NCBI GenBank assembly: GCA_002269645.1
Contig: NIVC01001010.1
Span: 248,001 to 312,000, forward strand
Source: Macrostomum lignano
Taxonomy: Eukaryota
DNA: 64,000 bases
Direction: 5' to 3'
In this document: positions 1 to 64,000 of the stretch, one piece after another
Numbering within the stretch: the stretch's first letter is position 1
How the letters are laid out: every line of letters starts with the position of its first letter
Translations under genes and position numbers: made by a program
The notes under the pieces: generated by a model
What the model saw: the letters and a program-made list of their open reading frames with translations, nothing else
What the model was told of the DNA's origin: nothing
Database searches by the model: none

Positions 1-374
1 TTTGTAATTCTCTCTACATAATTTATATATATTTAAACAGTCAAGACTGTCAGTTGATATGTTCCCAATTTTGCAGTATAAAAGAGGTGGACCCAATTTT
101 TAAACAGGTATGCAACACAAATCCAAATATATTGTTGTTATTATTAATGCCGCTTCGTTGAAACTGACAATTTCGCTTGTCGAATTCATCATGCGATTTG
201 CTGAATATTAATGAATTATTGCCTACTTTATCTGTGACAGCTTTTACTTTAATTAGCTGACAAATTTTCATTTAAACCATTGAGAATAAGCTTAGCAAAT
301 TATGTATCTAACAATATCCAGATAGGGAATAGAGTTCAGTGACTGTTACTGTGCCCTCGCTATCACTGTCCGCT

Positions 375-930
375 TCAGTGCTATGACTGCTTTCAGTTTC
401 CCTGCTATGACTGCTTCAGTTTCCCTGCTATGACTACTTCAGTGTCCCTGCTATGACTGCTTCAGTGTCCCCGCTATGACTGCTTCAGTGTCCCTGCTAT
501 AGCTGCCTTCCCCGCTATTATTGCTTCAGTGTCCCTGCTATGCCTGCTTTCCCCGCTATGACTGCTTTTCTCCGCTATGACTACTTTCAGTTTCCCCTGC
601 TATGACTGCTTTCAGTTTCCCCTGCAAAGACTTCTTTTCTTTGCTATGACTGCTTTCAGTTTCTCCTGGTATGACTGCTTCAGTGTCCCTGCTATGACTG
701 CTTTCTATGACCTGCTTCAGTTTCTCCTGCTATGACTGCTTTTCCCCGCTATGACCTGCTTCAGTTTCCCCTGCTATGACTGCTTTTCCTTCGCTATGAC
801 TGCTTTTCCTTCGCTATGACTGCTTCAGTGTCCCCTGCTATCCCCTGCTATGACTGCTTCAGTGTCCCCTGCTATCCCCTGCTATGACTGCTTTAGTTTC
901 CCCCGCTATGACTGTCTTATGACTGCTTCA
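375..930. repeat. Degenerate ~22-24 bp minisatellite (ctgctatgactgcttcagtgtccc) in the Src-kinase 3' flank
   Basis: Repeated gctatgactgct(t)cagt core. The last unit overlaps the kinase stop codon at 928-930. Confidence 0.9.
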
Positions 931-1707
931 GTGCTCATACTGGGGCTGCTTCTCAACAAAATAGTTCTCAAGCAGGTTCCTCAGCGCGGCAAAGGTGGGC
1001 CTGGCGGCCGGCTCCAGCCGCCAGCAGGCCAGCATGACGCTCTCGTACAGGAACTGGTCGCAGGGCACCCCGCCTGCCGGACAGCTGGGGTTGGCCATCC
1101 GGTATCCGCCACACACCAGCCGCAGGATGTCGCAGTTGCTGTACTCCGGGTAGGGCAGGCCGCCTCTCGTCACGACCTCGTACGCTAAAATTCCAAAGGA
1201 CCAAACGTCGGATTTGTGCGTGAACGCCTTGGATTTGGCCGCCTCCGGGGCGGTCCATCGGATTGGAAACTTGGTGCCCTCCTTGAAGCAGTAGGCCTCC
1301 TCCTCGATGCAGCGGCTCAGGCCGAAGTCGCCAACTTTGACGGTGTTGTTAAGGCCGACTAGAATGTTGGCCGCTCGCAGGTCGCGGTGAATGAAGCGCT
1401 TCTGCTCCAGGTAGCACATGCCGTCAGCCACCTGGAATAGCATGTCAATCATGTGCCCGAAGGTCACTCTGCGGCCTTGCTCGTTGTCTCGTCTCAGGTA
1501 GGCCGTTAGGGCGCCATTCGGCATGAACTCCGTGACGATGTAGAATGGCTCTTCGCGGGTGCACACTCCTACCAGTTGCACAATCTTTGGGTGGTGCAGC
1601 TTGTGCATCTTCTCCGCCTCGCTGAGAAAGTCCGCCTTGTTCATAGTGGCCTCCTTCATGCTCTTCACCGCCACCTCCAATAGGCGGCCCAGTCTGGCTT
1701 TCCACAC
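928..1707 (-). CDS. Src-family non-receptor tyrosine kinase, exon 2 (kinase domain and C-terminal regulatory Tyr)
   Basis: VAVK, HRDLRAAN (Src-type catalytic loop), DFG, FPIRWTAPE, SDVWSFG and C-terminal PQYEH*. Acceptor CAG at 1710-1708 gives phase 0 and joins GQGSFGE|VWKAR, completing the P-loop. Confidence 0.93.
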   Translation of the reverse strand: MWKARLGRLLEVAVKSMKEATMNKADFLSEAEKMHKLHHPKIVQLVGVCTREEPFYIVTEFMPNGALTAYLRRDNEQGRRVTFGHMIDMLFQVADGMCYLEQKRFIHRDLRAANILVGLNNTVKVGDFGLSRCIEEEAYCFKEGTKFPIRWTAPEAAKSKAFTHKSDVWSFGILAYEVVTRGGLPYPEYSNCDILRLVCGGYRMANPSCPAGGVPCDQFLYESVMLACWRLEPAARPTFAALRNLLENYFVEKQPQYEH

Positions 1708-1849
1708 CTGTGCGCATGCGAGGGAGGCAGCGAGCGATGCGAAACTCTTTGGTGATCCTCGGAGATGCTTCCCGCTAAAGAGACAACTTTTTGAGTCCCA
1801 ATTATGCAATAACAGACAGAATAAATACGAAAATTACAGACTGCTTGAT

Positions 1850-4075
1850 CACCAGCCTCCCAGATCCTCAGGTTGGGCAGCCAGAATCCCAGATCCTTAG
1901 ACTGAGCAGCAAGAATCCCAGATACTCAGGCTGAGCAGCCAGAATCCCAAATCCTCAGACTGGGCAGCCAGAATCCCAGATACTCAGGCTGAGCAGCCAG
2001 AATCCCAGATCCTCAGACTGAGCAGCCAGAATCCCAAATCCTCAGGCTGAGCAGCCAGAATCCCAGATCCTCAGGCTGAGCAGCCAGAATCCCAAATCCT
2101 CAGACTGAGCAGCCGGAATCCCAGATACTCAGGCTGAGCAGCCAGAATCCCAGATCATCAGACTGAGCAGCCAGAATCCCAAATCCTCAGACTGAGCAGC
2201 CAGAATCCTAGATACTCAGGCTGAGCAGCCAGAATCCCAAATCCTCAGGCTGAGCCGCCAGAATCCCAGATACTCAGACTGAGCCGCCAGAATCCCAGAT
2301 CCTCATGCTGAGCAGCCAGAATCCCAGATCCTCAGAATGAGCAGCCAGAATCCCAAATCCTCAGGCTGAGCAGCCAGAATCCCAAATCCTCAGACTGGGC
2401 AGCCAGAATCCCAGATACTCAGGCTGAGCAGCCAGAATCCCAGATCCTCAGACTGAGCAGCCAGAATCCCAAATCCTCAGGCTGAGCAGCCAGAATCCCA
2501 GATACTCAGGCTGAGCAGCCAGAATCCCAGATACTCCGACTGAGCAGCCAGAATCCCAGATCATCAGACTGAGCAGCCAGAATCCCAGATCCTCAGGCTG
2601 AGCAGCCAGAATCCCAAATCCTCAGACTGAGCAGCCGGAATCCCAGATACTCAGGCTGAGCAGCCAGAATCCCAGATCATCAGACTGAGCAGCCAGAATC
2701 CCAGATCATCAGACTGAGCAGCCAGAATCCCAAATCCTCAGACTGAGCAGCCAGAATCCTAGATACTCAGGCTGAGCAGCCAGAATCCCAAATCCTCAGG
2801 CTGAGCAGCCAGAATCCCAGATACTCAGGCTGAGCAGCCAGAATCCCAGATACTCCGACTGAGCAGCCAGAATCCCAGATCATCAGACTGAGCAGCCAGA
2901 ATCCCAGATCCTCAGGCTGAGCAGCCAGAATCCCAAATCCTCAGACTGAGCAGCCGGAATCCCAGATACTCAGGCTGAGCAGCCAGAATCCCAGATCATC
3001 AGACTGAGCAGCCAGAATCCCAAATCCTCAGACTGAGCAGCCAGAATCCTAGATACTCAGGCTGAGCAGCCAGAATCCCAAATCCTCAGACTGAGCAGCC
3101 AGAATCCCAGATCCTCAGACTGAGCAGCCAGAATCCCAGATCCTCAGACTGAGCAGCCAGAATCCCAAATCCTCAGGCTGAGCAGCCAGAATCCCAAATC
3201 CTCAGGCTGAGCAGCCAGAATCCCAAATCCTCAGACTGGGCAGCCAGAATCCCAGATCCTCAGGCTGAGCCGCCAGAATCCCAGATCCTCAGACTGAGCA
3301 GCCAGAATCCCAAATCCTCAGGCTGAGCAGCCAGAATCCCAAATCCTCAGACTGAGCAGCCAGAATCCCAAAATCCTCAGACTAAGCAGCCAGAATCCCA
3401 AATCCTCAGACTGAGCAGCCAGAATCCCAGATACTCAGGCTGAGCAGCCAGAATCCCAGATCCTCAGACTGAGCAGCCAGAATCCCAAATCCTCAGGCTG
3501 AGCAGCCAGAATCCCAGATACTCAGGCTGAGCAGCCAGAATCCCAGATACTCCGACTGAGCAGCCAGAATCCCAGATCATCAGACTGAGCAGCCAGAATC
3601 CCAGATCCTCAGGCTGAGCAGCCAGAATCCCAAATCCTCAGACTGAGCAGCCGGAATCCCAGATACTCAGGCTGAGCAGCCAGAATCCCAGATCATCAGA
3701 CTGAGCAGCCAGAATCCCAAATCCTCAGACTGAGCAGCCAGAATCCTAGATACTCAGGCTGAGCAGCCAGAATCCCAAATCCTCAGGCTGAGCCGCCAGA
3801 ATCCTAGATCCTCAGACTGAGCAGCCAGAATCCCAGATCCTCAGACTGAGCAGCCAGAATCCCAAATCCTCAGGCTGAGCAGCCAGAATCCCAAATCCTC
3901 AGGCTGAGCAGCCAGAATCCCAAATCCTCAGACTGGGCAGCCAGAATCCCAGATCCTCAGGCTGAGCCGCCAGAATCCCAGATCCTCAGACTGAGCAGCC
4001 AGAATCCCAAATCCTCAGGCTGAGCAGCCAGAATCTCAAATCCTCAGACTGAGCAGCCAGAATCTCTGATCCCCA
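1850..4075. repeat. 29-bp minisatellite (cagactgagcagccagaatcccagatcct) filling the Src intron
   Basis: Period of 29 read directly (e.g. 3121 to 3150); about 75 copies. Confidence 0.97.
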
Positions 4076-4090
4076 GCTCCAGCCGCTCAC

Positions 4091-4861
4091 CTCGCCGAAC
4101 GATCCCTGACCCAGTTTTTCAACAAAGCTGAGCAGCTGCCTGTTGAGCTCGAAGTCGCGCAGCTGAGGCGGCGGCACGTACTCCCTCGGGCAGGGCAGCC
4201 CCAGCTGGCAGCACATGCCGTCTTGCTGCTGTTGGTAGTGCTCCAGCAGCTCGATCAGGCTCGAAAATCGCCTATTGGGACTGATGTAGAATCCGCCTTC
4301 GTCTGTTGGTCGCACAATGTAGTGCCTCACTAGCACCTTCTGCTGTTGTTGCTGCTGCGCCTCCAAGTCCTCATCTGTCCGCACGCTGAGGCTGAACGCG
4401 CCGGACTCGGAGCGCTGGCCGCACGGCCGCAGGATGAAGCTGCCATGCGGCACGCCCGGCATGAGGAGGCAGCGCTCGGCCTCGCGTCTGTCAACGTCAA
4501 ACCAGGCGGTAAGGGAGGCTGGGCCGCCGTCGTACGGCTGGATGTAGTTGCAGGGCACGTAGCCGCTGTCACCTGTGCGCTGGTTGCGCATCAGCCACCA
4601 GAACTCGCCGCTGGAATTGTCCACCAAGTCTAGGATGTCGTCCTTTTTAAATGATAAATCGTCGTCTGCCTGTTTCTCGAAATCGTACAGGGCTCGCATT
4701 TGAACAGCCGAGGCTGCGGAGGCGGAGGCGGAGGCCGCCTCGGTCGGCGCCGTTGCTGCGGCTACAACGGAGGCGATGGTGGCGCAGCTTTCGCCGTCGA
4801 CAAGCTTCTTCTGCTGAGTGGTGGCGTAGCGACCCCTCCGAGAGAACAGGCAGTTGCCCAT
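4091..4861 (-). CDS. Src-family tyrosine kinase, exon 1 (myristoylation motif, SH3, SH2, start of kinase domain)
   Basis: MGNC N-terminus (Gly2 myristoylation, Cys4 palmitoylation candidate). SH3 ALYDF...WW...GYVPCNY. SH2 WF...REAER...GSFILR...FSLSV...HY. Donor GAG|GTGAG at 4090. The spliced product is about 516 aa. Confidence 0.93.
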
Positions 4862-6164
4862 GCGACTGTCCGGGCGGGCGTTGGCTGTCTGGCAATCTGC
4901 TGCGGTCTCTGCTGCAAGTGTCAGCTTTTAGCCTTGTTTATTTGGCTTTTCACACGCCAAGCTAATGGAATATCCTTTTTCGCTTTTCATTTGTTGCTTT
5001 AGGCGTCTCAAGCAACTCGCCCCTCCCCTTGGCCTCCCGGCGCGCCTCCGGTTGTGCGCGAACACTTGCTGGGTTTGGCTACTTTGCTAAGCTTTTAGCA
5101 TAAGTAAGAGAGTAAGCTAGCATTGCTTAGCCAGACCGCCCGGCTCTAGGGGACCTGCCTCCTGTTGCTGTCAGCACCCGTGGGGTGGGGTCTGCATATG
5201 TTGAGCTAGCTTAGTCAGTGCCATTCGAAATGACATAATTGCACTGTTTAGCACTCGTGCCAGCTCGATACAATATCGATACCATGTACGAATGGTTCCA
5301 GATACGTACAGCTTGAACGATAATACTAAAGTGAAAGCGGTTTTGCCACCGTTTTAATTATGTATAGTTACTGAAGTTTGCGCATTAACAGAGGTTTTAG
5401 ACAGATTGCGGAGATATGTGTGGATATATATTATGTTGAAATGAATGTGTGTCAAAACCGAGTTGCAGACACAGGTGTGTGTGTCAAAACCGAGTTGCAG
5501 ACACCATGACTAGCTGTTCCAGGTATCCAATGGACAGAAAGTTTCTTTAGCGCTTTTGAAGACCAGGAAAGTTTGATGAATAGCCTGTGTATTATATAAT
5601 CTCCAAAATCTTGATGAAGCTGTTTGCCAGTTTTAGTGCAAGCGTCCGCGCAGGCCTAGGTGGATATAGGAGAGATGTTGTTTCCGATTAGCCCTAGTGT
5701 AGACAAGACCAAGCAGTTATTGATTTCTCTAATTAGTCGTTCGCTGAGGCCCGGCAGATTCTTAGTTTGATGGAGTGGTCAAACTTAGCCGCCCAATTTT
5801 TGTCTGGCATATTCGTTTACTAAAATTGAATTGTGAATTTAGCGGTTTCATAGGAGAATCTTAGCTGCTATGAAGATATGATAATCGCCGAGTTCGAATC
5901 CAGTCGCATTACTTTGTGCAATTCAAGCCCTGCACTCGCGGCTTTAGAATAACCGGCACTGCAGTTCACCAGCCAATCTTTCCTACGGCTTATCTAGTGA
6001 TGAATATAACCGCTGTTTTTGGCATAGACACTGCGCTCGTGATTAGATTTATCAACTAGAGCTGCCAACGATTTCTGATAAATAAAGACGGTACATTTTT
6101 TATAAACATGTCTTTAAGCTTGTGGGCACATAAGTAGAGTGTTCTTGTGAACAGATCGTGGTCT

Positions 6165-7245
6165 TGTGAATACATTCGTGGGTATTCTTTTGAACAGATC
6201 TTCAGGTATTCTTGTGAACAGATCTTTAGGTATTTTTGTGAACAGATCTTTAGGTATTCTTGTGAACAGATCTTTAGGTATTCTTGTGAATAGATTCTCA
6301 GGACGTATTTTTGTGAACAGATCATTAGGTAGTCTTGTGAATATATCTTTAGGTATTCTTGTGAATAGATTCTTAGGTATTCTTGTGAATAGATTCTTAG
6401 GTATTCTTGTGAATAGATTATTAGGTATTCTTGTGAAAAGATTATTAGGTATTCTTGTGACTAGATTCTTAGGTATTCTTGTGAATAGATTATTAGGTAT
6501 TCTTGTGAATAGATTCTTAGCTATTCTTTTGAATAGATCTTTAGGTTTTCTTGTAAATAGATTCCTAGGTATTTTTGTGAATAGATCCTTAGGTATTCTT
6601 GGGAATAGATTCTTAGGTATTCTGTGAACAAACTCTTAGGTACTCTTGTGAGATCTTTAGGTATTCTTGTGAACAGATCTTTAGGTATTCTTGTGAACAG
6701 ATCTTTAGGTATTCTTGTGAACAGATCTTTAGGTATTCTTGTGAGATTCTCAGGGCGTATTCTTGTGAACAGATCATTAGGTAGTCTTGTGAATAGATTC
6801 TTAGCTATTCTTTTGAATATATCTTTAGGTATTCTTGTGAATAGATTCTTAGGTATTCTTGTGAATAGATTATTAGGTATTCTTGTGAATAGATTCTTAG
6901 GTATTCTTGTGAATAGATTATTAGGTATTCTTGTGAATAGATTCTTAGGTATTCTTGTGAATAGATTATTAGGTATTCTTGTGACTAGATTCTTAGGTAT
7001 TCTTGTGAATAGATTATTAGGTATTCTTGTGAATAGATTATTAGGTATTCTTGTGAATAGATTATTAGGTATTCTTGTGAATAGATTCTTAGCTATTCTT
7101 TTGAATAGATCGTTAGGTTTTCTTGTAAATAGATTCCTAGGTATTTTTGTGAATAGATCCTTAGGTATTCTTGTGAATAGATTCTTAGGTATTCTGTGAA
7201 CAGATTCTTATGTATTCTTGTGAACAGACTCTTAGGTACTCTTGT
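6165..7245. repeat. 24-bp minisatellite (ggtattcttgtgaatagattctta)
   Basis: 8-aa periodicity (LGILVNRF) in the ORF track; tandem units visible directly. Confidence 0.95.
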
Positions 7246-7633
7246 GTACACAAAGCTAGTGTTGAGTATTCTGTGATAAATGTACTGTAGAATGCATTCC
7301 AAATGAATGCATGTACTTATCAAATATGTTATCATTTACACAAAAGAATGTAATGACAAGTTTAGATTTTAAAGTTTCAATAAAATTGACGCAATTAGCA
7401 TGATATTGAATAAGCGCTGCTCAAAAAACGTTTTTATACAAAACCTAAGAAATTCAACCTAATTTAATCTCTTTATCAAGAGGTTCTTTGGTTCTTTTTA
7501 GTGCAATTATTTGCTGGTGTAAATATCGACTATTGTACAGGCACTGAAAACGTATGTAAACCTGTCCATGCACTCAGGTAAACCCGCAGACAGTGCAAAT
7601 ATACACACTCAGTTCCCAGTTCCATCTCCACTT

Positions 7634-8035
7634 TTAAAACCGGAAATCCTTCTGCAGGCTGCTCTTGATATTCGGTACCATGTAGCAGGTGGAGCCTTTC
7701 CCCGGCACGGGGGTCGAGCCGACCTCGCGACAGACGTGAGTCATCATCTTGAGCAGGTCCATCTTGTCGTAATTCTCCTCGATTACATCGCACAGCTTCT
7801 GAATGTACAAGGAGCCTCTGTATATCGACCTGTAAGACAGGCAATCTTCCCAAGTTGAAAAGCCGAATAAGAAGTCGATGTACTTTGAAATTTTCAACGG
7901 CGCCTTCTTGGCGTTGTCTTCCGGCTCGGGCTTAGACTGAAAGTACTGCATGCCGGTGTCGCCTCGGGTGCGGCAGGCCTGGATGAAGAAGACCTTCGGC
8001 TTACCAACCAGGTCTGGGCAGTGCTCGGCGTCCAC
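7634..8035 (-). CDS. Ankyrin-repeat caspase, exon 3 (catalytic Cys, linker, small subunit)
   Basis: GKPKVFFIQACR, then DFLFGFST, SYRS..RGSLYIQKLC and SSLQKDFRF*, a typical caspase p10. Acceptor AAG at 8038-8036, phase 0. Confidence 0.9.
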   Translation of the reverse strand: MDAEHCPDLVGKPKVFFIQACRTRGDTGMQYFQSKPEPEDNAKKAPLKISKYIDFLFGFSTWEDCLSYRSIYRGSLYIQKLCDVIEENYDKMDLLKMMTHVCREVGSTPVPGKGSTCYMVPNIKSSLQKDFRF

Positions 8036-8084
8036 CTTGGGGGTTTGGGGTGCATTAATCATAAGCAAACTGATTGCAAGATGT

Positions 8085-8390
8085 AGAGTGAGGTGGCTTC
8101 GAGTGATGTGGCTGCGAGTGAGGTGGCTTCGAGTGATGTGGCTGCGGGGTGAGGTGGCTGCGGAGTGAGGTGGCTGCGGAGTGAGGTGGCTGCGGAGTGA
8201 GGTGGCTGCGGAGTGAGGTGGCTGCGGAGTGAGGTGGCTGCGAAGTGAGGTGGCTGCGGAGTGAGGTGGCTGCGGAGTGAGGCGGCGGAGTGAGGTGGCT
8301 GCGGAGTGAAGTGGCTGGGGAGTGAGGTGTCTGCGGAGTGAGGCGGCTGCGGAGTGAGGTGGCTGCAGAGTAAGGTAGCTGCTGAGGGCA
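8085..8390. repeat. 18-bp minisatellite (ggagtgaggtggctgc-type unit) in caspase intron 2
   Basis: Tandem units visible; 6-aa pseudo-periodicity in the ORF track. Confidence 0.9.
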
Positions 8391-8415
8391 AGCACTGACG
8401 GCAAGCGAGTCACAC

Positions 8416-9369
8416 CTGCAGGGCTATGTCGCGGAGCTCAACCAGCTTGCCGTCAGTGCCCTGCACCGCGTCGCCGTGGCCGTGTGCCAGGATGAAGCAC
8501 ACAAAATAGTCAATGTCGGCCAGCACGCCGCTATTAGCAATCTTGCGCATCTCGGCAATCATGCCCTCGCTATCGAGGTCCGGCCTCTCGTGCACCCGAA
8601 AATGCAGGTCAGTCTGGAAGAGCTGGTAGATTCGCTTCACATCCTGCTCGGAGCCGCGTCGAATGTTGTCGAGGTCATTGGATCTGTAAATCTGGTTGAT
8701 AATGAGGCAGTAGCCGTTCTTGGGATTCCGCCTCGGGTACACGTCCAGCGAAGGCCGGTAGGGCTCTAGCAGTTCGGACACCGCCCGGTGGCCTAGCAGG
8801 TGGCTGATCTCGATGGCTGACAGGCCGGAGCTGTTCTTCTGTGCCAGCAGCTTAGCATCGGCGCCGACTGCGGGCAGTAGCAGGCGCGTCAGCTCCTCGT
8901 TGCTGCGCCTCGCTGCGTGCATCAGCGCCGTCTCGCCGTCCCGGTCGGCCAGGTCGAGACGCAGCCGACCGGTGCCCAGCAGGCGTCGCGCCGTGGCCAC
9001 AGCGTCCACGTCGACCGCCATCATCAGCGGCGTCAGGCCGAGCGTCGTCTCCCGACGATTGACATCGACGCCAGAGTCGATGAGGACGGCGCAGCAGCGG
9101 TCGGCGCAGTTCAACGCCGCATAGTGCAGCGGCGCGGCGCCAGTGGCGTCGAGATCGTCAGCCCCGAGCCCTGCGCCCAGCAGGTACTCCACACAGTCGA
9201 TGGAGTCGCGCACGACCGCCCAGTGGAGCAGCGTTTTGCCGTCGGCTGTGCGCTCGGCCAGCTGGTCGAGTTCCGCTTCGCGAAGGTCCTGGATTCGATT
9301 CTGCAGCACCACCAGCGCGAGGTCCATGGCTGAGCAGTCGGACTGCTGCAGTGCAATGGGTTTGGTTCG
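8416..9369 (-). CDS. Ankyrin-repeat caspase, exon 2 (5 ANK repeats plus caspase large subunit)
   Basis: ANK motifs GKTLLHWA, GAAPLHYAA, GLTPLMMA, GETALMHAA, then NGYCLIINQ, RRGSEQD and FVCFILAHG (catalytic His). Donor CAG|GTGTGA at 8415. Phase-0 acceptor at 9371-9370; an alternative start at Met 9327 is possible. Confidence 0.88.
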
Positions 9370-9625
9370 CTGATCAACAAATCAGCTGATTCACAGGTTC
9401 ACGAGCTCACCGATTCACGAATTTTTTATTTAAAAAATTATGGATTTAACAGTTAACAGCTTCACAAATTCACAAATTTACCAATCAACCAATTCACTGA
9501 TTCACTAATACACAAATTCACTACTACACAATTTCACCAATTTACTAATACAGAAATTCACCAATTCACAAATTCACAAATTCACGAATTCACTAACTCA
9601 CTAATTCACCAATACACTAATTCAC

Positions 9626-10267
9626 CAATTCAGCAATCTCCCCAGCAACCTTGTCAGCCGGTAGCGAATGACCCGACCCTGGCATCCTGGGCACCAGCAC
9701 TTCCAGCACCCGCCTGCTGCCGCAGCGCTCGGCCACGTTCACCGCCGTCTCGCCATCGTCATTCAACGCCAGCAGGTTGGCCTTCCAGCTGACCAGAAGG
9801 TTCGCCACCTCCGCATGATCACCGGCAGCGGCCAGGTGCAGCGCCGCGTTCCCGACGCTGTCCCGCAGCTCCAGGCTGACGGCTCCAAATGGATCCTGGC
9901 GCAGCAGCAGCTCCACGATACTAGAATGGCCGAGCTCGGCCGCCAGCATCAGCGGCGTCTTGGCGGAGGCGTCCAGGGCCATCCGGTTGGCGCCGCACCT
10001 AATCAGCAGTTCGGCGACGGCCTCAGAGTTGTGCCTTGCGGCCACGTGCAGCGGCGTGGTGCCCTGTGGACTAACCGCGTCAATGCCCAGTCCGTTGTCT
10101 AGCAGGAGCTTAGCCGCATCGAAGCTGTCATTCATCGCCGCGGAGTGCAGCGGTCCAGCCGAGCCGTTGTAGTTGTTGCAGTCTGATGGGTCCTTCATTA
10201 AGTCCTTCAGCTCCGGCGAATTGTTTAACAGAGCGTGCCGCTTCATCACTTTGATGCGTTTCTCCAT
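9626..10267 (-). CDS. Ankyrin-repeat exon (5 ANK repeats), probable exon 1 of the ANK-caspase gene
   Basis: GPLHSAA, GTTPLHVAA, KTPLMLAA, GNAALHLAA, GETAVNVA. First ATG is at 10267 (the track start 10321 is TTG; upstream in-frame TGA at 10361). Donor TTG|GTGAAT at 9625 is in phase with the next exon; unspliced, the ORF stops at 9617. Confidence 0.78.
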
Positions 10268-10773
10268 TGCGCGTTCTGGCTTAGCTGGTTTAGCTGGCGG
10301 GCCTGGAATCGAGTGTTTCAAGCTCCTGTTGGCTTGTTTCAGACACCGAGATAGTTTATATCAACAGGATGGAAAGGCCCTGCGGCGCGCTTCTCCTCCT
10401 TTCTCTCTTATCTCTATCTCTCTCCTTTTATCTGTGGCTGTGCGGAGTTGCAATTAGAATGTGCACCCAGATTGAATGTACATTGACCTCTGCGGCGCTC
10501 TCCCCCTCCTCCTCTCTCTCTTTCTGGCTGCGCGGGACCTGCTGGAATCAGAATGAATGTACACCGGGGTTTAAATGTACATTTAAATTGTACGTAGCTT
10601 CAATCCAATGTACATTTTGCGCGCTGGACTGCGCACTGAAGCTGGGCTGCTTTAATTCTTGCCTTAGTTTTAATTTTACAACAATTGGCTCGCTTGATGG
10701 GTGAAATTGAATGGGTATAAGCCACAGATACTAGAATAACCCAGATAGGCCACTCAGCACATTTGCGTGTAAG

Positions 10774-11097
10774 CTACTTTCAGTTCAGTAGTAAGTTAAA
10801 CAGAGCATTCTAATGTATTTTTAAATCCAAGGCTCATTTATTGACTCATTTATTGACTTTAATCCCCCCCACAGCTTAAACCCTCCAACCGCGCCTTTCC
10901 ACTTCCCGCTCCGCCCCAATTTTATTGCCTTCCAGCCTACAGCTGCTATGTACATTTCAGTGGCTAATGTACATTATTGCTGAACCAATTAGCAAGTTGT
11001 TTTACGCCTGCAAGCTTGGGCTTCAAAGTGATCAAAGTTCAGCTGCTTTTTTTATAAAATAGCTTATTATTCTTCTTTGCTACTGAACTGAAAGTAG
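10774..11097. mobile_element. Non-autonomous MITE-like element, copy 1 (18-bp inverted repeats ctactttcagttcagtag)
   Basis: Perfect inverted repeat at 10774-10791 and 11080-11097. The ~330-bp body is homologous to 38743-39064. Confidence 0.75.
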
Positions 11098-11329
11098 AAA
11101 GCTGTTTTTACTAAGTATCTAGACGCCTGAGTGGCCCATCTACGAGGGCTGTCCCAAAAGTTTTCATTTCATTATTCATTACTTTTTTCATTATACCTCT
11201 TATTCTGATGATCCAAGAAAACATCATTTTGCACAATTTTATAGCGGCAACTCTCTTCTTCATATTATTAACTTTAAGATCCTTAAAATCAGAGAAAGGA
11301 AACAAAAGTTACAAGCTACTCGTAAAATT

Positions 11330-11520
11330 TCGGGTTCGAGATTGGGGTTTCGGGTTCGAGATTGGGGTTTCGGGTTCGAGATTGGGGTTTCGGGTTCGAG
11401 ATTGGGGTTTCGGGTTCGAGATTAGGGTTTCGGTTTTTAGATTAGGGTTTCAGGTTGGAGGTTAAGGTTCAAATTAAGGTTTCGGGTTCTCGATTAGGAA
11501 TTCGAATTCAGGATTCGAGT
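11330..11520. repeat. 20-bp minisatellite (gggttcgagattggggtttc)
   Basis: Four or more near-perfect units at 11331-11420, decaying afterwards. Confidence 0.85.
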
Positions 11521-13464
11521 TTCGGGTTTTAGCAAAAAATCAAATAATAGTTACTAGGGATCGTGGCCGGGGTGAAGCAGGTGCAATGATAGATTTTGTG
11601 CGTACTTTTCGTTTCTACTACGCTATTGTCCGGCTGCCAATATAAAAGTCCATAGCTTTTCCCGTCGTTTTTCTGCGTTCCAAAGATATTCTTAAGAATA
11701 TCTTCCTACTAGAAGCAGAAGTCTAAAAAAAAGCAAAACGTGTCGTTCTAGCGTTTCTCCCGGGAATTGGGCGCAAGATCTGCTTGTAGGCGCGCAGATT
11801 AATGAAAAAAATGTTCAATCTAAAACATGATTCGCCACTGTGGTTTGCTTATTCGTCGTAAGACAAGTAAGAAATCCTATAGCCTTACTTGGTAGAGAGC
11901 TGATCATGCCTCCAACTCAGCAGCTGGGGGGGTAGAGTGGCTGTTGGGTAAAGCAAACCACCCAGCACCAGGGATATTAACAGAGATTGTTCGCGAGCTG
12001 TGAGTATTATATGGGCACAGGAAATGGCCAAACCTGAGAAGGCATTTGGCCGGCAGCAGGCCCGCCACTTAAGAGGAAAAATCATATTAGACAATGTAAG
12101 CGACGGCCGCCTGGGGGGCTGTAAGTGCTACTGCACTGGAAGCGGCGTGCCAGATTTCCCACTTGAGCCATTAATTGCCTGTGCAATGCTGCTTGCTCTC
12201 TTCCTGCTGGCTGGGGGGGGGATTAGCGACGGGGATATTGATGAATTTCGATCAGCTGGAACTGGAGCTGGCCACAGGAAGGAATTAACGAATTATATAG
12301 CAGAACGCAGTTGCCAAGGCTCCATTCTATCGATTGCTAAAGGCGGGCGGGCAACTTCAAAGGGAAGTTGCTGGAAAGAAACTATAGAATAGGAGGCGGA
12401 AGGAGAGATCGAGCCGGTTTGACGTGGATTCCTCTATGTCTTGATCCACGCACGTCAGAACGGCCACTCGTAGCAATCTTCTAATTAGTTGTGTATGCGT
12501 GGCACAGTCACAGTTGTTTGGCGAAAATTGGTGCTGATTTGTTATGAAAGCTTAAAGCTATTATTAAACGCCACGTAATGAGCAGCAACAGGCACTCTAA
12601 TGTTGATAATAAATATGCCCGATCACTGTAACTATGCTGTAATACTGTAATACTGTAACTATGCTACGCATGCACAACTACAACTAATTAAGGAGTTACT
12701 GTACTATACATGGCCGTTCTGTAGTTTTGACGTGCACTCAGATAGAGAGGCACTAGAGGGGAGATGCGAGTGGGGAGACAAGAGAAGGAAAGACTATAGG
12801 TAGAGAGGGGATCAGAGCACTGCAGCCATGAACGCGTCCGACTCTCGCGCCTCGGCCCCTGGTTCGATTCCGTGCGCGGCACGAAAATTAAGCAGGTGGG
12901 TTGTTGTGCGATTCACAGCCATGAGGGCTAACCCCCCCCCGCCCCAAGGCACAGAGCTAGAGTGTACATTCCTGACGATTAGACAGTCAGGGCGCTGTAC
13001 ACCCTGCGTGAGCGCGTGTGTGAGTGCTGTGCCTGCGTACATAGCATTGGCGCGCTTGCATGACGCCAAGGTGCCCAGAAGAGAAATTTCTTCAGATTCA
13101 AAATAAAGATCTACGTCAGAAATTCAAAACTCCTTTGCACACCTCTACCCCCAGTGGACTTTACCTGCTCTTGAAGAAGAAACCTGTGTCTTACAAAGAA
13201 AAGTGAAAGATGTTAATCGTTAGCGTCAATTCATTGCAATCCCTTGCAATTAGTGTAACGGCAGCTGAACTACACTTGGACTGGTCCTAGCTGCCTTCCT
13301 CTGTGCCAAAAGCAGAAGGAACAACATGCTCTTAGGTCGTAATTAGCCTGTGAGCACCGCGGCATACAGGGGGCAATGCAACACTCCAGCTGTGCCCAAT
13401 TAAGCATTTAAAGATCAAGGATATACGAGCGTAGGTCCTGAATCGGCCTAAACTCGTATTTGTC

Positions 13465-14315
13465 TCTGTATATTTGTACAAACTGATTTCATGTCTTAGT
13501 GTCATCTGTATATTTGTACAAACTGATTTCATGTCTCAGTGTCATCTGTATATTTGTACAAACTGATTTCATGTCTCAGTGTCATCTGTATATTTGTACA
13601 AACTGATTTCATGTCTCAGTGTCTTTGTATATTTGTACAAACTGATTTCATGTCTCAGTGTCATCTGTATATTTGTACAAACTGATTTCATGTCTCAGTG
13701 TCTTTGTATATTTGTACAAACTGATTTCATGTCTCAGTGTCTGCATATTGAACAAACTGATTTCATGTCTCAGTGTCATCTGTATATTGAACAAACTGAT
13801 TTCATGTCTCAGTGTCATCTGTATATTTGTACAAACTGATTTCATGTCTCAGTGTCGCTGTATATTGAACAAACTGATTTCATGTCTCAGTGTCTGCATA
13901 TTGAACAAACTGATTTCATGTCTCAGTGTCATCTGTATATTGAACAAACTGATTTCATGTCTCAGTGTCATCTGTATATTGAACAAACTGATTTCATGTC
14001 TCAGTGTCATCTGTATATTGAACAAACTTATTTCATGTCTCAGTGTCATCTGTATATTGAACAAACTGATTTCATGTCTCAGTGTCTGCATATTGTACAA
14101 ACTGATTTCATGTCTCAGTGTCATCTGTATATTGTACAAACTGATTTCATGTCTCAGTGTCATCTGTATATTAAACAAACTGATTTCATGTCTCAGTGTC
14201 ATCTGTATATTGTACAAACTGATTTCATGTCTCAGTGTCATCTGTATATTGTACAAACTGATTTCATGTCTCAGTGTCATCTGTATATTGAACAAACTGA
14301 TTTCATGTCTCAGAC
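13465..14315. repeat. ~37-40 bp minisatellite (tgtatattgaacaaactgatttcatgtctcagtgtcatc)
   Basis: 13-aa periodicity in the ORF track; about 22 units. Confidence 0.95.
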
Positions 14316-14614
14316 TCACGCCCACAGACAAGCCTACACTAATCTGAGTCTGGCTCACGCCACAGCCTAATGGCATTACCATGCAGCCAAGGTATAGCCG
14401 CATCCGGTATCCCATCATCATCCCGCTCTAACGGGCAGAAAAGGCAATAAGGTCATTAGCGTGTTATAAGCAGACAGAATATAAGCAGTAGGCCTTGGTT
14501 TGCATGGTAAGTCGGATTTTAAGCCCTTATTTATTTTTTCCGCTTCTCAAAAATATACAAAAAAAAGCGCGCAAGTAGTTCACCAAGTTAGATTTTTGCA
14601 TAGGTGCACCAACG

Positions 14615-15365
14615 ACTGTGTGCGCTTCTTACTGTGCGCGCTTCTTACTGTGGGCGCTTCTTACAGTGCGCGCTTATTACTACAGTGCGCGCTTCTTACA
14701 GTGCGCGCTTCTTACAGTGCGCGCTTCTTACAGTGCGCGCTTCTTACAGTGCGCGCTTCTTACAGTGCGCGCTTCTTACAGTGCGCGCTTATTACTACAG
14801 TGCGCGCTTCTTACAGTGCGCGCTTCTTACAGTGCGCGCTTCTTACAGTGCGCGCTTCTTACAGTGCGCGCTTCTTACTGTGTGCGCTTCTTACAGTGCG
14901 CGCTTCTTACAGTGCGCGCTTCTTACAGTGCGCGCTTCTTACAGTGCGCGCTTCTTACAGTGCGCGCTTCTTACAGTGCGCGCTTCTTACAGTGTGCGCT
15001 TCTTACAGTGCGCGCTTCTTACAGTGCGCGCTTCTTACAGTGCGCGCTTCTTACAGTGCGCGCTTCTTACAGTGCGCGCTTCTTACAGTGCGCGCTTCTT
15101 ACAGTGCGCGCTTCTTACAGTGCGCGCTTATTACAGTGCGCGCTTCTTACAGTGTGCGCTTCTTACAGTGCGCGCTTCTTACAGTGCGCGCTTCTTACTG
15201 TGTGCGCTTCTTACAGTGCGCGCTTCTTACAGTGCGCGCTTCTTACAGTGCGCGCTTCTTACAGTGCGCGCTTCTTACAGTGTGCGCTTCTTACAGTGCG
15301 CGCTTCTTACAGTGCGCGCTTCTTACAGTGTGCGCTTCTTACAGTGCGCGCTTATTACGTTACGC
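14615..15365. repeat. 16-bp CpG-rich minisatellite (ttcttacagtgcgcgc)
   Basis: Tandem units visible directly. Confidence 0.95.
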
Positions 15366-16727
15366 GCTTTCAACTGTGCGTTATTTTAGCTGCGCACTTC
15401 TGCTTATTCAAGCGTTCAGTTCAGCCAATGTTTTTGCATAACCGAATCTCCATCGAGTCAGCTTGATGTTGAAGTTAATCTTGTTTATAAATTCAATTGG
15501 CCCGTGCAGAAAACTTTTTCCTTGCACCAGAGGTCAGATAAATTCGATCAAAAGTGCCTGGTTGCCTTCAGCGTTTAATAAATTATTTATTCTATATTGG
15601 GCAACATTTTGGGGGCAGTAAGTGCAATCAAATGAATTGGAGCCCTCTGAGCTCAGCTTGATCAACTTGGTGGACTCGACGGACTGCAAACCAAGGACTA
15701 CTAATGTTAGCTGGACCGGAAACTATGATTCTTGGAAAATGTTCAAGAAGGCAGGTTTTTGCCGAAAAAATACATTGCGGAGAATGGAGGTTTTCATATT
15801 TCAGTACAAAATTTGTTATTGCATTTAATATTAGGCAGACCCAATGCTCATCTTTTGCTCATCTTGTTTTATAGTTAAAAATCAATTTTCTTTCGAAATC
15901 AATAAGCTAAGCATGATAAAAAATATTCATAAAATGCACTACTTACGACTTGAGAAAGGCAAGTCATATCGGAAAGAAAAGCATTGGGTCTGCCTCCTAT
16001 CAAAAGCACAAATTTTGTGCTGACAATTAATAAACTTTTTTTCTGTAAAACCAGCCTCCTAAACATTTCTATGAAACGCAGTTTCCCCGTCCTTCTACTT
16101 GAGTAGGCCCTCGCTACAAGCTGCAAATGCCAAAAATTCATCTGGAAAATCCCTAATCAGAAAATCCCTCTCATTGCAAAAACCTTATTCTCCCATCAGA
16201 GCAATACTCATTATAAGAATCCCCCGCTTATTCTGGTCGATACATACTCATATAATGTTTATTCCATTGCGAAAACGGCAACTAAGGAATTTCTTCAACC
16301 CCAAAAAAGATCAAAAAAGCTGAATTTAGGCCGATGGAGGCCGCCGTCCCGGTAACAGTAATTTAGGAATTTCAGGGGCTCAAACCAGCGACAGCTCTCG
16401 ATGCTGCCTCCCCATTCCCATACAGGATGCAGCCTTAGGGGGTTATTTTGTTGCAATTTCGTCCCATAGCGAGGTGGTTCTGTCCAACGCCACTTCTGCA
16501 CGAGAACGCCCCCCCCCCCTGACCCACCGGAACTGAGCAAGCCAGTAGGGGAAGCCGACAGGGTGCTCAGGATAAGCAAGCGATGGGGAGAATATTTATG
16601 GGAGAAAAATTTGGCGTGGCGCTCTGTGAGCGACAGGGGAGTCCGCATGAGACGGACAGTGGCGCTGGGTTGGGATTAAAAATAATTGGAAAGCCCAAGA
16701 AAGTACAGCGCGACCACACGTGTGACC

Positions 16728-17086
16728 TGTCAAGTCGCGCCCAGTAAACAATGACAAGGCCGCCCGTGGGCTTGGTTTGAGTCAAGTACGAAGTTGTGTA
16801 TTTGAGATGAGCGAATTATTGCAATGATTGTGAGATACGAGGTGGTAGGTGGCGAGACCAATATATAGGCTTAAAAGACAAACAAGTAAGTGGGCTTAAA
16901 ACTCAGAATCGATCACTACTGAATATTATCATGTCAAGGGGGAGAGAGAGAAAAAGTACGCAGAGCAGCGTACACCGGAGTTGGCCGGTTTGGTTAGTTA
17001 GGCTGGCTGGCTAGTTAGAGTTACTCATAATTGGACTCAGGTGAGTCAGGTGCAGTGCAGTACATCAAAACACGCCCGGCACCTCA
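16728..17086 (-). repeat. 3' LTR (359 bp)
   Basis: Direct repeat of 21004-21362; only 2 mismatches found by eye. Confidence 0.95.
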
Positions 17087-20000
17087 TCTCCCCCTTCGAA
17101 TCGCAACGGGGGCACGCCTCGATTCGCTCGGAGGTTGTAGCTCGGTCTCTGAGCCGTAGTCGCCTTGTCAGTTCCGGCTCTGCTCTCCGCTAAGCGGTTG
17201 TGGCCACCGGACTCGGGAGTACTCGGGACTGAGCTCGCCGCCGGCTGGTTCTCCACCTGCTCTGACGTGGCCGAGACCGGAGGTCCGTCGCTGCCGGGCG
17301 TCACTGTTGGCAGGTCGGCGGGCTTCGCCGCCCCCTCGGAGCGGAGGTTGCCGTTCAGGTCGGTTGTCGCAGTCGCGCCGCCCTCATTGTTGTCAGGCTC
17401 GTGTCGCCGAAGTTGGTCAAGGTGGGCGAGTGTGACTCTGTTGCCTTGTCGCACGATCAGCGCCGTGTTGGATCCCTTCTGCGCTAGGAATTCTGCCTTC
17501 TCCGGGATCGCGCCTCTCCTTGGGGCGTACCACACCTCGGACCGGATTGCTGTTCTCATGGTGATGGGGTTCCGCAGCTGCCTGCCCATCAGCTGCGCTG
17601 GACTGAACTCTCTTCCGGCATGCGGCACGCATCGGTAGTTTAGCAGAATCCGCGCGAGGAACGCGTCGTACGACTCCTGCTGGTCCCAGCCCGCCGAGGC
17701 CACCTTGATCGTCTGCACCATGCGCTCAGCCAGGCCGTTCGACTGGGGGTGGTATGGCGGAGTTTTCACAGCGCGGCAGCCAATTCTGCTCAGCCAACTC
17801 ACCAACCCTTCATCATGAAATTCAGCAGCATTGTCACTCACCAGGGTTCGTGGAACTCCATTGCGGGCGAAGACCTCTTGGAGGACCTTCCTGACGGTCG
17901 CGGCGCTCTTGTCCGGCACTCGGACGGCCTCCGGCCAGGCGGACATGGCGTCGACCAGGACCAGCAGGAGCCCGACCTTTGGGACGTGAGCGTGGTCCAT
18001 GTGGACGCGTCCCCAGGGTTCAGAGTCGGCCGGCCATTGATGGACGCTGCTGTGGCCGCTTTGGCGTTGCTTGGCGCAGGTGTGGCAGGCACGGACGAAT
18101 CCTTCCACGTCGCCGCAGTAGCCTGGCCACCAGACGGAGTTGCGGACCAGCGCTCGTGTGCTCGAGGCACCGGGGTGCGCCCCGCTGTGTACCAACTCCA
18201 GGACGCGGCTTCGCAAAGACGAGGGAATGACTGGCCGGTCTCCGTAGCACACTACCGAGTCGTCTATTGTAAGCGCGTGACGAATTGCCTTGAAGGGCCG
18301 CTCTGCAGGGGAGCAGCCCGACCAGCGATTTCCGGCTATCCTGCGCATGACATCTGCTAGCAGCCTGTCACGTTTTGTCTCCTCTGCTAGCTCATTCCAA
18401 CCAATGACGCTTTCACCAGCCCAATGCACCAGGTGGTGGTGGTGAGTCGCAGCTTCAACCTGGTCGTCCGGAACGTCGGCAAAGTCGAGCCGGGAGAGCG
18501 CATCGGCGTGCGGAATTTGGGCTCCTCGGACGTACTCAATTGCGAAGTCGAACCCCATGAGGCGGATGGCCCAGCGAAGCAGTCGAGCGTTGGCGACCTT
18601 GGGGAGTTGTTGTCTTGTTCCAAACAGGAACTCTAGAGGGCGGTGGTCCGTTCGCAGTGTGAAACGCTTGCCTAGAAGGAATTGTCGAGCCCTCTCCATC
18701 GCCCAAACAATCGCCAGAGCCTCCCGCTCGATGTTGGAGTAGCGTGCCTCCGCCTGTGTCAATCGCCGGCTGAAGTAGATGACGGGGTGCCCTTCCTGCG
18801 TGAGCACGGCGGCCACCGCCTTTTCACTGGCGTCTGTCGTCAGCGTTGTCTCTTTGGCTCGGTCATAAGGCTGGATGATCGGGCCGGAGCTCAGAAGCTT
18901 CTTCAGCTGGTGGAAGGCCGCTTCTTGCGCAGCTCCCCATACAAACTCCGCTCCCTTCTTGCGCAGCTGGTTCAAAGGCTCGACAACGTGCGCATAGCTG
19001 TTGACAAACCTTCCGAAGAAATTGCAGAGACCAAGGAACGACTCTAACTGGCGACGGTCGCGTGGCGCGGAGATCTCCATGATTTTGCTGACCAGGCCGG
19101 GGTCTGGCGAGATTCCGTCTGCGCTGATTCTGTAGCCCAGGAACTTGACTGTCTTGGCCCCCAGGTTGGATTTGGCGAGATTTATATTCATGCCGGCCGC
19201 CTGTAGGGTCTTGATTACTTCATCAACTTTGGCCTTGAGACCCTCGGCAGATTGACCTCCGATAAGGATGTCGTCTTGATAAATGACCTTGCCGCTTACG
19301 TCCTCGAGGGTGGTCTCCATTGCCTTTTGAAAGATGGCGGATGCTGACTTAAGCCCAGGCACTAGTCGGGTGTAGCGGAACAGCCCTAAAGGAGTTGCAA
19401 TCGTGGTGACCTCCCTGCTCTTCTCCTCGAGCTCGATCTGTAAGTAGGCGTCAGATAGGTCGAGAGTGGCAAAGTCAGTCATTCCGGCAACGTCCGAGAA
19501 GATCGTCTCGACGGTTGGCATGGGGTAGGTGTCCCCGCACACCTGATGGTTGACCCCCGCTTTGTAGTCGGCGCAAATTCTGACATTGCCATTAGGTTTT
19601 AGGACGCAGACGATCGGGGACGCCCATTCGCTGCCGCCCTCCGTCACCGGCTCGATGATGCCCTCAGTCACGAGACGCTTTAGCTCCTGATTGACGCGGT
19701 CACGCAGGTGCAGCGGCACTGCTCTGGCTGCGCAGTAGAAAGGCTTGGCACCCTCAATCAGCTTGATCCTGGCCTGGAAGCCTTTCAGACAATCGAGATG
19801 TTGAACTACGGAATCCTGAGCACTGGCTGCCTGGCCTTCGGGGTTCCAATCCAGATTGTCAAGACCCAGCAGTCCATGTGACTTGCGCGCTGCTGTGACC
19901 ACCAAGTCGACTGTGCGGAACTTTTCTTGGTCATCCCACGTGGCAGTGAACTCTCCCAGGGTTCTTATGATCGATCCGTCGAACTGTCTCAGAATTCGTC

Positions 20001-21003
20001 TGGATTTCCTCAGTGCTGGGCATCCAAGTGCCTCCCAGTGGCCCCGTGGAATGAGACTCACATCAGCGCCCGTATCTACCTGCATTTGCAGCTCCTTGCC
20101 GTTGATTTTGACCTGCCGGAAGATGTCGTTCCGCTCTCTGCGCTCCGGTCTGATGACGAAGACGTTGGCGGTATCTCGCTCCATCTCGGCGCCTTCGTTC
20201 TCCTCCCAGGTCTCTAGATGCACGGTGCGGGACCTGCATACGGCAGCGAAGTGGTTTTTCTTGTTGCAGGCGGTGCACCGCTTGCCGAACGCAGGGCATG
20301 CGCCTTGCTGGTGCAAACCGCCGCAATATTGGCACTTCGTCTTGCTGATGTTCCTCGGTGGTCTGGTGTCCGGCGCTGGCTGTGGGGGCGTGCCGCGCCG
20401 CCCTGCATAGGCGATGCTGGCCTCGGTGTTGGCAGCGGCCCCGGTGCTGGTGTTGTAGCAGCGGATTTGCTCAAGTTGCTCAAGTGTTTGCAGCACCTCG
20501 TTCAGCAGCATGTCGGTAGCTTGCATTCTCTCCAACAGTCTATGTTTGTGGTCCACAGAGGCGAGTCCGTCCACGAGCCGCATGGTGATGAGCTCGTCCT
20601 CGCTTGACTGTTTCGTCCCGAGCTTCTCAAAGCTACACGTAGCCGCTGCTGCACGGAGTCGGCGGTAGTAGGAGGCGACACTTTCGCTTGGGTCCTGCCT
20701 GAGGGCGAGGAATTTTGCTCGTTCGGCAATATCGAGGCGCTTCTTGGGCCGGATTGTCTCCTTGATGATGTCTCGAATTTGTTCAAATGTTTTTTTCTCC
20801 AGGCTGGTCGGGGCAGCCATGAGGGACAGCGTTCTCAGTGCCTTGAGACCTGCCCTGGCGAGGAATAGATCGGTGATCTGCCGATCTTCTTCTGTGTCCG
20901 TCAGTTTCTTGGTTCGTGCGGCAGCCGCAAAGCTGAGCAGCCAAGCTTCGGCTGTGTCTGGGTCATCCAAGTTTAGTTCGGAGTTGTTTGCTTGCGACGC
21001 CAT
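17065..21003 (-). CDS. Gag-Pol polyprotein (Gag with two Cys/His knuckles, protease, RT, RNase H, integrase)
   Basis: CQYCGGLH..C and CTACNKKNHFAAVC knuckles, VDTGA protease, YQDD RT, TDAS RNase H, H..AH...C..C and DDE integrase, in Ty3/Gypsy order. First ATG is at 21003 (the track start 21033 is a TTG inside the LTR). Confidence 0.95.
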   Translation of the reverse strand: MASQANNSELNLDDPDTAEAWLLSFAAAARTKKLTDTEEDRQITDLFLARAGLKALRTLSLMAAPTSLEKKTFEQIRDIIKETIRPKKRLDIAERAKFLALRQDPSESVASYYRRLRAAAATCSFEKLGTKQSSEDELITMRLVDGLASVDHKHRLLERMQATDMLLNEVLQTLEQLEQIRCYNTSTGAAANTEASIAYAGRRGTPPQPAPDTRPPRNISKTKCQYCGGLHQQGACPAFGKRCTACNKKNHFAAVCRSRTVHLETWEENEGAEMERDTANVFVIRPERRERNDIFRQVKINGKELQMQVDTGADVSLIPRGHWEALGCPALRKSRRILRQFDGSIIRTLGEFTATWDDQEKFRTVDLVVTAARKSHGLLGLDNLDWNPEGQAASAQDSVVQHLDCLKGFQARIKLIEGAKPFYCAARAVPLHLRDRVNQELKRLVTEGIIEPVTEGGSEWASPIVCVLKPNGNVRICADYKAGVNHQVCGDTYPMPTVETIFSDVAGMTDFATLDLSDAYLQIELEEKSREVTTIATPLGLFRYTRLVPGLKSASAIFQKAMETTLEDVSGKVIYQDDILIGGQSAEGLKAKVDEVIKTLQAAGMNINLAKSNLGAKTVKFLGYRISADGISPDPGLVSKIMEISAPRDRRQLESFLGLCNFFGRFVNSYAHVVEPLNQLRKKGAEFVWGAAQEAAFHQLKKLLSSGPIIQPYDRAKETTLTTDASEKAVAAVLTQEGHPVIYFSRRLTQAEARYSNIEREALAIVWAMERARQFLLGKRFTLRTDHRPLEFLFGTRQQLPKVANARLLRWAIRLMGFDFAIEYVRGAQIPHADALSRLDFADVPDDQVEAATHHHHLVHWAGESVIGWNELAEETKRDRLLADVMRRIAGNRWSGCSPAERPFKAIRHALTIDDSVVCYGDRPVIPSSLRSRVLELVHSGAHPGASSTRALVRNSVWWPGYCGDVEGFVRACHTCAKQRQSGHSSVHQWPADSEPWGRVHMDHAHVPKVGLLLVLVDAMSAWPEAVRVPDKSAATVRKVLQEVFARNGVPRTLVSDNAAEFHDEGLVSWLSRIGCRAVKTPPYHPQSNGLAERMVQTIKVASAGWDQQESYDAFLARILLNYRCVPHAGREFSPAQLMGRQLRNPITMRTAIRSEVWYAPRRGAIPEKAEFLAQKGSNTALIVRQGNRVTLAHLDQLRRHEPDNNEGGATATTDLNGNLRSEGAAKPADLPTVTPGSDGPPVSATSEQVENQPAASSVPSTPESGGHNRLAESRAGTDKATTAQRPSYNLRANRGVPPLRFEGGDEVPGVF

Positions 21004-21362
21004 TGTCAAGTCGCGCCCAGTAAACGATGACAAGGCCGCCCGTGGGCTTGGTTTGAGTCAAGTACGAAGTTGTGTATTTGAGATGAGCGAATTATTGCAA
21101 TGATTGTGAGATACGAGGTGGTAGGTGGCGAGACCAATATATAGGCTTAAAAGACAAACAAGTAAGTGGGCTTAAAACTCAGAATCGATCACTACTGAAT
21201 ATTATCATGTCAAGGGGGAGAGAGAGAAAAAGTACGCAGAGCAGCGTACACCGGAGTAGGCCGGTTTGGTTAGTTAGGCTGGCTGGCTAGTTAGAGTTAC
21301 TCATAATTGGACTCAGGTGAGTCAGGTGCAGTGCAGTACATCAAAACACGCCCGGCACCTCA
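21004..21362 (-). repeat. 5' LTR (359 bp)
   Basis: Direct repeat of 16728-17086; contains TATATA and two TGACTCA motifs. Confidence 0.95.
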
Positions 21363-21364
21363 TG

Positions 21365-22010
21365 ACCTCCTGATTCCCTTCATCTCAGCTGACCCTCCCT
21401 TCATCTATTATCTAACCCTCCCTTCATCTATTATCTGACCCTCCCTTCATCTATTATCTGACCCTCCCTTCATCTATTATCTGACCCTCCCTTTATCTAT
21501 TATCTGACCCTCCCTTCATCTATTATCTGACCCTCCCTTCATCTATTATCTGACCCTCCCTTCATCTATTATCTGACCCTCCCTTCATCTATTATCTGAC
21601 CCTCCCTTTATCTATTATCTGACCCTCCCTTCATCTATTATCTGACCCTCCCTTCATCTATTATCTGACCCTCCCTTTATCTCTCAACTGATCCTGTCTT
21701 CATTATCTCTCATCTGACCCTCCCTTCATCTATTATCTGACCCTCCCTTTATCTCTCAACTGATCCTGTCTTCATTATCTCTCATCTGACCCTCCCTTCA
21801 TCTATTATCTGACCCTCCCTTCATCTATTATCTGACCCTCCCTTCATCTATTATCTGACCCTCCCTTCATCTCTCATCTGACCCTCCCTTCATCTATTAT
21901 CTGACCCTCCCTTTATCTCTCAACTGATCCTGTCTTCATTATCTCTCATCTGACCCCTCCCTTTATCTCTCATCTGACCCCTCCCTTCATCTCTCATCTG
22001 ACCCCTCATC
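21365..22010. repeat. 23-bp pyrimidine-rich minisatellite (tgaccctcccttcatctattatc)
   Basis: Tandem units start immediately beside the LTR element's TSD. Confidence 0.93.
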
Positions 22011-22252
22011 AATGGCTCTCCTGGCACCTGTCCCTCCATTTGAATCCACCCAGATTTCACCAAAGCCGCCTAGGTTCCCAAACAAGGCCTCCCATATGCA
22101 CTTTCCTATTGCGGATTTGAAATCCTCACTGACCAATCGCTGCCCGACAGACTCTCATTGGTCCCCCATAGCAGCTTTAAAATCCCTTGACTGTTTTATC
22201 GGATCCATAAAGCCTCGTCACCGGCTCGCTCTCTGTCTCCGACTCCGCCGAC

Positions 22253-22774
22253 ATGAACGGCACCGACTTGTTGAACGGCAGCGGCAGCCCGGCTGGGGAG
22301 CCGCCGGACCCGAAGTTCACCCTGCCAGCTGGTATCGCCATGCTGCTGTGCCTGCTGCTTGGCCTGGCTGGCAATCTGCTCCTGGTGCTGGTGATCCTGA
22401 GCCGCCGGGATATGCGCACCAATCTTATCAACTTGTTCATAGCCAGTCTGTGCATCAACGACTTGCTGAATCTGCTCACCAACCAGAGCATGGTTGCCGT
22501 GTCCTACCTGGCTCACGGATGGGTTCTTGGCGACCTGCTGTGCGACCTCATGCCGGAGCTGAACATGCTGCTGGTGTGCGTGTCTCTGTGGCACCACGCC
22601 CTGATTGGCCTGCATCGCTACATTGTGGTGGTGCACCGCAACGCCTACCTGGGGATGCACAAGGGACTGTACTCGGTCTGCATGCTGGTTGGGACTCGAC
22701 TGTTCGCCACCATGCTCAGCCTCACGCATCCGCTATTTAACGGGGGCCGCTGGTTTAACATGACCACTTATCAG
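22253..22774 (+). CDS. Class A (rhodopsin-like) GPCR, exon 1 (TM1-TM4); melatonin-receptor/Moody/Tre1-like orphan
   Basis: N-glycosylation sequons, TM1 GN, TM2 LxxxD, W-LG--LC, HRY at the end of TM3. Donor CAG|GTAGCT at 22775, phase 0. Confidence 0.88.
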
Positions 22775-22778
22775 GTAG

Positions 22779-23232
22779 CTGTGCCCTTCACCTGTGCCCT
22801 TCACCTGTGCCCTTCACCTGTGCCCCTCACCTGTGCCCTTCACCTGTGCCCTTCACCTGTGCCCTTCACCTGTGCCCTTCACCTGTGCCCTTCATTGGGC
22901 CCTTCACCTGTGCCCTTCACCTGTGCCCTTCACCTGTGCCCTTCACCTGTGCCCTTCACCTGTGCCCTTCACCTGTGCCCTTCACCTGTGCCCCTCACTT
23001 GTGCCCTTCACCTGTGCCTTCACCTGTGCCTTCCCCTGTGCCCTTCACCTGTGCCCTTCACCTGTGCCTTCACCTGTGCCCTTCACCTGTGCCCTTCACC
23101 TGTGCCCCTCACTTGTGCCCTTCACCTGTGCCTTCACCTGTGCCCCTCACCTGTGCCCTTCACCTGTGCCCTTCACCTATGCCCTTCACCTGTGTCCTTC
23201 ACCTGTACCCTTCACCTGTGCCCTTCACCAGT
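22779..23232. repeat. 13-bp minisatellite (tgtgcccttcacc) in the GPCR intron
   Basis: Tandem units begin about 4 nt after the donor GT. Confidence 0.95.
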
Positions 23233-23435
23233 CCCTGATAATCTCAGCATCAGATCCTCTGATTCTTCCAATGGCTCCCAATCCCCCTCTCGATCCCCTT
23301 GCAATTTGATCGGCCTTGCGAGCTGCAGCTGAGGCCAGAATGGCTGCTTATCTATCGGCTCAGTCCGTATCTCCACGCCTAGATCTTCTCGAAAAATTTA
23401 ACGGATTGGCCACCCAAACCTTTTTTGCTCACCAG

Positions 23436-24020
23436 GCAAAGATGCTTCGCTGCATCTACACCGCTGAGCACAAGTCCCGCATCGGAATTGTAGTCCTGCT
23501 CACCCAGCTGCTCCCCTGCCTCATCGTGTTGATCTGTTTCGCCCTGATCTTCGTTTTCGTGCACCGCACCGGAGTCCGGTCCACCGTGGCCGACAGGCTG
23601 CTGCTGAAACGCGAACTGCAGATCACGAAGATGTTCGGCGCGGTGTTCGCCATGTTCCTCATGGGCTTCCTGCCCTACGGCTGCCTGCGAATGCTCGACT
23701 CGGACAACAAGCTCAGCCCCAATGCCTACGTGGCCGTCACCCTGATGTACGCCCTGGCCTCGTGCACCAACCCGCTGATCTTCGGCGCCATGAACACCGA
23801 CATTCGAGCCGCCTGCCTGAAGATGCTCGGCCGTCAGCGAAGCCGCCCGGCCGCCACAAGCCGAGGCTGCAGCGGGGTGAGCGGCGTCTTCAGCCAGCAG
23901 TGCAACGGGGACGGTGGAGCCGCTGTCGAAGAGGAGTTGCCGAAGCGGAAGTCAGGCGGCAAGAATTTCTTACTTGTGCCAGCGAAAAGCAAAGTGCCGG
24001 CTGTGACTGAAATTGCCTGA
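23436..24020 (+). CDS. Class A GPCR, exon 2 (ECL2 Cys, TM5-TM7, C-terminal tail)
   Basis: Acceptor ttttttgctcaccag at 23435, phase 0. ECL2 RCIY, TM5 [12 protein letters not shown]6 ITKMF..VF..F..GFLPY, TM7 NPLIF. The spliced product is about 368 aa. Confidence 0.88.
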
Positions 24021-24770
24021 GATCTAGCCTGAGATCTAGCCTGAGATCTAGCCTGAGATCTAGCCTGAGATCTAGCCTGAGATCTAGCCTGAGATCTAGC
24101 CTGAGATCTAGCCTGAGATCTAGCCTGAGATCTAGCCTGAGATCTAGCCTGAGATCTAGCCTGAGATCTAGCCTGAGATCTAGCCTGAGATCTAGCCTGA
24201 GATCTAGCCTGAGATCTAGCCTGAGATCTAGCCTGAGATCTAGCCTGAGATCTAGCCTGAGATCTAGCCTGAGATCTAGCCTGAGATCTAGCCTGAGATC
24301 TATCCTGAGATCTAGCCTGAGATCTAGCCTGAGATCTAGCCTGAGATTTACTTTGAGATTTACTTTGAGATCTAAACTTAGATTTAGCTTGAGATCTAGC
24401 CTGAGATCTAGCCTGAGATCTACCTTGAGATCTAGTCTAAGATTTAGTCTCAGATCTACCCTGAGATCTAGCTTGAGATCTAGCCTGAGATCTAGCCTGA
24501 GATCTAGCCTGAGATTTACTTTGAGATCTAAACTTAGATTTAGCTTGAGATCTAGCCTGAGATCTAGCCTTAGATTTAGCTTGAGATCTAGCCTGAGATC
24601 TAGCCTGAGATCTACCTTGAGATCTAGTCTAAGATTTAGTCTCAGATCTACCCTGAGATCTAGCTTGAGATCTAGCCTGAGATCTAGCCTGAGATCTAGC
24701 CTGAGATTTACTTTGAGATCTAAACTTAGATCTAGCCTGAGATCTAGCCTGAGATCTACCTTGAGATCTT
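24015..24770. repeat. 12-bp minisatellite (gcctgagatcta) starting on the GPCR stop codon
   Basis: Homogeneous to about 24345, then variant units with a ~192-bp higher-order duplication. Confidence 0.97.
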
Positions 24771-24924
24771 AGAGTCTTAGCTTTTAAAGCAAAACCGTGT
24801 CGCTATGTTCCAAACCCATACATGCTTACTCAATTTTCGAATTTAGTTTTATTTTTATCTACAGTTAACTAATTGGGATTCTTTGAGTGTATTCTTGGCT
24901 TTAAACTTTTGTTGTAGTCCTGGT

Positions 24925-25525
24925 TTCTGTGTCTATTTGTTCCCTTATCTAACGAATATCTCACTCTGTCCCTCTCTTTCTCACTCTGTCCGTCTCTATC
25001 TCACTCTGTCCCTGTCTATCTCACTCTGCCGCTGTCTATCTCACTTTGTCCCTGTCTATCTCACTCTGCCGCTGTCTATCTCACTTTGTCCCTGTCTATC
25101 TCACTCTGCCGCTGTCTATCTCACTTTGTTCCTGCCTATCTCACTTTGTCCCTGTCTATCTCACTCTGCCGCTGTCTATCTCACTTTGTCCCTGTCTATC
25201 TCACTCTGCCGCTGTCTATCTCACTTTGTTCCTGCCTATCTCACTTTGTCCCTGTCTATCTCACTCTGCCGCTGTCTATCTTACTTTGCCCCTGTCTATC
25301 TCACTCTGTACCTGTCTATCTCACTTTGTCCCTGTCTATCTCACTTTGTCCCTGTCTATCTCACTCTGCCGCTGTCTATCTCACTTTGTCCCTGTCTATC
25401 TCACTCTGCCGCTGTCTATCTTACTTTGCCCCTGTCTATCTCACTCTGCCGCTGTCTATCTCACTTTGTCCCTGTCTATCTCACTTTGCCCCTGTCTATC
25501 TCACTCTGTACCTGTCTATCTCATC
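24925..25525. repeat. 20-bp minisatellite (ctgtctatctcactttgtcc)
   Basis: Tandem units visible directly. Confidence 0.93.
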
Positions 25526-25759
25526 TAATTTACCTACGCATCGCAGACTGATGTATATCTTTAATTTTTGTGTTCAAAAACTCTCACAACAATTTCTTGT
25601 AAAATCCGAAAAGCTTTATCGATTTTTTGCTTGCTAAATGTCAATAAACTAGAAAGGCTATGAAGGTTTTCTGAATATTTAAATCAGTGTCATGCACATT
25701 CTAAGCGAGTGCGCCTTTCTCGATATACGAGATTGCTGGTAAATATTTTTAATTTGGAA

Positions 25760-26470
25760 TCTCAACCATGGATTTGGGATCTCAATCTGGGATTTGGGAT
25801 CTCGATCTTGGATTCGGATCTCGATCTCAGATTTGGTATTTCAAGGATCTGGGATCTCAATCGGGCATTTGGGATCTCAATCGGGCATTTGGGATCTCAA
25901 TCAGGAATCTGGGATCTCAATCAGGAATCTGGGATCTCAATCAGGAATCTGGGATCTCAATCAGGAATCTGGGATCTTAATCAAGAATTTGGGATCTCAA
26001 TCTTGATTTGGGATCTCAATCGGGAATTTGGGATCTCAATCGGGCATTTGGGATCTCAATCAGGAATCTGGGATCTCAATCAGGAATCTGGGATCTCAAT
26101 CAGGAATTTGGGATCTCAATCAGGAATCTGGGATCTCAATCAGGAATCTGGGATCTCAATCAGGAATCTGGGATCTCAATCAGGAATCTGGGATCTTAAT
26201 CAAGAATTTGGGATCTCAATCTTGATTTGGGATCTCAATCGGGAATTTGGGATCTCAATCGGGCATTTGGGATCTCAATCAGGAATCTGGGATCTCAATC
26301 AGGAATCTGGGATCTCAATCAGGAATCTGGGATCTTAATCAAGAATTTGGGATCTCAATCTTGATTTGGGATCTCAATCGGGAATTTGGGATCTCAATCG
26401 GGCATTTGGGATCTCAATCTTGGATTTCATGGGATCTCAATCTTGATTTGGGATCTCAATCGGGCATATT
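25760..26470. repeat. 20-bp minisatellite (tgggatctcaatcaggaatc)
   Basis: Tandem units; related in inverted orientation to 27200-28910. Confidence 0.93.
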
Positions 26471-27070
26471 GACGATCAATATTGGCGTCTACAAGCGTAC
26501 ATGCGTATGAGCTGCTATTGCTAGGTACAAATGCATTAGCTTTCAGGTTTTTTAATTTTTCATGCAGGTTTCGCTGCTCTGATGGCTCTCATTAGACTTT
26601 ACAAGTAAAAAATAACGGAAACACGATTTCTGGCGCACCTGCAATTTCTCTTGCTCGAGACAAGAAATTGCCCGTCGTCACCAGACGCCTAGAAGTTGGC
26701 AAACAGAAGTCTTGGATAAAAATCTTATCTGCCTGACTGACACCTGCTTAGTTGTCGCTCTGGCAAATATTTGCTATGGGAATATTTGGTGGGAAGTTGG
26801 GACGGAAGCGACCCTCTGAGCATACGGGAAACGCCAAAGAGGAGGAGCGAATGGACAACTGAAGCAGGGCATGACAGAGAATAGGCTGGCTGGCAAAGTA
26901 GTTGCTGCATTTCTTGCTTATTGAACTGGGGGTTGGGCCCAGCCGGGACTCAAATCCTCCAGATCTGACTGTTCGAGCTCGCTACCTGAGCCTACGGGAT
27001 CATTGAATTATTTACAGCAAGTTCGACTGCACTGCACTGCTTGCCAAGACTGAGTTGCGAGTGTCTTTCT

Positions 27071-27110
<40 letters not shown>

Positions 27111-27199
27111 CTTATTTATTCTTTTTCCCTTCAACTGAGTGCCGGGGTTAAGTGGAGCCCGTTGAGCTTTTTGAAGTATTTATTGGAATCACGCATTTA

Positions 27200-28910
27200 G
27201 ATCTCAAATCCCAGATCAAGATCCCAAATCCCAGATCAAGATCCCAAATCCCAGATTGAGACCTTAAATCCCAGATCAAGATCCCAAATCCCAGATTGAG
27301 ACCTTAAATCCCAGATCAAGATCTCAAATCCCAGATCAAGATTCCAAAATCCCAGATAAAGATCCCAAATCCCAGATAAAGATCCCAAATCCAAGATTGA
27401 GACCTTAAATCCCAGATCAAGATTCCAAAATCCCAGATCAAGATCTCAAATCCTAGATCAAGATCCCAAATCCCAGATTGAGACCTTAAATCCCATATCA
27501 AGATCTCAAATCCCAGATCAAGATTCCAAAATCCCAGATCAAGATCTCAAATCCCAGATCAAGATCTCAAATCCCAGATCAAGATCTCAAATCCCAGATC
27601 AAGATTCCAAAATCCCAGATCAAGATCTCAAATCCCAGATCAAGATCCCAAATCCCAGATTGAGACCTTAAATCCCAGATCAAGATCTCAAATCCCAGAT
27701 CAAGATCTCAAATCCCAGATCAAGATTCCAAAATCCCAGATCAAGATCTCAAATCCCAGATCAAGATCTCAAATCCCAGATCAAGATCTCAAATCCCAGA
27801 TAAAGATCTCAAATCCCAGATCAAGATCTCAAATCCCAGATCAAGATTCCAAAATCCCAGATCAAGATCTCAAATCCCAGATCAAGATTCCAAAATCCCA
27901 GATCAAGATCTCAAATCCCAGATCAAGATCCCAAATCCCAGATCAAGATTCCAAAATCCCAGATCAAGATCTCAAATCCCAGATCAAGATCCCAAATCCC
28001 AGATTGAGACCTTAAATCCCAGATCAAGATTCCAAAATTCCAGATCAAGATCTCAAATCCCAGATCAAGATCCCAAACCCAGATTGAGACCTTAAATCCC
28101 AGATCAAGATTCCAAAATTCCAGATAAAGATCTTAAATCCCAGATCAAGATTCCAAAATCCCAGATCAAGATCTCAAATCCCAGATCAAGATTCCAAAAT
28201 CCCAGATCAAGATCTCAAATCCCAGATCAAGATTCCAAAATCCCAGATAAAGATCTCAAATCCCAGATCAAGATTCCAAAATCCCAGATCAAGATCTCAA
28301 ATCCCAGATCAAGATTCCAAAATCCCAGATCAAGATCTCAAATCCCAGATCAAGATTCCAAAATCCCAGATCAAGATCTCAAATCCCAGATCAAGATTCC
28401 AAAATCCCAGATCAAGATTCCAAAATCCCAGATCAAGATCTCAAATCCCAGATCAAGATTCCAAAATCCCAGATAAAGATCTCAAATCCCAGATCAAGAT
28501 TCCAAAATCCCAGATCAAGATCTCAAATCCCAGATCAAGATTCCAAAATCCCAGATCAAGATCTCAAATCCCAGATCAAGATCCCAAATCCCAGATTGAG
28601 ACCTTAAATCCCAGATCAAGATTCCAAAATCCCAGATCAAGATCTCAAATCCCAGATCAAGATCCCAAACCCAGATTGAGACCTTAAATCCCAGATCAAG
28701 ATTCCAAAATCCCAGATCAAGATCTCAAATCCCAGATCAAGATCCCAAATCCCAGATTGAGACCTTAAATCCCAGATCAAGATCTCAAATCCCAGATCAA
28801 GATTCCAAAATCCCAGATCAAGATCTCAAATCCCAGATCAAGATCCCAAATCCCAGATTGAGACCTTAAATCCCAGATCAAGATTCCAAATCCCAAATGA
28901 AGATCCCAAA
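27200..28910. repeat. 20-21 bp minisatellite (aaatcccagatcaagatctc)
   Basis: About 80 tandem units with recurring variants. Confidence 0.95.
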
Positions 28911-29339
28911 TCCCAACTCAAAATTCCCTATCAAACTCTCCAACCCCTATTGGGATTTCATATCCTCAGACAGAGATCCCCAAAAGATCGACCAAAATCC
29001 TGAATCCCCAATATCAAAAAGCAGTAATTCAGCCAAACCCGTATCCCAGTTCCCAAATGTCCCGCACCAAACGGACTAGAATTCCAGAATCGAAGTCGCA
29101 AGTTAACGACCTTTAAGAAAGCGAATACAAATGGTAGGTCGCATTGGCCTAGAAAGATATTTATGCTTTGCGGTTGGCAGGTCCATGGCCAAAGTCCATG
29201 GATGCGTTGCTTAACTCGCTCAGTAAATCCTTAAAACTTTTATTTCGGCAGATGGAATGTTTATTCAGTGGCATTTTGCATGACTTTCCAGTTTATGCTT
29301 CTTTTATAGAACTGCGTGTGTATTTCCAACTTTCGTGTG

Positions 29340-31795
29340 GGCTTATTCAATCAATGAGATGGATATCAGTGCGCTTATTCCAGTATCAATGGGAATCATG
29401 CAGTGCCCGCTTATTCCAATATCAATGGGAATCAGTGCGCTTATTCCAATATCAATGGGAATCAGTGCGCTTATTCCAATATCAATGGGAATCAGTGCGC
29501 TTATTCCAATATCAATGGGAATCAGTGCGCTTATTCCAATATCAATGGGAATCAATGCGCTTATTCCAATATCAATGGGAATCAGTGCGCTTATTCCAAT
29601 ATCAATGGGAATCAGTGCGCTTATTCCAATATCAATGGGAATCATGCAGTGCCCGCTTATTCCAATATCAATGGGAATCAGTGCGCTTATTCCAATATCA
29701 ATGGGAATCAGTGCGCTTATTCCAATATCAATGGGAATCAGTGCCCGCTTATTCCAATATCAATGGGAATCAGTGCGCTTATTCCAATATCAATGGGAAT
29801 CAGTGCCCGCTTATTCCAATATCAATGGGAATCAGTGCCCGCTTATTCCAATATCAATGGGAATCATGCAGGGCCCGCTTATTCCAATATCAATGGGAAT
29901 CATGCAGTGCCCGCTTATTCCAATATCAATGGGAATCAGTGCCCGCTTATTCCAATATCAATGGGAATCAGTGCCCGCTTATTCCAATATCAATGGGAAT
30001 CATGCCCGCTTATTCCAATATCAATGAGAATCAGGGCCCGCTTATTCCAATATCAATGAGAATCAGTGCCCGCTTATTCCAGTATCAATGGGAATCAGTG
30101 CCCGCTTATTCCAATATCAATGGGAATCATGCAGTGCCCGCTTATTCCAATATCAATGGGAATCAGTGCCCGCTTATTCCAATATCAATGGGAATCATGC
30201 AGGGCCCGCTTATTCCAATATCAATGGGAATCATGCAGTGCCCGCTTATTCCAATATCAATGGGAATCAGTGCCCGCTTATTCCAATATCAATGGGAATC
30301 ATGCAGTGCCCGCTTATTCCAATATCAATGGGAATCAGTGCCCGCTTATTCCAATATCAATGGGAATCAGTGCCCGCTTATTCCAATATCAATGGGAATC
30401 ATGCCCGCTTATTCCAATATCAATGAGAATCAGGGCCCGCTTATTCCAATATCAATGAGAATCAGTGCCCGCTTATTCCAGTATCAATGGGAATCAGTGC
30501 CCGCTTATTCCAATATCAATGGGAATCATGCAGTGCCCGCTTATTCCAATATCAATGGGAATCAGTGCCCGCTTATTCCAATATCAATGGGAATCATGCA
30601 GGGCCCGCTTATTCCAATATCAATGGGAATCATGCAGTGCCCGCTTATTCCAATATCAATGGGAATCAGTGCCCGCTTATTCCAATATCAATGGGAATCA
30701 TGCAGGGCCCGCTTATTCCAATATCAATGGGAATCATGCAGGGCCCGCTTATTCCAATATCAATGGGAATCAGTGCCCGCTTATTCCAATATCAATGGGA
30801 ATCATGCAGGGCCCGCTTATTCCAATATCAATGGGAATCAGTGCCCGCTTATTCCAATATCAATGGGAATCAGTGCGCTTATTCCAATATCAATGGGAAT
30901 CAGTGCCCGCTTATTCCAATATCAATGGGAATCATGCAGGGCCCACTTATTCCAATATCAATGGGAATCATGCAGGGCCCGCTTATTCCAATATCAATGG
31001 GAATCATGCAGTGCCCGCTTATTCCAATATCAATGGGAATCATGCAGGGCCCGCTTATTCCAATATCAATGGGAATCATGCAGGGCCCGCTTATTCCAAT
31101 ATCAATGGGAATCATGCAGTGCCCGCTTATTCCAATATCAATGGGAATCATGCAGGGCCCGCTTATTCCAATATCAATGGGAATCAGTGCCCGCTTATTC
31201 CAATATCAATGGGAATCATGCAGGGCCCGCTTATTCCAATATCAATGGGAATCATGCAGGGCCCGCTTATTCCAATATCAATGGGAATCAGTGCCCGCTT
31301 ATTCCAATATCAATGGGAATCATGCAGGGCCCGCTTATTCCAATATCAATGGGAATCATGCAGTGCCCGCTTATTCCAATATCAATGGGAATCATGCAGT
31401 GCCCGCTTATTCCAATATCAATGGGAATCAGTGCGCTTATTCCAATATCAATGGGAATCAGGGCCCGCTTATTCCAATATCAATGGGAATTAGGGCCCGC
31501 TTATTCCAATATCAATGGGAATCAGTGCCCGCTTATTCCAATATCAATGGAAATCATGCAGTGCCCGCTTATTCCAATATCAATGGAAATCATGCAGTGC
31601 CCGTTTATTCCAATATCAATGGGAATCAGTGCCCGCTTATTCCAATATCAATGGGAATCAGTGCCCGCTTATTCCAATATCAATGGGAATCAGTGCCCGC
31701 TTATTCCAATATCAATGGGAATCAGTGCCCGCTTATTCCAATATCAATGGGAATCAGTGCCCGCTTATTCCAATATCAATGGGAATCAGTGCCCA
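29340..31795. repeat. 30/32/37-bp minisatellite (tattccaatatcaatgggaatc + agtgc(c)cgct)
   Basis: Tandem units with a 399-bp higher-order duplication. It is the source of the spurious 898-aa ORF. Confidence 0.96.
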
Positions 31796-32334
31796 CCAGG
31801 ATCTTCAGTGAGACATTTGTCCAGAATTCCCTTTCCGATGACCCACACGAGCGCGGTGAAGTGAAGCAAACTTGCATCAGGATCCCAGAGTTTACAAGCT
31901 CGCATTTCATCATTTTACCGCCGACTTATTGCTGTCTGGTGCAATAAACTGTTTTTTTATAACTGAATAACAGCTGTGCACGTGTGCTTCAATGCCGCCA
32001 GGGGTGGGCGCGATTCACTATTTAGAAAGTCTGCGGCTTCTGTGTTGACCATCTTTGTCATTTAATAGCCAGCCCGTGTTCACAGAACTCCTGCTAAACT
32101 TATACCTGCGTGACTGCGCCAGACAACTTATGAACAAATAGCTGACAGATAGCTCGTAGAATTAAAGTACAAGTTTCACTTTTCATTTTGAATTTACTTA
32201 CATCGGTTTTAATTATTCTTGCAACGGGATCGAATCATGACTTGTTGAACATCCTTCAACTCTTCATCCCCTCTTCGAAGCTCTCATAGCCCATAGCTGA
32301 TTTTCACTGATCCTAATCCCCTTTCTCTACAGGA

Positions 32335-32580
32335 TTCCTCTGATCCCGTCTCTAAATCTCTCCGATCCCTTTCCTAATCTCTCCGATCCCCTCTCCCAAT
32401 CTCCCTGATCCCCTCTCCCAATCTCTTTGATCCCCTCTCCCAATATTTCTGATCCCCTCTTCTAATCTCTCCGATCCCCTCTCCCAATTTCTCTGATCCC
32501 CTCTCCTAATCTCCCTGATCCTCTTTCCTAATCTCTCCGATCCCGTCTCCCAATCTCTCTGATCCCCTCTCCTAATCAAT
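32335..32580. repeat. ~23-bp degenerate minisatellite (ctctgatcccctctcccaatct)
   Basis: About 10 degenerate tandem units. Confidence 0.85.
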
Positions 32581-35390
32581 TTCTGACCCTTTTCTGCAAA
32601 TCCTCTTTTAAGCCAGATTCTGAATTCAACTCCCAGCAGCTGCATCATTGTGTCAACCATAAAACGTTCAGTGTCACAGGGTGCGCTATTTTACATCCGC
32701 TGGGATTGCGGCCTGCAAATGCGATCTTGGTCTACCTGCCTGAAAAAGTAGAACCAACACGTACATAAACAGGTGCGGCAATTAGCAGCTTTACACCCAA
32801 ACAAGCCAGAGCGAGCCAACCATATAGTTCGACGCCCACACACACGCTTATGCTAAAAACAGGCTAACCTGCGGCAACCTACCGCAGCACCCCGTGTCTG
32901 CAATTAGCCCGTATTATTGCGACGCTAATCTGAACGCCGCCAATGGAACCTGGAGGGCCGGGAGGGGCATTTTCAACCCCCTCGCTAACTGCATAGTCCA
33001 CCTCAATCCAGAAAATACCCGCCCACCCGCTTTGGCGAATTGTGCTAATCTGTTGTAAAAAAATTATTATTGTTAATAATTTGATTGTATCAAACTATGA
33101 GCGAAAAGATATTTGTTTATTGGTTGTTTAATTATTGTTTTTTTAGACAAAATGTGCCTGCTTCTAGCTTTATGTTGGCACAAAGTTTTCCGCCGATGTA
33201 GACAATTTCGTGTGTGAAAAACAAGTTCATTTCCTCGCGTGATCAAAACTAATTAATTAGGGAATTAGTTGGACTGGAAAGCGGATAGCTTTGTGAAAAC
33301 TCGGTATATAGATAAATACGTATTTATAGTTATTACATGTAGTTCTATCCGTGGATTATGCGTATTATATCTACATGTAGATAATTATTGAAAAACACTC
33401 AAAACAGATAAAGGAGTCATTAGCGAAATTTTAATGCAAATATTTAACAGAAAATATACATCTGCACTAATATACATGTAATCTAAAGTTTATAAAAGTC
33501 AACAAAAATTGACCTAAAAGCCACTGAATGTAGATGTAGCTCCAGAATGCAGATATAGGACTCAGAGATTAACCAATAGTGTTAATTCAATGTTATGATT
33601 AGGAAACTAAATGCATTAGATGCCATCAAATTTGAAGTTGAATGCGAACAAGAAAAACGAATGTATTTTTCTAACTATACAGGGAAGTATTACAGCCAAA
33701 AACGTTCGATTACATCTAGAAGATTAAAAGTTTAACAAAAGTCTAAAGACAATTAAAAGTAGTAGAGCGTTTTCTGAGCTACCTCTTTATCGTTGTAATC
33801 CAAATTTTACATCCCAGATCCTTTAAAAACTTGTGTTTTTTCCCACGAAATACGCTATTTTGAGTTTTAAAATGATAATTGAAGTTGCAGGTATTATAAC
33901 AAAGAAGTATTTGATAATTAAATAAAAACTACTTAGCCTAACCAACCGCTGAAACAAACAATACTTTTTGTATTGATATTGTGAGAAAACACTGCATTAA
34001 ACGATTTAAAAGTCTTAACACCAATGGTTATTACCAGAATACAACATCGAAACTATGTCAACATTTTTTCATCAGAATGTGTCATGTCAAAGCACCCCGT
34101 TGGCCGTTGGGTGTTCATATTTGAAATTTCGAATGTAAATGAAGTATTCAAAGAAAAATTCTGTCTTTACGTGTTTCTTATTTGTTTTTATAATTTATTT
34201 GCATAATTTAAAACAGTTTATAAAGATATATTTACAAAAGAGTGCTAGTTTTCTGAGGCACATCAACATGTATAGAAATCATTTCAAGCAATCGTGTCAT
34301 AAACAGATAAAATTCATAGAAAATGCTGAATACTTTGCTTTATGTATTGCAGAAAATAATTTATTATTTTTTGTTGCAAAGCCTATTTATATTTATGATA
34401 AAGATATTCTAAAACTTTATATTTTATTATACATACTATTTCAACAAACTTAACCAGCATAGCATCTTTTTTATAAAATCATACTTAAATGGACCCCAGC
34501 AGTTCAATGTGATTATCAAATGATGAAATCATTGAAGCCTTTAGTTGTTTTATATTTAAATTTAAATACACTTAGTTCAAACAAACCATTTTTAGCAGAT
34601 GGATAACATCTTTGGCTTATTTTTTATGGACTGATTTAATGGTGTCCAAGATTTCTAATTTACAGTGGCTATCAAAGAGCACCAACAAATAATTTCAGCT
34701 GCTCACCCAACTCAGACTCAGACTATGTACGCGTACAGCCGGCACACCATTGGCCTTTTCCTCAATTTCCTTCTAGTCTGCATCGTGTTTATTGCTTGGG
34801 GCTTCCTTTTATTTGCCTCTCGCACCGTCTCCGAGCGCTATTTGGCTGACAAGTGATTTTTACTTTTGTATGTAAATGCCTACTGAATATAGAATATAGA
34901 AGCATTGCAAATAGTTCTTAGTCATAGTTAAAGAGTTTATGCAATTATAAATATATACATTAGCTGCTTTTTAGCCATGTTTAAGCTTAGTAATGTAGCT
35001 AAACCGTAAAAGTATTTTTAGAAGAAAGCTGCAACTCATTCATTCGCTAGCATAGCCTAGTCTGTCCACTTCCCATTACTTGCTTAACTTACTACAAGCT
35101 TCGTTATCTAGTGGCCTATTTTGTCTGGCCACCTAAACGCTGCAATTTTTGTCATGTCAGATCATATAAGTCGTTTTAATAAATGAGCTCGTGTCTCAAT
35201 ATTATTCGTGTTTGGCCATACCAAATACAAGTCTTTATCTTTTTAACTTTATCATTTCTTTAGGCCATACCACAGATGAAGTAATAGAATGGGAGCTAAT
35301 CAAGCTCTTGAATTATGTTCTTAATTCCCGCAGTCTAGACAAAATTAATAATCTTCACAGGACTTTCTTCGTCAAAGCTAAGCCAAAATC

Positions 35391-35747
35391 ATGTCGCTTT
35401 CAAACTGCACTACTAGTAGTAACGCGTATAGAAACACCTCGATATTTCTGGCTGAAGTCGAGGAAACCTTCAAGCGCATCCTGTCGCACAAGGGTGTGAT
35501 CGGCGCCATTATTGTGAGCTACGACGGCATTCCAATCCGGAGTTCATTCGCCGAGAATGACGTCACCGTGCAGTACTGCGCGCTGATTCAGCAGCTGGCT
35601 CAGAAGGCAAAGTCGGCCGTGCGCGACCTTGACCCCGGCAACGATTTGACCTTCCTACGAATCCGCTCCAAAAAGAACGAGATCATGGTGGCGCCCTCCC
35701 CGGACTACCTGCTGTTGGTTGTTCAGGAGCCCAATGACCAGCCTTGA
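35391..35747 (+). CDS. DYNLRB: Dynein light chain roadblock-type (Roadblock/LC7)
   Basis: [16 protein letters not shown]...DGIPIRS...[26 protein letters not shown] matches the recognisable roadblock sequence. The conserved part starts at 35451; the true start is uncertain (in-frame ATG at 35391). Confidence 0.92.
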
Positions 35748-36184
35748 TTATCCTTGGACTCTTTCCAAGAAACGGTTAATTTAATTATTTTAATACGGAA
35801 TACCACAGTGCCGACCCAAATGTTCAAATAGGTTTTAAACTGGAGCCAAAAATATTCGAGTTAAACAAAACTCATGGGCCAGGAATTTCCGAAGGATTTT
35901 TTTCACTTTCTGCGACATATATTTTAAAGCTCATAGAGGACGGCCAAATTGCAGACAGAATTGCTAAAGTACAAAAAACTTGACGCTAAAATATATACTT
36001 TAACATATGCAAATCTCCTTTTTATTGGCGAATTTTGCGTGCTCCTTGCAATGTAAAATTCGTGGTTCTGCATAATCTGTGCCCTTTGTGTCCAAGTTTT
36101 CCTACCTTCTTTCGGTTGTAGACTGGGCTTATTTGATTCTTATTTACATGTAGATCTATTTTCAGAACTTGTAGATTGTAGGAT

Positions 36185-36760
36185 GGGAGATCTATTCTCA
36201 TGCATACACATGTAGATTGTATAATGGGAGATCTATTCTCAGGTATCGATTGTGTGATGAGAGATCTATTCTCATGCATAGATTGTATGATGAGAGATCT
36301 ATTCTCATGCATAGATTGTATGATGACAGATCTATTCTCATGCATAGATTGTATGATGAGAGATCTATTCTCATGCATAGATTGTATGATGGGAGATCTA
36401 TTCTCATGCATAGATTGTATGATGAGAGATCTATTTTCATGCATAGATTGTATGATGGGAGATCTATTCTCATGCATAGATTGTATGATGAGAGATCTAT
36501 TTTCATGCATAGATTGTATGATGAGAGATCTATTCTCATGCATAGATTGTATGATGGGAGATCTATTCTCATGCATAGATTGTATGATGAGAGATCTATT
36601 CTCATGCATAGATTGTATGATGGGAGATCTATTCTCAGGTATAGATTGTATGATGAGAGATCTATTCTCATGCATAGATTGTATGATGAGAGATCTATTC
36701 TCATGCATAGATTTTATGATGAGAGATCTATTCTCAGGTATATGGTTGATCTATTCTCAG
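36185..36760. repeat. 33-bp minisatellite (gagagatctattctcatgcatagattgtatgat)
   Basis: 11-aa periodicity in the ORF track. Confidence 0.95.
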
Positions 36761-38742
36761 GAGTAAATTGTCAGTATTTTTTTATACTTTTTAAGGCTTG
36801 AAATGAAAGCACAGGGCAGAGCTGTTTAAGGTTGTCACAAAAATTGATGTCTGTTATTATTAGAGCATAATAACAATAATTAGTTATATTTAGATATCTG
36901 TAAATCTTCCATTCGATCTTGGCTCACAGGAATGCTTAAATTTTAGATACGCAGGCGGTTAAGCCGTTAATTGCAGTTGGTTATTGAAATAGTTTTGCAC
37001 AGCCCTAGCAATTAAGATGGCCTCTCAGCATCCGGAGGGGGGTGGGGGTTCCAGTCACCAGCCAATCAGCGGGGCAGAATAAAATAATCGATTTTTAAAT
37101 TGACACCTGCACCCGTTGTAAGCCATTCAAGTACCAAGCTGGTGTTTTCTTATAATAATAATGTTAGTAAATATAATAATTACCGTAATAAAGATTAGCA
37201 AGTGCTCGCGAAAAACCCGCAACCGGATATGCAAAAATAATTGGATAGTAAAACTCCGTCACCAGAATTAATAATTAATTATTTGATCAGCATGTGCATA
37301 TAAATTAGGCTTGGTGTTGCTATTTTTATTGTTATTTTTTTTCTAACTCTTCTTCTTCTTCTTCTAACTACTAAAAGCAAAGCAAGATAATTGGACAAAG
37401 GTTAAAAATGAAGCAGCAGTAGTATGTAGCGGAGCAAAATATCCAGCGAAACGCAAATAACAAAAAATTTAAAACAGACAACAACAATAACAGCAACAAG
37501 ATGAAACAGAAGCAGCAAAACAGAACCGAACAATTTCCTGGAAACGCAGAAGAGAGACAGCAACCAGTAGTTATAGAATAATTGGGATGCAATGAGGAAG
37601 GACAAGTGTTCTGCCGAGGCTGACTGTCTCTCTTTCACTCTCAATCTGCTCGAAACTCAATCTGTACACAGTGGAAGACAAAGATTTGAATGCGGGCTGT
37701 CCAGTGCCCATGTTTAGCATGTCCGGCTCTGAGACATGATCTATAGGCGACAAAATTAAAAAAATGCAATAATGTGCTCAAGTAGGGCTGGGGTGAGTAG
37801 CATGTAGTGTAAAAGCTGACTAAAACAGAGGCAGCACTAGGCGAGGGTTGATAACTAACACAGAAACATGAGTTACTGAATGACTGCACTAATAATTTGG
37901 AGGGAAAAAACCAAGGATTACTGGTGGCAAATATCTGGCCAACAGAAAAACCTTGTAAACACTTTAAAAAGAGGTTTTTAGTCCGGTGCGTTGGCGTCTC
38001 ATCAAATGAGGTTTTGCCATAGACCATTTCAGGACGAGAAAAATTCTTTTCCACGGGGTTATAAATCCACATATCATACCAGTGGTCCTTGGTTTTAAAT
38101 TGAAGTTAATAGGCATTATTGTAACAAAAGTAAGTTATCATTATAAAATAATAATAACAACAGACAAGTTCGCAGGTAATTTTGGTCCGCAAGGTGAATT
38201 AGAGGCCTCACAACAAGCCGGTCTCCAATCACGATATGCCTTAATAACGGCTCGCAAGGTGGCATACAGAGGAATGTTGAAATTAATGCTGATTTAAACC
38301 ATTAATAATTAATCGGCTTGGTTCTATTAACAAAAGATTTTAGAAGGTAAATGCGACTAATAAACAAACAGATCTGCAACTAGAAACGTACTACAACAAC
38401 ACTGATAGATAAATAATAGTTGTCAGTTTATGCTTTTCAGTATTGCACACAAAAAGCATATATATTATAAGCTTAATACACTTAAAACACTTGATCTGGC
38501 CATAGACTACGTAAAAAGCTGATAACTAATTTGTTAATTTTTTTCGCTCAATCGCAAATTTAAACGGAAAAGTCTAAGCAGATGCTTATAATGAAAGTAG
38601 TATAACCAACTGACTGATTTGGCCAGTGCAGTGTTTTTAGTATAGCTTTTTTGTCGCGCTATAAGATAGAGAAACGGACAGCCAAAGTTGACAGCCTACT
38701 AGCAAAGACAGGTTGGCCTGTCTCAGCACAGTTACGTGTAAA

Positions 38743-39064
38743 CTACTTTCAGTTCAGTAGTAAATTAAACAGAAGCATTTTAGTGTATTTTTAAAAGCAA
38801 CGCTCATTTATTGGCTCTTACTCCCTAGCTTAAACCCTCCAACCGCGCCTTTCCACACTACCCCCGCCCCGCCTCAGTTTTTATTGCCTTTTTCGGAATT
38901 CCAGCCTAAGCTGCCATGTACATTCCAGTGGACTGGCCAATGTACATTATTGCTGAACCAATTAGCAAGTTGTTTGCGCCTGGCAGGCTTCTAAACTTAA
39001 CAAAGTCATTCCAGCTGCTTAAAAATAGCTTACGTATTCTTCTTTGCTACTGAACTGAAAGTAG
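38743..39064. mobile_element. Non-autonomous MITE-like element, copy 2
   Basis: Same 18-bp inverted repeats and a homologous, diverged interior compared with 10774-11097. Confidence 0.75.
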
Positions 39065-39851
39065 AAAGCTGTTTTACTAAGTATATATGGCCCAGAGACA
39101 AAACGCAAATCTGCAATTTATGGCCTCAGAGTTTTGTCAGAGACCTGAGAGCCAGCATAATTCAAGACAGCAACTTTGCACGGATGGACAGCCTTCAGCT
39201 GACTGCAGCAGCAACGCAAATTTGCGTTTTGCCTCTGGCCTAACCTGTCTTTAATCCTAGAATGTCTGTTCTCTAACTGAGCATGCCAAGAGCAATATCT
39301 GCGATGACTACTTAGCCATCTTATTAAGCTTAAAACGATGGGGAAAAGGGGGAAATAAAAGCCTACATATAGTAAACAATGACTACATGAGTAACTAGGT
39401 AATGACAGCAGTCTTAGCAGCTGTACACTGTAGTTCAGCACTTACTGACCCGGTCCTTGGCACGAGTAGCAGGTGTGTGCTGGCTGCGGGCACCGGCTGT
39501 CCAAGGCTGCACTAGAAAAGGCACTGGCGGTTGCCATGGAGACACACAGTGACCAGTTCAGAAAATACATGATGAATAATAATGACAGGAAAAAATGACA
39601 TTGATAACGGTTGCTAACAGGATGCTATTGGTTGCTATGGCAAAGACAACTAAAAAGGCGTAAATAAAGGACACACAAACAGCGAGATAAGAAGCAGAAA
39701 AAACGTTTATAAAAATTGACAGAAATGGACGAGCTGGCGATTAGCAGAAAAAGCAGAAAAATGATGCGCAATTAAAAAAAACACAAACAGACGAGTTTGG
39801 GTGCAGCGACGCTTGAGAGAAAAGACAACGTCAAGAAAAATCGGTACCGTT

Positions 39852-40028
39852 TTAGACGGCCATGACCGGCTGGGCCATCATGAGCTCAACGCAGTGCTGC
39901 CGAACCTGCTGCCGGTTGCACTCGTTCACCGCGCGCTCCGCCTCGTGGCGCGAGGAGAAGCTGACGAATGCCTCACCAGATGGGAGGCCGTCAGGACCGA
40001 TGGCGATCTTAATGTCCGGAATGGTTTG
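39852..40028 (-). CDS. ESRP: ESRP/fusilli-like splicing regulator, last coding exon (second half of the putative RRM4)
   Basis: Acceptor cgcccgcag at 40031-40029, phase 0. GPDGLPSGEAFVSF (RNP1-like) ...VELM; TAA at 39852. Confidence 0.75.
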   Translation of the reverse strand, partial: QTIPDIKIAIGPDGLPSGEAFVSFSSRHEAERAVNECNRQQVRQHCVELMMAQPVMAV

Positions 40029-40059
40029 CTGCGGGCGTGCGGCAACGGCGTGCAAGCAT

Positions 40060-40590
40060 ATAAATGCGTGCAAATAGGTTGTGCAAATGAATAGATGCGT
40101 ACAAATAGGGTGCAATTTGATAGATGCGTGCAAATAAAGTGTGCAATTTGATAGATGCGTGCAAATAAAGTGTGCAATTTGATAGATGCGTGCAAATAAA
40201 GTGTGCAATTTGATAGATGGTGCAAATAAAGTGCAAATGGATAGATGCGTGCAGATAGGGTGTGAAGTTTAATAGATGCGTGCAGATGGGTTGTGCAAAT
40301 TAAAAGATGCGTGCAAATAGGGTGTGCAATTTGATAGATGCGTGCAAATAAAGTGTGCAATTTGATAGATGGTGCAAATAAAGTGCAAATGGATAGATGC
40401 GTGCAGATAGGGTGTGAAGTTTAATAGATGCGTGCAGATGGGTTGTGCAAATTAAAAGATGCGTGCAAATAGGGTGTGCAATTTGATAGATGCGTGCAAA
40501 TAGGGTGCAATTTGATAGATGCGTGCAAATAGAGTATGCAGTTTGATAGATGCGTGCAAATAGAGTATGCAGTTTGATAGATGCGTGCAA
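40060..40590. repeat. Intronic minisatellite (gatagatgcgtgcaaataaagtgtgcaattt family)
   Basis: Degenerate tandem units between the last two ESRP exons. Confidence 0.9.
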
Positions 40591-40607
40591 ACGCCGCCGG
40601 CACTCAC

Positions 40608-41321
40608 GGGATTGGAAGCGAAGATGGACTCGAACAGGCGCAGAATCTCGTGAAAGTCGATGTCCTTAGGCAGGCCCTTGGCTATGATGGTGTTCATCGT
40701 GTTGAGCATGCCGGGCTGGTACATGAACGAGCCCGGCTGCATCGGCGGCTGCTGCTGCGGCGACGGCGCGTACGGATAGGCCATCAGCGTGTTGGCCAGC
40801 AGGCTCGGCGCCGAGATGGGCGACGGCAGGGTCACGTGAGGAAACTGGATGGCGCCTGGACGCGACACCGGGATTAGCGGCAGCGGCGGCGGCGGTGGCG
40901 GCGCCTGCGGACTGTGGAACATCGGCTGCGGGTGGGTGAAGCCGGTGGCCGGATGGTGCGGCTGGCTGACGGGCAGCAGGGTGCCGGCCGACATGGCGGG
41001 GCTGAGCAGCGGCCGGTGGAACAGCCCGGGCTGGCTAGCCGTCTGCTGCATCTGCTGTTGCATTGCGGCTGCCGCGGCGGCTGCGGCGGCGGTGGCCGCT
41101 GACGGCGGACTGCCGAGAGCGCCGGGGCCAAGGCCGAGATTAGTTGGCACCTCGTGCGGCGCGCACTGGCTGACCTCTACCTGGGAGCGCTTGCCGGTTG
41201 GCAGGTAGAACAGCTTGCGGTTCTTGGCCTCGCAGGCCATGTGTGCGGCCAGCTCGGAGCTCATCTGGATGATGGCCTCGCCTGCCGGCTGGCCGATGTG
41301 ATTGTACACCAGGTGGACTCC
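40608..41321 (-). CDS. ESRP: ESRP/fusilli exon (end of RRM3, Pro/Gln/Ala-rich region, start of the putative RRM4)
   Basis: GVHLVYNHIGQPAGEAIIQM matches ESRP RRM3 (GVHMVLN.QGRPSGDAFIQM). Acceptor at 41324-41322; donor CCC|GTGAGT at 40607. Confidence 0.88.
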
Positions 41322-41404
41322 CTGCGGCGGTTGCGTGCGGGGTTATATAACATTCTTAAGGACCTTCTTTGATACTTTAGTATCTTTTATATCTAGAACT
41401 GTTG

Positions 41405-41710
41405 GAAATTCGAACCCAGGTTTTCACTTAAATTCACTAACAACGGACTAATCGAACCCAGGACCTCGATTGAATTCGAACCAAGACCTCAGTGGAATTC
41501 GAACCCAGGATCTTGATGAAATTCAAACTCAGGACCTCAGTGGAATTTGAACCCAGGATCTTGATGGAATTCGAACTCAGAATCTTAAATAAATTCGAAC
41601 CCAGGATCTTGATGAAATTCGAACTCAGGACCTCAAATGAAATCGAACCCAGGACCTTGATGGAATTTGAACCCAGAACCTTAATGGAATTCGAACCCAG
41701 GACCCAGGAC
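41405..41710. repeat. ~21-24 bp degenerate minisatellite (gaattcgaacccaggaccttgat)
   Basis: Tandem gaacccagga units in an ESRP intron. Confidence 0.8.
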
Positions 41711-41735
41711 GCGGAGGCCAGATTTGTGCACTCAC

Positions 41736-42158
41736 CTGGAAGACAATATTCTGCGAATGGCCCTCCAAAAAGTTGAGAATGTCGGCGACGCTGGCGTCGA
41801 CGGGCATGCCGCGGACGCGGATGAACATCTTGGAGAAATTTGGCGGCTGCAGCAGCGACAGCGGAGTGAAGGGCAGCAGGCCGGGCGCGTTGGCCGGATT
41901 GTCGTGCCCGTTCTCCGCCTGCTGCGGGTTCTTGAAGCTGCACAGCACCTGGTTAACCTCAGCTGGCGTGGACTTGAACAGCTCGATGTACCTGTTGCCA
42001 ATGTGCTGCCTGTGATTCTGCAGTGCCCGCTCCGCCAGGATTTCGTTCTCGAATATCACGAAGGCGTCTCCGGTGGCGCGGCCGTCCTTGTGGTTGACGA
42101 ACAGCACCCCTTCGGAGTCGAACTGCACAGGGCACTCGGCCTTGCGAAAGAAGTCCAG
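41736..42158 (-). CDS. ESRP: ESRP/fusilli exon (RRM2 and start of RRM3)
   Basis: EGVLFVNHKDGRATGDAFVIF...RYIELFKST...IRVRGMP. Acceptor tttttcag at 42159; donor CAG|GTGAGT at 41735. Confidence 0.92.
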
Positions 42159-43104
42159 CTGAAAAACATTGGGAAGGGATGGCGGCGGCGCGACCGCGGT
42201 TGAGAATGGAGGATTAATGGAGGATTAGGCCTGGGTCTCCTGGGACCCTGTGCACACGGTAGTACAGTAGTATACCTCTCAGCATGTAACAGCTAAATTT
42301 TATTGAAGGCAATTTTGCAATATTGCCTTTGTTATCCTACTTATGGTCTCGTATAAGTAGCACATCTAGCACATTAGAACTGTGCCCTATCTCAACTGTC
42401 CAAGTAGAAAACATAAAGTGTCCGCATCGATAGTGAATGAATGCCGCGTGTGCCTGAAAAGCTGTCACCAGCGCGCCGCTTTGTCATGCAAGCCGAGTCC
42501 CAGCAGAGATCACGGTATCCAACAACGAACACTTTAACCCGCTTTAAAACACAATTGCAACAAAACCGGGGCTGGATGACCTGTTACTTTTGACGCGGCG
42601 TCAGAAAAAAAGAAATTGCAGAAACAACCAAAATGCTAAATAAATTTCACACCTGCCGAAAATTATTACTGTTGCTTTGAAAATGTTTTAAAAACGCTCA
42701 GCGAGCGCTGGAGATGCACCAGACCGGTCACCCACACGTTCAGCAACCGTAAGGTATTTAAAACACTGTTAGAAGCTTGCAAATTCATTGTCACTTTGTT
42801 AGACGCTTGCTCCCATATTTCCCTATTAATCAGATTTCAAAGGTGCGCGGCTTTTGCAAAATAAACACAAATACTCGGATATAAATGAGAGAAAGACCAG
42901 ACCGTTGATGACACAAACATGCCGGACTTTTAGGGGGCCCAACAGACATTGACGGCCGCTGCCACACTTGCACCAACTGTTAGGAATGAGCACCGGTACC
43001 GGACGGACTCGCAGCTGCCGACAGCCGCCCTGATCCCGATCTCACCAGCCGCATGGCAACAGCTTAGCAACATTTAATATAGTGCAGATTTACCCTTAAA
43101 ATAG

Positions 43105-43380
43105 TAGGATTTCCCTAGGAAGCGGTGAGGATTTTCCTTGGATAGAGTGGGGATTTCCCTTAGATAAGGAGGGGATTTTCTTCGATACGGTAGGGATTCC
43201 CTTGGATACGACGGGGATTTCCCTTGGATATAACAGGGATTTCCCTAGGATACGGCGGGGATTTCCTTGGATACGACGGGATTTCCCTTGGATACGGCGG
43301 GATTTCCTTGGATACGGTGGGAATTTCCCTTGGATACGACGGGGATTTCCCTAGGATACGGCGGGGATTCCCTTGGATAC
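43105..43380. repeat. ~21-bp degenerate minisatellite (gggatttcccttggatacggc)
   Basis: Tandem units in an ESRP intron. Confidence 0.8.
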
Positions 43381-45171
43381 TGCGTCAGCGACATTGTGCG
43401 GCTTAGCTTGAATCAACAGACAAGCCAAACCGTTGCATACAATACAGTTTACAGTTTTTGCACTGTTTAGACAGATAAATAGAACTTTCGAATGATGCAA
43501 GCAGGATGCTGGAATATTCAACACCAATTTCAGTCTAAAAAATAGTTTTATAACAGCCAAAAACACAAGGACCACCAGATTTTAGACGAGACAACTCGTT
43601 TCTAGGGAAAAAATTTAAAGGCTTGCATTGCCGAGATCGGGACTTTCAAATTTATTAAAAACAGTAAGTTAATATTTTTGAAAATCTTTATTTTTTTAAT
43701 TTATGATTTCGAATAAAACATCATTTTTTCACCTAAAATCGAACTTCCCAACTTTGCCAATGCATTTTTATAAAACGCGAGCCTTCAAAACCTTTCCTAG
43801 AAACAAACAGTCCAGTCTATCCCATTTCTAGTGATCCTTGGCTAAAACAGTCCCGTTGCCAAGCAGCGGCCAGCGGCCCCTCTTCTGCCTTCAATTGTCG
43901 AGCCAGCAACCGAGGATAAAAAAACTGCAGACACCCGAAAAATTGATGTTATTTTCCTTAGAGCCAAAAGTTGCACACTGCCACAGTTGGATTAATGAGC
44001 TGCATTCCCGGAGGATCTATCAGAAGAGCACTTGTACTTAACAGAGGCAGTCGGGGCCCTACTCAGATTCCGTGATTGACTCACACTTGATCAACTCTCA
44101 GAGTCCACAGTAATTCGATGCTTAATTCGCTTCATCAACGCAGCTAAAAAATGGTGTTACGAGTGGGCATTTATCATTTCTCCCATGCACAGACAATATT
44201 CCTATCCTACTACTGTCATTATTGAGTAGTGAAAATTTGAAAAGAGGAGAGGGAAAGAAAAAAATGAGCTTAACTCCCCCGCTGTTGCTCCGCACACCCA
44301 CTCGCTGCGTTCACCAACCAGCCCCACAAAATCTGCTTCGATAATCAGCTGGTCGATTTTAGCTTTTATATCGATTTTTCAGCAGGCTAAGACACAGATC
44401 ACTTATTGAATGAAGGCTGGAAGGACAGCTGGGGGCACGTGTGTCTTACCCGAACTGGGGGGAGGGGCGGGGGCTGCAGCGCAGTGTGCGGCAGGCAGTG
44501 GGAGCACAGCATGTGTCCGCAGTGCAGCCCCCGCAGCTGCACCAACACAGCCGGTCAGTCGCATAGACACCGGTCGCAGTTCCTTATCTTCCCCAATAGA
44601 ACTGTGAGGAGGCAAGCTAACCTGTCCTACCCTACGCGCTGCTCTTCCCCAACTCAAAAACACAACCCGGTAGATAAAGTGAATTTTGCTACACACCTGA
44701 AACTTGAAGCATTTGGCTAATTTGGCTATAGAATTGTTTTTGGTAAAAGCTTCAGACTTGTGCGGAGGAACACGGAAAAAAAGACACCAAAAAGAGAATT
44801 TTTCTGCTTCTGTAGCGCAATGGGAAAAAACTGTTGCATTTATGTACGAGTCGCTTCGCAATTGGGTGAAAAATTAGAAGAGTAAATAAAAATTGATTAG
44901 GAATGTTATTTATCTACAGGCATATATTCAGCGCAATCTATAAGAGTAGCTCATATTTTATTAGCAAGGATAATGGCAGGGGGGGGGGTTAAAAAATCTT
45001 TTAAAACGACTCATCCGCGCTAACGAAATTAGATTTGAAATTCTATATAAAAAGAGATATTCAAGTCTGGTCAGTGAAACACGCTGCGACGCTGTTCACA
45101 CAGTCGCCGTTTGAGGCACCGCAGAGTGCTTTTGTCTGCATAGACTTCAATCGATTATTAATTTATTATTA

Positions 45172-46460
45172 ATGTATGGGGAGGGCACAGAGGTGTATGG
45201 GGAAGGCACAGAGGTGTATGGGGAGGGCACAGAGGTGTATGGGGAGGGCACAGAGGTGTATGGGGAGGGCACAGAGGTGTATGGGGAAGGCACAGAGGTG
45301 TATGGGGAGGGCACAGAGGTGTATGGGGAGGGCACAGAGGTGTATGGGGAAGGCACAGGGGGGTATGGGGAGGGCACAGAGGTGTATGGGGAAGGCACAG
45401 GGGGGTATGGGGAGGGCACAGAGGTGTATGGGGAGGCACAGGGGGTATGGGGAGGGCACAGAGGTGTATGGGGAAGGCACAGAGGTGTATGGGGAGGGCA
45501 CAGAGGTGTATGGGGAAGGCACAGGGGGGTATGGGGAGGGCACAGAGGTGTATGGGGAAGGCACAGGGGGTATGGGGAAGGCACAGAGGTGTATGGGGAG
45601 GGCACAGGGGGGTATGGGGAGGGCACAGAGGTGTATGGGGAAGGCACAGGGGGGTATGGGGAGGGCACAGATGTGTATGGGGAAGGCACAGGGGGGTATG
45701 GGGAGGGCACAGAGGTGTATGGGGAAGGCACAGGGGGTATGGGAAGGGCACAAAGGTGCATGGGGAGGGCACAGGGGGTATGGGAAGGCACAGGGGGTAT
45801 GGGAGGGCCGGGGGTATGGGAGGGCCGGGGGGTGGGAGGGCACAGGGGTATGGGAGGGCACAGGGGTATGGGAGGGCCGGGGGGATGGGAGGGCACAGGG
45901 GTATGGGAGTGCACAGGGGGTATGGGAGTGCACAGGGGGTATGGGAGGGCAGGGGGATGGGAGGGCACAGGGGTATGGGAGGGCACAGGGGTATGGGAGG
46001 GCCGGGGGTGGGAGGGCACAGGGGTATGGGAGTGCACAGGGGGTATGGGAGGGCCGGGGGGATGGGAGGGCACAGGGGTATGGGAGGGCCGGGGGGTGGG
46101 AGGGCACAGGGGTATGGGAGGGTCGGGGGGTATGGGAGTGCACAGGGAGTATGGGAGGGCCGGGGGGATGGGAGGGCACAGGGGTATGGGAGGGCCGGGG
46201 GGTGGGAGGGCACAGGGGTATGGGAGGGCCGGGGGGATGGGAGGGCACAGGGGTATGGGAGGGCCGGGGGGTGGGAGGGCACAGGGGTATGGGAGGGCCG
46301 GGGGGATGGGAGGGCACAGGGGGTATGGGAGGGCCGGGGTATGGGAGTGCACAGGGGGTATGGGAGTGCACAGGGGGTATGGGAGTGCACAGGGGGTATG
46401 GGAGGGCCGGGGGTGGGAGGGCACAGGGGTATGGGAGGGCCGTGGGGGGATGGGAGGACA
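45172..46460. repeat. G-rich bipartite minisatellite (ggggagggcacagaggtgtat grading into gggagggccgggggatgggagggcacaggggtat)
   Basis: Tandem units; source of six spurious long ORFs. Confidence 0.95.
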
Positions 46461-46698
46461 CACGGATTATGGGGAAGGAACAGGGGGCACGTGGGTGGGC
46501 ATAGGGAGGACAAAGTTGAAGTACAGGCGATTTAAAAGTGAATGCTTAGTTGAACAATTCGGCCAAATGAAAATTTGGGCCTGCTGATCCCGACCTTCCC
46601 CGACCTAACCAAATACCCCGATATGGTTAAAAAGACGTCGAAATTGTAAAAAAATGGTCAATCGCCCCCGACTTAGTCTCCTCCCGAGAGGCACTTAC

Positions 46699-47089
46699 AA
46701 TTTCGTCAGCCGAGACCGTGTAGGGCAGGCCGCGCATACGCACGAGACTCTGCGTGGGCTCAGTCAGCTTGGCTAGGAAATTCTCGCCCTCTTTTGTATC
46801 GGCGCCAGCTACGGCGACAAAGTCTCGACCGGTGGCCCTGTAGACCTCGATGTAGCGCTGCTGCATGTGGTGCCGGTGCTTCTTCAGCGCGATGTCGCGG
46901 TGCTCCTGGCTGTCGAATCTGATCAGAGCCTCGCCGTTGCGCCGGCCGACTTTAGACAGCACCAGGGCGATGCCGCCGGCGCTGATGTTGAGGCCGCGGA
47001 AGAACTTGTGAATGTCGGCGTCTGTCGCCTGCCAGGGCAGGCCGCGGGCGCGGACGACAGACTCGTCATCTACGGTGTCGGTTTTGCGC
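46699..47089 (-). CDS. ESRP: ESRP/fusilli exon (RRM1 and start of RRM2)
   Basis: VVRARGLPWQ..D.DI.KFF.GLNI..GG.AL.L...GRRNGEAL.RF...EHRD.AL..H.HHM..RYIEVY is the ESRP RRM1 signature. Phase-2 acceptor atcccgcag at 47090; donor ATT|GTAAGT at 46698. Confidence 0.95.
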
Positions 47090-47261
47090 CTGCGGGATGG
47101 GGCGGTCTCGTGATTCACGAGGGTCTGTGAGCATACATCCTAATAACCGGTAAGTCGCAAAAACGCCAACCCGAAAGACAGTACTAATTAGATGACGAGG
47201 CATGTTGCCTTTATAATAATAGAGTTATATTTACTCCCGCCGTTTACCCAAAATTACGGCG

Positions 47262-47528
47262 ATTCTGGTGATTCAGGATATTTTGGTGATTCAGGATATT
47301 CTGGTGCTTCAGGATATTCTGGTGATTCTGGTGATTCAGGATATTCTGGTGATTCAGGATATTCTGGTGATTCAGGATATTCTGGTGATTCAGGATATTC
47401 TGGTGATTCAGGATATTCTGGTGATTCAGGATATTCTGGTGATTCAGGATATTCTGGTGATTCAGGATATTCTGGTGATTCAGGATATTCTGGTGATTCT
47501 GGTGATTCAGGATATTCTGGTGATTCAG
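47262..47528. repeat. 18-bp minisatellite (gattcaggatattctggt)
   Basis: Near-perfect tandem units. Confidence 0.93.
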
Positions 47529-48310
47529 GCTCTTTTTGATTGATCTCTTGATTCATGATAGAATATCTCTGGTAGATCTCATGACTATGGATAGCATAAC
47601 GTGAGATCCTTCGAGTTAGGCTAGATTTCTCTGGTCCGCCGCCCTGCTATGTGATCCCCTTCCCATTCACCCCAGCACTGTTGCTGACCGAGCGCATGCA
47701 ATCCTCTCTTGGGGTGCGGGCGGCACTGCAGCCTCGTGTATCTATTTTGAATATCCCTTTCATTTATAATAACTGTTTACTAGACCCAATTAGCACTCAT
47801 AATATCCAGCTACGCATACATAACCCGACTCACTGCAAGGAAGTGTGGGGAAGAACAGGAAGGAACTGAAGGCTTGTTTTGGATTTGATCCAGCGGGTCT
47901 GGGCTCTGAGTCTTTGTGAAAATGTCCCAAGCGTTGTCGACCACAGATCGCTGCCCAGATATAGCCCGGATTCGAAGGCTAGAAGTGGCCGGGGATGGCC
48001 GGAAGGACCGGGGGTCGATTAGAGCAAACAATCAATTTTTATAAATGCCATTCCGCACGCCTCCGATTCTTCTAATTCTGCCTGTGGGATTCAAATCCCC
48101 GCGCTTTTGGGGATCCGCGCGGCTGGCCCTTTCCCTTTAATCCGCGATTATGGAAGCCGTCACGGGCTGAGTCGGGGGCGGAAGTCGAGTCATACAACCA
48201 ACCCCCGACTCACCCCCACCCCGTATTCTGCGCGTGACGTGGCATAGTACGTCACTCCCCACACTGCTACAGATGGCACAGATACAGTAGGGCTGTTACC
48301 AAACACTTAC

Positions 48311-48365
48311 ACAATGGCAGGATAGTAAAACTGGTTCACTTTCTCCGGTTCCTTGAAGGTGTGAC
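48311..48365 (-). CDS. ESRP: ESRP/fusilli 55-bp exon (GHTFKEPEKVNQFYYPAIV)
   Basis: Matches ESRP HRFSDPERVNYKF. Acceptor cacgcag and donor GTAAGT; phases 1 and 2 fit both neighbouring exons. Confidence 0.85.
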
Positions 48366-48539
48366 CTGCGTGTTTTGGGGGTAAAGTTGAATGAGAAAAA
48401 CTGTACTGTAAATGAGAGCATGAATAACACGAATAACATCTATTGAAATGTACTATTAGAACATAGGACTTTAAGCAGGACTTTCCCATTGAAATTTTTC
48501 GAATGGGATTTTTGTCCTCCATTTAGACAGCGGGTGCAC

Positions 48540-49645
48540 GAGATATGGGATATCTATCCCAAACTAAACCATTGGGGTCTGAGATATGGGATTTTTATCC
48601 CAAACTACCCATTGGGATCTGAGATATGGGATTTTTATCCCAAACTACCCATTGGATCTGAGATATGGGATTTTTATCCCAAACTAAACCATTGGGTCTG
48701 AGATATGGGATTTTTATCCCAAACTACCCATTGGGATCTGAGATCATGCTTGGGCGCAACCTAGGGATTCACCCGGCCGTTTCTATTGGCAACACACACA
48801 TGTAAGTCGCTATTGGACGGAATAGTAGTCACGTGACTGCTCTCAGCCAATAGCGACTTACATGTGTGTGTTGCCAATAGAAACGGCCGAGTGATTCCCA
48901 AGGTTGCGCATGTGTGTCTGAGATATGGGATTTTTATCCCAAACTACCCATTGGATCTGAGATATGGGATTTTTATCCCAAACTAAACCATTGGGTCTGA
49001 GATATGGGATTTTTATCCCAAACTAAACCATTGGGGTCTGAGATATGGGATTTTTATCCCAAACTACCCATTGGGATCTGAGATATGGGATTTTTATCCC
49101 AAACTACCCATTGGGATCTGAGATATGGGATTTTTATCCCAAACTACCCATTGGATCTGAGATATGGGATTTTTATCCCAAACTAAACCATTGGGTCTGA
49201 GATATGGGATTTTTATCCCAAACTAAACCATTGGGATCTGAGATATGGGATTTTTATCCCAAACTACCCATTGGGATCTGAGATATGTGATTTTTATCCC
49301 AAACTACCCATTGGATCTGAGATATGGGATTTTTATCCCAAACTAAACCATTGGGTCTGAGATATGGGATTTTTATCCCAAACTAAACCATTGGGATCTG
49401 AGATATGGGATTTTTATCCCAAACTACCCATTGGGATCTGAGATATGGGATTTTTATCCCAAACTAAACCATTGGGATCTGAGATATGGGATTTTTATCC
49501 CAAACTGCCCATTGGGATCTGAGATATGGGATTTTTATCCCAAACTGCCCATTGGGATCTGAGATATGGGATTTTTATTCCAAACTGCCCATTGGGATCT
49601 GAGATATGGGATTTTTATCCCAAACTGCCCATTGGGATCTGAGAT
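48540..49645. repeat. ~40-bp minisatellite (gagatatgggatttttatcccaaactacccattgggatct)
   Basis: Tandem units with an internal hairpin gggat-tttt-atccc; interrupted by a MITE. Confidence 0.95.
48745..48916. mobile_element. 172-bp palindromic MITE with an 8-bp TSD (hAT-like)
   Basis: Flanked by duplicated tctgagat (48737-48744 and 48917-48924); CA...TG termini; ~65-bp near-perfect inverted arms between 48754 and 48909. Confidence 0.8.
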
Positions 49646-49668
49646 CGCAAGCATAGCACAGCACTCAC

Positions 49669-49758
49669 CATCGTTCAACAATCTGCTGATGACGCGGGAC
49701 ATGGCGATGCACTGTCGGGTGCCATAGTCCGGCGAATTGTCGAACTGCATTTCCAGCG
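49669..49758 (-). CDS. ESRP: ESRP/fusilli 90-bp exon (SLEMQFDNSPDYGTRQCIAMSRVISRLLNDG)
   Basis: Aligns to the ESRP YG...V.DM..II..M segment. Acceptor aattag and donor G|GTGAGT; phase 1/1. Confidence 0.8.
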
Positions 49759-51394
49759 CTAATTGATTGGCCGCCCAGTTTGGGCAAGTCGAGTTAAGGA
49801 AGGAACAACAAGGTCAAACGCTATTCAAATCCCACCCACCCACCCAGTTCCCAACTCCGGCTCCCCTTGCCACCCAGAAGACCAACAATTGCAACATTCC
49901 TTTTACAGTCTTGTCTTGACCCACTCTTGCGAGTTGTATAGTATAGTATAAGTGGAGTTGAGACACAGCTTGAGAAGATTTTGAACTGGCTATAAAATTA
50001 TTCTTTTTATTTTTCTTGAGCCAGCCCCCCCCCAAGGCCAGGCAACAGCTGCAAGCGTGGGGGGTGGAAGGAGGAGGGAAAATTTCCAAGATCCAGAATA
50101 AATCCCACTGTGCTTCCCTTAGCTGGCCCGGGGTTCTTCGGGGGGGGTGGGGTGGGGGTTTAATGAGGATTAAACTCGGGAGCTCAAGGCAGCAGCTGCT
50201 GTTGAGCACCTTTCTACACCGCGCACTGATCGTGAAAGCCATTCTCAAATGGTGAGTTATTAAGACTCAAACGACCGGCTAAAACAATGTACGCTTGTAC
50301 ACTTCTCCTGTGCGTGCTCGCCCGCGTGCAACACGGATTCTGCTTTCGAAGCAAAAATCGATCTGGTTCCGCTCTGACTCTCCGCCTGACTCCCAAAAAT
50401 CGATCGATAATTCACTTCTCAGGAGGGAAATTAAAACTGGCTGTTGTTTTCGTGTGCACAGTTGCGCTACTCTCCCCCTTACTCCCCTCTAACCTCTGCT
50501 GATCGTCTCTCCCGGACCTGAGCTCTCCCGCGGCTTCGGTGGGTTGGACAAACATTTTTTTTTACCTATAGTTCTCAAATATAAGAATCATAAGATCCGA
50601 CCGCTGGGAATTTTCCCAAAAAATCCTACTTTGTTACGAATAGACACTGGCTGACGCAATCCAGCGCTGAAGTCAAATACGGCGGTAATGAGATCGAGAC
50701 TCCCATAAGATCGACACTCGGCACTGACTTATCTCTCTCTAATTTCACGAATTGAGGCATTCCGCGATGAGGCGTCAATATTGAGTCGAGAAGTTAGTGG
50801 CTTATACAGCACCGGGGAAGAGAGGGGATCCCCGAGTTTGAAGGCAATTGCAGCTGCTCAAGAGGCCTATATGGCGCTTGAGCATGAAGAGACAATAGAG
50901 GTAGGGGTTGCGCAGCTGCGGTCACTGCCGCTTCCAAAACTCCCAGTTTATGGAAATCCCCCCGGCCCCGGTAAACAAAGGGAGACATACTTATGCACAC
51001 AGAGGAAGCCGGGATAGCCAGAGAGAGTCGCATGCTGTTGCAGAAACAGCTGTTGCCTTGCCTATGGGGCAAAGAATTTAGGGGGGCCTAGTTAAAGCTA
51101 GGCATTTTGCTCAGGCTAGAAATTTAATATCGCTCGCTGTCTCTTGCTCAGCGAGAGCGCATGCCGACTCAAATTAGAATAAGAGTAGTAATTAAGGCTT
51201 ACTTCATTCACCTATCAGGGCGCCTTGTCAGGGGCTATTGGAAGGGTCAATTTTCGAACGTTTGCTGCGATTTGAAGGCCGAATTTTAATACAATCTGAC
51301 ACCCTGTGCGCGGCCTGCAGAGACTAAGAAATCTTTGGCAAACTTGGGTCAGAGTTTTTGCTTTGGAAAATTGCACGATCTGAATAATGCCCTC

Positions 51395-52425
51395 TGCTGC
51401 CCCTCCAGTGCTACCTCAGATCCTCCAGTGCTATCCCCTTGTCCTCCAGTGCTATCCCCTTGTCCTCCAGTGCTATCCCCTTGTCCTCCAGTGCTACCCC
51501 AGGTCCTCCAGTGCTATCCCCTTGTCCTCCAGTGCTACCCCCTTGTCCTCCAGTGCTACCCCAGGTCCTCCAGTGCTATCCCCTTGTCCTCCAGTGCTAC
51601 CCCCTTGTCCTCCAGTGCTACCCCAGGTCCTCCAGTGCTATCCCCTTGTCCTCCAGTGCTACCCCCTTGTCCTCCAGTGCTACCCCAGGTCCTCCAGTGC
51701 TATCCCCTTGTCCTCCAGTGCTACCCCTTGTCCTCCAGTGCTACCCCAGGTCCTCCAGTGCTATCCCCTTGTCCTCCAGTGCTACCCCCTTGTCCTCCAG
51801 TGCTACCCCAGGTCCTCCAGTGCTACCTCAGGTCCTCCAGTGCTACCTCAGGTCCTCCAATGCTACCTCAGGTCCTCCAGTGCTACCTCAGGTCCTCCAG
51901 TGCTACTTCAGGTCCTCCAGTGCTACCTCAGGTCCTCCAGTGCTACCCCCTTGTCCTCCAGTGCTACCCCAGGTCCTCCAGTGCTACCCCAGGTCCTCCA
52001 GTGCTACCCCAGGTCCTCCAGTGCTATCCCCTTGTCCTCCAGTGCTACCCCCTTGTCCTCCAGTGCTACCCCAGGTCCTCCAGTGCTATCCCCTTGTCAT
52101 CCAGTGCTATCCCTTGTCCTCCAGTGCTACCTCAGGTCCTCCAGTGCTACCTCAGGTCCTCCAGTGCTACCTCAGGTCCTCCAGTGCTACCTCAGGTCCT
52201 CCAGTGCTACCTCAGGTCCTCCAGTGCTACCTCAGGTCCTCCAGTGCTACCTCAGGTCCTCCAGTGCTACCTCAGGTCCTCCAGTGCTACCTCAGGTCCT
52301 CCAGTGCTACCTCAGGTCCTCCAGTGCTACCTCAGGTCCTCCAGTGCTACCTCAGGTCCTCCAGTGCTACCTCAGGTCCTCCAGTGCTACCTCAGGTCCT
52401 CCAGTGCTACCTCAGGTCCTCCAGT
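51395..52425. repeat. 20-22 bp minisatellite (caggtcctccagtgctacct / tcctccagtgctatccccttg)
   Basis: Two variant unit types, homogenised towards the 52425 end. Confidence 0.95.
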
Positions 52426-52452
52426 CCCCAGTTCTTGCACTCGAAAGGATAC

Positions 52453-52690
52453 AGTCCAGCATGTCCTTGAGCGACACAATGGTGTCAGGCTCGGAATTGC
52501 GGCCTTTGAGAAACTCTTTGCGCAGATCGAAGAACGAATAGAAATACGGAAACTGCTCTAGCGAGATCTTCTTCGAGCAGGTCTCCGGGTGGAACACCAG
52601 CCGCATGGGATGCTGGCCCTCCAGCACCAGGGTGAAGGTCTTGCCACCCGACTCCGGGTGGATGCCTTTGTTTCGCAGGAACTTGTCCAT
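52453..52690 (-). CDS. ESRP: ESRP/fusilli exon (DnaQ-like exonuclease-fold region)
   Basis: F.LV.EGQ...R...HPE...K......YFYSFFDLRKEF matches ESRP. Acceptor ttgcag at 52691; donor T|GTATCC at 52452. Confidence 0.9.
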
Positions 52691-53252
52691 CTGCAATGCG
52701 CATAACGACCGGTGAGGTTTTCTTGTCTCCATTAAGTGAACACGTCACTGAACACTACTGTCTAGGAAATTCAGTTTTTACAAGAAACGAATCTAAAATT
52801 ATATAATATCAGTCTATGGCTTCAGGACCGCTGACGCCATTGAAGTCAAGAGACTATGAGTCACTGACACTGATGGAAGTCAAGGGGGTCAGCTGCCCTC
52901 GCCCCTTCATCAATCACGTGAAGATGCGTGGAGGTCACGATTCTTGAAAAAATATCGTCTTACTAAAACATTACGGTTAACGGGTCGTTTCACAAACCCG
53001 AAATTTCGACAGGGTCTTTCGACATTGTGAAATTTCGGGTTTGTGAAATCTCCTATCCATCCAGTGTATTTTGACATTGTGAAATTTCGAATTATAAGAG
53101 CCAACCATGACTTACTCACTACTGAGTTTTTGGCAGCTGACAAAAACTTTACAACCTTAAACTCTAACTTAGGACTCAATCATAAGCGCAGTGCTCTAAA
53201 AAAATTATAACAAACTTTTTAAATCTTTATAAAACTGACAATAAATGCGCAC

Positions 53253-53426
53253 CTCTTCGAGCACAGACTCGAGGTAGCTCGCCGAATGGAACGAGTCGGC
53301 GCTAAGTCCCGTCTCCGACCGGCACTCCTCAGAAATAGTTGCCAAGCCGTCCTCCTCGGAGTTGTCCGAACCAGTCTGGCCAGGGTTCACCTGCGGCTTC
53401 ACCAGGTGCTGCTCGACCGCGATGAT
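53253..53426 (-). CDS. ESRP: ESRP/fusilli exon (IIAVEQHLVKPQ...ISEECRSETGL...LESVLEE)
   Basis: Matches ESRP LVRP...LTEDCKEETKI...LDQAL. Acceptor gccag at 53427; donor GAG|GTGCGC at 53252. Confidence 0.85.
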
Positions 53427-53554
53427 CTGGCATCGTTTATATTGAGGTGTACATTGTAATGCGCCTATAAAACACTATAGTGACCTAATTAAAGGCTCCT
53501 ACTCACCGGTAACCTTGGATTTCAGCGGGCCAGTGGGAAGGGGGTCGCCTGAAC

Positions 53555-55617
53555 GTGCCCCCATGTTCTGCCCTCAGTGTGCCCCCCCCCCTATGTTCTG
53601 CCCTCAGTGTGCCCCCCCTATGTTCTGCCCTCAGTGTGCCCCCCCCTATGTTCTGCCCTCAGTGTGCCCCCCTATGTTCTGCCCTCAGTGTGCCCCCCCC
53701 CTATGTTCTGCCCTCAAGTGTGGCGCCCCCCATGTTCTGCCCTCAGTGTGCCCCCCCCCTATGTTCTGCCCTCAAGTGTGGCGCCCCCCCATGTTCTGCC
53801 CTCAGTGTGGCGCCCCTCATGTTCTGCCCTCAAGTGTGGCGCCCCCATGTTCTGCCCTCAGTGTGGCGCCCCCATGTTCTGCCCTCAAGTGTGGCGCCCC
53901 CCATGTTCTGCCCTCAAGTGTGGCGCCCCCCATGTTCTGCCCTCAGTGTGGCGCCCCCCATGTTCTGCCCTCAGTGTGGCGCCCCCCATGTTCTGCCCTC
54001 AGTGTGCCCCCCCCCCCCTATGTTCTGCCCTTAAGTGTGGCGCCCCCCCATGTTCTGCCCTCAGTGTGGCGCCCCCTATGTTCTGCCCTCAGTGTGCCCC
54101 CCCTATGTTCTGCCCTCAGTGTGCCCCCCCCCTATGTTCTGCCCTCAGTGTGCCCCCCCTATGTTCTGCCCTCAGTGTGCCCCCCCCCCTATGTTCTGCC
54201 CTCAGTGTGCCCCCCTATGTTCTGCCCTCAGTGTGCCCCCCCTATGTTCTGCCCTCAAGTGTGGCGCCCCCCATGTTCTGCCCTCAGTGTGCCCCCCCCC
54301 CTATGTTCTGCCCTCAAGTGTGGCGCCCCCCCATGTTCTGCCCTCAGTGTGGCGCCCCTCATGTTCTGCCCTCAAGTGTGGCGCCCCCCATGTTCTGCCC
54401 TCAGTGTGGCGCCCCCCATGTTCTGCCCTCAAGTGTGGCGCCCCCCATGTTCTGCCCTCAAGTGTGGCGCCCCCCATGTTCTGCCCTCAGTGTGGCGCCC
54501 CCCATGTTCTGCCCTCAGTGTGGCGCCCCCATGTTCTGCCCTCAGTGTGCCCCCCCCCCCTATGTTCTGCCCTTAAGTGTGGCGCCCCCCCATGTTCTGC
54601 CCTCAGTGTGGCGCCCCCTATGTTCTGCCCTCAGTGTGGCGCCCCCCCATGTTCTGCCCTTAAGTGTGGCGCCCCCCATGTTCTGCCCTCAGTGTGCCCC
54701 CCCATGTTCTGCCCTCAGTGTGGCGCCCCCCATGTTCTGCCCTCAGTGTGCCCCCCCCTATGTTCTGCCCTCAAGTGTGGCGCCCCCCATGTTCTGCCCT
54801 CAGTGTGGCGCCCCCCATGTTCTGCCCTCAGTGTGGCGGCCCCCCATGTTCTGCCCTCAGTGTGGCGGCCCCCTATGTTCTGCCCTCAGTGTGGCGCCCC
54901 CCATGTTCTGCCCTCAGTGTGGCGCCCCCCATGTTCTGCCCTCAGTGTGCCCCCCCCCCTATGTTCTGCCCTCAAGTGTGGCGCCCCCCCATGTTCTGCC
55001 CTCAGAGTGGCGCCCCCATGTTCTGCCCGCAGTCTAGCACCCCCCCTTGTTCTGCCCTCAGTGTGCCCCCCCATGTTCTGCCCTCAGTGTGGCGGCCCCC
55101 CATGTTCTGCCCCCAGTGTGGCGCCCCCCATGTTCTGCCCTCAGTGTGGCGCCCCCCCCCTATGTTCTGCCCTCAGTGTGGCGCCCCCCTATGTTCTGCC
55201 CTCAGTGTGGCGCCCCCCCATGTTCTGCCCTCAGTGTGGCGCCCCCCATGTTCTGCCCTCAGTGTGCCCCCCCCCCTATGTTCTGCCCTCAAGTGTGGCG
55301 CCCCCCCCATGTTCTGCCCTCAAGTGTGGCGCCCCCCATGTTCTGCCCGCAGTCTGGCACCCCCCCCCTGTTCTGCCCTCAGTGTGCCCCCCCCTGTTCT
55401 GCCCTCAGTGTGCCCCCCCATGTTCTGCCCTCAGTGTGGCGCCCCCCCATGTTCTGCCCTCAGTGTGGCGGCCCCCCATGTTCTGCCCCCAGTGTGGCGC
55501 CCCCATGTTCTGCCCTCAGTGTGGCGCCCCCCCCCATGTTCTGCCCTCAGTGTGGCGGCCCCCCATGTTCTGCCCCCAGTGTGGCGCCTCCCATGTTCTG
55601 CCCTCAGTGTGGCGCCC
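53555..55617. repeat. ~25-30 bp C-rich minisatellite (atgttctgccctcagtgtggcgccccc)
   Basis: About 75 units differing in poly-C length. Confidence 0.96.
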
Positions 55618-55648
55618 GCTACCGAAACAAGCGCCAAGATCTGCTCAC

Positions 55649-55777
55649 CTTGTTATGCCGCACATCGTGAATGAGGTAGGCTATCAGGCAGATTGGCGCC
55701 TCATCTGTGCCAATCTCTTCGCCCTGCTTGCCACAGGTGGTCAGGTGCAAAGCCACTAAGTAGTCGGGCTGAGGCAT
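55649..55777 (-). CDS. ESRP: ESRP/fusilli first conserved coding exon (MPQPDYLVALHLTTCGKQGEEIGTDE...)
   Basis: Matches the ESRP N-terminus PDYLVVLF..T.G..G..LGSDE. Donor AAG|GTGAG at 55648. The frame is open upstream, with a phase-1 acceptor at 55981. Confidence 0.88.
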
Positions 55778-57081
55778 GATGCTCGAATTAGAATTTCCTG
55801 GATTTGGTTGTTTTCCAACAACAGCAGCAGCGGCAGCGGCGGTGGCGGTGGGCCTGTCAGGCGGCGGCGAAGAGCCAGATATCGCAACTCCGAGCTCGCC
55901 CACTGGCGCTGCTGCAGTCGCGGCTGCTTTTGTAGTAGCGGAGAAGGCCAAGCGGCGGTTGGTTGCTCTCGCTGCCTGGCCTGGCGGGGGGAGGTTTGGT
56001 TGGTTAACTCCTTACTCAGCTTGAGCAGGCTAGGGGGACTGACGGAGCCAATACGGCCGCTGGGGCTCCAGCCAGCCACCCCCGCCCGCCAAACCTTCTC
56101 TGCCCCCCCCCATCTCCCTCGTTCCTCGACTGTTCAAATCGGAGGTACGAGTATTGTGTTGCAATAGCATAGCATATCCGTTCTCAGCCTAAGCTAGCTG
56201 TGCTCAAATTAAACTGTATGAAATCAAACTCGAGCTTAAAAAAAGCTTAATAAAAACTACGACTATAAATCCCCCGAGTGCGTCTGCGCACGCAAACAGA
56301 AACAAATAATATTTGGGAAGAAGCTTTCATTTCCTGTGGTGGTGAAAGGGAATCGAAAAAAATCAGTTTTTGCACTGTCAATTAAGTCTAAGAACTGGCC
56401 TTTCAGTTTTAGCTAACTTTTCCCTGTCTTCTACTGCAGTGTCCTTACACACATACTACATACTCCGATTGTTGCTTTGCAGGTGTAATGCGAGCGATCC
56501 AATCCTTCCCAATGGGTGAGCCAGGTCCATGTGACTACAGGCACCTACAGATGAAATCCTGTTTATCAAATATCAATCAATCGCGAGTCAATCCATATGG
56601 GTTTCTATTGAGCAACTAGTTTTATAGTCTTTTATACTCAGCTGCCCCCAGACAAGAGTTCATCAACAGGTTGTTGTCATACAGGGCCAAGGGGCGCCAG
56701 CACAGCGAACGGCGAGTGGTTTAGCTGTTGTGAAGTTATAACTCCCAATGGGTCGCATACAACACAAACCTGCAATTCATAGATTCTTACCCATGCTACA
56801 TTTGTAGAGCCTCATTCTGGTTTTCTGATAATTTATTGACGAGTTGATTTTTTATGCAAATTCTGATTCTGATTATAATTAGTCAGAGTCAAGTAAACTG
56901 CAAACGGTCGAACGGAGGTGGTATGAGGGGCTGTCGTTGTCAATCTCTCCTCCATTGGCATTGTCATCGTGCACAAGGCAAGATAGACATGTACAGCAGT
57001 ATTTTATTTAAAAAATGTCGACATATCAGGGTCAGAAATTTCACTAATTAGTATAGGGGGGGGGGGCAAAAACAAACTCAC

Positions 57082-57190
57082 CGTTCTCGCAGGTGAAGCG
57101 AAGCAGGGCGCACGGCTCGTCACTAATTAGGGTGCGCGCGAATATGTCGTCGCAGATGCACTTGGACGGGCAGGTGGTGAAGGCCGCCAT
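57082..57190 (-). CDS. Putative upstream ESRP exon (MAAFTTCPSKCICDDIFARTLISDEPCALLRFTCENG)
   Basis: Pyrimidine tract plus CAG directly before ATG. The strong phase-1 donor G|GTGAGT is compatible with the acceptor at 55981. No homology recognised. Confidence 0.45.
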
Positions 57191-58039
57191 CTGGTGCAGG
57201 TGGAAGGCAAAGTGGAAACTTGAATTGCACAGGTTGAAACTTAGAGGGAGGGGGCGGCCTCTATGGCTTGGCTTTTGAACTGGCGGAGGGGATAGGGGTG
57301 GTGGCGTGGCTGGCGTATGTACATTGACACTGTACATTGATAGAACAACCTCTTATTCTCCAAGCCAAGTAGCGGGTACCGCCGGGCAGACAGGATCGAT
57401 ATTTATTTAGTATTATTATTACTATTACTATGGCTCCCTGTTAATTAGAGGTGCAACTTAGAGGCCATGATGCAAATGTTTACGAACTTGACGGCGGCGG
57501 CGGCAAAGATAAAAGGAAGGTGAATAAGGCGAGCATGTTGTTATTGGGGTCTCTCCCTGTTTATCTGAGCTCTGTCGTCAGCCCTGCTTGTGTCTCTTGA
57601 ACATTCAATTTAAGATTTCGCTTTTGCCCAGAACTTTTACTATTCTGTGAGTTTTTGAATGTTGACTTGAACCTGTAGTGTAGGAAATGCTATAAACGAA
57701 TTGTAAACAATTCTTTCTTTTCTTCTGCGCAAAATTTATGCAAAATTTTACAAGTGAAACTATAAATTTAATTAAAATCAGATTTATACATTCACGCAAA
57801 AATTACTAGTGCCATTTAAAATATGCATATAAAAATATATTGCTTACTGATGTTAAAGTTTGCTATATTACTTTTAGTAGGCCAAGCTCAACCAAAAAAA
57901 TAGGCTTTATTATTTTAAAAGTAGATAAAAGACAAAAATAAAAAACAACTTCATCTCTCACGGAAAGTCCTTAGAATCTTTAAACAGATTCACAGGATCA
58001 GAATAAGTGCACAGTCCCTAAACACCCATAGTCCCTAGA

Positions 58040-58300
58040 TCAGACAGAAACCCACAGTCCAGAGATCAGAACCCACAGTCCAGAGATCAGAATCCACAAT
58101 ACAAGGATCAGAACCCACAGTCCCTGGATCAGAACTCACACTCCCTGGATCAGAACCCACAGTCCCTGGATCAGAACCCACAGTCCCTGGATCAGAACTC
58201 ACACTCCCTGGATCAGAACCCACAGTCCCTGGATCAGAACTCACACTCCCTGGATCAGAACCCACAGTCCCTGGATCAGAACCGACAGTCTCTGGATCAG
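58040..58300. repeat. 21-bp minisatellite (ggatcagaacccacagtccct)
   Basis: 7-aa periodicity in the ORF track. Confidence 0.9.
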
Positions 58301-58971
58301 AACAGAACAGAAGCACAGTCGGGGTAGCGGAAGTTCTTCATTCCAGGAATCCGCAGTGCAAATGCATGATGAGATGACAGATAATGCGGCAAGCGACAGA
58401 GCGCAGCAGTTTTAACTTTGAACTGATGGATGATGGGTTTATGCAAAACAGCTAGAAAAATCGAACTATAAGTAAAAAACGAGGGACCTCCTTGGTCCCA
58501 TATCTTTCCTATATGGTGCAAGGTCATCGCTTTGGAAATATTCCTTCGATATTGGAGCCGCAGGGTGACGCTGTGTATTTCCGTCAGGCAGCTGTCACCT
58601 GCGGATCGCAACTGTCTATAGCATCGCACAGGGCGGTGGCGGCAAGGCAGATGGATACTGCTGCCTGACCCCTAGAACTTCCCAAATCCTATTTGTATTC
58701 CCATATCTTAGCCATGGCATCAGCTGCAGTCTTTTTAAAATGCACACACAGCGAAATGCAACTTTACTGAAACATTCTTGTACAGCAGCAGCAGTCATCA
58801 GCCATCAGCCATCGGGATACCGCGGTGCGGAGGGGGGTGTGCAATTCCCTAATTTTTTTCTCAACCCTGAATGCACTGCATGCATGCATGGCTTTTCAAT
58901 GACTTACATATTGCGGTAAATGCATGTACTACGAACTATAATTAAAATTTTGATCGTCGAAAAAATTCTAT

Positions 58972-58973
<2 letters not shown>

Positions 58974-59032
<59 letters not shown>

Positions 59033-59052
59033 AAGAGAGAGAGAGAGAGAGC
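58974..59052. repeat. (GA)n microsatellite
   Basis: Read directly. Confidence 0.97.
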
Positions 59053-59789
59053 GCGAACAGTCGTCATTTAAGCGACGGAGATTTCTTGCAGAGAATGCAT
59101 GCAGCAGCTGTCTTTGTCCGCTATGGAATCGAGCATCTCTGCATTACTGGCTGAAACTTTCACACCGGTCCTGCGCTGAATCTCCTATAATCTCCCACGT
59201 TGCCCAGGTTACTTATACATCGCTATATTGGAAGTTTTTAACGCAATTCTATCTAGGAGAAATGGCGCGATCCCATTTAGGGGGGGGGGGTCGGGGATAA
59301 ACAATTTACATGTGGCGGTTGGCGGTTGTAGTTGCACTTTTTAGAAGGCTGTTTTGCACAGCCTCGAATTACACAGTACGAATGTGCACTTACTGTATAC
59401 ATTTAGTGCATGCATGTCCCAAACATATTGTTCCCTCCAATATAGAAGAAGATCTGTCATTTCCACAGAGCCCTGCAGCTTTCACTGATGCACCACCGTC
59501 CTCCGACTGAAGCAATACGCAGTGTAGGTGAACAGCGACAGAACGACCGTGCAATCGTTTCATGCAGACATTGCCAAATTGCAACTTTGTGCCATTTAAA
59601 GCTTTGATGATGAATAAAACACGTCTGGCTTGCTGGCTTTTGCTTTTTCTTTCTTTTCTTTAGATTGTGACCGTTTGTCTTTTCAACTGCGCATTTTATA
59701 AGAACCAAAAATAGTAAATACTGCAGATGCAGTTAAACAGTGAACACTGCCCTGAGACAGGAGATTGGCAGTCCAATATAGAGGCAAGA

Positions 59790-60605
59790 GAGTGAAAATC
59801 AGCCAGTAGAGACAGGAGAGTGACAGTCGAGTATAGAAAGGAGAGTGACAGTCCAATAAAGATACAGAAGAGTGACAGTCCAATAAAGAGACAGGAGAGT
59901 GACAGCCCTACGAGTATTCAGAGATAGGAGAGTGACAGTCCAATACAGAGACAGGAGAGTGACAGTCCAATAAAGAGACAGGAGAGTGACAGCCCTACGA
60001 GTATTCAGAGATAGGAGAGTGACAGTCCAATACAGAGACAGGAGAGTGACAGTCCCATACAGAGACAGGAGAGTGACAGTCCAATACAGAGACAGGAGAG
60101 TGACAGTCCCATACAGAGACAGGAGAGTGACAGTCCCAGAGAGACAGTAGAGTAACAGTCCAATACAGAGACAGGAGAGTGAAAGTCCAACAATGAGACA
60201 GGCGAGTGACAGCCCTATTCAGAGACAGGAGACTGACAGTCCTATTCAGAGACAGGAGAGTGACAGTCCAATACAGAGACAGGAGAGTGACAGTCCAATA
60301 CAGAGACAGGAGGTGACAGCCCTATTCAGAGACAGGAGAGTGACAGTCCAATACAGAGACAGGAGAGTGACAGTCCAATACAGAGACAGGAGAGTGACAG
60401 TCCAATACAGAGACAGGAGAGTGACAGTCCAATACAGAGACAGGAGAGTGACAGTCCAATACAGAGACAGGAGAGTGACAGTCCAATACAGAGACAGGAG
60501 AGTGACAGTCCAATACAGAGACAGGAGAGTGACAGTCCTATTCAGAGACAGGAGAGTGACAGTCCAATACAAAGACAGGATAGTGACAGTCCCAGAGAGA
60601 CAGGA
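59790..60605. repeat. 27-bp minisatellite (cagagacaggagagtgacagtccaata)
   Basis: 9-aa periodicity in the ORF track. Confidence 0.93.
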
Positions 60606-61494
60606 GAGTCGTGAGACAGATGTTGACAGCACAGATGGTCAATGCTGGCGGGAGGTCCTGTCCCACTCGCAAAAACTCACCCTAGTCCTCGTGCTACTTT
60701 ATTGGTGCAAAGGCTGCGGAATCAGTGAGTGCAGAAGCGGTCGAGCCCGAGCTGCCACAGGCACATCCAGGCCGCGGACTTCATGACGCCTGCATCGATG
60801 GCCTGTGCCGCGGACGGCTGTATCTCTGCTTCTGCCTGACTCTTTTCGCCGAATTTAAAAAGGCCGCAGGTAAAAATCGTTTTGCAGTTTAGTGAAATCA
60901 CCTGTTGGGAGAAAAAATTTCTAAGCTATTTCAAGATTCAGTCCCATGACGATGTTGAATTGATGGGAGAATTCTGTGCAGTCCTTTCCAGCATCCTTCT
61001 GAAGGAGCATTTTTTCCTTGCTTATTCTAGCGTTGCTAGGCGGTGGGAGTTGGAGGCAGGCATTTTTCAAGAGGTTGGGCCGCCACTTTTTGATCCAACT
61101 TTCGAGCCTCTCGCAAAAAATATTGTCCCGAAAAGTTGCGGCAGCCCAGGTAGCTTGTAGCATGAGAGAGAGGGGGGACAGATCATTGGGGATCAGCATT
61201 GGTGCTGTTTGGTCGAATAGGGACCTGGCCAGGGCTATCGAGCCGCCACCGCCAGTTCCCCTCCCCCCTCCATCTTGCATGCAGTGGCGCTGTTGCCGAC
61301 TGCTTGATGACGCTGCCGCATTTTTTTCCTATACTGCTGGTTGGCAAGCCGCGCAAACTTCTGCGATCTTTCGATTTTATAAATGCAGCTATTAGCATGC
61401 GCGGGTTCCCACACTCGGGGGCCCAGTCAGGATTCTTCATTGGGGGGGGGGTTGGATCTTTCGGTCCCGATATTCCATTTGAGTGGGCTGTAGC

Positions 61495-61990
61495 ACCAGA
61501 GTCTGTAGCACCAGGGGCTGTAGCACCAGAGGCTGTAGGGGCTGTAGCATTAGGGGCTGTAGCATTAGGGGCTGTAGCATTAGGGGCTGTAGCATTAGGG
61601 GCTGTAGCATTAGGGGCTGTAGCATTAGGGGCTGTAGCATTAGGGGCTGTAGCATTAGGGGCTGTAGCATTAGGGGCTGTAGCATTAGGGGCTGTAGCAT
61701 TAGGGGCTGTAGCATTAGGGGCTGTAGCATTAGGGGCTGTAGCATTAGGGGCTGTAGCATTAGGGGCTGTAGCATTAGGGGCTGTAGCATTAGGGGCTGT
61801 AGCATTAGGGGCTGTAGCATTAGGGGCTGTAGCATTAGGGGCTGTAGCATTAGGGGCTGTAGCATTAGGGGCTGTAGCATTAGGGGCTGTAGCATTGGGG
61901 CTGTAGCATTGGGGCTGTAGCATTAGGGGCTGTAGCACTAGGGCTGTAGCACTAGGGCTGTAGCACTAGAGGCTGTAAGGCTGTAGCGCC
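61495..61990. repeat. 15-bp minisatellite (ggggctgtagcatta)
   Basis: About 25 perfect units with degenerate flanks. Confidence 0.95.
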
Positions 61991-62619
61991 AGTCTGTAGC
62001 ACCAGGAGGGGCTGCCGGGGCGCCAGTACCCGGGGCGCCAGCACATGGGGCGTCAAAGCTGTTGCAAGGGTTACCCCATGTACTTTTGCCAGCGGATGGG
62101 GGCGCCACGACCCCCCCCCCTTGCCCCCTAGCTTGCCCCTCCCCGATCAGATTTTGATAGTCGCCTGGCTGCACGATTAATTGAAGATCTGCACGGTGAA
62201 CAAAACACAAAGCACAAAGAAAACACACGGCAGGATTGCCGCCATCATCGCCTAGAAGGAGCAGCTTAGTCTCTGCGCGTGCTATCCTGCCAGATCCGTT
62301 CCTGCTGGTGCCCCCGACGAAGAGACGCAGCCCTTGACGCGCGACAGTTGGCCCACTTGATCTCTCTTGTACTGTCAGGCCGGGTGCAGCGCTTTCGAAT
62401 CTTAATGAATTCTTTGGGAAAAGTCAAGTCTATTTGCCTGCGATTCTCGATCAAAAACCATCTCTATCTATCGCGTGCACTGCGTCTTGTGCGTGGCATT
62501 TCATTTGTCTGCATGCCCATCAGTGGGGTATTGCGGTAAGACTAAAACAACTCAGACAAATGCCAAGTGGTGTACAAGACACTCTATTGAGCTGTACAAG
62601 ATACGATTACTTTATTTAG

Positions 62620-64000
62620 CTGTGTACAATAATCTATGGCGAATGCCGAGCTGTGTACAATAATCTGAATAATCTATGGTGAATGCCGAGCTGTGTACAA
62701 GAAATCTATGGTGATCAATGCCGAGCTGTGTACAATAATCTATGGTGAACGCTGAGCTGTGTACAATAATCTATGGTGAACGCCGAGCTGTGTACAATAA
62801 TCTATGGTGAACGCCGAGCTGTGTACAATAATCTATGGTGAACGCTGAGCTGTGTACAATAATCTATGGTGAACGCCGAGCTGTGTACAATAATCTATGG
62901 TGAACGCCGAGCTGTGTACAATAATCTATGGTGAACGCCGAGCTGTGTACAATAATCTATGGTGAACGCCGAGCTGTGTACAATAATCTATGGTGAATGC
63001 CGAGCTGTGTACAATAATCTATGGTGAATGCCGAGCTGTGTACAATAATCTATGGTGAACGCCGAGCTGTGTACAATAATCTATGGTGAACGCCGAGCTG
63101 TGTACAATAATCTATGGTGAACGCCGAGCTGTGTACAATAATCTATGGTGAACGCCGAGCTGTGTACAATAATCTATGGTGAACGCCGAGCTGTGTACAA
63201 TAATCTATGGTGAACGCTGAGCTGTGTACAATAATCTATGGTGAACGCCGAGCTGTGTACAATAATCTATGGTGAACGCCGAGCTGTGTACAATAATCTA
63301 TGGTGAACGCCGAGCTGTGTACAATAATCTATGGTGAATGCCGAGCTGTGTACAATAATCTATGGTGAACGCCGAGCTGTGTACAATAATCTATGGTGAA
63401 CGCCGAGCTGTGTACAATAATCTATGGTGAACGCCGAGCTGTGTACAATAATCTATGGTGAACGCTGAGCTGTGTACAATAATCTATGGTGAACGCCGAG
63501 CTGTGTACAATAATCTATGGTGAACGCCGAGCTGTGTACAATAATCTATGGTGATCAATGCCGAGCTGTGTACAATAGTCTATGGTGAATGCCGAGCTGT
63601 GTACAATAATCTATGGTGAACGCCGAGCTGTGTACAATAATCTATGGTGAACGCCGAGCTGTGTACAATAATCTATGGTGAATGCCGAGCTGTGTACAAT
63701 AATCTATGGTGAACGCCGAGCTGTGTACAATAATCTATGGTGAACGCCGAGCTGTGTACAATAATCTATGGTGAACGCCGAGCTGTGTACAATAATCTAT
63801 GGTGAATGCCGAGCTGTGTACAATAATCTATGGTGAATGCCGAGCTGTGTACAATAATCTATGGTGATCAACGCCGAGCTGTGTACAATAATCTATGGTG
63901 ATCAACGCCGAGCTGTGTACAATAATCTATGGTGATCAAGGCTGAGCTGTGTACAACAATAATCTATGGTGATCAACGCCGAGCTGTGTACAATAATCTA
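62620..64000. repeat. 31-bp minisatellite (gccgagctgtgtacaataatctatggtgaac), running off the window end
   Basis: About 44 near-identical units. Confidence 0.96.

What the first reader, a model, noticed from the sequence alone, without database searches (positions are those of the whole stretch)
7634..10267. Caspase with an ankyrin-repeat prodomain (about 10 ANK repeats plus an intact caspase)
Seen in sequence: three minus-strand exons splice in phase 0 into a ~665-aa protein of ANK repeats followed by a complete caspase large and small subunit. At least 5 ANK repeats share one uninterrupted exon with the caspase large subunit, so the fusion does not depend on my splice model. Established knowledge: classical animal initiator caspases use CARD or DED prodomains recruited by Apaf-1, FADD or inflammasome adaptors. 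Inference: an ANK prodomain implies a different activation route, such as direct sensing of a protein ligand or pathogen effector, or autoinhibition. That would be a non-canonical cell-death or immunity module. I cannot check whether the architecture has already been reported in invertebrates.
Basis: partly seen in the sequence, partly recalled or inferred. Interest (0 to 1): 0.85.

Follow-up and report, generated by a model that had tools for sequence, protein, structure and literature searches.

The report
Flatworm caspase with ankyrin-repeat prodomain
This is a real, transcribed gene of the free-living flatworm Macrostomum lignano that joins ten ankyrin repeats to an intact caspase-8-like protease; such "ANK caspases" were already described in flatworms but were reported as limited to parasitic species, so this is a new variant, not a new kind.

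Summary
Window 7634-10267 (minus strand) encodes a three-exon gene for 2x5 ankyrin repeats fused directly to a complete caspase domain (Pfam Ank_2 1e-61, Peptidase_C14 7.5e-44). One uninterrupted ORF carries both ANK repeats and the p20 start, so the fusion does not depend on any splice model.

The window is 100% identical to Macrostomum lignano contig NIVC01001010.1. There the gene is annotated from RNA-seq transcripts as a 648-aa hypothetical protein (PAA73468.1/PAA76500.1).

The architecture is not new. "ANK caspases" of flatworms were noted in Schistosoma in 2014 and described in 2024, but as restricted to parasites and undetected in M. lignano. That claim does not hold: the authors' own M. 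lignano sequence PAA88208 is an ANK caspase and groups with the parasite clade.

The window gene is a second type. It has ten repeats, no long linker and a QACRT active site. It sits in a Macrostomum-only clade with a kinase-prodomain caspase, and its catalytic domain is caspase-8-like.

The most likely function is an apical caspase recruited through its ANK modules. This is untested. Verdict: new variant of a known kind, moderate interest.

The parts
9650..10267 (-). Exon 1: start codon (10267-10265), N-terminal cap helix and ANK repeats 1-5 (aa 1-206)
   Evidence: Translation and splice context AAG|gt. Pfam Ank_2 2.4e-49 on this exon alone. Identical to the N-terminus of the public M. lignano proteins.
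9346..9649 (-). Intron 1 (phase 0), largely an 8/24-bp tandem repeat, with a NAGNAG acceptor (exon 2 starts at 9345 or 9342)
   Evidence: Tandem repeat at 9461-9637. The 649-aa (PAA58750.1, A0A1I8GZW9-type) and 648-aa (PAA73468.1) models differ by one Gln at this junction.
8416..9345 (-). Exon 2: ~45-aa low-confidence linker, ANK repeats 6-10, junction, and the first ~100 residues of the caspase large subunit, including catalytic His494 (codon 8484-8482)
   Evidence: The uninterrupted ORF has Ank_2 1.7e-22 plus Peptidase_C14 positions 2-101. His aligns with the caspase-8 SHG His and is invariant in alignment A3.
8036..8415 (-). Intron 2 (phase 0), a 16-bp minisatellite x19. A stop codon follows the donor immediately in the exon-2 frame, while the frame of exon 3 is open through most of the intron
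   Evidence: Tandem repeat at 8086-8386. CAG|gtg tga at the donor. ORF 7634-8413 runs through most of the intron in the exon-3 frame.
7634..8035 (-). Exon 3: rest of the large subunit with catalytic Cys537 (QACRT, codon 7975-7973), a short intersubunit linker, the small subunit, and the stop codon (7636-7634)
   Evidence: Pfam Peptidase_C14 positions 108-232, 1.7e-24. AlphaFold pLDDT is about 90 or higher over most of aa 440-540 and 570-649, and Foldseek gives TM 0.83-0.89 to caspase-8/-3/-7.
9680..10162 (-). ANK block 1 (repeats 1-5, aa ~36-196)
   Evidence: Pfam stretches. Helix-pair pattern in the model. 34% identical to block 2.
8770..9246 (-). ANK block 2 (repeats 6-10, aa ~240-398), abutting the caspase domain with no spacer
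   Evidence: The last repeat and the junction align colinearly with M. lignano paralogue P0122.

Best explanation
The gene encodes an expressed, catalytically competent, Asp-specific caspase. Its catalytic domain is caspase-8-like, and its prodomain is two five-repeat ankyrin modules instead of death effector domains. I propose that it acts as an apical (initiator-type) caspase. In this model the ANK modules are the recruitment surface: binding of an unidentified partner (adaptor, receptor tail or ligand) brings zymogens together. The caspase domains then dimerise and auto-process at Asp residues. Candidate sites are PSLD just before the p20 and EPED in the 32-aa intersubunit linker. The active enzyme then cleaves the caspase-3/7-like executioners that M. 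lignano also has. It would thus fill part of the role of the DED-caspase/FADD arm, which was not detected in this species. Shown here: the gene structure, the transcript-based annotation, the domain composition, the conserved catalytic and P1-pocket residues, the caspase fold, the caspase-8 affinity, and conservation between genomic copies. Inferred: everything about partners, dimerisation, processing sites and downstream targets.
For: Domains: Ank_2 1e-61 and Peptidase_C14 7.5e-44, with the fusion inside one ORF. Transcript support: the window is 100% identical to NIVC01001010.1. That assembly's GenBank gene models derive only from RNA-seq and transcriptome assemblies (PMC5730564). Catalytic machinery: His494, Cys537, Arg435 and Gln535 are invariant and Arg585 nearly invariant in a 24-caspase alignment. 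The motif table shows R-x-G, AHG, QAC and SYR aligned with those of all other caspases. Fold: pLDDT is about 90 or higher over most of the caspase domain, and the top Foldseek hits are caspase-8 structures with TM 0.83-0.89. Caspase-8 affinity: the best PDB sequence hits are caspase-8 at 8.8e-28. A DED-caspase-8 group HMM scores 184.5 bits, against 149 for executioners, 135 for CARD caspases and 133 for the neodermatan-type ANK clade. A profile of the flatworm clades retrieves mostly vertebrate DED caspase-8 after the flatworm members. Constraint: two genomic copies differ at 9/1950 exon positions (6 synonymous, 3 non-synonymous, dN/dS 0.16) against 38/684 intron positions. Context: the published survey found no DED caspase and no FADD in M. 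lignano (supplementary table 1 of 10.1101/2023.12.11.571055). That study also proposes an initiator role for ANK caspases. Precedent that ANK repeats bind caspases: the zebrafish adaptor Caiap binds active caspase-1 homologue Caspa through its ANK domain (PMC5662874).
Against: There is no functional, localisation or interaction data for this or any other ANK caspase. ANK repeats are not known to self-assemble the way DED or CARD domains do, so induced proximity needs a multivalent partner that has not been identified. The active-site pentapeptide is QACRT; the normally near-invariant final Gly is Thr, unique among the 41 caspases compared, and its effect on activity is unknown. The proposed processing sites are read off the sequence only. 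The ANK part of the structure model is only moderately confident (pLDDT 55-86, pTM 0.43). No inter-domain geometry could be assessed.
Confidence: 0.5

Rival explanations
1. Sensor or autoinhibition model. The ANK modules fold back on the catalytic domain, or act as bait. They hold the caspase inactive until a ligand, a pathogen effector or a protease displaces or removes them. This would make the protein a one-chain sensor-effector of innate immunity.
For: ANK repeats can bind caspases directly (Caiap-Caspa; designed ANK proteins binding caspases are cited in PMC11463336). The second ANK block abuts the caspase domain with no spacer. In abalone, a caspase is combined with a STAND NTPase and 28 ANK repeats in an NLR-like order, with ANK in the usual sensor position (P0176). 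The flexible, Asp-rich 45-aa linker between the two ANK blocks has pLDDT about 36-42.
Against: No evidence of intramolecular contact was obtainable. There is no NTPase or other switch domain in this protein. There are no signs of diversifying selection: the copies are nearly identical and dN/dS is 0.16. The ANK region resembles only generic ANK proteins.
Confidence: 0.2
2. Substrate-targeting model. The enzyme is an ordinary effector-like caspase, and the ANK modules recruit particular substrates or anchor it at a cellular site. It is not the top of a cascade.
For: ANK domains commonly recruit substrates to catalytic domains (general statement in PMC5662874). The intersubunit linker is short (32 aa). 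Raw similarity to M. lignano caspases annotated as caspase-3-like (the P0121-P0123 family, 37%) is as high as to caspase-8.
Against: P0121-P0123 are themselves truncated models of ANK-linked paralogues and group with the window gene, not with executioner caspases. True executioner caspases form a separate group that excludes this gene. The DED-caspase-8 HMM fits the window domain best.
Confidence: 0.15
3. Catalytically impaired regulator, like c-FLIP. It dimerises with other caspases but does not itself cut.
For: QACRT instead of QACXG, unique in the comparison set. The Trp of the GSW motif that lines the S4 pocket in caspase-3 (my own knowledge) is replaced by Leu.
Against: The His-Cys dyad and all three P1-Asp ligands are intact. 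The same Trp loss is shared by every ANK-type flatworm caspase in the comparison, and by two vertebrate DED caspases. The copies are under purifying selection.
Confidence: 0.08
4. Annotation or assembly artefact: two neighbouring genes (an ANK gene and a caspase gene) wrongly merged.
For: M. lignano makes polycistronic precursor transcripts. One UniProt model of this very locus (A0A1I8H965, 1588 aa) is a junk read-through into the downstream kinase gene.
Against: ANK repeats 6-10 and the p20 start share one stop-free ORF. The same structure and synteny recur on a second contig, NIVC01002336.1, and the identical 648-aa protein is recorded on two contigs. A paralogue family shows the same ANK-caspase junction.
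Confidence: 0.02

Closest known systems
Platyhelminth 'ANK caspases' (Casp.Ank of Krasovec et al. 2024, PMC11463336; e.g. Echinococcus granulosus KAH9278879.1, Schistosoma haematobium CAH8442799.1; first noted in Schistosoma by Lee et al. 2014)
   Same: N-terminal ankyrin repeats plus a C-terminal p20/p10 caspase domain of caspase-8-like affinity. Found in a flatworm where no DED caspase or FADD was detected. Shares loss of the Trp in the GSW motif (G-S/T-x-Y-I/V-Q).
   Different: Ten repeats in two blocks against about 4-5. No 150-250-aa low-complexity spacer between the ANK region and the caspase. QACRT instead of QACRG. The ANK region is not specifically similar (30.7 bits to M. lignano PAA88208, 12 bits to the cestode ANK caspases, below most generic ANK hits). 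The caspase domain never falls inside that clade (0 of 600 bootstrap trees), and a sister relationship gets only 8-23%. The true M. lignano member of that clade is PAA88208, not this gene (53-91% support).
M. lignano kinase-prodomain caspase PAA54824.1 ('Casp.PK' of the same paper) and the P0121-P0123 family (UniProt A0A1I8GRA2, A0A1I8HPJ2, annotated caspase-3 / caspase-3-like)
   Same: Nearest catalytic domains (35-37% identity). Together they form a Macrostomum-only clade with 64-74% NJ bootstrap, and window+PK are sisters at 53-75%. P0122 keeps the last ANK repeat and the same ANK-caspase junction.
   Different: PAA54824 carries two protein-kinase-like domains and a long Gln-rich spacer instead of ANK repeats. 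The P0121-P0123 models are N-terminally truncated, so their full prodomain is unknown.
Caspase-8 (DED initiator caspase)
   Same: Best sequence and structure match of the catalytic domain (8.8e-28; TM 0.83-0.86). Shares KPKVFFIQAC and SYR motifs, and has a long prodomain.
   Different: No death effector domains; no FADD was detected in this species (per the cited survey); about 30% identity only.
Haliotis rufescens XP_048241358.1 (P0176): caspase - nSTAND3 NTPase - 28 ANK repeats
   Same: Caspase and ANK repeats in one lophotrochozoan protein.
   Different: Opposite order with a central STAND NTPase (NLR-like). The caspase domain is only 29% identical and is not closely related in the tree.
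Caiap (CARD + 16 ANK inflammasome adaptor of fish, PMC5662874)
   Same: An ANK domain that physically engages a caspase in a cell-death or immunity pathway.
   Different: The ANK domain and the caspase are on separate polypeptides. It is a vertebrate protein and no homology is implied.

Membership tests
Caspases (MEROPS C14A / Pfam Peptidase_C14) | Peptidase_C14 domain covering both p20 and p10 | tested here: met
   7.5e-44, profile positions 2-232 of 233.
Caspases (MEROPS C14A / Pfam Peptidase_C14) | Catalytic His-Cys dyad and the Arg/Gln/Arg P1-Asp pocket | tested here: met
   His494, Cys537, Arg435 and Gln535 are invariant and Arg585 nearly invariant in alignment A3, and are aligned in the motif table. 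They also align with the caspase-8 residues.
Caspases (MEROPS C14A / Pfam Peptidase_C14) | QACXG pentapeptide | tested here: not met
   QACRT. The final Gly is Thr in this copy and in all public copies. This is a variant motif, not loss of the nucleophile.
Caspases (MEROPS C14A / Pfam Peptidase_C14) | Caspase alpha/beta fold | tested here: met
   pLDDT about 90 or higher over most of the caspase domain. Foldseek E 2.7e-17, TM 0.83-0.89 to caspase-8/-3/-7.
Caspases (MEROPS C14A / Pfam Peptidase_C14) | Cleavage after Asp | not testable with these tools
   Needs an enzyme assay.
Platyhelminth ANK caspases (Casp.Ank sensu Krasovec et al. 2024) | Ankyrin-repeat prodomain N-terminal to p20/p10 | tested here: met
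Platyhelminth ANK caspases (Casp.Ank sensu Krasovec et al. 2024) | Membership of the monophyletic Casp.Ank clade | tested here: not met
   The window gene is inside the clade in 0 of 600 NJ bootstrap trees. Clade A+B monophyly gets 8-23%. M. lignano PAA88208 joins the clade at 53-91%. These are distance methods only, and the backbone is unresolved, so a sister relationship is not excluded.
Platyhelminth ANK caspases (Casp.Ank sensu Krasovec et al. 2024) | About 4-5 ANK repeats followed by a long low-complexity spacer before the caspase domain (my reading of the members' sequences) | tested here: not met
   E. granulosus, S. haematobium and PAA88208 show this layout. The window protein has 10 repeats and no spacer.
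Platyhelminth ANK caspases (Casp.Ank sensu Krasovec et al. 2024) | Restricted to parasitic flatworms (as published) | tested here: not met
   M. lignano is free-living. Both this gene and PAA88208 (Ank_2 5.6e-25 + Peptidase_C14 9.2e-55) contradict the restriction itself.
Initiator (apical) caspases | Long prodomain with a protein-interaction module | tested here: met
   About 400 aa of ANK repeats.
Initiator (apical) caspases | Death-fold prodomain (CARD or DED) | tested here: not met
   No Pfam hit other than the ANK families and Peptidase_C14 at E<=0.01.
Initiator (apical) caspases | Monomeric zymogen activated by induced dimerisation, upstream of executioners | not testable with these tools
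   Needs biochemistry and genetics.
Ankyrin-repeat proteins | Tandem 33-residue helix-turn-helix repeats | tested here: met
   Ank_2 1e-61 with 6 stretches, Ank 1.4e-38 with 5 stretches. Ten helix pairs in the model.

The most novel reading that the evidence does not exclude
The window gene is not a diverged copy of the parasite-type ANK caspase. It is an independent fusion within a Macrostomum-specific radiation of caspase-8-like enzymes whose prodomains were swapped repeatedly (2x5 ANK here, an ANK-linked P0121-P0123 family, tandem kinase domains in PAA54824). On this reading, flatworms in which the FADD/DED arm was not detected rewired the death protease several times to new receptor-like modules. 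M. lignano would then carry two unrelated ANK-caspase types side by side.
Probability: 0.3. Interest if true: 0.6.

Novelty: new variant of a known kind. Interest (0 to 1): 0.42.

Why it matters
Three points matter.

1. It corrects a published evolutionary inference. ANK caspases were interpreted as an acquisition linked to parasitism and reported as not detected in M. lignano. Their presence in an early-branching free-living flatworm points to an origin before the parasitic flatworms (Neodermata) arose. Two types are present: the orthologue PAA88208 and this distinct ten-repeat form. This also removes the link to parasitism.

2. The function of ANK caspases is completely untested. M. lignano has published transgenesis and a compact laboratory life cycle, and I recall that RNAi works in it. 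The question [quoted passage not shown] could therefore be addressed in a free-living model rather than in schistosomes or tapeworms.

3. The Macrostomum clade pairs closely related catalytic domains with different prodomains (ANK or kinase). This is a natural experiment in how death proteases are rewired.

For the scan itself, this is a good catch of a real non-canonical architecture, but not an unknown one.

Tried and rejected
- Full-length protein searches were swamped by generic ANK proteins. Of the 120 hits listed, only the M. lignano cluster carried a caspase domain. In the exhaustive HMMER scan of 1.84 billion representatives, the top 150 were giant ANK proteins, apart from the query's own cluster and one abalone caspase-STAND-ANK protein.
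- The caspase-domain-only search gave 47 hits, none with ANK repeats. Parasite ANK caspases were missed, probably by the word pre-filter.
- The last search, with a profile of both flatworm clades, returned flatworm fragments and then mainly vertebrate caspase-8. It revealed no further free-living flatworm ANK caspase.
- I suspected that the published 'kinase-prodomain caspase' of M. lignano was a read-through of this locus into the downstream Src-like kinase gene. This is rejected: PAA54824 is a different protein with its own N-terminal kinase-like domains. A junk read-through model of this locus does exist in UniProt (P0320).
- An exact look-up of P0001 found no contig. The NCBI isoforms did.
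- A search for expression data on Mlig001045 found nothing, either in full texts or in the supplements of PMC5816591.
- A search for the annelid (Alitta virens) ANK caspase sequence in the held supplement found nothing.
- An MSA that included ANK-only proteins misaligned them onto the caspase domain and was discarded. As a result the ANK part of the structure model has only moderate confidence.
- No maximum-likelihood or Bayesian tree could be run, because no such software was available. The relation between the two flatworm clades therefore stays unresolved.
- Rfam found nothing in the window.
Full report
**1. The observation**

Pfam finds Ank_2 (1e-61, six stretches), Ank (1.4e-38) and one Peptidase_C14 domain covering profile positions 2-232 of 233 (7.5e-44).

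The single stop-free ORF 8413-9327 contains both Ank_2 (1.7e-22) and the first 100 positions of Peptidase_C14 (3.2e-14). The third exon continues the same profile at positions 108-232. The fusion therefore does not rest on a splice model.

**2. What the locus is**

Its 90% cluster holds five M. lignano entries, including GenBank PAA73468.1/PAA76500.1 (648 aa, BOX15_Mlig001045g4/g1) and PAA58750.1 (649 aa, g3).

Looking up the 648-aa protein returned contig NIVC01001010.1 of assembly GCA_002269645.1. Its sequence is 100% identical to window 1-20267, and the annotated gene span equals 7634-10267. The window is thus this contig of the free-living flatworm M. lignano.

The GenBank annotation of this assembly was made only from RNA-seq and transcriptome assemblies (StringTie/TACO, with ORFs by TransDecoder; Wudarski et al. 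2017, PMC5730564). An assembled transcript therefore spans all three exons.

The donor is AAG|gt at 9650/9649 and the acceptor is cag| at 9346/9345. The 648-aa form uses the next AG, at 9343/9342, so this is a NAGNAG acceptor. The corrected protein is 649 or 648 aa.

**3. Anatomy**

- Exon 1 encodes a cap helix and ANK repeats 1-5.
- Exon 2 encodes a ~45-aa low-confidence linker, ANK repeats 6-10 and, with no spacer, the start of the large subunit including His494.
- Exon 3 encodes Cys537, a 32-aa intersubunit linker and the small subunit.

The two ANK blocks are 34% identical to each other. Intron 1 lies exactly between them, which suggests an internal duplication of a five-repeat module. Both introns consist mostly of tandem repeats.

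In a 24-caspase alignment, His494, Gly495, Gln535, Cys537 and Arg435 are invariant and Arg585 is nearly invariant. They align with the corresponding caspase-8 residues. The only oddity at the active site is QACRT in place of QACXG, unique among the 41 caspases compared.

AlphaFold2 models the caspase domain with pLDDT about 90 or higher over most of it. The ANK part reaches 55-86, because no ANK homologues were in the alignment. Foldseek's top matches are caspase-8, -3 and -7 (TM 0.83-0.89).

**4. Copies and constraint**

Two contigs carry the identical 648-aa product. A third (NIVC01002336.1) carries the 649-aa form with the same neighbours: ANK caspase, then an SH3-SH2-tyrosine kinase of 516 aa, then an Arf-like GTPase. 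This fits the known large-scale duplication in this line.

Between the two compared copies, exons differ at 9 of 1950 positions (6 synonymous, 3 non-synonymous; dN/dS 0.16). Introns differ at 38 of 684 aligned positions. The numbers are small, but they are consistent with a functional gene. No second caspase or ANK gene lies in the window.

**5. What is already known**

Krasovec et al. [quoted passage not shown] The paper credits its first identification in Schistosoma to Lee et al. 2014 (which I could not read). It proposes that these are initiators with an unidentified activator.

The paper states that ANK caspases are restricted to parasitic flatworms and that free-living flatworms lack them. 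Its species table records ANK caspase, DED caspase and FADD as not detected in M. lignano. For M. lignano it lists only a CARD caspase and a "protein kinase domain" caspase, PAA54824.1, placed as sister to the ANK caspases. No other paper in the held library deals with this architecture.

**6. Relation to the known ANK caspases**

The preprint's supplement holds the sequences.

First, the authors' own M. lignano list contains PAA88208. It has Ank_2 (5.6e-25), a Gln-rich spacer and Peptidase_C14 (9.2e-55), the same layout as the Echinococcus and Schistosoma proteins. In neighbour-joining trees of the caspase domain it joins the parasite ANK caspases with 53-91% bootstrap support across six settings. 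The published restriction to parasites therefore fails on that sequence alone.

Second, the window gene is a different thing.
- It never falls inside that clade (0 of 600 replicates).
- It groups with PAA54824 (53-75%) and with the UniProt "caspase-3-like" family P0121-P0123 in a Macrostomum-only clade (64-74%).
- The two clades come together in only 8-23% of replicates.
- Its ANK region scores 30.7 bits against PAA88208 and 12 bits against the two cestode ANK caspases (Echinococcus, Hymenolepis), below most generic ANK hits.

P0122 aligns colinearly with the window protein from the last ANK repeat through the junction into the caspase domain. The P0121-P0123 models are therefore probably truncated ANK-linked paralogues.

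One shared character hints at common ancestry. All eleven members of the two flatworm clades replace the Trp of the GSW motif (G-S/T-x-Y), whereas all other flatworm caspases in the set keep it. Two vertebrate DED caspases do the same, however.

The catalytic domain is caspase-8-like by three measures: PDB sequence hits, group HMM scores (184.5 bits against 133-149) and the profile search.

I could run only distance trees. Whether there was a single ancient ANK fusion or two independent ones is left open.

**7. Mechanism**

My best reading is an apical caspase whose ANK modules replace DEDs as the recruitment surface. Activation would be by partner-induced proximity, followed by auto-processing and cleavage of the species' caspase-3/7-like enzymes.

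What is shown is the gene, its transcript-based annotation, the domains, the intact catalytic and P1 residues, the fold, the caspase-8 affinity and the constraint between copies. Everything downstream of that is inference.

Rivals are:
- an autoinhibited one-chain sensor;
- substrate targeting by the ANK modules;
- a c-FLIP-like impaired regulator (because of QACRT);
- an annotation artefact, which is effectively excluded.

A precedent that ANK domains engage caspases exists in fish Caiap. An abalone protein combines a caspase, a STAND NTPase and 28 ANK repeats in NLR-like order.

**8. Verdict**

What is new is modest but concrete. A free-living flatworm has ANK caspases, contrary to the literature. 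This gene is a structurally distinct second type (2x5 repeats, direct fusion, QACRT) in a lineage-specific clade that also contains a kinase-prodomain caspase. I rate it a new variant of a known kind, with interest about 0.4.

Noticed in passing
Not in the window: GenBank PAA88208.1 (M. lignano), sequence taken from supplement 1, part 40, of bioRxiv 10.1101/2023.12.11.571055: A 599-aa M. lignano caspase in the published data set has Ank_2 (5.6e-25), a Gln-rich spacer and Peptidase_C14 (9.2e-55). It groups with the parasite ANK caspases. The paper nevertheless records ANK caspases as not detected in this species and as restricted to parasites.
   Followed up: yes
Not in the window: UniProt A0A1I8GRA2 / A0A1I8HPJ2 family (P0121-P0123): These M. 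lignano proteins are annotated 'caspase-3(-like)'. They appear to be N-terminally truncated models of another ANK-linked caspase. P0122 keeps an ANK-like segment and the same ANK-caspase junction as the window gene. The full gene was not recovered.
   Followed up: partly
Not in the window: Haliotis rufescens XP_048241358.1 (P0176): An 1878-aa abalone protein with an N-terminal caspase domain, a central nSTAND3 NTPase and 28 C-terminal ANK repeats. This is an NLR-like layout with a caspase as the built-in effector.
   Followed up: partly
window 928-4861 (-), and UniProt A0A1I8H965 (P0320): Directly downstream on the same strand lies a Src-like SH3-SH2-tyrosine-kinase gene (516 aa in GenBank). 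Between its SH3-SH2 ORF and its kinase ORF lies a 2.2-kb array of a 29-bp repeat (1858-4076), presumably intronic. One UniProt model (1588 aa) reads from the caspase through to the kinase gene's start and then into nonsense frames. This suggests a read-through or polycistronic precursor transcript.
   Followed up: partly
window 9342-9346: A tandem NAGNAG acceptor at intron 1. Public isoforms differ by one Gln (649 against 648 aa).
   Followed up: yes
window 8036-8415: Intron 2 is a 16-bp x19 minisatellite. Most of it (up to 8413) is stop-free in the frame of exon 3, giving a misleading 259-aa ORF (7634-8413) that runs from inside the intron to the gene's stop codon.
   Followed up: yes
window 17065-21033 (-): An uninterrupted 1322-aa ORF of a Ty3/gypsy-type LTR retrotransposon polyprotein (aspartyl protease, reverse transcriptase, RNase H, integrase).
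   Followed up: no
window 22253-24020 (+): A rhodopsin-family GPCR split over two ORFs (7tm_1 positions 1-142 and 138-260). They are separated by a 13-bp x35 tandem repeat (22779-23229), probably another intron made of a minisatellite.
   Followed up: no
whole window, e.g. 6162-7246, 13461-15369, 27199-28915, 29365-31794, 45173-46487, 53558-55617, 62618-64000: More than twenty minisatellite arrays (units of 12-57 bp, up to 2.4 kb long) fill the intergenic and intronic DNA. They generate long spurious ORFs on both strands, with no credible Pfam match.
   Followed up: no
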